NCBI GenBank assembly: GCA_030390025.1
Contig: JASTWF010000034.1
Location: 5,704,001 to 5,768,000, forward strand
Source: Squalus acanthias
Lineage: Eukaryota
Direction of reading: 5' to 3'
DNA: 64,000 nt
Shown here piece after piece: positions 1-64,000 of the stretch. Within the stretch, counting starts at the first letter, position 1. Every line of letters begins with the position of its first letter. A model generated the notes under the pieces. It worked only from the letters and a program-made list of their open reading frames with translations. It was not told the DNA's origin and ran no database searches. Position numbers and translations under genes: made by a program.

Positions 1-3000
1 GTACTGAACACTGGGGAACTCCACTGTATACCTCCCTCCAGCCCCCAGTACTGAACCCTGGGGAACTCCACTGTATACCTCCCTCCAGCCCCCAGTACTG
101 AACCCTGGGGAACTCCACTGTATACCTCCCTCAGACCCCAGTACTGAACCCTGGGGAACTCCACTGTTTACCTCCCTCCAGACACAGTACTGAACCCTGG
201 GGAACTCCACTGTAAACCTCCCTCCAGCCCCCAGTACTGAACCCTGGGCAACTCCACTGTATACCTCCCTCCAGCGCCCAGTACTGAACCCTGGGGAACT
301 GCACTGTATACCTCCCTCCAGACCCCAGTACTGAACCCTGGGGAACTCCACTGTATACCTCCCTCCAGACCCCAGTACTGAACCTGGGGAACTCCACTGT
401 AAACCTCCCTCCAGCCCCAGCTACTGAACCCTGGGGAACTCCACTGTCTTCCTCCCTCCAGACCCCAGTACTGAACCCTGGGGAACTCCACTGTATACCT
501 CCCTCCAGACCCAGTACTGAACCTGGGGAACTCCACTGTATACCTCCCTCCAGCCCCTGCTACTGAACCCTGGGGAACTCCACTGTCTGCCTCCCTCCAG
601 ACCCCAGTACTGAACCCTGGGGAACTCACTGTATACCTCCCCCCAGACCCCAGTACTGAAACCTGGGGAACTCCACTGTATACCTCCCTCCAGATCCCAG
701 TACTGAACCCTGGGGAACTCCACTGTATTCCTCCCTCAGGCACCAGCACTGAACCCTGGGGAACACCACTGTATACCTCCCTCCAGATCCCAGTACTGAA
801 CCCTGGGGAACTCCACTGTCTACCTCCCCCCAGTACTGAACCCTGGGGAACTCCACTGTATACCTCCCTCCAGACGCCACTACTGAATCCTGGGGAACTC
901 CACTGTACACCTCACTCCAGATCCCTGTACTGAACGCTGGGGAACTCCACTGTCTACCTCCCTCAGACCCCAGTACTGAACCCTGGGGAACTCCACTGTA
1001 CACCTCCCTCCAGACCCCAGTACTGAACACTGGGGAACTCCACTGTATACCTCCCTCAGACCCCAGTACTGAACCCTGGGGAACTCCACTGTATACCTCC
1101 CTCCAGACCCCAGTACTGAACCCTGGGGAACTCCACTGTATACCTCCCTCCAGCACCAGTACTGAACCCTGGGGAACTCCACTGTATACCTCCCTCCAGA
1201 CCCCAGTACTGAACCCTGGGGAACTCCACTGTATACCTCCCTCCAGCCCCAGTACTGAACCCTGGGGAACTCCACTGTATACCTCCCTCCAGACCCCAGT
1301 ACTGAACCCTGGGGAACTCCACTGTATACCTCACTCCAGATCCCAGTACTGAACCTGGGGAACTCCACTGTATACCTCCCTCCAGACCCCAGTACTGAAC
1401 CCTGGGGAACTCCACTGTACACCTCCCTCCAGACCCCAGTACTGAACCCTGGGGAACTCCACTGTATACCTCCCTCCAGACCCCAGTACTGAACCCTGGG
1501 GAACTCCACTGTATACCTCCCTCCAGACCCAGTACTGAACCCTGGGGAACTCCACTGTATACCTCCCTCCAGACCCCAGTACTGAACCCTGGGGAACTCC
1601 ACTGTATACCTCCCTCCAGACCCCAGTACTGAACCCTGGGGAACTCCACTGTATACCTCCCTCCAGACCCCAGTACTGAACCCTGGGGAACTCCACTGTA
1701 TACCTCCCTCCAGACCCCAGTACTGAACCCTGGGGAACTCCACTGTATACCTCCCTCCAGACCCCAGTACTGAACCCTGGGGAACTCCACTGTATACCTC
1801 CCTCCAGACCCCAGTACTGAACCCTGGGGAACTCCACTGTATACCTCCCTCCAGACCCCAGTACTGAACCCTGGGGAACTCCACTGTATACCTCCCTCCA
1901 GACCCCAGTACTGAACCCTGGGGAACTCCACTTTATACCTCCCTCCAGACCCCAGTACTGAACCCTGGGGAACTCCACTGTATACCTCCCTCCAGACCCC
2001 AGTACTGAACCCTGGGAACTCCACTGTATACCTCCCTCCAGACCCCAGTACTGAACCCTGGGGAACTCCACTGTATACCTCCCTCCAGACCCCAGTACTG
2101 AACCCTGGGGAACTCCACTGTATACCTCCCTCCAGACCCCAGTACTGAACCCTGGGGAACTCCACTGTATACCTCCCTCCAGACCCCAGTACTGAACCCT
2201 GGGGAACTCCACTGTATACCTCCCTCCAGACCCCAGTACTGAACCCTGGGGAACTCCACTGTATACCTCCCTCCAGACCCCAGTACTGAACCCTGGGGAA
2301 CTCCAATGGACACCTCCCACCAGACACCAGGACTGACCCCTGGGGAACCCCACTGTATACCTCCCTCCAGCCCCCAGGACTGAACCCTGAGGAAATCCAC
2401 TGAACGCCTCCCTCCCGTCACCAGTACTGAACCCTGGGGATCTCCACTGTATAGCTCCCTCCAACCCCCCCAGTAATGAACCCTGTGGAACAGCACTGTA
2501 TATCTCCCTGAAGCACACAGTACTGAACCCTGGGGAAATCCACTGTATACCTCCCTCCAGCCCCTGCTACTGATCCCTGATGAAATCCAGTGTATACCTC
2601 CCTCCAGACCCCAATACTGAGCCCTGGGGAACTCCACTCTATACCTCCCCCCAGGCACCAGTACTGAACCCTGGCGAACTCCACTGTATACCTCCGTCCA
2701 GAAACCCAGTACTGAACCCTGGGGAACTCCACTGTATACCTCCCTCTAGATCCTGATACTGAACCCTGGGGAACTCCACTGTATGCCTACCCCGAGACCC
2801 AAGTACTGAACCCTGGGGAACTCCACTGTATACCTCCCTCCAGCCCCCAGTACTGAACCCTGGGGAACTCCACTGTATACCTCCCTCCAGACCCCAGTAC
2901 TGAACCCTGGGGAACTCCACTGTATACCTCCCTCCAGACCCCAGTACTGAACCCTGGGGAACTCCACTGTATACCTCCCTCCAGCCCCAGTACTGAACCC

Positions 3001-6000
3001 TGGGGAACTCCACTGTATACCTCCCTCCAGACCCCAGTACTGAACCCTGGGGAACTCCACTGTATACCTCCCTCCAGACCCCAGTACTGAACCCTGGGGA
3101 ACTCCACTGTATACCTCCCTCCAGACCCCAGTACTGAACCCTGGGGAACTCCACTGTATACCTCCCTCCAGACCCCAGTACTGAACCCTGGGGAACTCCA
3201 CTGTATACCTCCCTCCAGACCCCAGTACTGAACCCTGGGGAACTCCACTGTATACCTCCCTCCAGACACCAGTACTGAACCCTGGGGAACTCCACTGTAT
3301 ACCTCCCTCTAGAACCAGTACTGAACCCTGGGGAACTCCACTGTATACCTCCCTCCAGACCACAGTACTGAACCCTGGGGAACTCCACTGTATACCTCCC
3401 TCCAGACCCCAGTACTGAACCCTGGGGAACTCCACTGTATACCTCCCTCCAGACCCCAGTACTGAACCCTGGGGAACTCCACTGTATACCTCCCTCCAGA
3501 CCCCAGTACTGAACCTGGGAACTCCACTGAATACCTCCTCCAGACCCCAGTACTGAACCCTGGGGAACTCCACTGTATACCTCCCTCCAGACACCAGTAC
3601 TGAACCCTGGGGAACTCCACTGTATACCTCCCTCCAGACACCAGTACTGATCCCTGGGGAACTCCACTGCATACCTCCCTCCAGACCCAGTATTGAACCC
3701 TGGGGAACTCCACTGTATACCTCCCTCAGACCACAGTACTGAACCCTGGGGAAATCCACTGTATACCTCCCTCCAGACCCCAGTACTGAACCCTGGAGAA
3801 CTCCACTGTATACATCGCTCGAGCCCCCAGTACTGTACTGTGGGGAACTCCACTGTACACCTCTCTCCAGCCCTCAGTACTGAAACCATGTTGAACTCCA
3901 CTGTATACATCCCTCCAGCTCCCAGTACTGTACGCTGTGGAACTGCACTGTATACTTCCCTGCAACGCCCAGTACAGCGTACTGGGTATGTCAAGTGTTT
4001 GCCTACCTCCAGCCCCCTGTTCTACACCCTGGGGAACTCCAATATATAACTCCCTTCAGCCCACAGAATTGATCGCTGGGGAACTCCACTGTATACCTCT
4101 CCCCAGACCCCAGTACTGAACCCTGGGGAACTCCACTGTATACCTTCCTCCAGCCCCCAGTACTGGACCCTGGGGAACTCCACTGTATACATGCACCCAG
4201 ACTCCAGTAATTTAAATCTGGGGAAATCCACTGTATACCTCCCTCCAGACCCCAGTACTGAACCCTGGGGAACTCCACTGTATACCTCCCTCCAGCCCCC
4301 AGTACTGAACCGTGGGGAACTCCACTGTGTTCCTCCCCCCAGCCCCCAGTACTGAACCCTGGGGAACTCCAATGTTAACCTCCATCCAGACCCCAGCACT
4401 GAACCCTGGGGAACTCCACTGTATACTGTATATTAGTGTTAGGTGGGGATTAAATATGTGGGGTTATGGGGATAGGATGGGATATGTTAGGGGGAATTAA
4501 ATACGTGGGGTTACGGGGGTAGGGTGGGATATGTATACAGTGGGGATTAAAGCAGGGACATGGTACTGGATTTGAATGATCAGCCATGATCGTAATGAAT
4601 GGTGGAGCAGGCTCGACGGGCCGAATGGCCTACTCCTGCCCTAGATTCTATGTTTCTATGTTTCTATGTTTCTATACCTACCTCCAGCGCCTGTACTGAA
4701 CCCTGGGGAATCGCCCTGTATACCTCCCTCCAGACCCCAGTACTGAACCCTGCGGAACTCCACTGTATGCGTCCCCCCAGATCCCAGTACTGAACCCTGG
4801 GTAACTCCACTATATACCTCCCTCCAGCCCACAATACTGAACCCTGGGAAACTGCACTGTATACCTCCTTCCAGACTCCAGTGCGTAACCCTGGGAAACT
4901 CCACTGTATACCTCCTTCCAAACCCCAGTACTGTACCCTCGGGAACTCCAAAGTATACCTCCCTCTTGACCCTGCTACTGAACCCTGGGCAACTTCAATG
5001 GACACCTCCCACCAGACACCAGGACTGAACCCTGGGGAACTCCAATGGACACCTCCCACCAGACACCAGGACTGACCCCTGGGGAACCCCACTGTATACC
5101 TCCCTCCAGCCCCCAGGACTGAACCCTGAGGAAATCCACTGAACGCCTCCCTCCCGTCACCAGTACTGAACCCTGGGGATCTCCACTGTATAGCTCCCTC
5201 CAACCCCCCCAGTAATGAACCCTGTGGAACAGCACTGTATATCTCCCTGAAGCACACAGTACTGAACCCTGGGGAAATCCACTGTATACCTCCCTCCAGC
5301 CCCTCCTACTGATCCCTGATGAAATCCAGTGTATACCTCCCTCCAGACCCCAATACTGAGCCCTGGGGAACTCCACTCTATACCTCCCCCCAGGCACCAG
5401 TACTGAACCCTGGCGAACTCCACTGTATACCTCCGTCCAGAAACCCAGTACTGAACCCTGGGGAACTCCACTGTATACCTCCCTCTAGATCCTGATACTG
5501 AACCCTGGGGAACTCCACTGTATGCCTACCCCGAGACCCAAGTACTGAACCCTGGGGAACTCCACTGTATACCTCCCTCCAGCCCCCAGTACTGATCCCT
5601 GGGGAACTCCACTGTATACCTCCCTCCAGACACCAGTACTAAACCCAGGGGAACTCCAGTGTATACCTCCCTTCAGACCCCAGTACTGAACCCTGGGGAA
5701 CTCGACTGTATACATCCCTCCAGCCCCCAGTAATGAACACTGGGGAACTCCACTATATACCTCCCTCCAGACCCCAGTACTGAACCCTGGGGAACTCCAC
5801 TGTTTACCTCCCTCCAGTCCCCAGTACTGAACCCTGGGGAACTCCACTGTATACCTCCCTCCAGACCCCAGTACTGAACCCTGGGGAACTCCACTGTATA
5901 CCTCCCTCCAGACCACCAGTACTGAACCCTGGGGAACTCCACTGTATACATCCCCCAGACTCCAGTACTGAACCCTGGGGAACTCCACTGTATACCTCCC

Positions 6001-9000
6001 TCCAGACCCCAGTACTGAACCCTGGGGAACTCCACTGTATACCTCCCTCCAGACCCCAGTACTGAACCCTGGGGAACTCCACTGTATACCTCCCTCCAGC
6101 CCCAGTACTGAACCCTGGGAACTCCACTGTATACCTCCCTCCAGACCCCAGTACTGAACCCTGGGGAACTCCACTGTAAACTCCCTCCAGCCCCTGCTAC
6201 TGAACCCTGGGGAACTCCACTGTATACCTCCCTCCAGACCCCAGTACTGAACCCTGGGGAACTCCACTGTATACCTCCCTCCAGCCCCAGTACTGAACAC
6301 TGGGGAACTCCACTGTATACCTCCCTCCAGACCCCAGTACTGAACCCTGGGGAACTCCACTGTATACCTCCCTCCAGACCCCAGTACTGAACCCTGGGGA
6401 ACTCCACTGTATACCTCCCTCCAGACCCCAGTACTGAACCCTGGGGAACTCCACTGTATACCTCCCTCCAGACCCCAGTACTGAACCCTGGGGAACTCCA
6501 CTGTATACCTCCCTCCAGACCCCAGTACTGAACCCTGGGGAACTCCACTGTATACCTCCCTCCAGACCCCAGTACTGAACCCTGGGGAACTCCACTGTAT
6601 ACCTCCCTCCAGACCCCAGTACTGAACCCTGGGGAACTCCACTGTATACCTCCCTCCAGACCCCAGTACTGAACCCTGGGGAACTCCACTGTATACCTCC
6701 CTCCAGACCCCAGTACTGAACCCTGGGGAACTCCACTGTATACCTCCCTCCAGACCCCAGTACTGAACCCTGGGGAACTCCACTGTATACCTCCCTCCAG
6801 ACCCCAGTACTGAACCCTGGGGAACTCCACTGTATACCTCCCTCAGACCCCAGTACTGAACCCTGGGGAACTCCACTGTATACCTCCCTCCAGCCCCCAG
6901 TACTGAACCCTGGGGAACTCCACTGTATACCTCCCTCCAGACCCCAGTACTGAACCCTGGGGAACTCCACTGTATACCTCCCTCCAGACCCCAGTACTGA
7001 ACCCTGGGGAACTCCACTGTATACCTCCCTCAGACCCCAGTACTGAACCCTGGGGAACTCCACTGTATACCTCCCTCCAGACCCCAGTACTGAACCCTGG
7101 GGAACTCCACTGTATACCTCCCTCCAGCCCCAGTACTGAACCCTGGGGAACTCCACTGTATACCTCCCTCCAGCCCCCAGTACTGAACCCTGGGGAACTC
7201 CACTGTATACCTCCCTCCAGACCCCAGTACTGAACCCTGGGAACTCCACTGTATACCTCCCTCCAGCCCCCAGTACTGAACCCTGGGGAACTCCACTGTA
7301 TACCTCCCTCCAGACCCCAGTACTGAACCCTGGGGAACTCCACTGTATACCTCCCTCCAGACCCCAGTACTGAACCCTGGGGAACTCCACTGTATACCTC
7401 CCTCCAGACCCCCAGTACTGAACCCTGGGGAACTCCACTGTATACCTCCCTCCAGACCCCAGTACTGAACCCTGGGGAACTCCACTGTATACCTCCCTCC
7501 AGACCCCAGTACTGAACCCTGGGGAACTCCACTGTATACCTCCCTCCAGACCCCAGTACTGAACCCTGGGGAACTCCACTGTATACCTCCCTCCAGACCC
7601 CAGTACTGAACCCTGGGGAACTCCACTGTATACCTCCCTCCAGACCCCAGTACTGAACCCTGGGGAACTCCACTGTATACCTCCCTCCAGACCCCAGTAC
7701 TGAACCCTGGGGAACTCCACTGTATACCTCCCTCCAGCCCCAGTACTGAACCCTGGGGAACTCCACTGTATACCTCCCTCCAGACACCAGTACTGAACCC
7801 TGGGAACTCCACTGTATACCTCCCTCCAGACCCCAGTACTGAACCCTGGGGAACTCCACTGTATACCTCCCTCCAGACCCCAGTACTGAACCCTGGGGAA
7901 CTCCACTGTATACCTCCCTCCAGACCCCAGTACTGAACCCTGGGGAACTCCACTGTATACCTCCCTCCAGACCCCAGTACTGAACCCTGGGGAACTCCAC
8001 TGTATACCTCCCTCCAGACCCCAGTACTGAACCCTGGGGAACTCCACTGTATACCTCCCTCCAGACCCCAGTACTGAACCCTGGGGAACTCCACTGTATA
8101 CCTCCCTCCAGCCCCAGTACTGAACCCTGGGGAACTCCACTGTATACCTCCCTCCAGACCCCAGTACTGAACCCTGGGGAACTCCACTGTATACCTCCCT
8201 CCAGACCCCAGTACTGAACCCTGGGGAACTCCACTGTATACCTCCCTCCAGACCCCAGTACTGAACCCTGGGGAACTCCACTGTATACCTCCCTCCAGAC
8301 CCCAGTACTGAACCCTGGGGAACTCCACTGTATACCTCCCTCCAGCCCCCAGTACTGAACCCTGGGGAACTCCACTGTATACCTCCTCCAGACCCCAGTA
8401 CTGAACCCTGGGGAACTCCAATGTATACATGCACCCAGACTCCAGTACTGAACCCTGGGGAAATCCACTGTATACCTCCCTCTAGACCCCAGTACTGAAC
8501 CCTGGGGAACTCCACTGTATACCTCCCTCCAGCACCCAGTACTGAACCCTGGGGAACTCCACTGTATACCTCCCTCCAGCCCCAGTACTGAACCCTGGGA
8601 ACTCCACTGTATACCTCCATCCAGCCACAGTACTGAACCCTGGGGAACTCCACTGTATACCTCCCTCCAGACCCCAGTACTGAACCCTGGGGAACTCCAC
8701 TGTATACCTCCCTCCAGCCCCCAGTACTGAACCCTGGGGAACTCCACTGTGTTCCTCCCCCAGCCCCCAGTACTGAACCCTGGGGAACTCCACTGTATAC
8801 CTCCCTCCAGACCCAGTACTGAACCCTGGGGAACTCCACTGTATACCTCCCTCCAGACCCCAGTACTGAACCCTGGGGAACTCCACTGTATACCTCCCTC
8901 CAGACCCCAGTACTGAACCCTGGGGAACTCCACTGTATACCTCCCTCCAGACCCCAGTACTGAACCCTGGGGAACTCCACTGTATACCTCCCTCCAGACC

Positions 9001-12000
9001 CCAGTACTGAACCCTGGGGAACTCCACTGTATACCTCCCTCCAGACCCAGTACTGAACCCTGGGGAACTCCACTGTATACCTCCCTCCAGACCCCAGTAC
9101 TGAACCCTGGGGAACTCCACTGTATACCTCCCTCCAGACCCCAGTACTGAACCCTGGGGAACTCCACTGTATACCTCCCTCCAGACCCCAGTACTGAACC
9201 CTGGGAACTCCACTGTATACCTCCCTCCAGCCCCCAGTACTGAACCCTGGGGAACTCCACTGTATACCTCCCTCCAGACCCAGTACTGAACCCTGGGGAA
9301 CTCCACTGTATACCTCCCTCCAGACCCCAGTACTGAACCCTGGGGAACTCCACTGTATACCTCCCTCCAGACCCCAGTACTGAACCCTGGGGAACTCCAC
9401 TGTATACCTCCCTCCAGACCCCAGTACTGAACCCTGGGGAACTCCACTGTATACCTCCCTCCAGACCCCAGTACTGAACCCTGGGGAACTCCACTGTATA
9501 CCTCCCTCCAGACCCCAGTACTGAACCCTGGGGAACTCCACTGTATACCTCCCTCCAGACCCCAGTACTGAACCCTGGGAACTCCACTGTATACCTCCCT
9601 CCAGACCCCAGTACTGAACCCTGGGGAACTCCACTGTATACCTCCCTCCAGACCCCAGTACTGAACCCTGGGGAACTCCACTGTATACCTCCCTCCAGAC
9701 CCCAGTACTGAACCCTGGGGAACTCCACTGTATACCTCCCTCCAGACCCCAGTACTGAACCCTGGGGAACTCCACTGTATACCTCCCTCCAGACCCCAGT
9801 ACTGAACCCTGGGGAACTCCACTGTATACCTCCCTCCAGATCCCAGTACTGAACCCTGGGGAACTCCACTGTATTCCTCCCTCCAGACCCCAGTACTGAA
9901 CCCTGGGGAACTCCACTGTATACCTCCCTCCAGACCCCAGTACTGAACCCTGGGGAACTCCACTGTATACCTCCTCCAGACCCCAGTACTGAACCCTGGG
10001 GAACTCCACTGTATACCTCCCTCCAGACCCCAGTACTGAACCCTGGGGAACTCCACTGTACACCTCCCTCCAGACCCTGCTACTGAACCCTGGGGAACTC
10101 CACTGTATACCTCCCTCCAGACCCCAGTACTGAACCCTGGGGAACTCCACTGTATACCTCCCTCCAGACCCCAGTACTGAACCCTGGGGAACTCCACTGT
10201 ATACCTCCCTCCAGACCCCAGTACTGAACCCTGGGGAACTCCACTGTATACCTCCCTCCAGACCCAGTACTGAACCCTGGGGAACTCCACTGTATACCTC
10301 CCTCCAGACCCCAGTACTGAACCCTGGGGAACTCCACTGTATACCTCCCTCCAGACCCCAGTACTGAACCCTGGGGAACTCCACTGTATACCTCCCTCCA
10401 GACCCCAGTACTGAACCCTGGGGAACTCCACTGTATACCTCCCTCCAGACCCCAGTACTGAACCCTGGGGAACTCCACTGTATACCTCCCTCCAGACCCC
10501 AGTACTGAACCCTGGGGAACTCCACTGTATACCTCCCTCCAGACCCCAGTACTGAACCCTGGGGAACTCCACTGTATACCTCCCTCCAGACACCAGTACT
10601 GAACCCTGGGGAACTCCACTGTATACCTCCCTCCAGACCCCAGTACTGAACCCTGGGGAACTCCACTATACCTCCCTCCAGACCCCAGTACTGAACCCTG
10701 GGGAACTCCACTGTATACCTCCCTCCAGACCCCAGTACTGAACCCTGGGGAACTCCACTGTATACCTCCCTCCAGACCCCAGTACTGAACCCTGGGGAAC
10801 TCCACTGTATACCTCCCTCCAGACCCCAGTACTGAACCCTGGGGAACTCCACTGTATACCTCCCTCCAGACCCCAGTACTGAACCCTGGGAACTCCACTG
10901 TATACCTCCCTCCAGACCCCAGTACTGAACCCTGGGGAACTCCACTGTATACCTCCCTCCAGACCCCAGTACTGAACCCTGGGGAACTCCACTGTATACC
11001 TCCCTCCAGACCCCAGTACTGAACCCTGGGGAACTCCACTGTATACCTCCCTCCAGACCCCAGTACTGAACCCTGGGGAACTCCACTGTATACCTCCCTC
11101 CAGACCCCAGTACTGAACCCTGGGGAACTCCACTGTATACCTCCCTCCAGACCCCAGTACTGAACCCTGGGGAACTCCACTGTATACCTCCCTCCAGACC
11201 CCAGTACTGAACCCTGGGGAACTCCACTGTATACCTCCCTCCAGACCCCAGTACTGAACCCTGGGGAACTCCACTGTATACCTCCCTCCAGACCCCAGTA
11301 CTGAACCCTGGGGAACTCCACTGTATACCTCCCTCCAGACCCCAGTACTGAACCCTGGGGAACTCCACTGTATACCTCCCTCCAGACCCCAGTACTGAAC
11401 CCTGGGGAACTCCACTGTATACCTCCCTCCAGACCCCAGTACTGAACCCTGGGGAACTCCACTGTATACCTCCCTCCAGACCCCAGTACTGAACCCTGGG
11501 GAACTCCACTGTATACCTCCCTCCAGACCCAGTACTGAACCCTGGGAACTCCACTGTATACCTCCCTCCAGCCCCCAGTACTGAACCCTGGGGAACTCCA
11601 CTGTATACCTCCCTCCAGACACCAGTACTGAACCCTGGGGAACTCCACTGTATACCTCCCGTCAGACCCCAGTACTGAACCCTGGGGAACTCCACTGTAT
11701 ACCTCCCTCCAGCCCCAGTACTGAACCCTGGGGAACTCCACTGTATACCTCCCTCCAGACCCCAGTACTGAACCCTGGGGAACTCCACTGTATACCTCCC
11801 TCCAGTCCCCAGTACTGAACCCTGGGAACTCCACTGTATACCTCCCTCCAGACCCCAGTACTGAACCCTGGGGAACTCCACTGTATACCTCCTCCAGACA
11901 CCAGTACTGAACCCTGGGGAACTCCACTGTATACCTCCCTCCAGCCCCAGTACTGAACCCTGGGGAACTCCACTGTATACCTCCCTCCAGACCCCAGTAC

Positions 12001-13278
12001 TGAACCCTGGGAACTCCACTGTATACCTCCCTCCAGACCCAGTACTGAACCCTGGGGAACTCCACTGTATACCTCCCTCCAGCCCACAGTACTGAACCCT
12101 GGGGAACTCCACTGTATACGTCCCTCCAGACCCCAGTACTGAACCCTGGGGAACTCCACTGTATACCTCCCTCCAGACCCCAGTACTGAACCCTGGGGAA
12201 CTCCACTGTATACCTCCCTCCAGACCCCAGGACTGAACCCTGGGGAACTCCAGTGCATACCTCCTCAGACCCCAGTACTGAACCCTGGGGAACTCCACTG
12301 TATACCGCCCCCCAAGACAACAGTATTGAACCCTGGGGAACCCACTGTTTCCCTCCCCGCAAGACAACAGTATTGATCCCTGTGGAACTCCACTGCATAC
12401 CTCTCCCCAAGACATCAGTATTGAACCCTGGGGAACTCCACTGTATACCTCTCTTCAGACCACAGTACTGAACCCTGGGGAACTCCACTGTATACCTCCC
12501 TCCAGCCCACAGTACAGAACCCTGGGAAACTCCACTGTATACATCGCTCCAGACCCCAGTACTGAACCCTGGGGAACTCCACTGTATACCTCCCTCCAGA
12601 CCCCAGTACTGAACCCTGGGGAACTCCACTGTATACCTCCCTCCAGACCCCAGTACTGAACCCTGGGGAACTCCACTGTATACCTCCCTCCAGACCCCCA
12701 GTACCTGAACATGGGAGCTCCACTGTATCCCTCCCACCAAGCCCCCAGCACTGACCCTGGGGATCTCCACTAGTATACCTCCCCCCAGCCCCCCGAGTAC
12801 TGAACCCTGGGTAGCTCCACTGTATACCTCCCCCAGACCCCAGTAGCTGAACCCTGGGGAACTCCACAGTATACCTCCCTCCAGACCCCTGTTACTGAAC
12901 CCTGGGGAACTCCACTGTATACCCTCCCTGCCAACCCCAGTACTGAACCCTGGGGGAACTCCACTGCTTAGCCTCCCTCCAGGACCCCAGTACTGAACCC
13001 TGGGGAACTCCTCTGTATTCCTCCCTCCCAAACCCCAGTACAGATCCCTTGGAACTCCACTGTATACCTCCCTCCAGCCCCAGTACTGAACCCTGGGGAA
13101 CTCCACTGTATACCTCCCTCCAGCCACAGTACTGAACCCTGGGAACTCCACTGTAACCTCCCTCCAGCCCCAGTACTGAACCCTGGGGAACTCCACTGTA
13201 AACCTCCCTCCAGACCCCAGTACTGAACCCTGGCGAACTCCACTGTAAACTTCCCTCCAGCCCCTGTACTGAACCCTG
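1..13278. repeat. 47-bp tandem satellite, consensus (+) ACCTCCCTCCAGACCCCAGTACTGAACCCTGGGGAACTCCACTGTAT, derived from CR1 RT coding sequence; left block, cut by window edge and assembly gap
   Basis: 47-bp period read directly (e.g. from 1561). Three monomers give the 47-aa cycle WREVYSGVPQGSVLGSGGRYTVEFPRVQYWGLEGGIQWSSPGFSTGV in the minus-strand ORF track. Confidence 0.98.
4427..4672 (+). mobile_element. ~250-bp 5'-truncated retroposon (SINE-like G-rich body plus CR1 3' tail), copy 1 of 5
   Basis: Ends GATCAGCCATGATCG…GGCCGAATGGCCTACTCCTG…(TTCTATGT)3, closely matching the 3' end of the CR1 at 49015-49130. Flanked by TATAC at 4422-4426 and 4673-4677. Confidence 0.85.
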
Positions 13279-13778
13279 NNNNNNNNNNNNNNNNNNNNNN
13301 NNNNNNNNNNNNNNNNNNNNNNNNNNNNNNNNNNNNNNNNNNNNNNNNNNNNNNNNNNNNNNNNNNNNNNNNNNNNNNNNNNNNNNNNNNNNNNNNNNNN
13401 NNNNNNNNNNNNNNNNNNNNNNNNNNNNNNNNNNNNNNNNNNNNNNNNNNNNNNNNNNNNNNNNNNNNNNNNNNNNNNNNNNNNNNNNNNNNNNNNNNNN
13501 NNNNNNNNNNNNNNNNNNNNNNNNNNNNNNNNNNNNNNNNNNNNNNNNNNNNNNNNNNNNNNNNNNNNNNNNNNNNNNNNNNNNNNNNNNNNNNNNNNNN
13601 NNNNNNNNNNNNNNNNNNNNNNNNNNNNNNNNNNNNNNNNNNNNNNNNNNNNNNNNNNNNNNNNNNNNNNNNNNNNNNNNNNNNNNNNNNNNNNNNNNNN
13701 NNNNNNNNNNNNNNNNNNNNNNNNNNNNNNNNNNNNNNNNNNNNNNNNNNNNNNNNNNNNNNNNNNNNNNNNNNNNNN
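13279..13778. other. Assembly gap of 500 N
   Basis: Run of N; round size suggests a scaffolding placeholder. Confidence 1.
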
Positions 13779-13826
13779 CACAGAGTGGGTCTATACTTAG
13801 GGACTCCACAGATGGAGTCACAGAGT

Positions 13827-16270
13827 CTTCTTCTTAGGCAGTCCCACGGAAAACGAGGATGAGTGAGCACAGATGCAAGTGTCGTCTGCATACTGTAATT
13901 CGATGACAGAGGATGGAACGACCTTGGATCTGGACTGGAGGCGATGGAGATTGAACAGTTTCCCATTTGTTCTGTAGATTAGCTCCACTCGCGGCGGGAG
14001 CTTACTGAGGGTGAGATGGAGCATTGCAGCCAGGAACAACGAGAAGAGCGTTGTTGCGATGACACAGCCTTGCTTGACCCCGGTCCATACATGAATTGGG
14101 TCTCTGGTGGATCTGTTTGTCAGGATTACAGCTTGAATGTTGTCGTGAAGCAGGCGGAGGAAGGTGACAAACTTTTGAGGGCTGCTGAATTTGAGAGGAT
14201 ACTCCATAATCACTCACGGTTGATGGTGTCGAAGGCCTTTATGAGGTCAAAGAAGACCATGTACAGCGGTTGGTGCTGTTCCCTGAATTTCTCTTGTAGT
14301 TGAGGCGCGGTGAAGATCATGTCCATTGTGCCCCTTCGTGGGCGTAATCCGCATTGCCCATTCTGGGAGTAGCTCTTCAGCCACTGGGAGAAGGCGATTG
14401 AGGAGGTTTCTTGCGATGACTTTCCTGTGGCAGACAGCAGGGAGACTGCTCTGTAATTACCACAATCAGACTTGTCACCTTTCTTGAAGATGGTCACGAT
14501 TACGGCGTCTCTGAGATCCCCTGGCATGCTCTCCTCCTTCCAATAAGAGAAATGAGTTCATGTATTCGCGCCAATAGTACTTCTTCACCATGTTTTAGCG
14601 CCTCGGCGGGGATTCCATCTGCTCCTGAGGCCTTGTTGTTCTTCAGTTGTCGGATGGCCTTTTCAACCTCATGCCGGACTGAGGTTGTGCTGAGGTGGTT
14701 GCGGGCAGCATGCTGCGGGATGGAGTTGAGGACACTCGCATCGAAGACAGAGTTTCGGTTAAGCAGGTCTTCGAAGTCTCCTTCCAGGGGGCACTGTCTA
14801 CCTCTCTGTCCTTGATGAGTACCTCTCCATTCTTAGCCCGCAGTGGGGTAGGACCATGGGTGCTTGGGCAGTAGGTGGTCTTGAATGCGCTAAAGAATCC
14901 ACGCACGCCGTGGTTGTCGGCTAGCTGCTGGATCTCCTGCGCTTTCTCCACCCACCATCTGTTCTTAGGTCGCGAGTTTTTTGTTGGACCTCGGCCTTCA
15001 ATGTCTCTAGAGCTGCTTTCTTGCTCTCGAGTTCTGTTACTGTTTCCAGATCAGCAATGCCTTGCCCTTGCGACTTATCAGCTAGTGGATCTCCTGGTCG
15101 TTCTTGTTGAACCAGTCTTGATTTTTCCTGGTCGAGTGACCGAGCGTCTCTTCGCAGGTGCTGATTATGGAGGCCTTGAGTGCAGACCAGGCGCCGTGGA
15201 CACTGTGTCTCTGAATCACTGGGAGTCGTCAGGGTGGTTGTGAGGCGCAGGCTGAATAGAGCTTTCTTAGCAGGGTCTTTGAGTGCTCCAGGCGTTGATT
15301 TTCCTGCGGCATTGCATCTGTTGCCGCCGCTGTTTTGGGGCTACGTTGATGGAGATCACAGAGCTGATTAGGCAGTGGGCTGTCCAGCCTGCATCAGCTC
15401 CTGTCATGGCACAGGTGATGCGGACGTCCTTGCGGTCCCTCGCTCGGGCGATGACGTAGTCCAACAGATACCAGTGTTGGAGCGAGGGTGTTGCCATGAA
15501 GCCTTGTACTTGTCTCTCTGACGGAACAAGGTGTTGGTTATGAAAAGGCCATGTTCTTAGCATTTCGTCAGGAGGAGGGTACCATTGGAGTTGGCTTTCC
15601 CTACCCCCTCTCTGCTGATCACACCTCCCAGAGGTCTGTGTCCTTTCCACCTCTGGTGTTGAAGTCGCCAAGGGGGATCAACTTGTCGCCCATTGGGACT
15701 CGGGACAGGGATTGTTCGAGGCTGGAGTAGAATTCGTCTTTGGTCTTGTCTGTGGCTTCCAGTGTTGGGGCGGATGCACTGATGACCGTAGCGCACTGGT
15801 TCCGGGCTAGGTTGAGCCATGAGTGATGAGGCGTTCATTTATCCACAAGGGGAGTCTCTGAGACGTTTAACTAGCTCATTTTTTATGGCCACAACTACCC
15901 CATGGAGGCGGCGTTCTTCTTCAGGTTTGCCTTTCCAGAAGAAGGTGTACCCACAGCCTTGCTCCTTGAGCTGGCCTTCCTCTGGCCACTGGGTCTCGCT
16001 TAGGGCGGTGATGTCTATGTCGAAACGTCTGAGCTCCCGGGCAACGATAGCACAATGGCGTTCCGGTCTGTCGCTGTTGGCTTGTCCATGAGGGTTCTGA
16101 TGTTCCAGGTCCCGAACTTCATTTTAAAGGGTGGAAGATGCCTTTGCGTGAATTCTTTTAACGTGGGTTGGCCGTTGCACACCAGCTACCAAAAAAGGCT
16201 TGACAGAGCAAGGTCTTGGTCCAATGGCAAGGGGATCCAAGACGATTGGAGACCAGGCTCTGCTACATCG
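13827..16270 (-). mobile_element. RTE-clade LINE, degenerate APE endonuclease plus RT, C-terminal part missing
   Basis: ATG at 16122 begins MKFGTWNIRTLMD…DITALSET…GQLKEQGCGYTFFWKG (APE). RT pieces: IVTIFKKGDKSDCGNYRAVSLLS, DMIFTAPQLQEK, FFDLIKAFDTINRE, GVKQGCVIA, ELQYADD. Several frameshifts. Ends with a short (AAG)n tail at ~13827-13835. 5' boundary approximate. Confidence 0.88.
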
Positions 16271-16443
16271 GCCGAGCACACGCACTCAACCCACCCCTAC
16301 TGTCCTCCTCCCTCTTCCCGCAGGTCCTCTCTGCCTGCGTTTCATAGGCTGCAGTGTGGTCCTCCCGACCCCGCTGCGCCACTCCTGGGCATCGACCTTG
16401 CCCCCGGGCCCCTCCCTCGCCCCTGGGCCCCGCCCTTCTCATC

Positions 16444-16675
16444 GTGTGTCTCCTTCCAGTGAGTGTATCCCGCGGTGTGTCTCCTTCCAGTGAGTGTGTC
16501 CCGCGGTGTGTCTCCTTCCAGCGAGTGTGTCCCGCGGTGCCTCCTTCCAGTCAGTGTGTCCCGCGGTGTGTCTCCTTCAGTGAGTGTGTCCCGCGGTGTG
16601 ACTCCTTCCAGTGAGTGTGTCATGCGGTGTGTCTACTTCCAGTGAGTGTGGCCCGCGGTGTGTCTCCTTCTAGTG
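16444..16675. repeat. 31-bp minisatellite GTGAGTGTGTCCCGCGGTGTGTCTCCTTCCA, ~7.5 copies
   Basis: Units start at 16459, 16490 and so on. Confidence 0.93.
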
Positions 16676-17091
16676 AGGGAGCTTTATGCTGTATCTAACG
16701 TGTACTGCATCTGCCCTGGGAGCGTTTGATGGGACAGAGTAGAGAGAGCTTTAATCTGTATCTAATCCATGCTGCAGCCGCCCTGCGAGTGTTGATGGGA
16801 CAGTACAGAGGGAGCTTTACTCTGTCTAACTCGTGTTCTCCCTGTCCTGGACGGGTTTGATGGGACAGTGTAATCGGGAGCTTTACTCTGTATCACACAT
16901 TGTCTGAATGTGTCCTGGAAGTGTTTGATGGGATAGTGTAGAGGGAGCTTTGCTCTGTTTCTAACTCCCGCTGTACCTGCCCTGGGAAAGTTTGATGGGA
17001 CAGTGTAAAGGGAGCATTACTCTCTATCAAACGTGGTCTGAACCTGCCCTGGGAGTGTTTGATGAGACTGTTTAGAGGAAGCTTTACTCTG
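16676..17091. repeat. 67-bp degenerate tandem repeat (GGGAGCTTTACTCTGTATCTAACCCGTGCTGTACCTGCCCTGGGAGTGTTTGATGGGACAGTGTAGA), segment 1
   Basis: About 6 diverged units visible. The unit resembles a tandem repeat I recall as common in shark assemblies (not verified). Confidence 0.9.
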
Positions 17092-17797
17092 CACATTCAC
17101 TTTCAATGACACATGTACAAGGACACCCAGGTCCCTTTGTGCATCTGCGTTCACCAATCTTTCACCATTTAGGAAATACTCTGCCTTTCTGTTTTGTCTA
17201 CCAAACTGGATAACTTCACATTTATCGACATTATATTCCATCTGCCATGTTCACGCCCCTCACTGAGCCCTTTGAGATCCCCTTGAAGTCTCTTCACATC
17301 TTCTTCACAACTGACACTGCCACCTAGCTTTGTATCATCAGCAAATTTGGAAATGTTACATTTAGTCCCCTCATCCAAATCCTTGGTATAGATTGTGAAT
17401 AGCTGGGGTCCAAGCACCGATCCTTGTGGTACACCACTGGTCACAGCCTGCCATCCTGAAAAATACCCGTTTTTCCCTACTCTTTGTTTTCTGTCTGTTA
17501 ACCAATTCTGAAACCATGCTATTATATAACCCCCAATTCAATGTGCCCTCATTTTGTTCACCAAACTCTTGTGTGGGACCTTATCGAAGGTCTTATGAAA
17601 ATACAGATACACCACATCCACCGGTTCCCCTTTGTCTACTCCAGTAGTTACATCCTCAAAGAACTCCAATATGTTTGTCAAACAGGATTTCCCTTTCCTA
17701 AATCCATGCTGACTCTGCCCAATCTTACTATTAGTTTCTAAGTGCCCAGTTATTGCATCCTTTATAATAGATTCCTGCATTTTCCCAACTACTGATC
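17092..17797 (-). mobile_element. CR1 LINE internal RT fragment, no 3' tail
   Basis: SQHGFRKGKSCLTNILEFFEDVT, TFDKVPH, VTSGVPQGSVLGPQLFTIY, ISKFADDTKLGG, YNVDKCEVIQFG; frameshifted. Confidence 0.93.
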
Positions 17798-18318
17798 GAC
17801 CTGCCCTAGGAATGTTTCATGGGACATTGTAGAGGGAGCTTTACTCTTTATCTAACCCGTGCTTTACCTGCCCTGGGAGTGTTCGATGGGACAGTGTAGA
17901 AGCAGCTTTACACTGTATCAAACGTGGTCTGAACCTGCCCTGGGAGTGTTTGATGGGACAGTGTAGAGGCAGCTTTACTTTGCATCTAATAGAAGCTGTA
18001 CTTGCCCTGGGAGCATTTGATGGGACTTTGTAGAGGGAGCTTTACTCCGTGTCTAACCTGTGCTGTACCTGCAGTGGGAATGTTTGATGCGACAGTGTAG
18101 AGAGAGCTTTACTCTATCTAAAATAACAACAGAAAACGCTGGAAAAACTCAGCAGGCCAGGCAGCATCCGTGGAGAGAGAAAGAGAGTTAACGTTTCAGG
18201 TCGATGACCTTTACTCTATCTAACCCGTGCTGCACCTGCCCTGAGAGGGTTTGATGGGACATTGTAGAGGGAGCTTTAATCTCTATCTAACCCGTGCTGT
18301 ACCTGTCCTGGGAGTGAT
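17798..18318. repeat. 67-bp tandem repeat, segment 2 (interrupted at 18122-18208)
   Basis: Units at 17834 and 17901 give the 67-bp period. Confidence 0.9.
18122..18208. mobile_element. 87-bp insertion with 15-bp target-site duplication; resembles a Penelope-like terminal-repeat fragment
   Basis: CTTTACTCTATCTAA at 18107-18121 and 18209-18223. Insert reads AACAGAAAACGCTGGAAAAACTCAGCAGG…GTTAACGTTTCAGGTCGATGAC. Family call is from memory. Confidence 0.65.
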
Positions 18319-19860
18319 TTGAATGTTGTGAGCGTTCCTGCCTCTACCACCCTTTAAGGGAGTGAGCTCCAGATTTCAACCACCCTCTGGGTGAAAAGGT
18401 TTTGCCTCAAATCCCCTCTAAACCTCCTGCCCCTTACCTTGAAACTATGCCCCCTGGTTATTGACCCGTCTGCGAAGGTGAAGAATTTCCTTTTTATCCA
18501 CCCGAGCTATGCCCCTCATAATTTTGTACACCTCAATCAGGTCCCCCCTCAGCCTTCCCTGCTTTAAGGAAAACAACCCCATCCTGTCCAGTCTCTCTTC
18601 ACAGCTGAAACGCTCCAGCCCAGGTGACATCCTGGTGAATCTCCTCTGCACCCTGTCCAATTCAATCACATCCCTCCTATAGTGTGGTGACCAGAACTGC
18701 ACACAGTATTCCAGCTGTGGCCTAACCAGCGTTTTGTACAGCTCCATCATAACCTCCCTCCTCTTATATACTATGCCTCGGCTAATGAAGGCAAGTATCC
18801 AATATGCCTTTTTAACCACCTTATCTGCCTGTCCTGCTGCCTTCAGGGATCTATGTACATGCACGCCAAGGTCCCTCTGATCCTCTGTCCTTCCTAGGGT
18901 CCTACCATTCATTGTGTATTCCCTTGCCTTGTTTGTCCTCCCAAAATGCATCACCTCACACTTTTCAGGGTTAAATTACATTTGCCACTGTTCTGCCCAT
19001 CTAACCATCCAGCCTGTATCGTCCTGTAGTCTGAGGCTTCCCTTCTCGCTATTTACCACTCCACCAATTTTCGTGTCATCTGCGAACTTACATTCATATC
19101 TAAATCATTAATGTACACTACAAACAGCAAAGGACCCAGCACCGTTCCCTGCTGTACACCACTGGACACTGGCTTCCATTCACAAAAACTACCTTCGAGC
19201 ATCACCATCTGCCTCCTGCCACTAAGCCAATTTTGAATCAAATGTGCCAAATTGCCCTGGATCCCATGGCCTCTCACCGTCTTGATCAGTCTCCCATGTG
19301 GGACTTTATCAAAAGCCTTACTGAAGACCATGTAGACGACATCAACTGCACTATCCTCATCCATACACCTAGTCACCCCCTCAAAAATTCAATCAAATTT
19401 GTTAGAGATGATCTCACCCTGACAAAGCCATGCTGACTATCCCTGATTAATCCTTGCCTCTCCAAGTGGAGACTAATTTTGTCCCTCAGAATTTTTTCCA
19501 ATAATTCCCCTATCACTGATGTTAGGCTCACTGGCCTGTAATTCCCTGGTTTATCCCAACTACCCTTCTTGAACAATGGTACTATGTTAGCTGTTCTCCA
19601 GTCCTCTGGCACCTCCCCTGTGGTCAGAGAGGTTCTGAAAATTTGAGTCCGAGGCCCTGCAGTCTCCTCCCTTGCCTCACACTGCAGCCTGGGATACATC
19701 CCGTCAGGACCTGGGGATTTATTCACTTTGAAGCCCACTAAAACCGCTAGTACCTTCTTCCTCTCAATACTAATTTGTTCAAGTATATCACAATACCCCT
19801 GCCTAATTTCTATGCCTCCATCGTCCTTCCCCATAGTGAACACAGATGCAAAATATTAAT
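18319..19860 (-). mobile_element. CR1 LINE ORF2 fragment (linker, RT, C-terminal region), no 3' tail
   Basis: KSPGPDGMYPR, VPEDWRTANIVPLFKKG, NYRPVSLTS, FSKAFDKVPHGRL, LYKTLVRPQLEYCVQFWSPH; frameshifts and a small deletion near 19090. Confidence 0.94.
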
Positions 19861-19864
19861 TTCA

Positions 19865-19958
19865 GAGGTTTACTCTGTAACAAACATTGTCTGAACCTGC
19901 CCTGGGATTTTTTGATGGGACAGTGTAGAGAGTTTTTCTCTGTATCGAACCCCTGCTG
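19865..19958. repeat. 67-bp tandem repeat, segment 3, abutting the left edge of the main 47-bp array
   Basis: TTTACTCTGTAA…ACCTGCCCTGGGA…TTTGATGGGACAGTGTAGAGAG. Confidence 0.8.
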
Positions 19959-22900
19959 ACACCAGTACTGAACCCTGGGGAATCGTCCTGTAAACCTCTC
20001 TCCAGCACCCCCGTACGGACTCTTGGGGAACTCCACTGTCGATCTACCTCCAGACCCCAGTACTGAACCCTGGGGAACTCCACGGTATACCTCCCTCTAG
20101 CCCGTTGTACTGACCCCCTGGGGAACAGCACTGTATACCTCCCTCCAGCACCCAGTACTGAAACCTGGAGAACTCCGCTGGAAACCTCTCTCCAGCACTC
20201 CCGTACAGACCCTTGGGGAACTCCACTGTCTATCTCCCTCCCGCTCCTGATACTGTACCCTGGGGAACTCCACTGTTTACATCCCTCCAGACCCCAGTAC
20301 GGAACCCTGGGGATTTGCGCAGCATACATTCCCCCAGACAGCCGTACTGAACCCTGGGGAACTCCACTGTACACCTCCTTCCAGACCCCAGTACTGAACC
20401 CTGGGGAACTGCACTGTTTCCATCCCTCCAGCCCCCATTACTGAACCCTGGGGAACTCCACTGTATACCTCCCTCCAGCCTCCAGTACTGAACCCTGGGG
20501 AACTCCACTGTGTAACTCCCTCCAGCACCCAGTACTGAACCCTGGGAACTCCACTGTATACCTGCCTCCAGCCCCTGCTACTGAACCCTGGGAACTCCAC
20601 TGTACACCTCCCTCCAGACACCATTACTGAACACTGGGGAAATCCCACTGTATACTTCCCGCCAGACCCCAGTACTGAACCCTGGGGAACTCCACTGTAC
20701 ACCTCCCTCCAGACCCCTGTACTGAACCCTGGGGAACTCCACTGTTTACCGCCCTCCAGACACCAGTACTGAACCCTGGGGAACTCCACTGTATACCTCC
20801 CTCCAGCCCAAAGTACATAACCCTGGGGAACTCCACTGTATACATCGCTCGAGCCCAGTACTGTACTGTGGGGAACACCCACTGTACACCTCTCTCCAGA
20901 CCCCAGTACTGAACCCTGTGGAACAGGCACTTTATACCTCCCTCCAGCCCAAAGTAACAGCGTCCTGGGTATGTCCAGTGTTTGCCTACCTCCAGCCCCC
21001 TGTTTTACACCCTGGGGAACTCACTATATAACTCCCATCAGCCCAGAATACTGAACCCTGGGAAACTCCACTGTATACCTCCCTCCAGACCCAGTACTGA
21101 ACCCTGGGGAACTCCACTGTATACCTCCCCCAGACCCAGTACTGAACCCTGGGGAACTCCACTGTATACCTCCCTCCAGACCCAGTACTGAACCCTGGGG
21201 AACTCCACTGTATACCTCCCTCCAGACCCCAGTACTGAACCCTGGGGAACTCCACTGTATACCTCCCTCCAGACCCCAGTACTGAACCCTGGGGAACTCC
21301 ACTGTATACCTCCCTCCAGACCCCAGTACTGAACCCTGGGGAACTCCACTGTATACCTCCCTCCAGACCCCAGTACTGAACCCTGGGGAACTCCACTGTA
21401 TACATCCCTCCAGCCCCCAGTACTGAACCCTGGGGAACTCCACTGTATACCTCCCTCCAGACCCCAGTACTGAACCCTGGGGAACTCCACTGTATACCTC
21501 CCTCCAGACCCCAGTACTGAACCCTGGGGAACTCCACTGTATACCTCCCTCCAGACCCCAGTACTGAACCCTGTGGAACAGCACTGTATATCTCCCCGAA
21601 GCACACAGTACTGAACCATGGGTAACTCCACTGTATACCTCCCTCCAGCCCCTGCTACTGATCACTGACGAAATCCAGTGTATACTTCCCTCCAGACCAC
21701 AGTACTGAACCCAGGGGAACTACACTGTATACCTCCCCCCAGTCACCAGTACTGAACCCTGGGGAACTCCACTGTATACCTCCCTCCAGAAACCCAGTAC
21801 TGAACCCAGGGGAACTCCAATGTATACCTCCCTCCAGCCCACAGTACTGAACCCTGGGGAACTCCATTGTATACCTCCCTCCAGCCCACAGTACTGAACC
21901 CTGGGGAACTCCATTGTATACCTCCCTCTAGACCCTGCTACTGAACCCTGGGGAACTCCACTGTATACATCCCTCCATACACCAGGACTGAACCCTGGGG
22001 AACGCCACTGTATACCTCCCTCCAGCCCCCAGTACTGAACCCTGGGGAACTCCACTGTATACCTCCCTCCAGACCCCAGTACTGAACCCTGGGGAACTCC
22101 ACTGTATACCTCCCTCCAGACCCCAGTACTGAACCCTGGGGAACTCCACTGTATACCTCCCTCCAGACCCAGTACTGAACCCTGGGAACTCCACTGTATA
22201 CCTCCCTCCAGACCCCAGTACTGAACCCTGGGGAACTCCACTGTATACCTCCCTCCAGACCCCAGTACTGAACCCTGGGGAACTCCACTGTATACCTCCC
22301 TCCAGACACCAGTACTGAACCCTGGGGAACTCCACTGTATACCTCCCTCCAGCACCAGGACTGAACCCTGGGGAACTCCACTGTATACCTCCCTCCAGCC
22401 CCAGTACTGAACCCTGGGGAACTCCACTGTATACCTCCCTCCAGACCCCAGTACTGAACCCTGGGGAACTCCACTGTATACCTCCCTCCAGACCCCAGTA
22501 CTGAACCCTGGGGAACTCCACTGTATACCTCCCTCCAGACCCCAGTACTGAACCCTGGGGAACTCCACTGTATACCTCCCTCCAGACCCCAGTACTGAAC
22601 CCTGGGGAACTCCACTGTATACCTCCCTCCAACCCCAGTACTGAACCCTGGGGAACTCCACTGTATACCTCCCTCCAGCCCCATACTGAACACTGGGGAA
22701 CTCCACTGTATACCTCCCTCCAGCCCCAGTACTGAACCCTGGGGAACTCCACTGTATACCTCCCTCCAGTCCCCAGTACTGAACCCTGGGAAACTCCACT
22801 GTATACCTCCCTCCAGCCCCCAGTACTGAACCCTGGGGAACTCCACTGTATACCTCCCCACAGACCCAGTACTGAACCCTGGGGAACTCCACTGTATACC

Positions 22901-25900
22901 ACCCTCCAGACCCCAGTAATGAAACCCTGGGGAACTCCACTGTATACCTCCCTCCAGAACCCAGTACTGAACCTGGGGAACTCACTGTATACCTCCCTCC
23001 AGACCCAGTACTGAACCCTGGGAACTCCACTGTATACCTCCCTCCAGACCCCAGTACTGAACCCTGGGGAACTCCACTGTATACCTCCCCCAGTCACCAG
23101 TACTGAACCCTGGGGAACTCCACTGTATACCTCCCTCCAGAACCCAGTACTGAACCCTGGGGAACTCCACTGTATACCTCCCTCCAGCCCACAGTACTGA
23201 ACCCTGGGGAACTCCACTGTATACCTCCCTCCAGCCCACAGTACTGAACCCTGGGGAACTCCATTGTATACCTTCCTCTAGACCCTGCTACTGAACCCTG
23301 GGGAACTCCACTGTATACATCACTCCATACACCAGTACTGAACCCTGGGGAACGCCACTGTATACCTCCCTCCAGCCCCCAGTACTGAACCCTGGGGAAC
23401 TCCACTGTATACCTCCCTCCAGCCCACAGTACTGAACCCTGGGGAACTCCACTGTATACCTCCCGCCAGACAACAGTATTGAACCCTGGGAGCTCCACTG
23501 TATACCTCCCTCCAGCCCCCAGTACTGAACCCTGGGGAACTCCACTGTATACCTCCCTCCAGACCCCAGTACTGAACCCTGGGGAACTCCACTGTATACC
23601 TCCCTCCAGACCCCAGTACTGAACCCTGGGGAACTCCACTGTATACCTCCCTCCAGACCCCAGTACTGAACCCTGGGGAACTCCACTGTATACCTCCCTC
23701 CAGCCCCAGTACTGAACCCTGGGGAACTCCACTGTATACCTCCCTCCAGACCCCAGTACTGAACCCTGGGGAACTCCACTGTATACCTCCCTCCAGACCC
23801 CAGTACTGAACCCTGGGGAACTCCACTGTATACCTCCTCCAGACCCCAGTACTGAACCCTGGGGAACTCCACTGTATACCTCCCTCCAGACCCCAGTACT
23901 GAACCCTGGGGAACTCCACTGTATACCTCCCTCCAGACCCCAGTACTGAACCCTGGGGAACTCCACTGTATACCTCCCTCCAGACCCCAGTACTGAACCC
24001 TGGGGAACTCCACTGTATACCTCCCTCCAGACCCCAGTACTGAACCCTGGGGAACTCCACTGTATACCTCCCTCCAGACCCAGTACTGAACCCTGGGAAC
24101 TCCACTGTATACTCCCTCCAGACCCCAGTACTGAACCCTGGGGAACTCCACTGTATACCTCCCTCCAGCCCCAGTACTGAACCCTGGGGAACTCCACTGT
24201 ATACCTCCCTCCAGACCCCAGTACTGAACCCTGGGGAACTCCACTGTATACCTCCCTCCAGACCCCAGTACTGAACCCTGGGGAACTCCACTGTATACCT
24301 CCCTCCAGACCCCAGTACTGAACCCTGGGAACTCCACTGTATACTCCCTCCAGACACCAGTACTGAACCCTGGGGAACTCCACTGTATACCTCCCTCCAG
24401 ACCCCAGTACTGAACCCTGGGGAACTCCACTGTATACCTCCCTCCAGACCCAGTACTGAACCCTGGGAACTCCACTGTATACCTCCCTCCAGACCCCAGT
24501 ACTGAACCCTGGGGAACTCCACTGTATACCTCCCTCCAGACCCCAGTACTGAACCCTGGGGAACTCACTGTATACCTCCCTCCAGACCCCAGTACTGAAC
24601 CCTGGGGAACTCCACTGTATACCTCCCTCCAGACCCCAGTACTGAACCCTGGGGAACTCCACTGTATACCTCCCTCCAGACCCCAGTACTGAACCCTGGG
24701 GAACTCCACTGTATACCTCCCTCCAGACCCAGTACTGAACCCTGGGGAACTCCACTGTATACCTCCCTCCAGACCCCAGTACTGAACCCTGGGGAACTCC
24801 ACTGTATACCTCCCTCCAGACCCCAGTACTGAACCCTGGGGAACTCCACTGTATACCTCCCTCAGACCCCAGTACTGAACCCTGGGGAACTCCACTGTAT
24901 ACCTCCCTCCAGACCCCAGTACTGAACCCTGGGGAACTCCACTGTATACCTCCCTCCAGACCCCAGTACTGAACCCTGGGGAACTCCACTGTATACCTCC
25001 CTCCAGACCCCAGTACTGAACCCTGGGGAACTCCACTGTATACCTCCCTCCAGCCCCCAGTACTGAACCCTGGGGAACTCCACTGTATACCTCCTCCAGA
25101 CACCAGTACTGAACCCTGGGGAACTCCACTGTATACCTCCCTCCATACACCAGTACTGAACCCTGGGGAACTCCACTGTATACCTCCCTCCAGCCCCCAG
25201 TACTGAACCCTGGGGAACTCCATTGTATAGCTCCCTCCAGCCCCCAGTACTGAACCCTGGGGAATGCCACTGTATACCTCCCTCCAGACACCAGTACTGA
25301 ACCCAGGGGAACTCCAGTGTATACCTCCCTCTGGACATCAGTACTGAACCCTGGGGAACTCCACTGTATACCTCCCTCCAGCCCCCAGTACTGGACCCTG
25401 GGGAACTCCACTGTATACATGCCCCCAGACTCCAGTAATTTAAACCCTGGGGAACTCCATTGTATACCTCCCTCCAGCCCCTGCTACTGAACACTGGGGA
25501 ACTCCACTTTATACATCCCTCCAGCCCCAGTACTGAACCCTGGGGAACTCCACTGTATACCTCCCTCCAGACCCCAGTACTGAACCCTGGGAACTCCACT
25601 GTATACCTCCCTCCAGACCCCAGTACTGAACCCTGGGGAACTCCACTGTATACCTCCCTCCAGACCCCAGTACTGAACCCTGGGGAACTCCACTGTATAC
25701 CTCCCTCCAGACCCCAGTACTGAACCCTGGGGAACTCCACTGTATACCTCCCTCCAGACCCCAGTACTGAACCCTGGGGAACTCCACTGTATACCTCCCT
25801 CCAGACCCCAGTACTGAACCCTGGGGAACTCCACTGTATACCTCCCTCCAGACCCCAGTACTGAACCCTGGGGAACTCCACTGTATACCTCCCTCCAGAC

Positions 25901-28900
25901 CCCAGTACTGAACCCTGGGGAACTCCACTGTATACCTCCCTCCAGACCCCAGTACTGAACCCTGGGGAACTCCACTGTATACCTCCCTCCAGACACCAGT
26001 ACTGAACCCTGGGGAACTCCACTGTATACCTCCCTCCAGACCCCAGTACTGAACCCTGGGGAACTCCACTGTATACCTCCCTCCAGACCCCAGTACTGAA
26101 CCCTGGGGAACTCCACTGTATACCTCCCTCCAGACCCCAGTACTGAACCCTGGGGAACTCCACTGTATACCTCCCTCCAGACCCCAGTACTGAACCCTGG
26201 GGAACTCCACTGTATACCTCCCTCCAGACCCCAGTACTGAACCCTGGGGAACTCCACTGTATACCTCCCTCCAGACCCCAGTACTGAACCCTGGGGAACT
26301 CCACTGTATACCTCCTCCAGCCCCAGTACTGAACCCTGGGGAACTCCACTGTATACCTCCCTCCAGACCCCAGTACTGAACCCTGGGGAACTCCACTGTA
26401 TACCTCCCTCCAGCCCCCAGTACTGAACCCTGGGGAACTCCACTGTATACCTCCCTCCAGCCCCAGTACTGAACCCTGGGGAACTCCACTGTATACCTCC
26501 CTCCAGACCCCAGTACTGAACCCTGGGAACTCCACTGTATACCTCCCTCCAGACCCAGCTACTGAACCCTGGGGAACTCCACTGTATACCTCCCTCCAGA
26601 CCCCAGTACTGAACCCTGGGGAACTCCACTGTATACCTCCCTCCAGACCCCAGTACTGAACCTGGGGAACTCCACTGTATACCTCCCTCCAGACCCCAGT
26701 ACTGAACCCTGGGGAACTCCACTGTATACCTCCCTCCAGACCCCAGTACTGAACCCTGGGGAACTCCACTGTATACCTCCCTCCAGACCCCAGTACTGAA
26801 CCTGGGGAACTCCACTGTATACCTCCCTCCAGACCCCAGTACTGAACCCTGGGGAACTCCACTGTATACCTCCCTCCAGACCCCAGTACTGAACCCTGGG
26901 GAACTCCACTGTATACCTCCCTCCAGACCCCAGTACTGAACCCTGGGGAACTCCACTGTATACCTCCCTCCAGACCCCAGTACTGAACCCTGGGGAACTC
27001 CACTGTATACCTCCCTCCAGACCCCAGTACTGAACCCTGGGGAACTCCACTGTATACCTCCTCCAGACCCCAGTACTGAACCCTGGGGAACTCCACTGTA
27101 TACCTCCCTCCAGACCCCAGTACTGAACCCTGGGGAACTCACTGTATACCTCCCTCCAGACCCCAGTACTGAACCCTGGGGAACTCCACTGTATACCTCC
27201 TCCAGACACCAGTACTGAACCCTGGGGAACTCCACTGTATACCTCCCTCCAGACCCCAGTACTGAACCCTGGGGAACTCCACTGTATACCTCCCTCCAGA
27301 ACCCAGTACTGAACCCTGGGGAACTCCACTGTATACCTCCCTCCAGACCCCAGTACTGAACCCTGGGGAACTCCACTGTTTACCTCCCTCCAGACCCCAG
27401 TACTGAACCCTGGGGAAATGCAACTGTATTCTCCCTCCAGACACCAGTACTGGACCCTGGGGATCTCTACTGTATACCTCCCTCCAGACCCCAGTACTGA
27501 GCCCTGGGGAACTGCACTCCTCCAGACCCCAGTACTGAACCCTGGGGTAACTCCACTGTATACCTCCCTCCAGACCCAGTACTGAACCCTGGGGAACTCC
27601 ACTGTATACCTCCCTCCAGACCCCAGTACTGAACCCTGGGGAACTCCACTGTATACCTCCACCCAGACCCCAGTACTGAACCTGGGGAACTCCACTGTAT
27701 ACCTCCCTCCAGACCCCAGTACTGAACCCTGGGGAACTCCACTGTATACCTCCCTCCAGACCCCAGTACTGAACCCTGGGGAACTCCACTGTATACCTCC
27801 CTCCAGACCCCAGTACTGAACCCTGGGGAACTCCACTGTATACCTCCCTCCAGACCCCAGTACTGAACCCTGGGAACTCCACTGTATACTCCCTCCAGAC
27901 CCCAGTACTGAACCCTGGGGAACTCCACTGTATACCTCCCTCCAGACCCCAGTACTGAACCCTGGGGAACTCCACTGTATACCTCCCTCCAGACCCCAGT
28001 ACTGAACCCTGGGGAACTCCACTGTATACCTCCCTCCAGACACCAGTACTGAACCTGGGGAACTCCACTGTATACCTCCCTCCAGACCCAGTACTGAACC
28101 TGGGGAACTCCACTGTATACCTCCCTCCAGACCCAGTACTGAACCCTGGGGAACTCCACTGTATACCTCCCTCCAGACCCAGTACTGAACCCTGGGGAAC
28201 TCCACTGTATACCTCCCTCCAGACCCCAGTACTGAACCCTGGGGAACTCCACTGTATACCTCCCTCCAGACCCCAGTACTGAACCCTGGGGAACTCCACT
28301 GTATACCTCCCTCCAGACCCCAGTACTGAACCCTGGGGAACTCCACTGTATACCTCATGCCAGCCCCCAGTACTGAACTCTGGGGAACTCCACTGTATAC
28401 CTCCCTCCCTACCCCAGTACTGAACCCTGGGGAACACCAGTGTATACCTCCCTACAGACACCAGTACTGAACCCTGGGGAACTCCACTGCATACCTCCCT
28501 CCAGACCCCGAGTACTGTACCTTGGGGAACTCCACTTTATACCTCCCTCCAGACCCCAGTACTGAATCCTGGGGAACTCCAATGTATACCTCCATCCAGC
28601 GCCCAGTACTGAACCCTGGGGAACTCCACTGTATACCTCCCTCCAGACCCCAGTACTGAACCCTGGGGCACTCCACTGTATACCTCACTCCACACCCCAG
28701 TACTGAACCCTGGGGAACTCCACTGTCTACCTCCCTCAGACCCCAGTACTGAACCCTGGGGAACTCCACTGTACACCTCCCTCCAGACCCCAGTACTGAA
28801 CACTGGGGAACTCCACTGTATACCTCCCTGCAGACCCCAGTACTGAACCCTGGGGAACTCCACTGTATACCTCCCTCCAGATCCCAGTACTGAACCCTGG

Positions 28901-29287
28901 GGAACTCCACTGTATTCCTCCCCTCAGGCACCAGCACTGAACCCTGGGGAACACCACTGTATACCTCCCTCCAGATCCCAGTACTGAACCCTGGGGAACT
29001 CCACTGTCTACCTCCCCCCAGTACTGAACCCTGGGGAACTCCACTGTATACCTCCCTCCAGACGCCACTACTGAATCCTGGGGAACTCCACTGTACACCT
29101 CACTCCAGATCCCTGTACTGAACGCTGGGGAAATCCACTGTATACCTCCATCCAGCCCCTGCTACTGAACCCTGGGGAAATATACTGTTACCCTCCCTCA
29201 AGACACCAGTACTGAACTCTGGGGAAATCCATTGTATACCTCTCTCCAGCCCTCCAGTACTGAACCCTGGGGAACTCCACTGTATAC

Positions 29288-29542
29288 TGTATATTAGTGT
29301 TAGGTGGGGATTAAATATGTGGGGTTATGGGGATATATTGGGATATGTTAGGGGGAATTAAAGACGTGGGGTTACGGGGGTAGGGTGGGATATGTATACT
29401 GTGGGGATTAAAGCAGGGACAGGGTACTGGATTTGAATGATCAGCCATGATCGTATTGAATGGTGGAGCAGGCTCGACGGGCCGAATGGCCTACTCCTGC
29501 TCCTAGATTCTATGTTTCTATGTTTCTATGTTTCTATGTTTC
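29288..29542 (+). mobile_element. SINE-like/CR1-tail insertion, copy 2 of 5
   Basis: Same sequence and insertion point as 4427-4672; tail (TTCTATGT)4. Confidence 0.85.
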
Positions 29543-32500
29543 TATACCTACCTCCAGCGCCCTGTACTGAACCCTGGGGAATCGCCCTGTATACCTCCCT
29601 CCAGACCCCAGTACTGAACCCTGCGGAACTCCACTGTATGCGTCCCCCCCAGATCCCAGTACTGAACCCTGGGTAACTCCACTATATACCTCCCTCCAGC
29701 CCACAATACTGAACCCTGGGAAACTGCACTGTATACCTCCTTCCAGACTCCAGTGCGTAACCCTGGGAAACTCCACTGTATACCTCCTTCCAAACCCCAG
29801 TACTGTACCCTCGGGAACTCCAAAGTATACCTCCCTCTAGACCCTGCTACTGAACCCTGGGCAACTTCAATGGACACCTCCCACCAGACACCAGGACTGA
29901 ACCCTGGGGAACTCCAATGGACACCTCCCACCAGACACCAGGACTGACCCCTGGGGAACCCCACTGTATACCTCCCTCCAGCCCCCAGGACTGAACCCTG
30001 AGGAAATCCACTGAACGCCTCCCTCCCGTCACCAGTACTGAACCCTGGGGATCTCCACTGTATAGCTCCCTCCAACCCCCCCCCAGTAATGAACCCTGTG
30101 GAACAGCACTGTATATCTCCCTGAAGCACACAGTACTGAACCCTGGGGAAATCCACTGTATACCTCCCTCCAGCCCCTGCTACTGATCCCTGATGAAATC
30201 CAGTGTATACCTCCCTCCAGACCCCAATACTGAGCCCTGGGGAACTCCACTCTATACCTCCCCCCAGGCACCAGTACTGAACCCTGGCGAACTCCACTGT
30301 ATACCTCCGTCCAGAAACCCAGTACTGAACCCTGGGGAACTCCACTGTATACCTCCCTCTAGATCCTGATACTGAACCCTGGGGAACTCCACTGTATGCC
30401 TACCCCGAGACCCAAGTACTGAACCCTGGGGAACTCCACTGTATACCTCCCTCCAGCCCCCAGTACTGATCCCTGGGGAACTCCACTGTATACCTCCCTC
30501 CAGACACCAGTACTAAACCCAGGGGAACTCCAGTGTATACCTCCCTTCAGACCCCAGTACTGAACCCTGGGGAACTCGACTGTATACATCCCTCCAGCCC
30601 CCAGTAATGAACACTGGGGAACTCCACTATATACCTCCCTCCAGACCCCAGTACTGAACCCTGGGGAACTCCACTGTATACCTCACTCCAGTCCCAGTAC
30701 TGTACCCTAGGGAACTCCACTGTATACCTCCCCCAAGACCCCAGTACTGAACCCTGGGGAACTCCACTGTAAACCGTCCTCCATACACCAGGACTGAACC
30801 CTGGGGAACTCCACTGTATACCTCTCTCCAGCCCCCAGTACTGAACCCTGGGGAACTCCACTGTATATCTCCCTCCAGACACCAGTACTGAACCCAGCGG
30901 AACTCCAGTGTATACCTCCCTCTGGATATCAGTACTGAACCCTGGGGAACTCCACTGTATACCTCCCTCCAGCCCACAGTACTGAACCCTGGGGAACTCC
31001 ACTGTATACGTCCCCTCCAGACCCCAGTACTGAACCCTGGGGAACTCCACTGTATACCTCCCTCCAGACCCCAGTACTGAACCCCGCGGAACTCCACTGT
31101 ATACCTCCCTCCAGACCCCAGGACTGAACGCTGGGGAACTCCACTGCATACCTCTCTTCAGACCCCAGTACTGAACCCTGGGGAACTCCACTGTATACCG
31201 CCCCCCAAGACAACAGTATTGAACCCTGGGGAACCCCACTGTTTCCCTCCCCGCAAGACAACAGTATTGATCCCTGTGGAACTCCACTGCATACCTCTCC
31301 CCAAGACATCAGTATTGAACACTGGGGAACTCCACTGTATACCTCTCTTCAGACCACAGTACTGAACCCTGGGGAACTCCACTGTATACCTCCCTCCAGC
31401 CCACAGTACAGAACCCTGGGAAACTCCACTGTATACATCGCTCGAGCCCCCAGTACTGTATTGTGGGGAACTCCCCTGCACACCTCTCTCCAGCCCTCAG
31501 TACTGAAACCATGTTGAACTCCACTGTATACATCCCTCCAGCTCCCAGTACTGTACGCTGTGGAACTGCACTGTATACTTCCCTGCAACGCCCAGTACAG
31601 CGTACTGGGTATGTCAAGTGTTTGCCTACCTCCAGCCCCCTGTTCTACACCCTGGGGAACTCCAATATATAACTCCCTTCAGCCCACAGAATTGATCGCT
31701 GGGGAACTCCACTGTATACCTCTCCCCAGACCCCAGTACTGAACCCTGGGGAACTCCACTGTATACCTTCCTCCAGCCCCCAGTACTGGACCCTGGGGAA
31801 CTCCACTGTATACATGCACCCAGACTCCAGTAATGAACCCTGGGGAACACCACTGTATACCTCCATCCAGCACCCAGTACTGAACCCTGGGGAACTCCAC
31901 TGTATACCTCCCTCCAGACCCCAGTACTGAACCCTGGGGAACTCCACTGTATACCTCCCTCCAGACCCAGTACTGAACCCTGGGGAACTCCACTGTATAC
32001 CTCCCTCCAGACCCCAGTACTGAACCTGGGGAACTCCACTGTATACCTCTCTCCAGACCCCAGTACTGACCCTGGGGAACTCACTGTATACTCCCTCCAG
32101 ACCCCAGTACTGAACCCTGGGGAACTCCACTGTATACATCCTCCAGACCCCAGTACTGAACCCTGGGGAATCGCCCTGTATACCTCCCTCCAGACCCCAG
32201 TACTGAACCCTGCGGAACTCCACTGTATGCGTCCCCCCCAGATCCCAGTACTGAACCCTGGGTAACTCCACTATATACCTCCCTCCAGCCCACAATACTG
32301 AACCCTGGGAAACTGCAGCTGTATACCTCCTTCCAGACTCCAGTGCGTAACCCTGGGAAACTCCACTGTATACCTCCTTCCAAACCCCAGTACTGTACCC
32401 TCGGGAACTCCAAATTATACCTCCCTCTTGACCCTGCTACTGAACCCTGGGCAACTTCAATGGACACCTCCCACCAGACACCAGGACTGAACCCTGGGGA

Positions 32501-35500
32501 ACTCCAATGGACACCTCCCACCAGACACCAGGACTGACCCCTGGGAACCCCACTGTATACCTCCCTCCAGCCCCCAGGACTGAACCCTGAGGAAATCCAC
32601 TGAACGCCTCCCTCCCGTCACCAGTACTGAACCCTGGGGATCTCCACTGTATAGCTCCCTCCGACCCCAGTACTGAACCCTGGGGAACTCCACTGTATAC
32701 CTCCCTCCAGACCCCAGTACTGAACCCTGGGGAACTCCACTGTATACCTCCCTCCAGACCCCAGTACTGAACCCTGGGGAACTCCACTGTATACCTCCCT
32801 CCAGACCCCAGTACTGAACCCTGGGGAACTCCACTGTATACCTCCCTCCAGACCCCAGTACTGAACCCTGGGGAACTCCACTGTATACCTCCCTCCAAAC
32901 CCAGTACTGAACCCTGGGGAACTCCACTGTATACCTCCCTCCATACCCAGTACTGAACCCTGGGGAACTCCACTGTATACCTCCCTCCAGACCCCAGTAC
33001 TGAACCCTGGGGAACTCCACTGTATACCTCCCTCCAGACCCCAGTACTGAACCCTGGGGAACTCCACTGTATACCTCCCTCCAGACCCCAGTACTGAACC
33101 CTGGGGAACTCCACTGTATACCTCCCTCCAGACCCCAGTACTGAACCCTGGGGAACTCGACTGTATACATCCCTCCAGACCCCAGTACTGAACACTGGGG
33201 AACTCCACTATATACCTCCCTCCAGACCCCAGTACTGAACCCTGGGGAACTCCACTGTTTACCTCACTCCAGTCCCCAGTACTGTACCCTGGGGAACTCC
33301 ACTGTATACCTCTCTCCAGCCCCCAGTACTGAACCCTGGGGAACTCCACTGTATACCTCCCTCCAGACACCAGTACTGGACCCTGGGGAACTCCACTGTA
33401 TACATGCACCCAGACTCCAGTAATTTAAATCTGGGGAAATCCACTGTATACCTCCCTCCAGACCCCAGTACTGAACCCTGGGGAACACCACTGTATACCT
33501 CCATCCAGCACCCAGTACTGAACCCTGGGGAAATCCACTGTATACCTCCCTCCAGCCCATAGTACTGAACCCTGGGGAACTCCACTGTATACCTCCAACC
33601 AGCCACTGGCACTGAACTCTGGCGAACTCCACTGTAAACTTCCCACCAGCCCCTGCTACTGAACCCTGGTGAACTCCACTGTATACCTCCCTCCAGACCC
33701 CAGTACTGAACCCTGGGGAACTCCACTGTATACCTCCCTCCAGCCCCCAGTACTGAACACTGGGGAACTCCACTGTGTTCCTCCCCCCAGCCCCCAGTAC
33801 TGAACCCTGGGGAACTCCAATGTTAACCTCCATCCAGACCCCAGCACTGTACCCTGGGGAACTTCACTGTATACCTCACTCCATACCCCAGTACTGCACC
33901 TTGGTGAACTCCACTGTACACCTCCCTCCATACCCCAGTACTGAACCCTGGCGAACTCCACTGTATACCTCACTCCACACCCCAGCACTGAACCCTGGGG
34001 AACTCCAGTGTCTACCTACCTCCAGACCCCAGTACTGAACCCTGGGGAACTCCACTGTATACCTCACTCCAGCACCCAGTACTGGACCCTGGGGAACTCC
34101 ACTGTATACCTCCCTCCATACCCCAGTACTGAACCCTGGGGAACTCCACTGTATAACTCCCTCCATACCCCAGTACTGAACCCTGGGGAACTCCACTGTA
34201 TAACTCCCTGCAGACCCCAGTGCTGAACCTCGGGGAACTCCAATGTATACCTCCCTCCAGACCCCGTACTGAACCCTGGGGAAATCTAATGTTTACCTCC
34301 CTGCATCCCACAGTACTGAACCCTGGGGAACTCCACTGTATACCTCCCTCCAGCCCCCAGTACTGAACCCTGGGGAACTCCACTGTATACCTCACTCCAG
34401 CACCCAGTACTGGACCCTGGGGAACTCCACTGTATACCTCCCTCCATACCCCAGTACTGAACCCTGGGGAACTCCACTGTATAACTCCCTGCAGACCCCA
34501 GTGCTGAACCTCGGGGAACTCCAATGTATACCTCCCTCCAGACCCCGGTACTGAACCCTGGGGAAATCCAATGTTTACCTCCCTGCATCCCACAGTACTG
34601 AACCCTGGGGAACTCCACTGTATACCTCCCTCCAGCCCCCAGTACTGAACCCTGGGGAACTCCACTGTATACCTCCCTCCAGACCCCAGTACTGAACCCT
34701 GGAGAATTCCACTGTATACCTCCCTCCAGCCCCCAGTACTGAACCCTGGGGAACTCCACTGTATGCCTCCCTGCAGCCCCCAGTACTGAACCCTGGGGAA
34801 CTCCACTGTATACCTCCCTCCAGCGCCCAGTGCTGAACACTGGGGAACTGCACTGTATACGTCCCCCCCCACACCCCCAAGTACTGAACCCTGGGGAACT
34901 CCACTGTATATCTCCCTCCAGACCCCAGTACTGAACTTGGGGAACTCCACTGTATACCTCCCCGCCAGACACCAGTACTGAACCCTGGGGAACTCCACTG
35001 GAACCCTCCCTCCAGCCCCTGCTACTGAACCCTGGGGAACTCCACTGTCTGCCTCCCTCCAGACCCCAGTACTGAACCCTGGGGAACTTCATTGTATACC
35101 TCCCCCCAGACCCCAGTATTGAACCTGGGGAACTCCTCTATACACCTCCACTGCCAGACACCAGTATTGAACCCTGGGGAACTCCACTGTATACCTCCCT
35201 CCAGCGCCCAGTACTGAACCCTGGGGAACTCCACTGTATACCTCCCCCCAAAACAACAGTGCTGAACCCTGTGGAACTCCACTGCATCACTCTCCCCAAG
35301 ACACCAGTATTGAACCCTGGGGAACTCCACTGCATACCTCACCCCAAGACACCAGTATTGAACCCTGGGGAACTCCACTTTGTACCTCCCCCCAGACACC
35401 AGTACTGAATCCTGGGATACTCCACTGTACACCTCCCCCCTGACCACAGTACTGAACCCTGGGGAACTCCACTGTATACCTCCCCCCAGACCCCAGTACT

Positions 35501-38147
35501 GAACCCTGGGGAAATCCACTGTATACCTCCATCCAGCCCCCAGTACTGAACCCTGGGGAACTCCACTGTATACCTCCCTCCAGCCCACAGTACTGAACCC
35601 TGGGGAACTCCACTGTATACCTCCAACCAGCCCCTATCAATTAACCCTGGGGAACTCCAGTGTAAACTTCCCTCCAGCCCCCAGTATTGAACCCTGGCGA
35701 ACTCCACTGTAAACTTCCCTCCAGCCCCTGCTACTAAACCCTGGTGAACTCCACTGTATACCTCCCTCCAGACCCCAGTACTGAACCCTGGGGAACTCCA
35801 CTGTATACCTCCCTCCAGCCCCCAGTACTGAACCCTGGGGAACTCCACTGTATACCTCCTACCAGCCCCCAGTACTGAACCCTGGGGAACTCCAATGTAT
35901 ACATGCACCCAGACTCCAGTAATTTAAACCCTGGGGAAATCCACTGTATACCTCCCTCTAGACCCCAGTACTGAACCCTGGGGAACACCACTGTATACCT
36001 CCATCCAGCACCCAGTACTGAACCCTGGGGAACTCCACTGTATACCTCCCTCCAGCCCATAGTACTGAACCCTGGGAAACTCCACTGTATACCTCCATCC
36101 AGCCACTGGCACTGAACCCTGAGGCACTCCACTGTAAACTTCCCTCCAGACCCCAGTACTGAACCCTGGGGAACTCCACTGTATACCTCCCTCCAGCCCC
36201 CAGTACTGAACCCTGGGGAATCCACTGTGTTCCTCCCCCAAGCCCCCAGTACTGAACCCTGGGGAACTCCACTGTATACCTCACTCCATACCTAAGTACT
36301 GAACCCTGGTGAACTCCACTGTACACCTCCCTCCATACCCCAGTACTGAACCCTGGGGAACTCCACTGTATACCTCACTCCACACCCCAGCACTGAACCC
36401 TGGGGAACTCCAGTGTCTACCTACCGCCAGAACCCAGTACTTAACCCTGGGGAACTCCACTGTATACCTCCCTCCATACCCCAGTACTGAACCCTGGGGA
36501 ACTCCTCTGTATAACTCCCTCCAGACCGCAGTGCTGAACCTCGGGGGACTCCACTGTATACCTCCCTCCAGACCCCAGTACTGAACCCTGGGGAAATCCA
36601 ATGTTTACCTCCCTGCAGCCCACAGTACTGAACACTGGGGAACTCCACTGTATACCTCCCTCCAGCCCCCAGTACTGAACCCTGGGGAACTCCACTGTAT
36701 ACCTCCCTCCAGCCCCCAGTACTGAACCCTGGGGAACTCCACTGTATACTTCCCTGCAGCCCACAGTACGGAACCTTGGGGAACTCCACTGTTTACCTCC
36801 CTCAAGACAACAGTACTGAACCCTGGGGAACTCCACTGTAAACCTCCCTCCAGCCCCCAGTCCTGAACCCTGGGCAACTCCACTGTATACCACCCTCCAG
36901 CGCCCAGTGCTGAACACTGGGGAACTGCACTGTATACTTCCTCCCGAGACCCCCAAGTACTGACCCCTGGGGAACTCCACTATATACCTCCCTCCAGACC
37001 CCAGTACTGAACTTGGGGAACTCCACTGGAAACCTCCCTCCAGCCCCTGCTACTGAACCCTGGGGAACTCCACTGTCTGCCTCCCTCCAGACCCCAGTAC
37101 TGAACCCTGGGGAACTTCACTGTATACCTCCCTCCAGACCCCAGTACTGAACTTGGGGAACTCCACTGGAAACCTCCCTCCAGCCCCTGCTACTGAACCC
37201 TGGGGAACTCCACTGTCTGCCTCCCTCCAGACCCCAGTACTGAACCCTGGGGAACTTCACTGTATACCTCCCCCCAGACCCCAGTACTGAAACCTGGGGA
37301 ACTCCACTGTATACCTCCCTCCAGATCCCAGTACTGAACCCTGGGGAACTCCACTGTATTCCTCCCCTCAGGCACCAGCACTGAACCCTGGGGAACACCA
37401 CTGTATACCTCCCTCCAGATCCCAGTACTGAACCCTGGGGAACTCCACTGTCTACCTCCCCCCAGTACTGAACCCTGGTGAACTCCACTGTATACCTCCC
37501 TCCAGACGCCACTACTGAATCCTGGGGAACTCCACTGTACACCTCACTCCAGATCCCTGTACTGAACGCTGGGGAACTCCACTGTCTACCTCCCTTCAGA
37601 CCCCAGTACTGAACCCTGGGGAACTCCACTGTACACCTCCCTCCAGACCCCAGTACTGAACACTGGGGAACTCCACTGTATACCTCCCTGCAGACCCCAG
37701 TACTGAACCCTGGGGAACTCCACTGTATACCTCCCTCCAGATCCCAGTACTGAACCCTGGGGAACTCCACTGTATTCCTCCCCTCAGGCACCAGCACTGA
37801 ACCCTGGGGAACACCACTGTATACCTCCCTCCAGATCCCAGTACTGAACCCTGGGGAACTCCACTGTCTACCTCCCCCCAGTACTGAACCCTGGGGAACT
37901 CCACTGTATACCTCCCTCCAGACGCCACTACTGAATCCTGGGGAACTCCACTGTACACCTCACTCCAGATCCCTGTACTGAACGCTGGGGAAATCCACTG
38001 TATACCTCCATCCAGCCCCTGCTACTGAACCCTGGGGAAATATACTGTTACCCTCCCTCAAGACACCAGTACTGAACTCTGGGGAAATCCATTGTATACC
38101 TCTCTCCAGCCCTCCAGTACTGAACCCTGGGGAACTCCACTGTATAC

Positions 38148-38393
38148 TGTATATTAGTGTTAGGTGGGGATTAAATATGTGGGGTTATGGGGATATATTG
38201 GGATATGTTAGGGGAATTAAATACGTGGGGTTACGGGGGTAGGGTGGGATATGTATACTGTGGGGATTAAAGCAGGGACAGGGTACTGGATTTGAATGAT
38301 CAGCCATGATCGTATTGAATGGTGGAGCAGGCTCGACGGGCCGAATGGCCTACTCCTGCTCCTAGATTCTATGTTTCTATGTTTCTATGTTTC
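38148..38393 (+). mobile_element. SINE-like/CR1-tail insertion, copy 3 of 5
   Basis: Same insertion; tail x3; shares the GGGATATATTGGGA variant and left flank with copy 2. Confidence 0.85.
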
Positions 38394-40372
38394 TATACCT
38401 ACCTCCAGCGCCCTGTACTGAACCCTGGGGAATCGCCCTGTATACCTCCCTCCAGACCCCAGTACTGAACCCTGCGGAACTCCACTGTATGCGTCCCCCC
38501 CAGATCCCAGTACTGAACCCTGGGTAACTCCACTATATACCTCCCTCCAGCCCACAATACTGAACCCTGGGAAACTGCACTGTATACCTCCTTCCAGACT
38601 CCAGTGCGTAACCCTGGGAAACTCCACTGTATACCTCCTTCCAAACCCCAGTACTGTACCCTCGGGAACTCCAAAGTATACCTCCCTCTAGACCCTGCTA
38701 CTGAACCCTGGGCAACTTCAATGGACACCTCCCTCCAGACACCAGGACTGAACCCTGGGGAACTCCAATGGACACCTCCCTCCAGACACCAGGACTGACC
38801 CTGGGGAACCCCACCGTATACCTCCCTCCAGCCCCAGGACTGAACCCTGAGGAAATCCACTGTACGCCTCCTCCCGTCACCAGTACTGAACCCTGGGGAT
38901 CTCCACTGTATAGCTCCCTCCAGACCCCCCAGTAATGAACCCTGTGGAACAGCACTGTATATCTCCCTGAAGCACACAGTACTGAACCCTGGGGAAATCC
39001 ACTGTATACCTCCCTCCAGCCCCTGCTACTGATCCCTGAGGAAATCCACTGTATACCTCCCTCCAGACCCCAGTACTGAGCCCTGGGGAACTCCACTCTA
39101 TACCTCCCCCAGGCACCATACTGAACCCTGGCGAACTCCACTGTATACCTCCGTCCAGAAACCCAGTACTGAACCCTGGGGAACTCCACTGTATACCTCC
39201 CTCTAGATCCTGATACTGAACCCTGGGGAACTCCACTGTATGCCTACCCCGAGACCCAAGTACTGAACCCTGGGGAACTCCACTGTATACCTCCCTCCAG
39301 CCCCCAGTACTGATCCCTGGGGAACTCCACTGTATACCTCCCTCCAGACACCAGTACTAAACCCAGGGGAACTCCAGTGTATACCTCCCTTCAGACCCCA
39401 GTACTGAACCCTGGGGAACTCGACTGTATACATCCCTCCAGCCCCCAGTAATGAACACTGGGGAACTCCACTATATACCTCCCTCCAGACCCCAGTACTG
39501 AACCCTGGGGAACTCCACTGTATACCTCACTCCAGTCCCCAGTACTGTACCCTAGGGAACTCCACTGTATACCTCCCCCCAGACCCCAGTACTGAACCCT
39601 GGGGAACTCCACTGTATACCGTCCTCCATACACCAGGACTGAACCCTGGGGAACTCCACTGTATACCTCTCTCCAGCCCCCAGTACTGAACCCTGGGGAA
39701 CTCCACTGTATACCTCCCTCCAGACACCAGTACTGGACCCTGGGGAACTCCACTGTATACATGCACCCAGACTCCAGTAATTAAAATCTGGGGAAATCCA
39801 CTGTATACCTCCCTCCAGCCCCCAGTACTGAACCCTGGGGAACACCACTGTATACCTCCATCCAGCACCCAGTACTGAACCCTGGGGAAATCCACTGTAT
39901 ACCTCCCTCCAGACCCCAGTACTGAACCCTGGGGAACACCACTGTATACCTCCATCCAGCACCCAGTACTGAACCCTGGGGAAATCCACTGTATACCTCC
40001 CTCCAGCCCATAGTACTGAACCCTGGGGAAATCCACTGTATACCTCCAACCAGCCACTGGCACTGAACCCTGAGGCACTCCACTGTAAACTTCCCTCCAG
40101 CCCACAGTATTGAACCCTGGCGAACTCCACTGTAAACTTCCCTCCAGCCCCTGCTACTGAACCCTGGTGAACTCCACTGTATACCTCCCTCCAGACCCCA
40201 GTACTGAACCCTGGGGAACTCCACTGTATACCTCCCTCCAGCCCCCAGTACTGAACCCTGGGGAACTCCACTGTGTTCCTCCCCCCAGCCCCCAGTACTG
40301 AACCCTGGGGAACTCCAATGTTAACCTCCATCCAGACCCCAGCACTGAACCCTGGGGAACTCCACTGTATAC

Positions 40373-40627
40373 TGTATATTAGTGTTAGGTGGGGATTAAA
40401 TATGTGGGGTTATGGGGATAGGATGGGATATGTTAGGGGGAATTAAATACGTGGGGTTACGGGGGTAGGGTGGGATATGTATACTGTGGGGATTAAAGCA
40501 GGGACAGGGTACTGGATTTGAATGATCAGCCATGATCGTATTGAATGGTGGAGCAGGCTCGACGGGCCGAATGGCCTACTCCTGCTCCTAGATTCTATGT
40601 TTCTATGTTTCTATGTTTCTATGTTTC
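40373..40627 (+). mobile_element. SINE-like/CR1-tail insertion, copy 4 of 5
   Basis: Same insertion; tail x4; GGGATAGGATGGGA variant as in copies 1 and 5. Confidence 0.85.
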
Positions 40628-42563
40628 TATACCTACCTCCAGCGCCCTGTACTGAACCCTGGGGAATCGCCCTGTATACCTCCCTCCAGACCCCAGTACT
40701 GAACCCTGCGGAACTCCACTGTATGCGTCCCCCCCAGATCCCAGTACTGAACCCTGGGTAACTCCACTATATACCTCCCTCCAGCCCACAATACTGAACC
40801 CTGGGAAACTGCACTGTATACCTCCTTCCAGACTCCAGTGCGTAACCCTGGGAAACTCCACTGTATACCTCCTTCCAAACCCCAGTACTGTACCCTCGGG
40901 AACTCCAAAGTATACCTCCCTCTAGACCCTGCTACTGAACCCTGGGCAACTTCAATGGACACCTCCCACCAGACACCAGGACTGAACCCTGGGGAACTCC
41001 AATGGACACCTCCCACCAGACACCAGGACTGACCCCTGGGGAACCCCACTGTATACCTCCCTCCAGCCCCCAGGACTGAACCCTGAGGAAATCCACTGAA
41101 CGCCTCCCTCCCGTCACCAGTACTGAACCCTGGGGATCTCCACTGTATAGCTCCCTCCAACCCCCCCAGTAATGAACCCTGTGGAACAGCACTGTATATC
41201 TCCCTGAAGCACACAGTACTGAACCCTGGGGAAATCCACTGTATACCTCCCTCCAGCCCCTGCTACTGATCCCTGACGAAATCCAGTGTATACCTCCCTC
41301 CAGACGCCAATACTGAGCCCTGGGGAACTCCACTCTATACCTCCCCCCAGGCACCAGTACTGAACCCTGGCGAACTCCACTGTATACCTCCGTCCAGAAA
41401 CCCAGTACTGAACCCTGGGGAACTCCACTGTATACCTCCCTCTAGATCCTGATACTGAACCCTGGGGAACTCCACTGTATGCCTACCCCGAGACCCAAGT
41501 ACTGAACCCTGGGGAACTCCACTGTATACCTCCCTCCAGCCCCCAGTACTGATCCCTGGGGAACTCCACTGTATACCTCCCTCCAGACAGCTGTACTAAA
41601 CCCAGGGGAACTCCAGTGTATACCTCCCTTCAGACCCCAGTACTGAACCCTGGGGAACTCGACTGTATACATCCCTCCAGCCCCCAGTAATGAACACTGG
41701 GGAACTCCACTATATACCTCCCTCCAGTCCCCAGTACTGTACCCTAGGGAACTCCACTGTATACCTCCCCCCAGACCCCAGTACTGAACCCTGGGGAACT
41801 CCACTGTATACCGTCCTCCATACACCAGGACTGAACCCTGGGGAACTCCACTGTATACCTCTCTCCAGCCCCCAGTACTGAACCCTGGGGAACTCCACTG
41901 TATACCTCCCTCCAGACACCAGCACTGGACCCTGGGGAACTCCACTGTATACATGCACCCAGACTCCAGTAATTTAAATCTGGGGAAATCCACTGTATAC
42001 CTCCCTCCAGACCCCAGTACTGAACCCTGGGGAACACCACTGTATACCTCCATCCAGCACCCAGTACTGAACCCTGGGGAAATCCACTGTATACCTCCCT
42101 CCAGCCCATAGTACTGAACCCTGGGGAACTCCACTGTATACCTCCAACCAGCCACTGGCACTGAACCCTGAGGCACTCCACTGTATACCTCCCTCCAGCC
42201 CATAGTACTGAACCCTGGGGAAATCCACTGTATACCTCCAACCAGCCACTGGCACTGAACCCTGAGGCACTCCACTGTAACTTCCCTCCAGCCCACAGTA
42301 TTGAACCCTGGCGAACTCCACTGTAAACTTCCCTCCAGCCCCTGCTACTGAACCCTGGTGAACTCCACTGTATACCTCCCTCCCAGACACCAGTACTGAA
42401 CCCTGGGGAACTCCACTGTATACCTCCCTCCAGCCCCCAGTACTGAACCCTGGGGAACTCCACTGTGTTCCTCCCCCCAGCCCCCAGTACTGAACCCTGG
42501 GGAACTCCAATGTTAACCTCCATCCAAACCCCAGCACTGAACCCTGGGAACTCCACTGTATAC

Positions 42564-42818
42564 TGTATATTAGTGTTAGGTGGGGATTAAATATGTGGGG
42601 TTATGGGGATAGGATGGGATATGTTAGGGGGAATTAAATACGTGGGGTTACGGGGGTAGGGTGGGATATGTATACTGTGGGGATTAAAGCAGGGACAGGG
42701 TACTGGATTTGAATGATCAGCCATGATCGTATTGAATGGTGGAGCAGGCTCGACGGGCCGAATGGCCTACTCCTGCTCCTAGATTCTATGTTTCTATGTT
42801 TCTATGTTTCTATGTTTC
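42564..42818 (+). mobile_element. SINE-like/CR1-tail insertion, copy 5 of 5
   Basis: Same insertion; tail x4. Confidence 0.85.
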
Positions 42819-45800
42819 TATACCTACCTCCAGCGCCCTGTACTGAACCCTGGGGAATCGCCCTGTATACCTCCCTCCAGACCCCAGTACTGAACCCTGC
42901 GGAACTCCACTGTATGCGTCCCCCCCAGATCCCAGTACTGAACCCTGGGTAACTCCACTATATACCTCCCTCCAGCCCACAATACTGAACCCTGGGAAAC
43001 TGCACTGTATACCTCCTTCCAGACTCCAGTGCGTAACCCTGGGAAACTCCACTGTATACCTCCTTCCAAACCCCAGTACTGTACCCTCGGGAACTCCAAA
43101 GTATACCTCCCTCTAGACCCTGCTACTGAACCCTGGGCAACTTCAATGGACACCTCCCACCAGACACCAGGACTGAACCCTGGGGAACTCCAATGGACAC
43201 CTCCCACCAGACACCAGGACTGACCCCTGGGGAACCCCACTGTATACCTCCCTCCAGCCCCCAGGACTGAACCCTGAGGAAATCCACTGAACGCCTCCCT
43301 CCCGTCACCAGTACTGAACCCTGGGGATCTCCACTGTATAGCTCCCTCCAACCCCCCCAGTAATGAACCCTGTGGAACAGCACTGTATATCTCCCTGAAG
43401 CACACAGTACTGAACCCTGGGGAAATCCACTGTATACCTCCCTCCAGCCCCTGCTACTGATCCCTGACGAAATCCAGTGTATACCTCCCTCCAGACGCCA
43501 ATACTGAGCCCTGGGGAACTCCACTCTATACCTCCCCCCAGGCACCAGTACTGAACCCTGGCGAACTCCACTGTATACCTCCGTCCAGAAACCCAGTACT
43601 GAACCCTGGGGAACTCCACTGTATACCTCCCTCTAGATCCTGATACTGAACCCTGGGGAACTCCACTGTATGCCTACCCCGAGACCCAAGTACTGAACCC
43701 TGGGGAACTCCACTGTATACCTCCCTCCAGCCCCCAGTACTGATCCCTGGGGAACTCCACTGTATACCTCCCTCCAGACAGCTGTACTAAACCCAGGGGA
43801 ACTCCAGTGTATACCTCTCTCAGACCCCAGTACTGAACCCTGGGGAACTCGACTGTATACATCCCTCCAGCCCCCAGTAATGAACACTGGGGAACTCCAC
43901 TATATACCTCCCTCCAGTCCCCAGTACTGTACCCTAGGGAACTCCACTGTATACCTCCCCCCAGACCCCAGTACTGAACCCTGGGGAACTCCACTGTATA
44001 CCGTCCTCCATACACCAGGACTGAACCCTGGGGAACTCCACTGTATACCTCCCTCCAGACACCAGCACTGGACCCTGGGGAACTCCACTGTATACATGCA
44101 CCCAGACTCCAGTAATTTAAATCTGGGGAAATCCACTGTATACCTCCCTCCAGACCCCAGTACTGAACCCTGGGGAACACCACTGTATACCTCCATCCAG
44201 CACCCAGTACTGAACCCTGGGGAAATCCACTGTATACCTCCCTCCAGCCCATAGTACTGAACCCTGGGGAACTCCACTGTATACCTCCAACCAGCCACTG
44301 GCACTGAACCCTGAGGCACTCCACTGTAAACTTCCCTCCAGCCCACAGTATTGAACACTGGCGAACTCCACTGTAAACTTCCCACCAGCCCCTGCTACTG
44401 AACCCTGGTGAACTCCACTGTGTACCTCCCTCCAGACCCCAGAACTGAACCCTGGGGAACTCCACTGTATACCTCCCTCCAGCCCCCAGTACTGAACACT
44501 GGGGAACTCCACTGTGTTCCTCCCCCCAGCCCCCAGTACTGAACCCTGGGGAACTCCAATGTTAACCTCCATCCAGACCCCAGCACTGTACCCTGGGGAA
44601 CTTCACTGTATACCTCACTCCATACCCCAGTACTGCACCTTGGTGAACTCCACGGTACACCTCCCTCCATACCCCAGTACTGAACCCTGGCGAACTCCAC
44701 TGTATACCTCACTCCACACCCCAGCACTGAACCCTGGGGAACTCCAGTGTCTACCTACCTCCAGACCCCAGTACTGAACCCTGGGGAACTCCACTTTGTA
44801 CCTCCCCCCAGACACCAGTACTGAATCCTGGGATACTCCACTGTACACCTCCCCCCTGACCACAGTACTGAACCCTGGGGAACTACACTGTATACCTCCC
44901 CCCAGACCCCAGTACTGAACCCTGGGGAAATCCACTGTATACCTCCATCCAGCCCCCAGTACTGAACCCTGGGGAACTCCACTGTATACCTCCCTCCAGC
45001 CCACAGTACTGAACCCTGGGGAACTCCACTGTATACCTCCATCCAGCCCCTATCAATTAACCCTGGGGAACTCCAGTGTAAACTTCCCTCCAGCCCCCAG
45101 TATTGAACCCTGGCGAACTCCACTGTAAACTTCCCTCCAGCCCCTGCTACTGAACCCTGGTGAACTCCACTGTATACCTCCCTCCAGACCCCAGTACTGA
45201 ACCCTGGGGAACTCCACTGTATACCTCCCTCCAGCCCCCAGTACTGAACCCTGGGGAACTCCACTGTATACCTCCTACCAGCCCCCAGTACTGAACCCTG
45301 GGGAACTCCAATGTATACATTCACCCAGACTCCAGTAATTTAAACCCTGGGTAAATCCACTGTATACCTCCCTCTAGACCCCAGTACTGAACCCTGGGGA
45401 ACACCACTGTATACCTCCATCCAGCACCCAGTACTGAACCCTGGGGAACTCCACTGTATACCTCCCTCGAGCCCATAGTACTGAACCCTGGGAAACTCCA
45501 CTGTATACCTCCATCCAGCCACTGGCACTGAACCCTGAGGCACTCCACTGTAAACTTCCCTCCAGACCCCAGTACTGAACCCTGGGGAACTCCACTGTAT
45601 ACCTCCCTCCAGCCCCCAGTACTGAACCCTGGGGAATCCACTGTGTTCCTCCCCCAAGCCCCCAGTACTGAACCCTGGGGAACTCCAATGTTAACCTCCA
45701 TCCAGACCCCAGCACTGAACCCTGGGGCACTCCACTGTATACCTCCCTCCAGACCCCAGTACTGAAGCCTGGGGAACTCCACTGTATACCTCCCTCCATA

Positions 45801-48800
45801 CCACAGTACTGAACCCTGGGGAACACCACTGTATACCTCACTCCAGATCCCAGTACTGAAGCCTGGGGAACTCCACTGTATACCTCCCTCGATACCCCAG
45901 CACTGCACCCTGGGGAACTCCACTGTATACCTCACTCCATACCTAAGTACTGAACCCTGGTGAACTCCACTGTACACCTCCCTCCATACCCCAGTACTGA
46001 ACCCTGGGGAACTCCACTGTATACCTCACTCCACACCCCAGCACTGAACCCTGGGGAACTCCAGTGTCTACCTACCGCCAGAACCCAGTACTTAACCCTG
46101 GGGAACTCCACTGTATACCTCCCTCCATACCCCAGTACTGAACCCTGGGGAACTCCTCTGTATAACTCCCTCCAGACCGCAGTGCTGAACCTCGGGGAAC
46201 TCCACTGTATACCTCCCTCCAGACCCCAGTACTGAACCCTGGGGAAATCCAATGTTTACCTCCCTGCAGCCCACAGTACTGAACACTGGGGAACTCCACT
46301 GTATACCTCCCTCCAGCCCCCAGAACTGAACCCTGGGGAACTCCACTGTATACCTCCCTCCAGCCCCCAGTACTGAACCCTGGGGAACTCCACTGTATAC
46401 GTCCCTGCAGCCCACAGTACGGAACCTTGGGGAACTCCACTGTTTACCTCCCTCAAGACAACAGTACTGAACCCTGGGGAACTCCACTGTAAACCTCCCT
46501 CCAGCCCCCAGTCCTGAACCCTGGGCAACTCCACTGTATACCACCCTCCAGCGCCCAGTGCTGAACACTGGGGAACTGCACTGTATACGTCCTCCCGAGA
46601 CCCCCAAGTACTGACCCCTGGGGAACTCCACTGTATACCTCCCTCCAGACCCCAGTACTGAACTTGGGGAACTCCACTGGAAACCTCCCTCCAGCCCCTG
46701 CTACTGAACCCTGGGGAACTCCACTGTCTGCCTCCCTCCAGACCCCAGTACTGAACCCTGGGGAACTTCACTGTATACCTCCCTCCAGACCCCAGTACTG
46801 AACTTGGGGAACTCCACTGGAAACCTCCCTCCAGCCCCTGCTACTGAACCCTGGGGAACTCCACTGTCTGCCTCCCTCCAGACCCCAGTACTGAACCCTG
46901 GGGAACTTCACTGTATACCTCCCCCCAGACCCCAGTACTGAACCTGGGGAACTCCTCTATACACCTCCCCTGCCGGACACCAGTATTGAACACTGGGGAA
47001 CTCCACTGTATACCTCCCTCCAGCGCCCAGTACTGAACCCTGGGGAACTCCACTGTATACGTCCCCGCCAGACCCCAGTACTGAACCTGGGGAACTCCTC
47101 TATACACCTCCCCTGCCAGACACCAGTATTGTACCCAGGGGAACTCCACTGTATACCTCCCCCCAAAACAACAGTGCTGAACCCTGTGGAACTCCACTGC
47201 ATCACTCTCCCCAAGACACCAGTATTGAACCCTGGGGAACTCCACTGCATACCTCTCCCCAAGACACCAGTATTGAACCCTGGGGAACTCCACTGTGTAC
47301 CTCCCCCCAGACACCAGTACTGAATCCTGGGGAACTCCACTGTACACCTCCCCCCAGTCCACAGTACTGAACCCTGGGGAACTCCACTGTATACCTCCCC
47401 CCAGACCCCAGTACTGAACCCTGGGGAAATCCACTGTATATCTCCCTCCAGACCACAGTACTGAACCCTGGGGAACTCCACCATATACCTCCATCCAGCC
47501 CCCAGTACTGAACCGTGGGGAACTCCACTGTATACCTCCCTCCAGCCCACAGTACTGAACCCTGTGGAACTCCACTGTATACCTCCATCCAGCCCCTATC
47601 AATTAACCCTGGGGAACTCCAGTGTAAACTTCCCTCCAGCCCCCAGTATTGAACCCTGGCGAACTCCACTGTAAGCTTCCCTCCAGCCCCTGCTACTGAA
47701 CCCTGGTGAACTCCACTGTATACCTCCCTCCAGACCCCAGTACTGAACCCTGGGAAACTCCACTGTATACCTCCCTCCAGCCCCCAGTACTGAACCCTGG
47801 GGAACTCCACTGTATACCTCCTCCCAGCCCCCAGTACTGAACCCTGGGGAACTCCAATGTTAACCTCCATCCAGCCCCCAGCACTGAACCCTGGGGAACT
47901 CCACTGTATACCTCCCTCCAGACCCCAGTACTGAACCCTGGGGAACTCCAATGTTAACCTCCATCCAGCCCCCAGCACTGAACCCTGGGGAACTCCACTG
48001 TATACCTCCCTGCAGACCCCAGTACTGAAACCTGGGGAACTCCACTGTATACCTCCCTCCATACCCCAGTACTGAACCCTGGGGAACTCCACTGTATACC
48101 TCACTCCAGCCCCCAGTACTGAACCCTGGGGAACGCCACTGTCTACCTCCCTCCAGACCCCAGTACTGAACCCTGGGGAACTCCACTGTATACCTCCCTC
48201 CAGCCCCCAGTACTGAACCCTGGGGAACTCCACTGTATACCTCCCTCCATACCCCAGTACTGAACCCTGGGGAACTCCACTGTATACCTCCCTCCAGCCC
48301 CAGTACTGAACCCTGGGGAACTCCATTGTATACCTCCCTCATGCCCCCAGTACTGAACCCTGGGGAACTCCACTGTATACCTCCTCCAGACCCCAGTACT
48401 GAACCCTGGGGAACTCCACTGTATACCTCCCTCCAGACCCCAGTACTGAACCCTGGGGAACTCCACTGTATACCTCCCTCCAGACCCCAGTACTGAACCC
48501 TGGGGAACTCCACTGTATACCTCCCTCCAGCCACCAGTACTGAACCCTGAGGAACTCCACTGTATACCTCCCTCCAGCCACCAGTACTGAACCCTGGGAA
48601 CTCCACTGTATACGTCCCCCCCAGACCCCCAGTACTGAACCCTGGGGAACTCCACTGTATACCTCCCTCCAGACCCCAGTACTGAACCTGGGGAACTCCA
48701 CTGTATACCTCCCCGCCAGACACCAGTAATGATCCCTGGGGAACTCCACTGGAAACCTCCCTCCAGACCCCGGTACTGAACCCTGGGGAACTTCACTGTA

Positions 48801-49014
48801 TACCTCCCCCCAGACCCCAGTACTGAACCTTGGGAACTCCTCTATACACCTCCCCTGCCAGACACCAGTATTGAACCCTGGGAACTCCACTGTATACCTC
48901 CCTCCAGCGCCCAGTACTGAACCCTGGGGAACTCCACTGTATACCTGCCCCCAGACCCCAGTACTGAACTCTGGGGAACTCCACTGTATAGCTCACTCCA
49001 GCCCCACGACTGAA

Positions 49015-51948
49015 CATAGAATCTTAGGAGCAGGAGTAGGCCATTCGGCCTCTCGAGCCTGCTCCGCCATTCAAGGAGATCATGGCTGATCATCCAAATT
49101 CAGTACCCTGTCCCTGCCTTCTCCCCATATACCTTGATCTCTTTAGCCTTAAGAAATATATCTAACTCCTTCTTGAATATATTTAATGAATTGGCCTCTA
49201 CTGCCTTTTGTGATAGAGAATTCCACAGGTTCACCACTCTTTGGGTGGAGAAATTCCTCCTCATCTCTGTCCTAAATGGCTTATCCGTTATCCTTAGTCT
49301 GTGTCCAGGTTCTGGACTCCCCGGCCATCGGGAACATCCTTCCTGCATCTAGTCTGCCTAGTCATGTTCGAATTTTGTAAGTTTCAATGAGTTCCCCTCT
49401 CATTCTTCTAAACTCCAGCGAGTATATTCCCAATCGACCCAATCTCTCCTCATACGTTATTCCTGCCATCCCAGGTATCAGCCTGGTGAATCTTCGCTGC
49501 TCTCCCTCCATGGCAAGAACATCCTTCCTCAGATAAGGCGACCAAAACTGCACACAATACTCAAGATGTGGTCTCACCAAAGCTCTGTACAACTGCAGCA
49601 AGACATCCTTGTTACTGTAATCGAATCCTCTCGCTACGAAGGCCAACATACCATTTGCCTTCTTAACCGCCTGCTGCACCTGCATGCTTACCTTCAGCGA
49701 CTGGTGCACAAGGACTCCCAGGTCTCGTTGCATTTCCCCTTCTCCCAATCTATTGCCGTTCAGATAATAATCTGCCTCCTGTTTTTGCCGCAAAAGTGGA
49801 TAACCTCGCAATTATCCACGTTATATTGCATCTGCCATGCTTCTGCCCAATCACCCAACCTGTCCAAATCATACTGGAGTTTCTCGGCATCCTCCTCACA
49901 GCACACATGCCCACCCAGCTTTGTGTCGTCTGCAAACTTGGAGATATTACATCTCGGTCCCTCGTCTAGATCATTAATGTATATTGTGAATAGCTGGGGT
50001 CTTAGGACCGATCCCTGCGGTACCCCACCAGTCACTGCCTGCCACTCGGAAAAAGACTCGTTTATTCCAACTGTTTCCTTCCTGTCTGCCAACCAGTTCT
50101 CTATCCCAGTCAGTACCTTACCCCCAATCCCATGTGCCTTAACTTTACACGCTAATCTCTTATGCGGGACCTTATCGAAAGCCTTCTGAAAGTCCAATTA
50201 CACCACATCCACTGGTTCTCCCTTATCTATTTTACCAGTTACATCCTCAAAAAATTCCAGTAGATTAGTCAAGCACGATTTACCTTTTGTAAATCCATGT
50301 TGACTTTGACCTATCCTGTTACTGTTTTCCAAGTGCTCTGCTATTTCATCTTTTGTAATGGACTCCAACATTTTCCCCACTACCGATGTCAGGCTTCCCG
50401 GTCTATAATTCCCCGTTTTCTCTCTCCCACCTTTTTTAAATAGTGGGGTAACATTAGCTACCCACCAATACATGGGAATTGTTCCAGTGTCTATAGAATT
50501 TTGGATATTGACTAGCAATGCATCTACTATTTCTCGGGCCACTTCCTTAAGTATCCTTGGATGTAGATTATCAGGCCCTGGGGATTTATCGGCCTTCAAT
50601 CCCGTCAATTTCCCTAACACCATTTCCCTACAATTACTGATTTCTTTCAGTTCCTCCCTCTCATTAGACCCTATGTTCCCCGACATCTCTGGGAGGTTAT
50701 TTGTGTGCTCCTTTGTGAAGACAGAACCAAAGTATGTATTCGATTGGTCTGCCATTTTTTGGTTCCCCATTATAAATTCCCCTGATTCTGACTGCAAGGG
50801 ACCTACGCTTGACTTCACCAATGTTTTTCTCTTCACATATCTATAGAAGCTTTTACAGTCAGTTTTTATGTTCCTCACAAGCTTACTCTCATACTCTATT
50901 TTCCCCCTCTTAATTAATTCCTTTGTCCTCCTCTGCTGAATCCTAAACTGCTCCCAATCCTCAGGTTTGCTGCTTTTTCTGGCCAATTTATAGGTCCTCT
51001 CTTTGGATCTTATGCTATCCCTAATTTCCCTTGTTAGCCACGGTTGATTCACATTTTTTGTTTTATTTTTATGCCAAACAGGGATGAACAGATTCTGTAG
51101 TTCATCCATGCGATCTTTAAATGTTTGCCTTTGCCGATCCACCATCAACCCTTTGGGTAACGCTCCCCAATCCACCCTACCTAACTTGCGCCTCATACCA
51201 TCGTAGTTTCCTTTATTTAAATTCAGGACCCTAGTCACTGAGTCAAATACTTCACTCTCCATCTTAATGAAGAATTCTATCATAATATGATCGCTCTGCC
51301 CCAAGGGGCCTCGCACAACAAGATTGCTAATTATTCCTTTCTAATTACATAATACCCAGTCTAAGATGGACTGATATCGAGTTGGTTGCTCGACATTTTG
51401 GTCCAGGAAAACATCCCGTGTACACTCCAGGCATTCCTCCTCCACAATATTGTTACTAATTTGGTTTGCCCAATCTATATGTAGATTAAAGTCACCCATG
51501 ATAACTGCAGTGCCCTTATTGCACGCGTCTCTAATTTCCTGTTTAATGCCATCCCCAACTTCAGCATTACTGTTTGGGGGTCTGTATACAACTCCCACTA
51601 AAGTTTTCTGTCCCTTGGTATTTCTCAGCTCTACCCATACAGATTCTACATCATCAGAGCTAATATCCTTCCTTATAATTGTGTTAATCTCCTCTTTAAC
51701 CAGCAATGCTACCCGGCTTCCTTTTCCTGTTTGCCTGTCTTTCCTGAATATTGAATACCCCTGGATGTTGAATTCCCAGCCTTGGTCACCCTGGAACCAT
51801 GTTTCCGATATCCCAGTCATATCATATCCGTTTACATATATTTGCGATGCTAATTCATCCACCTTATTACGAATGCTCCTCGCATTCAGATACAAAGCCT
51901 TCAGGCTGTTTTTTTTAACACTCCTAGACCTTTTAGAATTATTATATA
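49015..51948 (-). mobile_element. CR1 LINE, 5'-truncated, near-complete but disabled ORF2 (APE plus RT) with 3' UTR and tail, inserted in the satellite
   Basis: YLNARSIRNKVDEL…GISETW…VYRPPN…IMGDFNLH (APE); KSPGPDNLHPRILKE, QHGFTKGKSCLTNLLEFF, DFQKAFDKVPH, GVPQGSVL, FADDTKLGG, LEYCVQFWSP. Stops near 51341, 50198 and 49362 plus a frameshift near 49800. Tail …CTCCTGCTCCTAAGATTCTATGTTC. Confidence 0.96.
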
Positions 51949-53720
51949 CCGGGGAACTCCACTGTCTACCTCCCTCAAGCTCCCAGCACTAATCTCTGGG
52001 GAACACCACTGTATACCTCCCTCCAGACCCCAGTACTGAACCCTGGGGAACACCACTGTCTACCTCACCCCAGACACCAGTACTGAACCCTGGGGAACTC
52101 CACTGTATACCTCCCTCCAGACACCAGTACTGAACCCTGGGGAACTCCACTGAAAACCTGCCCCCAGACACCAGTACTGAACCCTGGGGAACTCCACCGT
52201 ATACCTCCCTCCAGACCCCAGTACTGAACCCTGGGGAACTCCACTGTATACCTCCCTCCAGACCACAGTACTGAACCCTGGGGAACTCCACTGTATCCCT
52301 CCCTCCAGACACCAGTACTGAACCCTGGGGAACTCCACTGTATACCTCCCTCCAGACCCCAGTACTGAACCCTCGGGAACTCCACTGTAAACCTCCCTCC
52401 AGCCCCCAGAATTGAACCCTGGGGAGCTCCACTGCATACTTCCCTCCATACCCCAGTACTGAACCCTGGGGAACTCCATTCTTGAACTCCCCCAGACCCC
52501 AGTACTGAACGCTGGTGAACTCCACTATATACCTCCCTCCATCCACCAGTACTGAACCCTGGGGAACTCCACTGTATAACTCCCTCCATACCCCAGTACT
52601 GAACCCTGGTGAACTCCACTGTGTACCTCCCTCCAGACCCCAGTACTGAACCTTGGGGAACTGCACTGTATACCTCGCTCCACACCCCAGTACTGAACCC
52701 TGGGGAAATCCACTGTTTACCTCCCTCCAGACACCAGTACTGAACCCTGGGGAAATCCACTGTATACCTCCCTCCATTCCCCAGTACTGAACCCTGGGGA
52801 AATCCACTGTATAGCTCCCTCCATACCCCAGTACTGCAGCCTGGGGAACTCCACTGTATACCTCCCTCCATACCCCAGTACTGAACCCTGGGGAAATCAA
52901 CTGTATAGCTCCCTCCATACCCCAGTAATGAAGCCTGGGGAACTCCACTGTATACCTCCCTCCATACACTGGTACTGAACCCTGCGAAACTCCACTGTAT
53001 ACCTCCCTCCAGCACCCAGTACTGAACCCTGGGGAACTCCACTGTATACCTCACACCAGACACCAGTACTGAACCCTGGGGAACTCCACTGTATACCTCC
53101 CTCCAGACACCAGTACTGAACCCTGGGGAACTCCACTGTATACCTGCCCCCAGACACCAGTACTGAAGCCTGGGGAACTCCACTGTATACCTCCCTCTAG
53201 ACCCCAGTACTGAACCCTGGGGAACTCCACTGTATCCCTCCCTCCAGACACCAGTACTGAACCCTGGGGAACTCCACTGTATACCTGCCTCCAGACCCCA
53301 GTACTGAACCCTGGGGAGCTCCACTGTATACCTCCCTCCATACCCCAGTACTGAACCCTGGGGAACTCCATTATTTAACTCCCCCCAGACCCCAGTACTG
53401 AACCCTGGGTAACTCCACTGTATACCTCCCTCCAGACCCCAGTACTGAACCCTGGGGAACTCCACTGTATACCTCCCTCCAGACCCCAGTACTGAACCCT
53501 GGGTAACTCCACTGTATACCTCCCTCCAGACCCCAGTACTGTACGCTGGGGAAATCCAATGTATAGCTCCCTCCATACCCCAGTACTGAAGCCTGGGTAA
53601 CTCCACTGTATACCTCCCTCCATACCCTTGTACTTAACCCTGGGGAACTGCACTGTATACCTCCCTCCAGCTCCCAGTACTGAACCCTGGGGAACTCCAC
53701 TATTTACCTCCCTCCAGCCC
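51949..53720. repeat. 47-bp satellite, right terminal block (~38 individually diverged monomers)
   Basis: Same monomer with scattered substitutions; ends at …TTTACCTCCCTCCAGCCC|GAAGACAGCC. Confidence 0.97.
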
Positions 53721-53980
53721 GAAGACAGCCATTCAACACAATTCTGTGTTTTCTGTCCCTGATCCAATTGTATCCATGCCGACTCTGCCCCTTTTATCCC
53801 ACATGCTTTAATTTGCAAACAAGCGTAATATGTGTAACTTTATCAAACGTCTTTTGAATTTCCGTATACAGAACATCAACTGCACAGCCCTCATCAACCC
53901 TGTTACCTCATCAAAACTCTCAATCAGTTTAGTCAAACACGATTTGCCTTCAACAAATGTGGGCTGGCTCTCCCTGATAA
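53721..53980 (-). mobile_element. Decayed CR1 RT fragment contiguous with the first satellite monomer (putative parent element)
   Basis: Minus strand with frameshifts: IRESQPTFVEGKSCLTKLIESFDEVT / VDEGCAVDVLYTEIQKTFDKVTHITLVCK / IKACGIKGAESAWIQ / NWIRDRKHRIVLNGC / SGWREVNSGVPQGSVLG. Confidence 0.92.
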
Positions 53981-54112
53981 CAAATACACAGTGGAATAAA
54001 GATCCAGTGAATTGGAAAATTGGGCTTGATCAGCAAGACACAGGGCAATAAATTTATCATTAATTGTTAACTTGAACATGACAACCAGCACAGAGGGGAA
54101 TAGAGCGAGAGA

Positions 54113-55136
54113 TTTCTCATCTACTCGTTGCCCCTTGGTGACATCATCCCAAAACACAGTGTCAGTTTACACATGTACGCTGACGACACCCAGCTCTAAC
54201 TCACTACCTCTTCTCTCGACCCCTCCACGGTGTCTAAATTGTCAGACTGCTTGTCAGAGATACAGTTCTGAATGAGCCAAAAGTTTCTCCAATTATATAT
54301 TGAGAAGACCGAAGCCATTGTTTTCGGTCCCTGCCACCAACACCGTTCCCGAGCCACTGACTCCATCCCTCTCCCTAACATCTGTCTGAGGCTGAACCAT
54401 ATTGTTCGCAACATTGATTTAATATTTGACCCTGAACTGAGCTTCCGACCACATATCCGCAGCATAACAAAGGCCGCCTACTTCCACCTCCGTAACATCG
54501 CCCGTCTCCGCCCTTGCCTCATCTCATCCGCTGCTGAAACCCTCATCCATGCCTTTGTTACTTCTAGACTTGTCTATTCCAACGCACTCCTGGCTGGCCT
54601 CCCACATTCCACCCTATGTAAACTTGAGGCCATCCAAAACTCGGCTGCCCGTGTCCTAACTCGTACCAAGTCCCGTTCACCCATCAACCCTGTGCTCGCT
54701 GAACTACACTGGCTCCCGGTTAAGCAGCGCCTCGATTTAAAAATTCTCATCCTGGATTTCAAATCCCTCCATGGCCTCGCCCCTTCCTATTTCTTATCTC
54801 CTTCAGCCCCACAAACCTTTGAGATATATGCGCTCCTCTAATTCTGCCCTCTTGAGCATCCCTGAATATAATCGCTCAACATTTGGTGGCCGTGCCTTCT
54901 GCTGCCTGGGCCCTAAGCTCTGGTATTCCCAATCTAAACCTCTCCGCCTCGCTACCTCTCTTTCCTCCTTGAAGACGCTCCTTAAAACCTACCTCTTTGA
55001 CCAAGGTTTTGGTCACCTGCCCTAATTTATCCTTATGTGGAACGGTGCCTATTTTGTGTCTTAAACTCCTGAGCAGCGACTTGGGACGTTTTACTACGTT
55101 AAAGGCGCTATATAAATACACGTTGTAGTTGTTGTT
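54113..55136 (+). mobile_element. L2-clade LINE, 5'-truncated, with 3' end
   Basis: [65 protein letters not shown]; ends …GTTAAAGGCGCTATATAAATACACGTTGTAGTTGTTGTT. Confidence 0.93.
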
Positions 55137-55377
55137 CAGGTGGTTTTAAAATGGAAGTGGTAACCAATTCACCGAGGAACAAAGGCACTGTTGATTGATA
55201 AATAGGACATGAAAACTAATAAAATGGTTGCAGCGCAGGACCTACTCCTGATCTTATTTATCATTTTATTCAGAACGTTGCAATTATTTGTACAAATGGA
55301 CATATTAATCATAGAGGGGAAACGAGCTACAGTTATTTAAATTTGACTTGAAAAATAATACACAAGTGCATAAAGTT

Positions 55378-58300
55378 AGTTAATTGTTAAATTGGGTATG
55401 ATAACCAATACACAGGGTGAAACTGTCACAGTTAATTGTTAAATTGGGTATGATAACCAATGCAGAGGGTAAAACTGTCACAGTTAATTGTTAAATTGGG
55501 TATGATAACAATACACAGGGTAAAACTGTCACAGTTAATTGTTAAATTGGGTATGATAACCAATACACAGGGTAAAACTGTCAGTTAATTGTTAAATTGG
55601 GTATGATAACCAATACACAGGGTAAAACTGACACAGTTAATTGTTAAATTGGGTATGATAACCAATACACAGGGTAAAACTGTCAGTTAATTGTTAAATT
55701 GGGTATGATAACCAATACACATGGTAAAACTGTCAGTTAATTGTTAAATTGGGTATGATAACCAATACACAGGGTAAAACTGTCAGTTAATTGTTAAATT
55801 GGGTATGATAACCAATACACAGGTTGAAACTGTCAGTTAATTGTTAAATTGGGTATGATAACCAATACACAGGGTAAAACTGTCAGTTAATTGTTAAATT
55901 GGGTATGATAACCAATACACAGGTTGAAACTGTCAGTTAATGGTTAAATTGGGTATGATAACCAATACACAGGTTGAAACTGTCAGTTAATTGTTAAATT
56001 GGGTATGATAACCAATACACAGGGTAAAACTGTCAGTTAATTGTTAAATTGGGTATGATAACCAATACACAGGGTAAAACTGTCAGTTAATTGTTAAATT
56101 GGGTATGATAACCAATACACAGGGTAAAACAGTCAGTTAATGGTTAAATTGGGTATGATAAACAATACACAGGGTAAAACTGTCAAAGTTAATTGTTAAA
56201 TTGGGTATGATAACCAATACACAGGGTAAAACTGACACAGTTAATTGTTAAATTGGGTATGATAACCAATACACATGGTAAAACTGTCAGTTAATTGTTA
56301 AATTGGGTATGATAACCAATACACAGGGTAAAACTGTCACAGTTAATTGTTAAATTGGGTATGATAACCAATACACATGGTAAAACTGTCAGTTAATTGT
56401 TAAATTGGGTATGATAACCAATACACAGGGTAAAACTGTCAGTTAATTGTTAAATTGGGTATGATAACCAATACACAGGTTGAAACTGTCAGTTAATGGT
56501 TAAATTGGGTATGATAACCAATACACAGGTTGAAACTGTCAGTTAATTGTTAAATTGGGTATGATAACCAATACACAGGGTAAAACTGTCAGTTAATTGT
56601 TAAATTGGGTATGATAACCAATACACAGGGTAAAACTGTCAGTTAATTGTTAAATTGGGTATGATAACCAATACACAGGGTAAAACAGTCAGTTAATGGT
56701 TAAATTGGGTATGATAAACAATACACAGGGTAAAACTGTCAAAGTTAATTGTTAAATTGGGTATGATAACCAATACACAGGGTAAAACTGTCACAGTTAA
56801 TTGTTAAATTGGGTATGATAACCAATACACAGGGTAAAACTGTCAGTTAATTGTTAAATTGGGTATGATAACCAATACACAGGGTAAAACTGACACAGTT
56901 AATTGTTAAATTGGGTATGATAACCAATACACAGGGTAAAACTGTCAGTTAATTGTTAAATTGGGTATGATAACCAATACACAGGGTAAAACTGTCAGGT
57001 AATTTTTAAATTGGGTATGATAACCAATACACAGGGTAAAACTGTCAGTTAATGGTTAAATTGGGTACGAAAACCAATACACAGGATAAAACTGTCAGTT
57101 AATTGTTAAATTGGGTATGATAACCAATACACAGGGTAAAACTGTCACAGTTAATTGTTAAATTGGGTATGATAACCAATACACAGGGTAAAACTGTCAC
57201 AGTTAATTGTTAAATTGGGTATGACAACCAATACACAGGGTAAAACTGTTAGTTAATGCTTAAATTGGGTAACATAATCAATACACAGGTTAAACCTGTC
57301 ACAGTTAATTGTTAAATTGGTTATGATAACCAATACACAGAGTAAAACTGTCACAGTTAATTGTTAAATTGGGTATGATAACCAATACACAGGGTAAAAC
57401 TGTCAGTTCATTGTTAAATTGGGTATGATAACCAATACACAGGGTAAAACTGTCACAGTTAATTGTTAAAGTCGGTATGATAACCAATACACAGGGTAAA
57501 ACTGTCAGTTAATTGTTAAATTGGGTATGATAACCAATACACAGGGTAAAACTGTCACTGTTAATTGTTAAATTGTGTATGATAACCAATACACAGGGTA
57601 AGACTGTCAGTTAATTGTTAAATTGGGTATGATAACCAATACACAGGGTAAAACTGTCACAGTTAATTGTTAAATTGGGTATGATAACCAATACACAGGG
57701 TAAAACTGTCACAGTTAATTGTTAACTTGGGTATGATAACCAATACACAGGGTAAAATTGTCAGTTAATTGTTAAATTGGGTATGATAACCGATACACAG
57801 GGTAAAACTGTCACAGTTAATTGTTAAATTTGGTATGATAACCAATACACAGGGTAAAACTGTCATAGTTAATTGTTAAATTGGGTATGATAACCAATAC
57901 ACAGGGTAAAACTGTCAGTTAATTGTTAAATTTCGTATGATAACCAATACACAGGGTAAAACTTTCACAGTTAATTGTTAAATTGGGTATGATAACCAAT
58001 ACACAGTGTAAAACTGTCACAGTTAATTGTTAAATTGGATATGATAACCAATACACACGTTAAAACTGTCACAGTTAATTGTTAAATTGGGTATGATAAC
58101 CAATACACAGGGTAATACTGTCACAGTTAATTGTTAAATTGTGTATGATAACCAATACACAGGCTAAAACTGTCACAGTTAATTGTTAAATTGGGTATGA
58201 TAACCAATACGCAGGGTAAAACTGTTAGTTAATTGTTAAATTGGGTATGATAACCAATACACAGGGTAAAACTGTCACAGTTAATTGTGAAATTGGGTAT

Positions 58301-58600
58301 GATAACCAATACACAAGGTAAAACTGTCAAAGTTAATTGTTAAATTGGGTATGATAACCAATACACAGGGTAAAACTGTCACAGTTAATTGTGAAATTGG
58401 GTATGATAACCAATACACAGGGTAAAACAGTCAGTTAATTGTTAAATTGGGTATGATAACCAATACACATGCTAAAACTGTCACAGTAAATTGTTAAATT
58501 GGTTATGATAACCAATACACAGGGTAAAACTGCCGCAGTTAATTGTTAAATTGGGTATGATAGCCAATAAACAATGGTGTAAAGTTAATTGTTAATTCTT
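55378..58600. repeat. AT-rich 50/52-bp satellite GTTAATTGTTAAATTGGGTATGATAACCAATACACAGGGTAAAACTGTCA(CA), ~63 copies
   Basis: 50-bp period visible from 55681; ±CA length variant. Confidence 0.98.
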
Positions 58601-58616
58601 AAATTGGAAATAAGCA

Positions 58617-58890
58617 AAACACAACAACAACTTATATTTATAAAGCGCCTTTAACGTAGTAGAACGTCCCAAGACGCTTCACAGGAGTGCTATCAAACAA
58701 CATTTGACATCGAGCCACATAAGGAGATATTTGGGCAGATAACCAAAAGCTTGGTCAAAGAGGTAATTTTTAAGGTGCGTCTTGATGGAGGAGAGAGAGG
58801 CAGAGAGGTTTACGGACAGAATTCCAGAGCTTAGGGCCCAGGCAGCTGAAGGCATGGCCACCAATGGTGGAGTGATTAAAATCAGGGATA
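58617..58890 (-). mobile_element. L2-clade LINE 3' fragment
   Basis: Reverse complement resembles 54860-55136 (AAAGGCGCTTTATAAATATAAGTTGTTGTTG tail; LKNYLFDQAFG). Confidence 0.88.
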
Positions 58891-59135
58891 CATTGAGAGG
58901 GACATTGAGAGAGACATTGACTGAAACATAGAGCGAGACATTGGGAGGGTCATTGAGCGGGCCATAGAGAGAGTCAGACAGACACAAAGAGAGAAATAGA
59001 AACAAAGAGAGTGGGCAGATTGAGAGATAGAAATAGAGAGACAGAAAGTCTGGGGGAGAGCCACAGACAGCCAGAGAGAGACAGACAGGCTGAGAGAGGC
59101 AGAGGGAAGAGAAAGTCAGGGCTAGATATTGAGAG
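58890..59135. repeat. Degenerate 12-bp repeat (GGGACATTGAGA) followed by GA-rich low-complexity sequence
   Basis: Repeated ACATTGA and (GA)/(GACA) runs. Confidence 0.75.
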
Positions 59136-59139
59136 TTAG

Positions 59140-60600
59140 AAAATAGGAACATATGAAATAGGAGCAGGAGTAGGCCATTTGGCACATCGATCCTGCTCCG
59201 CCGTTCAATAAGGTCATGGCTGATCTTCTACCTCAACTCCACTGTCCTGAACTATCCCCATAACCCTTGATTCCCTTAATATTCAAAAATCTTTCAATCT
59301 CTGTTTTGAATATACTCAACGACTGAACATCCACAGCCCTCTGGGGGAGAGAATTGCAAAGATTCCCCACCCTCCGAGTGAAGAATTTTCTCCTCATCTC
59401 GGACCTAACTGGCCGACGTCTTTTGCTGAGACTATGACCCCTTGTTCTAGACTCCCGAGCCAGGGGAAACATCCTCCCTGCATCTACCCTGTTAAGCCCT
59501 CTAAGAATTTTATATATTTCCATGAGATTACCTTTCATTCTTCTAAATTCTAGAGAACATAGGCCTAGTCTACTCAATCTGTTCTCAGAGGACAATCCCC
59601 CCATCCCAGGAACCAGTCTGGTGAACCTTCCTTGCACTCCCTCTTTGGCAATTATATCCTTCCTTCGGTCAGGAGACCAAAACTGTACACAGTACTCCTG
59701 GTGTGGTCTCACCAGGGCCTTATATAATTGCAGTAAGACGTCTTTACTCTTATGCTCAAATCCTCTTATAATAAAGGCCAACATACCATTTGCTTTCCTA
59801 ATTATTTGCTGTACCTGCATGTTACCTTTCAGTGATTCATGTACAAGGACACCCAGGTCCCTCTGAACACCAACATTTCCCAATCTCTCAACATTTAAAA
59901 AATACCTTGCTTTACTATTTTTCCTAACTGCACATTTCTCCACATTATATTCCATTTGCCATGTTCTTGCCCATTCACTTAGCCTGTCTATATCCCCTTG
60001 AAGCCTCCTTGCATCCTCCTCACAACTTACATTCCCACCCAGCTTTGTATCATCAGCAAACTTGGATATATTGCATTTGGTCCCCTCATCCAAATCATTG
60101 ATATATATCGTAAATAGCTGTGGCCCAAACACTGATTCTTGCAGTACCCCACTAGTTACAGCCTGCCAAACCGAAAATGACTCGTTTATTGCCATTCTCT
60201 GTTTTCTGTCCGTTAACCAATCCTCAACCCATGCTAGAATATTACCCCCAATCCCATTTTGTTTAATAACCTCTTGTGCGGCCCCTTATCGAATGTCTTC
60301 TGAAAATCCAAATCCACCACATCTACTGTCTCCCCCTTATCTGTTCTGCTAGTTACAACCTCAAAAAAACTCTAACAAATTTGTCAAACACGATTTCCCT
60401 TTCATAAATCCGTGTTGACTCTACCCAATCCTATTATAATTTTCTAAGTGCCCTGTTACTACGTCCTTAATATATTTTAGCATTTTCCCTACTACTGATG
60501 TCAGGAAAAGTGGTCTGCAGTTCCCCGTTTTCTCTCTCCCTCCTTTCTTAATTATTGGGGTTACATTTGCTACATTCCAATCCGCGGCAAACGTTCTAAA
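59140..60600 (-). mobile_element. CR1 LINE, 5'-truncated, RT plus C-terminus and 3' tail
   Basis: ORF 59233-60195: VTSGVLQESVFGPQLFTIYINDLD, FADDTKLGG, EYCVQFWSP, GIKGYG; tail …GGCCTACTCCTGCTCCTATTTCATATGTTCCTATTT. Confidence 0.94.
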
Positions 60601-60649
60601 ATCGATGCAATTTATGGAATTTCATCTGCCATCTATTTTGTTTTTCTTT

Positions 60650-62305
60650 TTTATTCATTCATGGGCTGTGGTCATCGCTGGCACGCCTTGCATTTATTGG
60701 CCATCCCTAGTTGCACTTGAGAAGGTGGTGGTGAACCGCTGCAGTCGGTGATGGAAAGGCGCTCCCACAGTGCTGTTATGGAGGGAGTTGCAGGATTTTG
60801 ACCCAGCGACAATGAAGGAATGGTGATATACTTCCAAGTCAGGATGGTGTGTGACTTGGTGGGGAAGTTACAGGTGATGGTGTTCCCATGCTCCTGCTGT
60901 CCTTGTCCATCTAGGTGGTAGAGGCTGCATGTTTGGGAGGTACTGCCGATGAAACCTTGGCAAGTTGCTGCAGTGCATCTTGTAGATGGTACAAACTGCA
61001 GCCACGGTGCGCCCGTGGTGGAGGGAGTGAATGTTTAAGAACATTACATAAGAAATAGGAGCAGGAGCAGGCCTCCTCTGTTCCAAGGAAAACAAACCCA
61101 GCTTATCCCAGTTAATATTGGGGTAGTTCAAAACTCCTACTATTACTGCCATATAGTTTTTGCACTTCTCAGAAATGTGTCGACATATTTGCTCTTCTAT
61201 CTCCCTCTCACTGTTTGGGGGTCTATAGTACATTCCCAGCAGTGTGGTCGCCCCTTTTTTGTTTTTCCATTCGACCCATATGGACTCGTTTGATGATCCC
61301 TCCAACATATCATCTCTCCTCACAGCTGTAATAGTTTCTTTAATCAATACCGCGACACCCTCCCTTTTTAGCACCCTCTCTACCCCTTTATGGTGATGGA
61401 TGGGCTCCCAATCAAGTGGGCTGCTTTGTCCTGGATGATGTCGAGCTTCCTGAGTGTTGTTGGAGCTGCACTCATCCAGACAAGTGGAGAGTATTCCATC
61501 ACACTCCTGACTTGTGCCTTGTAGATGGTGGAAAGGATTTGGGGAATCAGGAGGTGAGACACTCGCCGCAGAATACCCAGCCTTGACCTGCTCTTTTAGC
61601 CACAGTATTTATGTGGCTGGTCCAGTTAAGGTTCTGGTCAATGGAAACCCCCAGGATACTGATGGTGACGGATTTGGCGATGGTAATCCCATTGAATGTC
61701 AAGGGGATGTGGCTCTTGTTGGAGATTGACATTGCCTGGCACTTGTTTGGTGTGATTATTACTTCCCACTTATCAACCCAAGGCTGAATGTCATCCAGGT
61801 CTTGCTGCATGCGGGCATGGACTACTTCATTATCTGAGGAGTTGTGAATAGAACTGAATACTGAGCAATCATCAGCGAACATCCCCACTTCTGACCATAG
61901 GATGGAGGGAAGGTCATTGATGAAATAGCTGAAGATGGTTGGGCCGAGGAGACTGCCCTGATGTACTGCTGCAGCGATGTCCTGGGGCTGTGATGATTGA
62001 CCTCCAAAAACCACAACCATCTTCCGTTGTGCCGGGTATGACTCGAGCCAGTGGAGAGTTTTCCCCCTGCTTTCCATTGCCACAATTTTACTGGGGCTCC
62101 TTGATGCCGCACTCAGTCCAATGCTGCCTTGATGTCAAGGGCAGTCACTCTCTCCTCACCACTGAAATTCAGCACCTTTGTCCATGTTTGGACCAAGGCT
62201 GTAATGAGGTCTGGAGCCGAGTGGTCCTGCCGGAACTCAAACTGGGCATCGGTGAGAAGATTATTAGTGAGTAAGTGCCACATAATAGCACTGTCGACGG
62301 CACAT
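60650..62305 (-). mobile_element. Second CR1-group LINE family (Zenon-like motifs), 5'-truncated, split by a nested insertion at 61040-61386
   Basis: AQFEFRQDHSAPDL, VTALDIKAALD, QGSLLGPTIF, MFADDCSV, TIYKAQVRSVMEYSPLVW, NIHSLHH. The Zenon label is from motif memory and is tentative. Confidence 0.8.
61040..61386 (-). mobile_element. Nested mini-CR1: APE fragment + short C-terminal piece + 3' tail
   Basis: GVAVLIKE…ESIWVE…YYRPPNS…NYPNINW joined to DKLGLFSLEQRR, then to GGCCTGCTCCTGCTCCTATTTCTTATGTAATGTT. Confidence 0.85.
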
Positions 62306-62390
62306 TTAATCAATTTGCTCAGTTCACCAGTCTGTCTATGTCCTCCTGAAGCCTACTACTATCCCGCTCTGTGTGTATATAAAAGTCTAT

Positions 62391-62995
62391 ATCATTAATG
62401 CATATCAAAAAGAGCAGTGGTCCGAAGAGCGACCCCTGGGGGATACCACTGTACACTTCCCTCCAGTCTGCACAACAACCGTTCACCACTACTCCCGGTT
62501 TTCTGTCCCTTAGCCAATGTCAGATCCCCACTGCCACTGTCCCTTTGGTCCTATCAAGTCTATTCAATTGCACTTCATCAAATGCATTTTGAAAGTCCAT
62601 ATACACAACATCAACCGCACTACCCTCATCAAACATTTCCGTTACTTCATCAAAGAATTTAATCAAGTTTGTCAGACACACTTTGCCGCTAATATATCCG
62701 TGCTGGTTGTCATTTATTAATGCATGTTTTTTCCAAAGACAGATACTTTTCTCTGTGAATATGGCCTCTAGAAGTTTCCCCACCACTGACGTGAGGCTGA
62801 CTGGCCTGCAGTTACAGGGTTTATCCCTCTCTCCTTTTTTAAGCAGGGTGTAACATTTGCAACCCTCCAGTCCTCTGGCTCCACTCCCATTTCCGAGGAT
62901 GATTGAAATATTCTGGCCAGAGCCTGTGCTATTTCCACCATTCCTTCCCTCAGCAATCCTCATACTTCCCATCCGGAGCGGGTAAATGTTCTACT
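62391..62995 (-). mobile_element. CR1 RT fragment of a subfamily similar to the satellite parent
   Basis: PEDWRVANVTP, CRPVSLTSVVGKLLE, CLTNLIKFFDEVT, MDFQNAFD, NGCCADWREVYSGIPQGSLFGPLL. Confidence 0.9.
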
Positions 62996-63027
62996 TTACT
63001 GTGGTATAAAAAGTGTTGGATTGAAAG

Positions 63028-63180
63028 GGGTTAACTGAAGCTGTTTGTTCAGTGAGTGTAATTAATGTCCGTCTCCACGGGTTAACTGAAGCTGTTTGTT
63101 CAGTGACTATAATTAATGTCAGTCTCCACGGGTTAACTGAAGATGTTTGTTTAGTGACTGTAATTAATGTCTGCCTCCAT
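63028..63180. repeat. 51-bp tandem repeat, 3 copies
   Basis: TTAACTGAAG at 63031, 63082 and 63133. Confidence 0.93.
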
Positions 63181-63353
63181 GGACTCTAATTGTATTAGTG
63201 CAGGGTTTCCCTCTTCTATTAATAAGGGACTCCTTTCAATGTGTTATCCATAGTGTCAGTGAGAGCATCACCTCCGGCACTGACAGGGATCAGCGCGCTG
63301 CTCCACAGAGAGGGAGTCGGAATCTGAGAACAGTAGATTGGAATGTTACAACA

Positions 63354-63534
63354 ATGGATCAGAATCTGAGAGCAGTAGATTGGAATGTTACAACAATGGA
63401 CAGGAGTTTCAGCTCGCAGTTTGACTTTCTTTCAGCAAATTATGATTGGCTGCCATTAGACTGGCGGATAGAGTTGGTGCTTCAGATTATCCAATACTTT
63501 TACTATCCCCTCCTTGCTGCTGTTGGGGTTCCTG
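63354..63534 (+). CDS. Probable first coding exon of a GPR139/GPR142-like class A GPCR (N-terminus and start of TM1)
   Basis: ACAATGG start; MDQNLRAVDWNVTTMDRSFSSQ…IIQYFYYPLLAAVGVP; NVT sequon; strong donor CCTG|GTAAGT at 63534/63535 (phase 1). YYP-x-LAAVGVP matches what I recall of chondrichthyan GPR139-like receptors. Alternative ATG at 63396. Exon 2 is not in the window. Confidence 0.7.
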
Positions 63535-63689
63535 GTAAGTGTCTCTAACCAACTATTAACTCTGCAAACCTTTGCTAACTGTATTACTATTCTTCATTCT
63601 TTGCTGCTGTTGGTGTCGTTGGTAAGTCTCTTTCTCCAGAAATTGGGTCTATAAATCACGTTTCACTGTATTACTGTTTGTTATTTAAA

Positions 63690-64000
63690 TCTTGGGAAGA
63701 GCGAAGCCATTGTGTTCGGTCCTGGTCACAAACTCCATTCTCTATCTACCGATTCAGTCCCCCTCCCTGGTCAATGTCTGAGGCTGAACCAGGCTGTTTG
63801 CAACCTCTGCGATCTCTTTGTCCCTGAGCTGAGTTCCGATCTCATATCCTCTGAATCACCAGTCCTGCCGACTGCCACCCCCAAAATTTCACCCATCTCC
63901 GTTCCACCTCAGCCCTTCCACTGCATAAACCCTCATCCGTGCCTTTGCTAAATCCAGACTCGACTATTCCAATGCTCCCCTGGCCGGCCTCCCAGTAACA
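63690..64000 (+). mobile_element. L2-clade LINE fragment in the presumed intron
   Basis: GKSEAIVFGPGHKLHSLSTDSVPLPGQCLRLNQ…, similar to 54300-54600. Confidence 0.85.

What the first reader, a model, noticed from the sequence alone, without database searches (positions are those of the whole stretch)
51949..53980. Satellite born inside a LINE reverse-transcriptase ORF, with the parent element still attached
Seen: on the minus strand a decayed CR1 RT (53980→53721) reads through KSCLT, FDKV and NWIRDRKHRIVLNGC into TCGGGCTGGAGGGAGGTAAATAGTGGAGTTCCCCAGGGTTCAGTACTGGG. Where GPLLF should follow, the same 47 nt restart instead and repeat about 900 times over ~44 kb. Established: W-x-x-V-x-SGVPQGSVLGP is the conserved RT motif upstream of FADD in CR1 ORF2, and TE-derived satellites are known in general. 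Inference: the array arose here by tandem amplification of that segment, plausibly seeded by GGG microhomology between the upstream TCGGGCTGG and the monomer end ACTGGG. Many diverged monomers keep the parent-like GGGCTGG junction, while uniform patches have GGGTCTGG. A tens-of-kb array with its birth junction preserved is the most notable feature of the window. I cannot tell whether this family has been described.
Basis: partly seen in the sequence, partly recalled or inferred. Interest (0 to 1): 0.82.

Follow-up and report, generated by a model that had tools for sequence, protein, structure and literature searches.

The report
LINE-born repeat riding receptor gene duplications
A 47-base repeat copied from a jumping gene's reverse-transcriptase motif sits upstream of dozens of duplicated receptor genes in this shark-type genome, likely born once and spread with those genes, so this window holds one large young copy rather than a unique birthplace.

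Summary
The junction is real. A decayed CR1 reverse-transcriptase fragment aligns with array-free CR1 copies through the first 47-mer (81-82%). But only 38 monomers follow it directly. The other ~850 lie behind a 2.9-kb CR1 insert, and 273 of them behind an assembly gap. The 'birth junction' is not unique: it occurs at 46 or more loci, plus five older paralogs, which form one clade (99/98) with this window in the young burst. The repeated unit is the upstream region of two-exon GPR139-like receptor genes (exon 1 at 63354-63534). An older paralog keeps both native junctions around about 17 monomers. A separate CR1 copy carries the same 47-mer, likely by ectopic conversion, and a third grew its own 64-bp array from the same motif. 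GGG microhomology would give 45-mers, whose junction was not found. Runs of five other organism labels hold the junction and the array. This is a new member of a known kind (LINE-derived minisatellite or satellite). The scan noted other LINE-born arrays in this genome, but not this one.

The parts
53721..53976 (-). 5'-truncated, frameshifted CR1 ORF2 (RT) fragment that hosts the array
   Evidence: 81-82% to array-free copies; parent is RVT_1; young clade
53674..53720 (-). First monomer, the host's own RT motif (GWREVNSGVPQGSVLG); carries an edge variant (AAATA) found in only 2 of 1351 monomers of the region
51936..53720 (-). Array block 1, 38 monomers of 47 bp
49010..51950 (-). 2.9-kb insertion of another CR1 family into the array; same insertion point in 9 of the other 29 loci; three copies within one array on C1934
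19962..49004 (-). Array block 2, 580 monomers, with four copies of a ~260-bp insert (CR1 3' tail in antisense plus a short repeat) amplified with the monomers
13779..19961 (.). Non-array end flank (CR1, 67-bp and 31-bp repeats, a further LINE); repeated at 99.7% identity 42.6 kb to the left
13279..13778 (.). 500-N assembly gap
45..13263 (-). Array block 3, 273 monomers in the window (718 to -22686); likely the second haplotype or a very recent duplicate of block 2
53977..54110 (.). Non-repeat flank marking the CR1 insertion site; shared by young and old paralogs
54111..55105 (+). L2-like LINE piece (label recalled from motifs), present at this place in the young clade, absent there in the older paralogs
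55378..58573 (.). Second, unrelated 50/52-bp AT-rich satellite of the same duplicated unit
63354..63534 (+). Exon 1 (N-terminus and start of TM1) of a GPR139-like receptor gene; the array lies 9.6 kb upstream, antisense; no exon 2 assembled before the next exon 1 (gap at 71114-71613)

Best explanation
This is one large, young copy of a 47-bp repeat array whose unit is a CR1 reverse-transcriptase motif; the array was likely born once in a dead CR1 upstream of an ancestral GPR139-like receptor gene, was likely multiplied passively as that gene family duplicated, and likely grew here by unequal exchange. Shown: the monomer is the RT motif; the hosts share one insertion site and form one clade; one old paralog keeps both native ends; array sizes run from 8 to more than 600 monomers; inserts inside the array are amplified with it. 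Inferred: the order of events. A first small duplication had no useful microhomology at the 47 register. It may have been a 64-bp slip at the natural 9-bp direct repeat followed by a 17-bp deletion, or a 46-bp slip at GGAC plus one G. Old gene duplications followed, then deletions that removed the native 3' half in most copies, a recent burst of duplications, and a sweep of the GGT junction over the older GGG junction. At least one ectopic transfer of the array between two separate CR1 copies (C3660) is inferred, direction unsettled. No function is inferred.
For: Colinearity with array-free CR1. 40 exact 24-base junctions on 20 small scaffolds, 14 on the window's scaffold; 40 best hits at 95-100%; union 46. 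All 30 loci examined share the upstream flank (1.1-1.9 kb); 2 of 10 share more than 9 kb. Tree of 35 of 45 flanks: 19 array hosts on one side of a 99/98 branch against 16 array-free copies, 15 young hosts at 100/99 with the window among them. C3707:257.5-258.3 kb has the shared insertion site, RT, about 17 monomers and the native 3' continuation. Exon 1 matches shark 'probable GPR139' proteins (E to 1e-32); 12 exon-1 and 7 stop-free exon-2 matches in the fetched loci. Eight copies of one 260-bp insert at 98-100% and three copies of the 2.9-kb insert in one array. Three of five old paralogs are GGG-rich, two are mixed, and the window is GGT-rich. The C1 64-bp array has made 48- and 35-bp units by internal deletion. 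Runs of organisms B, C, D, F hold the young-type flank with 2-5 differences in 111-129 bases, and K an older type.
Against: First monomers of three old paralogs keep the parent's T at position 25 while array interiors have A. This fits later drift but also import of the array from a donor copy. No 64-bp junction remnant and only one 46-bp junction were found in the arrays scanned, so the first step is not shown. Only 7 of the 30 junctions entered could be paired with an exon-1 hit in the expected orientation within 20 kb; one more pairs at 42 kb and two nearby hits have the wrong orientation. The exon search scored only 40 of 567 candidates, so most pairs were untested. Some of the 46 loci may be haplotype duplicates. 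The array-free copies in the tree were a biased sample (best hits to C3660's flank or to fixed patterns).
Confidence: 0.72

Rival explanations
1. The array was born in another CR1 copy (C3660 or a lost donor) and entered the receptor-gene CR1 by ectopic gene conversion before the gene family expanded; every 'birth junction' of the family is then a conversion junction.
For: C3660 has 8 monomers between native 5' and 3' flanks and no receptor exon or 50-bp satellite in 27 kb. Its 3' flank shares no real derived letter with the old paralog's (1 end artefact among 27 and 16). The register and the non-parental G are the same (8 of 8 vs 0 of 22). Edge monomers of old paralogs differ from the interior at position 25.
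Against: One C3660 monomer carries C at 25 and A at 46, as its nearest array-free relative does, which suggests C3660 was the recipient. The family array predates the oldest paralog split. Only one such outside locus was found (exact pattern).
Confidence: 0.15
2. One reading: the array arose in this very copy through GGG microhomology, and this junction is the unique birthplace.
For: The junction is intact and colinear. The window holds 292 of 1768 exact tandem junctions of the genome, so it is one of the largest arrays.
Against: 46 or more copies of the junction. The window is a tip of the young clade, with the longest end branch there (0.032). It lacks a native 3' end that another paralog keeps. 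GGG slippage predicts a 45-mer, found 0 times.
Confidence: 0.02
3. The RT motif is a hot spot, and 47-bp arrays arose independently more than once (receptor unit and C3660), as did the 64-bp array on C1 and the ~57-bp dimer on C19.
For: Independent 9-copy, 64-bp array on C1, cut at a 9-bp direct repeat; dimer on C19.
Against: No microhomology favours register 47. The shared non-parental G is unexplained. The parent motif is unremarkable in folding and G4 score. Only one locus with this motif was listed on the large scaffolds by a variable-gap search, against at least 621 parent copies. No valid control for other CR1 positions was obtained.
Confidence: 0.08
4. The unit is an SVA-like composite retroelement that carries the array and spreads by retrotransposition.
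For: In 9 of 30 loci a short array is followed by a CR1 3' half with tail.
Against: That 3' half is another truncated CR1 also found without any array. Shared sequence runs more than 9 kb upstream through old LINE debris to a gene exon, with exon 2 some 15-25 kb further on. Listed copies are confined to small scaffolds.
Confidence: 0.03

Closest known systems
Chicken HinfI (SCR1) repeat and CR1-C-derived Cen2/3/4/7/11 satellites (seen only as cited in PMC9659126 and PMC6947457, passages read)
   Same: Tandem DNA derived from CR1, including ORF2 sequence.
   Different: HinfI embeds a 3' UTR plus partial ORF2 in a longer unit. Here the unit is 47 bp from the RT core, with parent flanks kept, dispersed by gene duplication, and with no sign of centromeric location.
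LINE-1 ORF2-related tandem repeats PROsat (Phodopus) and Pvc 20 (seal) (as tabulated in PMC9659126)
   Same: Origin from the ORF2 of a LINE.
   Different: Another LINE clade; PROsat shares only a small region with L1, whereas here the whole monomer is LINE sequence.
Minisatellite families grown inside Alu, B1 and MaLR copies, and the Haber-Louis model of birth at 5-10-bp flanking repeats (as described in PMC6947457; primary papers not seen)
   Same: Short unit amplified within a dead retroelement. The C1 64-bp array fits the flanking-repeat model exactly (9-bp repeat).
   Different: The 47-bp register has 0-1 base of microhomology. The many loci come from segmental duplication of one insertion, not from many insertions. 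Array sizes reach tens of kb.
Satellite-plus-gene cassettes such as beta-satellite/KRAB-ZNF units of human 19p12 (named in earlier scan note e1-7939187; paper not read)
   Same: A tandem array duplicated together with members of an expanding gene family.
   Different: Here the monomer's origin is traceable to a single LINE motif, and only one sub-lineage of the receptor family is shown to carry it.

Membership tests
TE-derived tandem repeat (LINE ORF2 origin) | Monomer homologous to a defined TE segment | tested here: met
   monomer equals the RVT_1 motif of a CR1 subfamily with at least 621 exact 27-base matches.
TE-derived tandem repeat (LINE ORF2 origin) | Array bounded by the parent's own 5' and 3' sequence | tested here: met
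   5' side in the window; both sides at C3707:257.5-258.3 kb and C3660. In the window itself no native 3' side was found.
CR1 clade of LINEs | Match to a curated CR1 consensus (Dfam/Repbase) | not testable with these tools
   No such library here. The CR1 label rests on recalled ORF2 motifs and 3'-tail form; only RVT_1 was tested.
Satellite DNA in the strict sense | Very long arrays, high genome share | tested here: inconclusive
   Blocks of 29 and 36 kb here, but most paralogs hold 8-60 monomers. About 6,600 monomers or 0.3 Mb genome-wide, extrapolated from 1768 exact junctions. It spans the minisatellite-satellite boundary.
Satellite DNA in the strict sense | Heterochromatic or centromeric location | not testable with these tools
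   All listed arrays are on small scaffolds; no cytology or CENP-A data.
Haber-Louis minisatellite birth | 5-10-bp direct repeat flanking the unit in the parent | tested here: not met
   0-1 base at period 47; 9 bases at period 64-65, 3-4 at 46, 3-5 at 40. Met by the C1 64-bp array only.
SVA-like composite retroelement | Common ends, tail and target-site duplication around a compact unit | tested here: not met
   Homology extends for many kb into flanking debris and gene exons, with variable ends. Target-site duplications were not searched for separately.
Segmental-duplication cassette of GPR139-like genes | Array tied in fixed orientation to a paralogous gene | tested here: met
   Exon 1 upstream-antisense in the window and 11 other exon-1 matches; 7 stop-free exon-2 matches. 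Not checked for most of the 46 junctions.

The most novel reading that the evidence does not exclude
The array can home: because its unit is a conserved LINE motif, any copy of the parent CR1 family is a homologous landing pad, and ectopic gene conversion has moved the 47-bp array into at least one unrelated CR1 copy (C3660). Meanwhile array edges act as recurrent deletion and exchange points that remodel the upstream regions of a fast-expanding shark receptor family. The 50-odd paralogs then form a natural time series from a one-copy motif to a 30-kb satellite.
Probability: 0.35. Interest if true: 0.62.

Novelty: new member of a known kind. Interest (0 to 1): 0.38.

Why it matters
Satellites born from LINE coding sequence are known, and the scan has noted several in this genome, so the origin alone is no surprise. 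The value is as a test case. One birth event, more than 50 paralogs of two age classes, sizes from 8 to over 600 monomers, internal insertions as markers, an independent 64-bp sister array and a likely ectopic jump allow direct measurement of what lets a minisatellite become a satellite. It also warns that a 'preserved birth junction' seen in one window can be one of dozens of duplicates.

Tried and rejected
GGG-microhomology seeding: rejected. Unusual structure in the parent motif: G4Hunter maximum 0.76-1.04 and fold energies mostly mid-range in 7 parent copies; the tandem junction lifts G4Hunter to 1.44; not an explanation for birth. Hot-spot control: TRF on 69.8 kb of CR1-covered sequence in 51 loci found no tandem duplication, but it also missed the known C19 dimer, so it is uninformative. 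C2098 and C2339 candidates were single motifs. The C1934 match to the native 3' pattern was a chance variant inside an array. More 64-bp arrays: only C1 (exact pattern). Long-word megablast of the arrays gave nothing; replaced by a k-mer shift count. No RNA holder listed. Organisms G, H and I gave only trace cover of the tandem part; not used. Pfam gave no hit for the window's own 37-aa piece. Literature searches that found no description of this repeat; Dfam, Repbase and subscription journals were not searchable, and no supplements were read, where shark satellite catalogues could list it. The scan's own index had no look-alike.

Full report
Observation. On the minus strand a decayed reverse-transcriptase fragment runs from about 53976 to 53721 and on into a 47-base motif; the named peptides lie in three frames. 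Against two array-free copies from elsewhere in the genome the alignment is unbroken through the first monomer (252/311 and 255/311), and the parent stretch is Pfam RVT_1. The label CR1 is recalled from motifs; no repeat library was at hand. The window has 894 monomer hits, 891 in arrays of about 42.7 kb. They are not one run: 38 monomers, a 2.9-kb CR1 insert, 580 monomers with four short inserts, 6.2 kb of other repeats, a 500-N gap, then 273 monomers of a block that continues to -22686. The flank behind that last block is 99.7% identical over 6.5 kb to window 13779-20300, and array segments match at a shift of about 42.6 kb. It is therefore either the other haplotype or a very recent duplicate; I could not tell which.

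The junction is one of many. A search with the junction and its upstream flank returned 40 scored loci at 95-100%. An exact 24-base junction pattern gave 40 matches on 20 small scaffolds, 14 on the window's own; the union is 46. All 30 loci examined share the upstream sequence, and 2 of 10 loci fetched at length share more than 9 kb. Of 13 further array regions, five keep an older, 79-84% identical version of the RT flank and the same insertion site, and eight have lost the flank. In a tree of 35 of 45 flanks (10 dropped for aligning under 200 bases; 14 of 29 young loci plus the window were given), the 19 array hosts lie on one side of a 99/98 branch against 16 array-free copies. The 15 young ones form a 100/99 group that contains the window with the longest end branch. 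Exact tandem junctions number 1768 genome-wide, the first listed on C48, with 292 in this window; by proportion that is about 6,600 monomers (inference). The window is thus a large but young member.

What the repeated unit is. At 63354-63534 (+) lies an exon ending in a TM1 start and a GT donor. It matches shark 'probable GPR139' receptors, 14 hits among 18 candidates. The fetched loci hold 12 exon-1 matches and 7 stop-free exon-2 matches of 287-299 codons. The array lies antisense, from about 1 to 18 kb upstream of exon 1 in the loci where both were seen. For the window's exon 1 no exon 2 is assembled before the next exon 1, with a gap in between. Against this: only 7 of 30 junctions entered paired with an exon-1 hit in the expected orientation within 20 kb, but that search scored 40 of 567 candidates. 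An earlier scan note (e1-7939187) describes another array upstream of this gene family; the 50/52-bp satellite at 55378-58573 may be that one (not tested).

The birth state. Most paralogs have lost the parent's 3' half. Nine of 30 end in a GA-rich stretch leading to a different truncated CR1, which also occurs without an array. Five end in a third flank. One old paralog, C3707:257.5-258.3 kb, keeps the insertion site, the RT, about 17 monomers (15 scored) and the native continuation GPLLF..FADD-like sequence. That locus, not this window, shows the birth with both ends.

How it began and grew. GGG slippage would give a 45-mer; its junction was found 0 times, against 517 GGT, 175 GGG and 20 GGA junctions of the 47 type in the window and 14 other stretches. 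In five parent copies the 47 register has 0-1 base of microhomology, period 64-65 has 9 and period 46 has 3-4. On C1 a separate CR1 copy has a 9-copy array of period 64 at exactly that repeat, with secondary 48- and 35-bp units, and a C19 copy has a dimer. A 64-bp slip followed by a 17-bp deletion, or a 46-bp slip plus one G, are therefore plausible routes; neither is shown, since no 64-bp remnant and one 46-bp junction were found. Parents have A at monomer position 3 (21 of 22); three old paralogs mostly have G, two mix G and T, and the window mostly has T (515 of 808). Growth by unequal exchange is inferred from eight 98-100% copies of one 260-bp insert in this region and three copies of the 2.9-kb insert within the C1934 array of 330 monomers.

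The outsider. C3660 has 8 monomers between native 5' and 3' flanks, in unrelated surroundings. Its 3' flank shares no real derived letter with the old paralog's, so it is a separate insertion, yet register and the non-parental G (8 of 8) agree. It was found by a pattern that fixed positions 25 and 46, so these two are no evidence; register and position 3 are. Ectopic gene conversion is the simplest reading. One C3660 monomer carries the states of its nearest array-free relative, hinting that it was the recipient; edge monomers of three old paralogs keep the parent's T at position 25, which leaves the reverse open. An exact pattern found no second outsider.

Other organisms. Contigs from four runs labelled B, C, D, F (three studies) cover the junction with 2-5 differences in 111-129 bases, cover the insertion-site flank, and show tandem junctions. 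A run labelled K has a contig spanning RT, first monomer and 33 bases of the second with 12 differences; runs G, H, I gave only traces. If the labels are distinct species, array and unit predate their split. Contig depth gives no copy number.

Comparison with what is known. Passages of two reviews (PMC9659126; PMC6947457) list CR1-derived chicken repeats, L1-ORF2-related repeats, minisatellites grown in Alu, B1 and MaLR, and the flanking-repeat model; I saw the primary papers only as citations. Of the snowy-owl preprint on ERV-derived satellites I saw the abstract and outline. Passages of an elasmobranch genome preprint say small shark chromosomes are rich in tandem repeats and do not mention CR1 or GPR139. 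Six searches found no description of this repeat; repeat databases, subscription journals and supplements were not seen. Earlier scan notes report other LINE-born arrays in this genome, none like this sequence.

Verdict. The feature is real and the RT origin is right, but uniqueness, local birth and the GGG seed are wrong. It is a new member of a known kind, interest 0.38. The boldest reading left open, an array that homes into other LINE copies and remodels receptor-gene flanks, has probability about 0.35 and would deserve about 0.62.

Noticed in passing
window 63354-63534 (+); L164, L171, L174, L176, L049, L059, L144, L167, L170, L175, L065; exon 2 in L181, L182, L186, L188, L191, L193, L195: Large family of two-exon GPR139-like receptor genes with a variable N-terminal segment and variable extracellular loops but near-identical membrane cores; 567 first-look candidates for exon 1. 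A search for GPR139, shark and expansion listed 4 papers, none on this by title.
   Followed up: partly
L146 (G000:C1:107.30 Mb): Independent 9-copy array of the same CR1 RT motif with period 64, cut at a natural 9-bp direct repeat, with secondary 48- and 35-bp units.
   Followed up: yes
L089 (G000:C19:44.94 Mb): Two-copy tandem duplication of the same motif at a third register (about 57 bp).
   Followed up: partly
window 55378-58573; 71.6-102 kb right of the window start (L061-L065): AT-rich 50/52-bp satellite with 102- and 154-bp higher periods, 3 kb here and 30 kb next door, present in young and old paralogs.
   Followed up: partly
window 13279-13778 and flanks: Scaffold gap with a 99.7% identical duplicate of the array end and 9 kb of flank at 42.6-kb shift; possible false haplotype duplication.
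   Followed up: partly
L070:7411-7542 and L069:4587-4718: Two copies of a small spliced exon (44 codons, one with stops) downstream of a CCAAT-rich, GC-rich promoter-like stretch, among 30-, 38-, 67- and 85-bp tandem arrays; gene not identified.
   Followed up: no
L147-L157 (C5, C11, C19, C20; also C22): A separate 44-bp tandem repeat on large scaffolds that shares an 11-base word with the 47-mer; relation untested.
   Followed up: no
window 63496-63630: Partial repeats of the end of exon 1 with its splice donor just inside the intron, seen in several paralogs; possible alternative donors.
   Followed up: no
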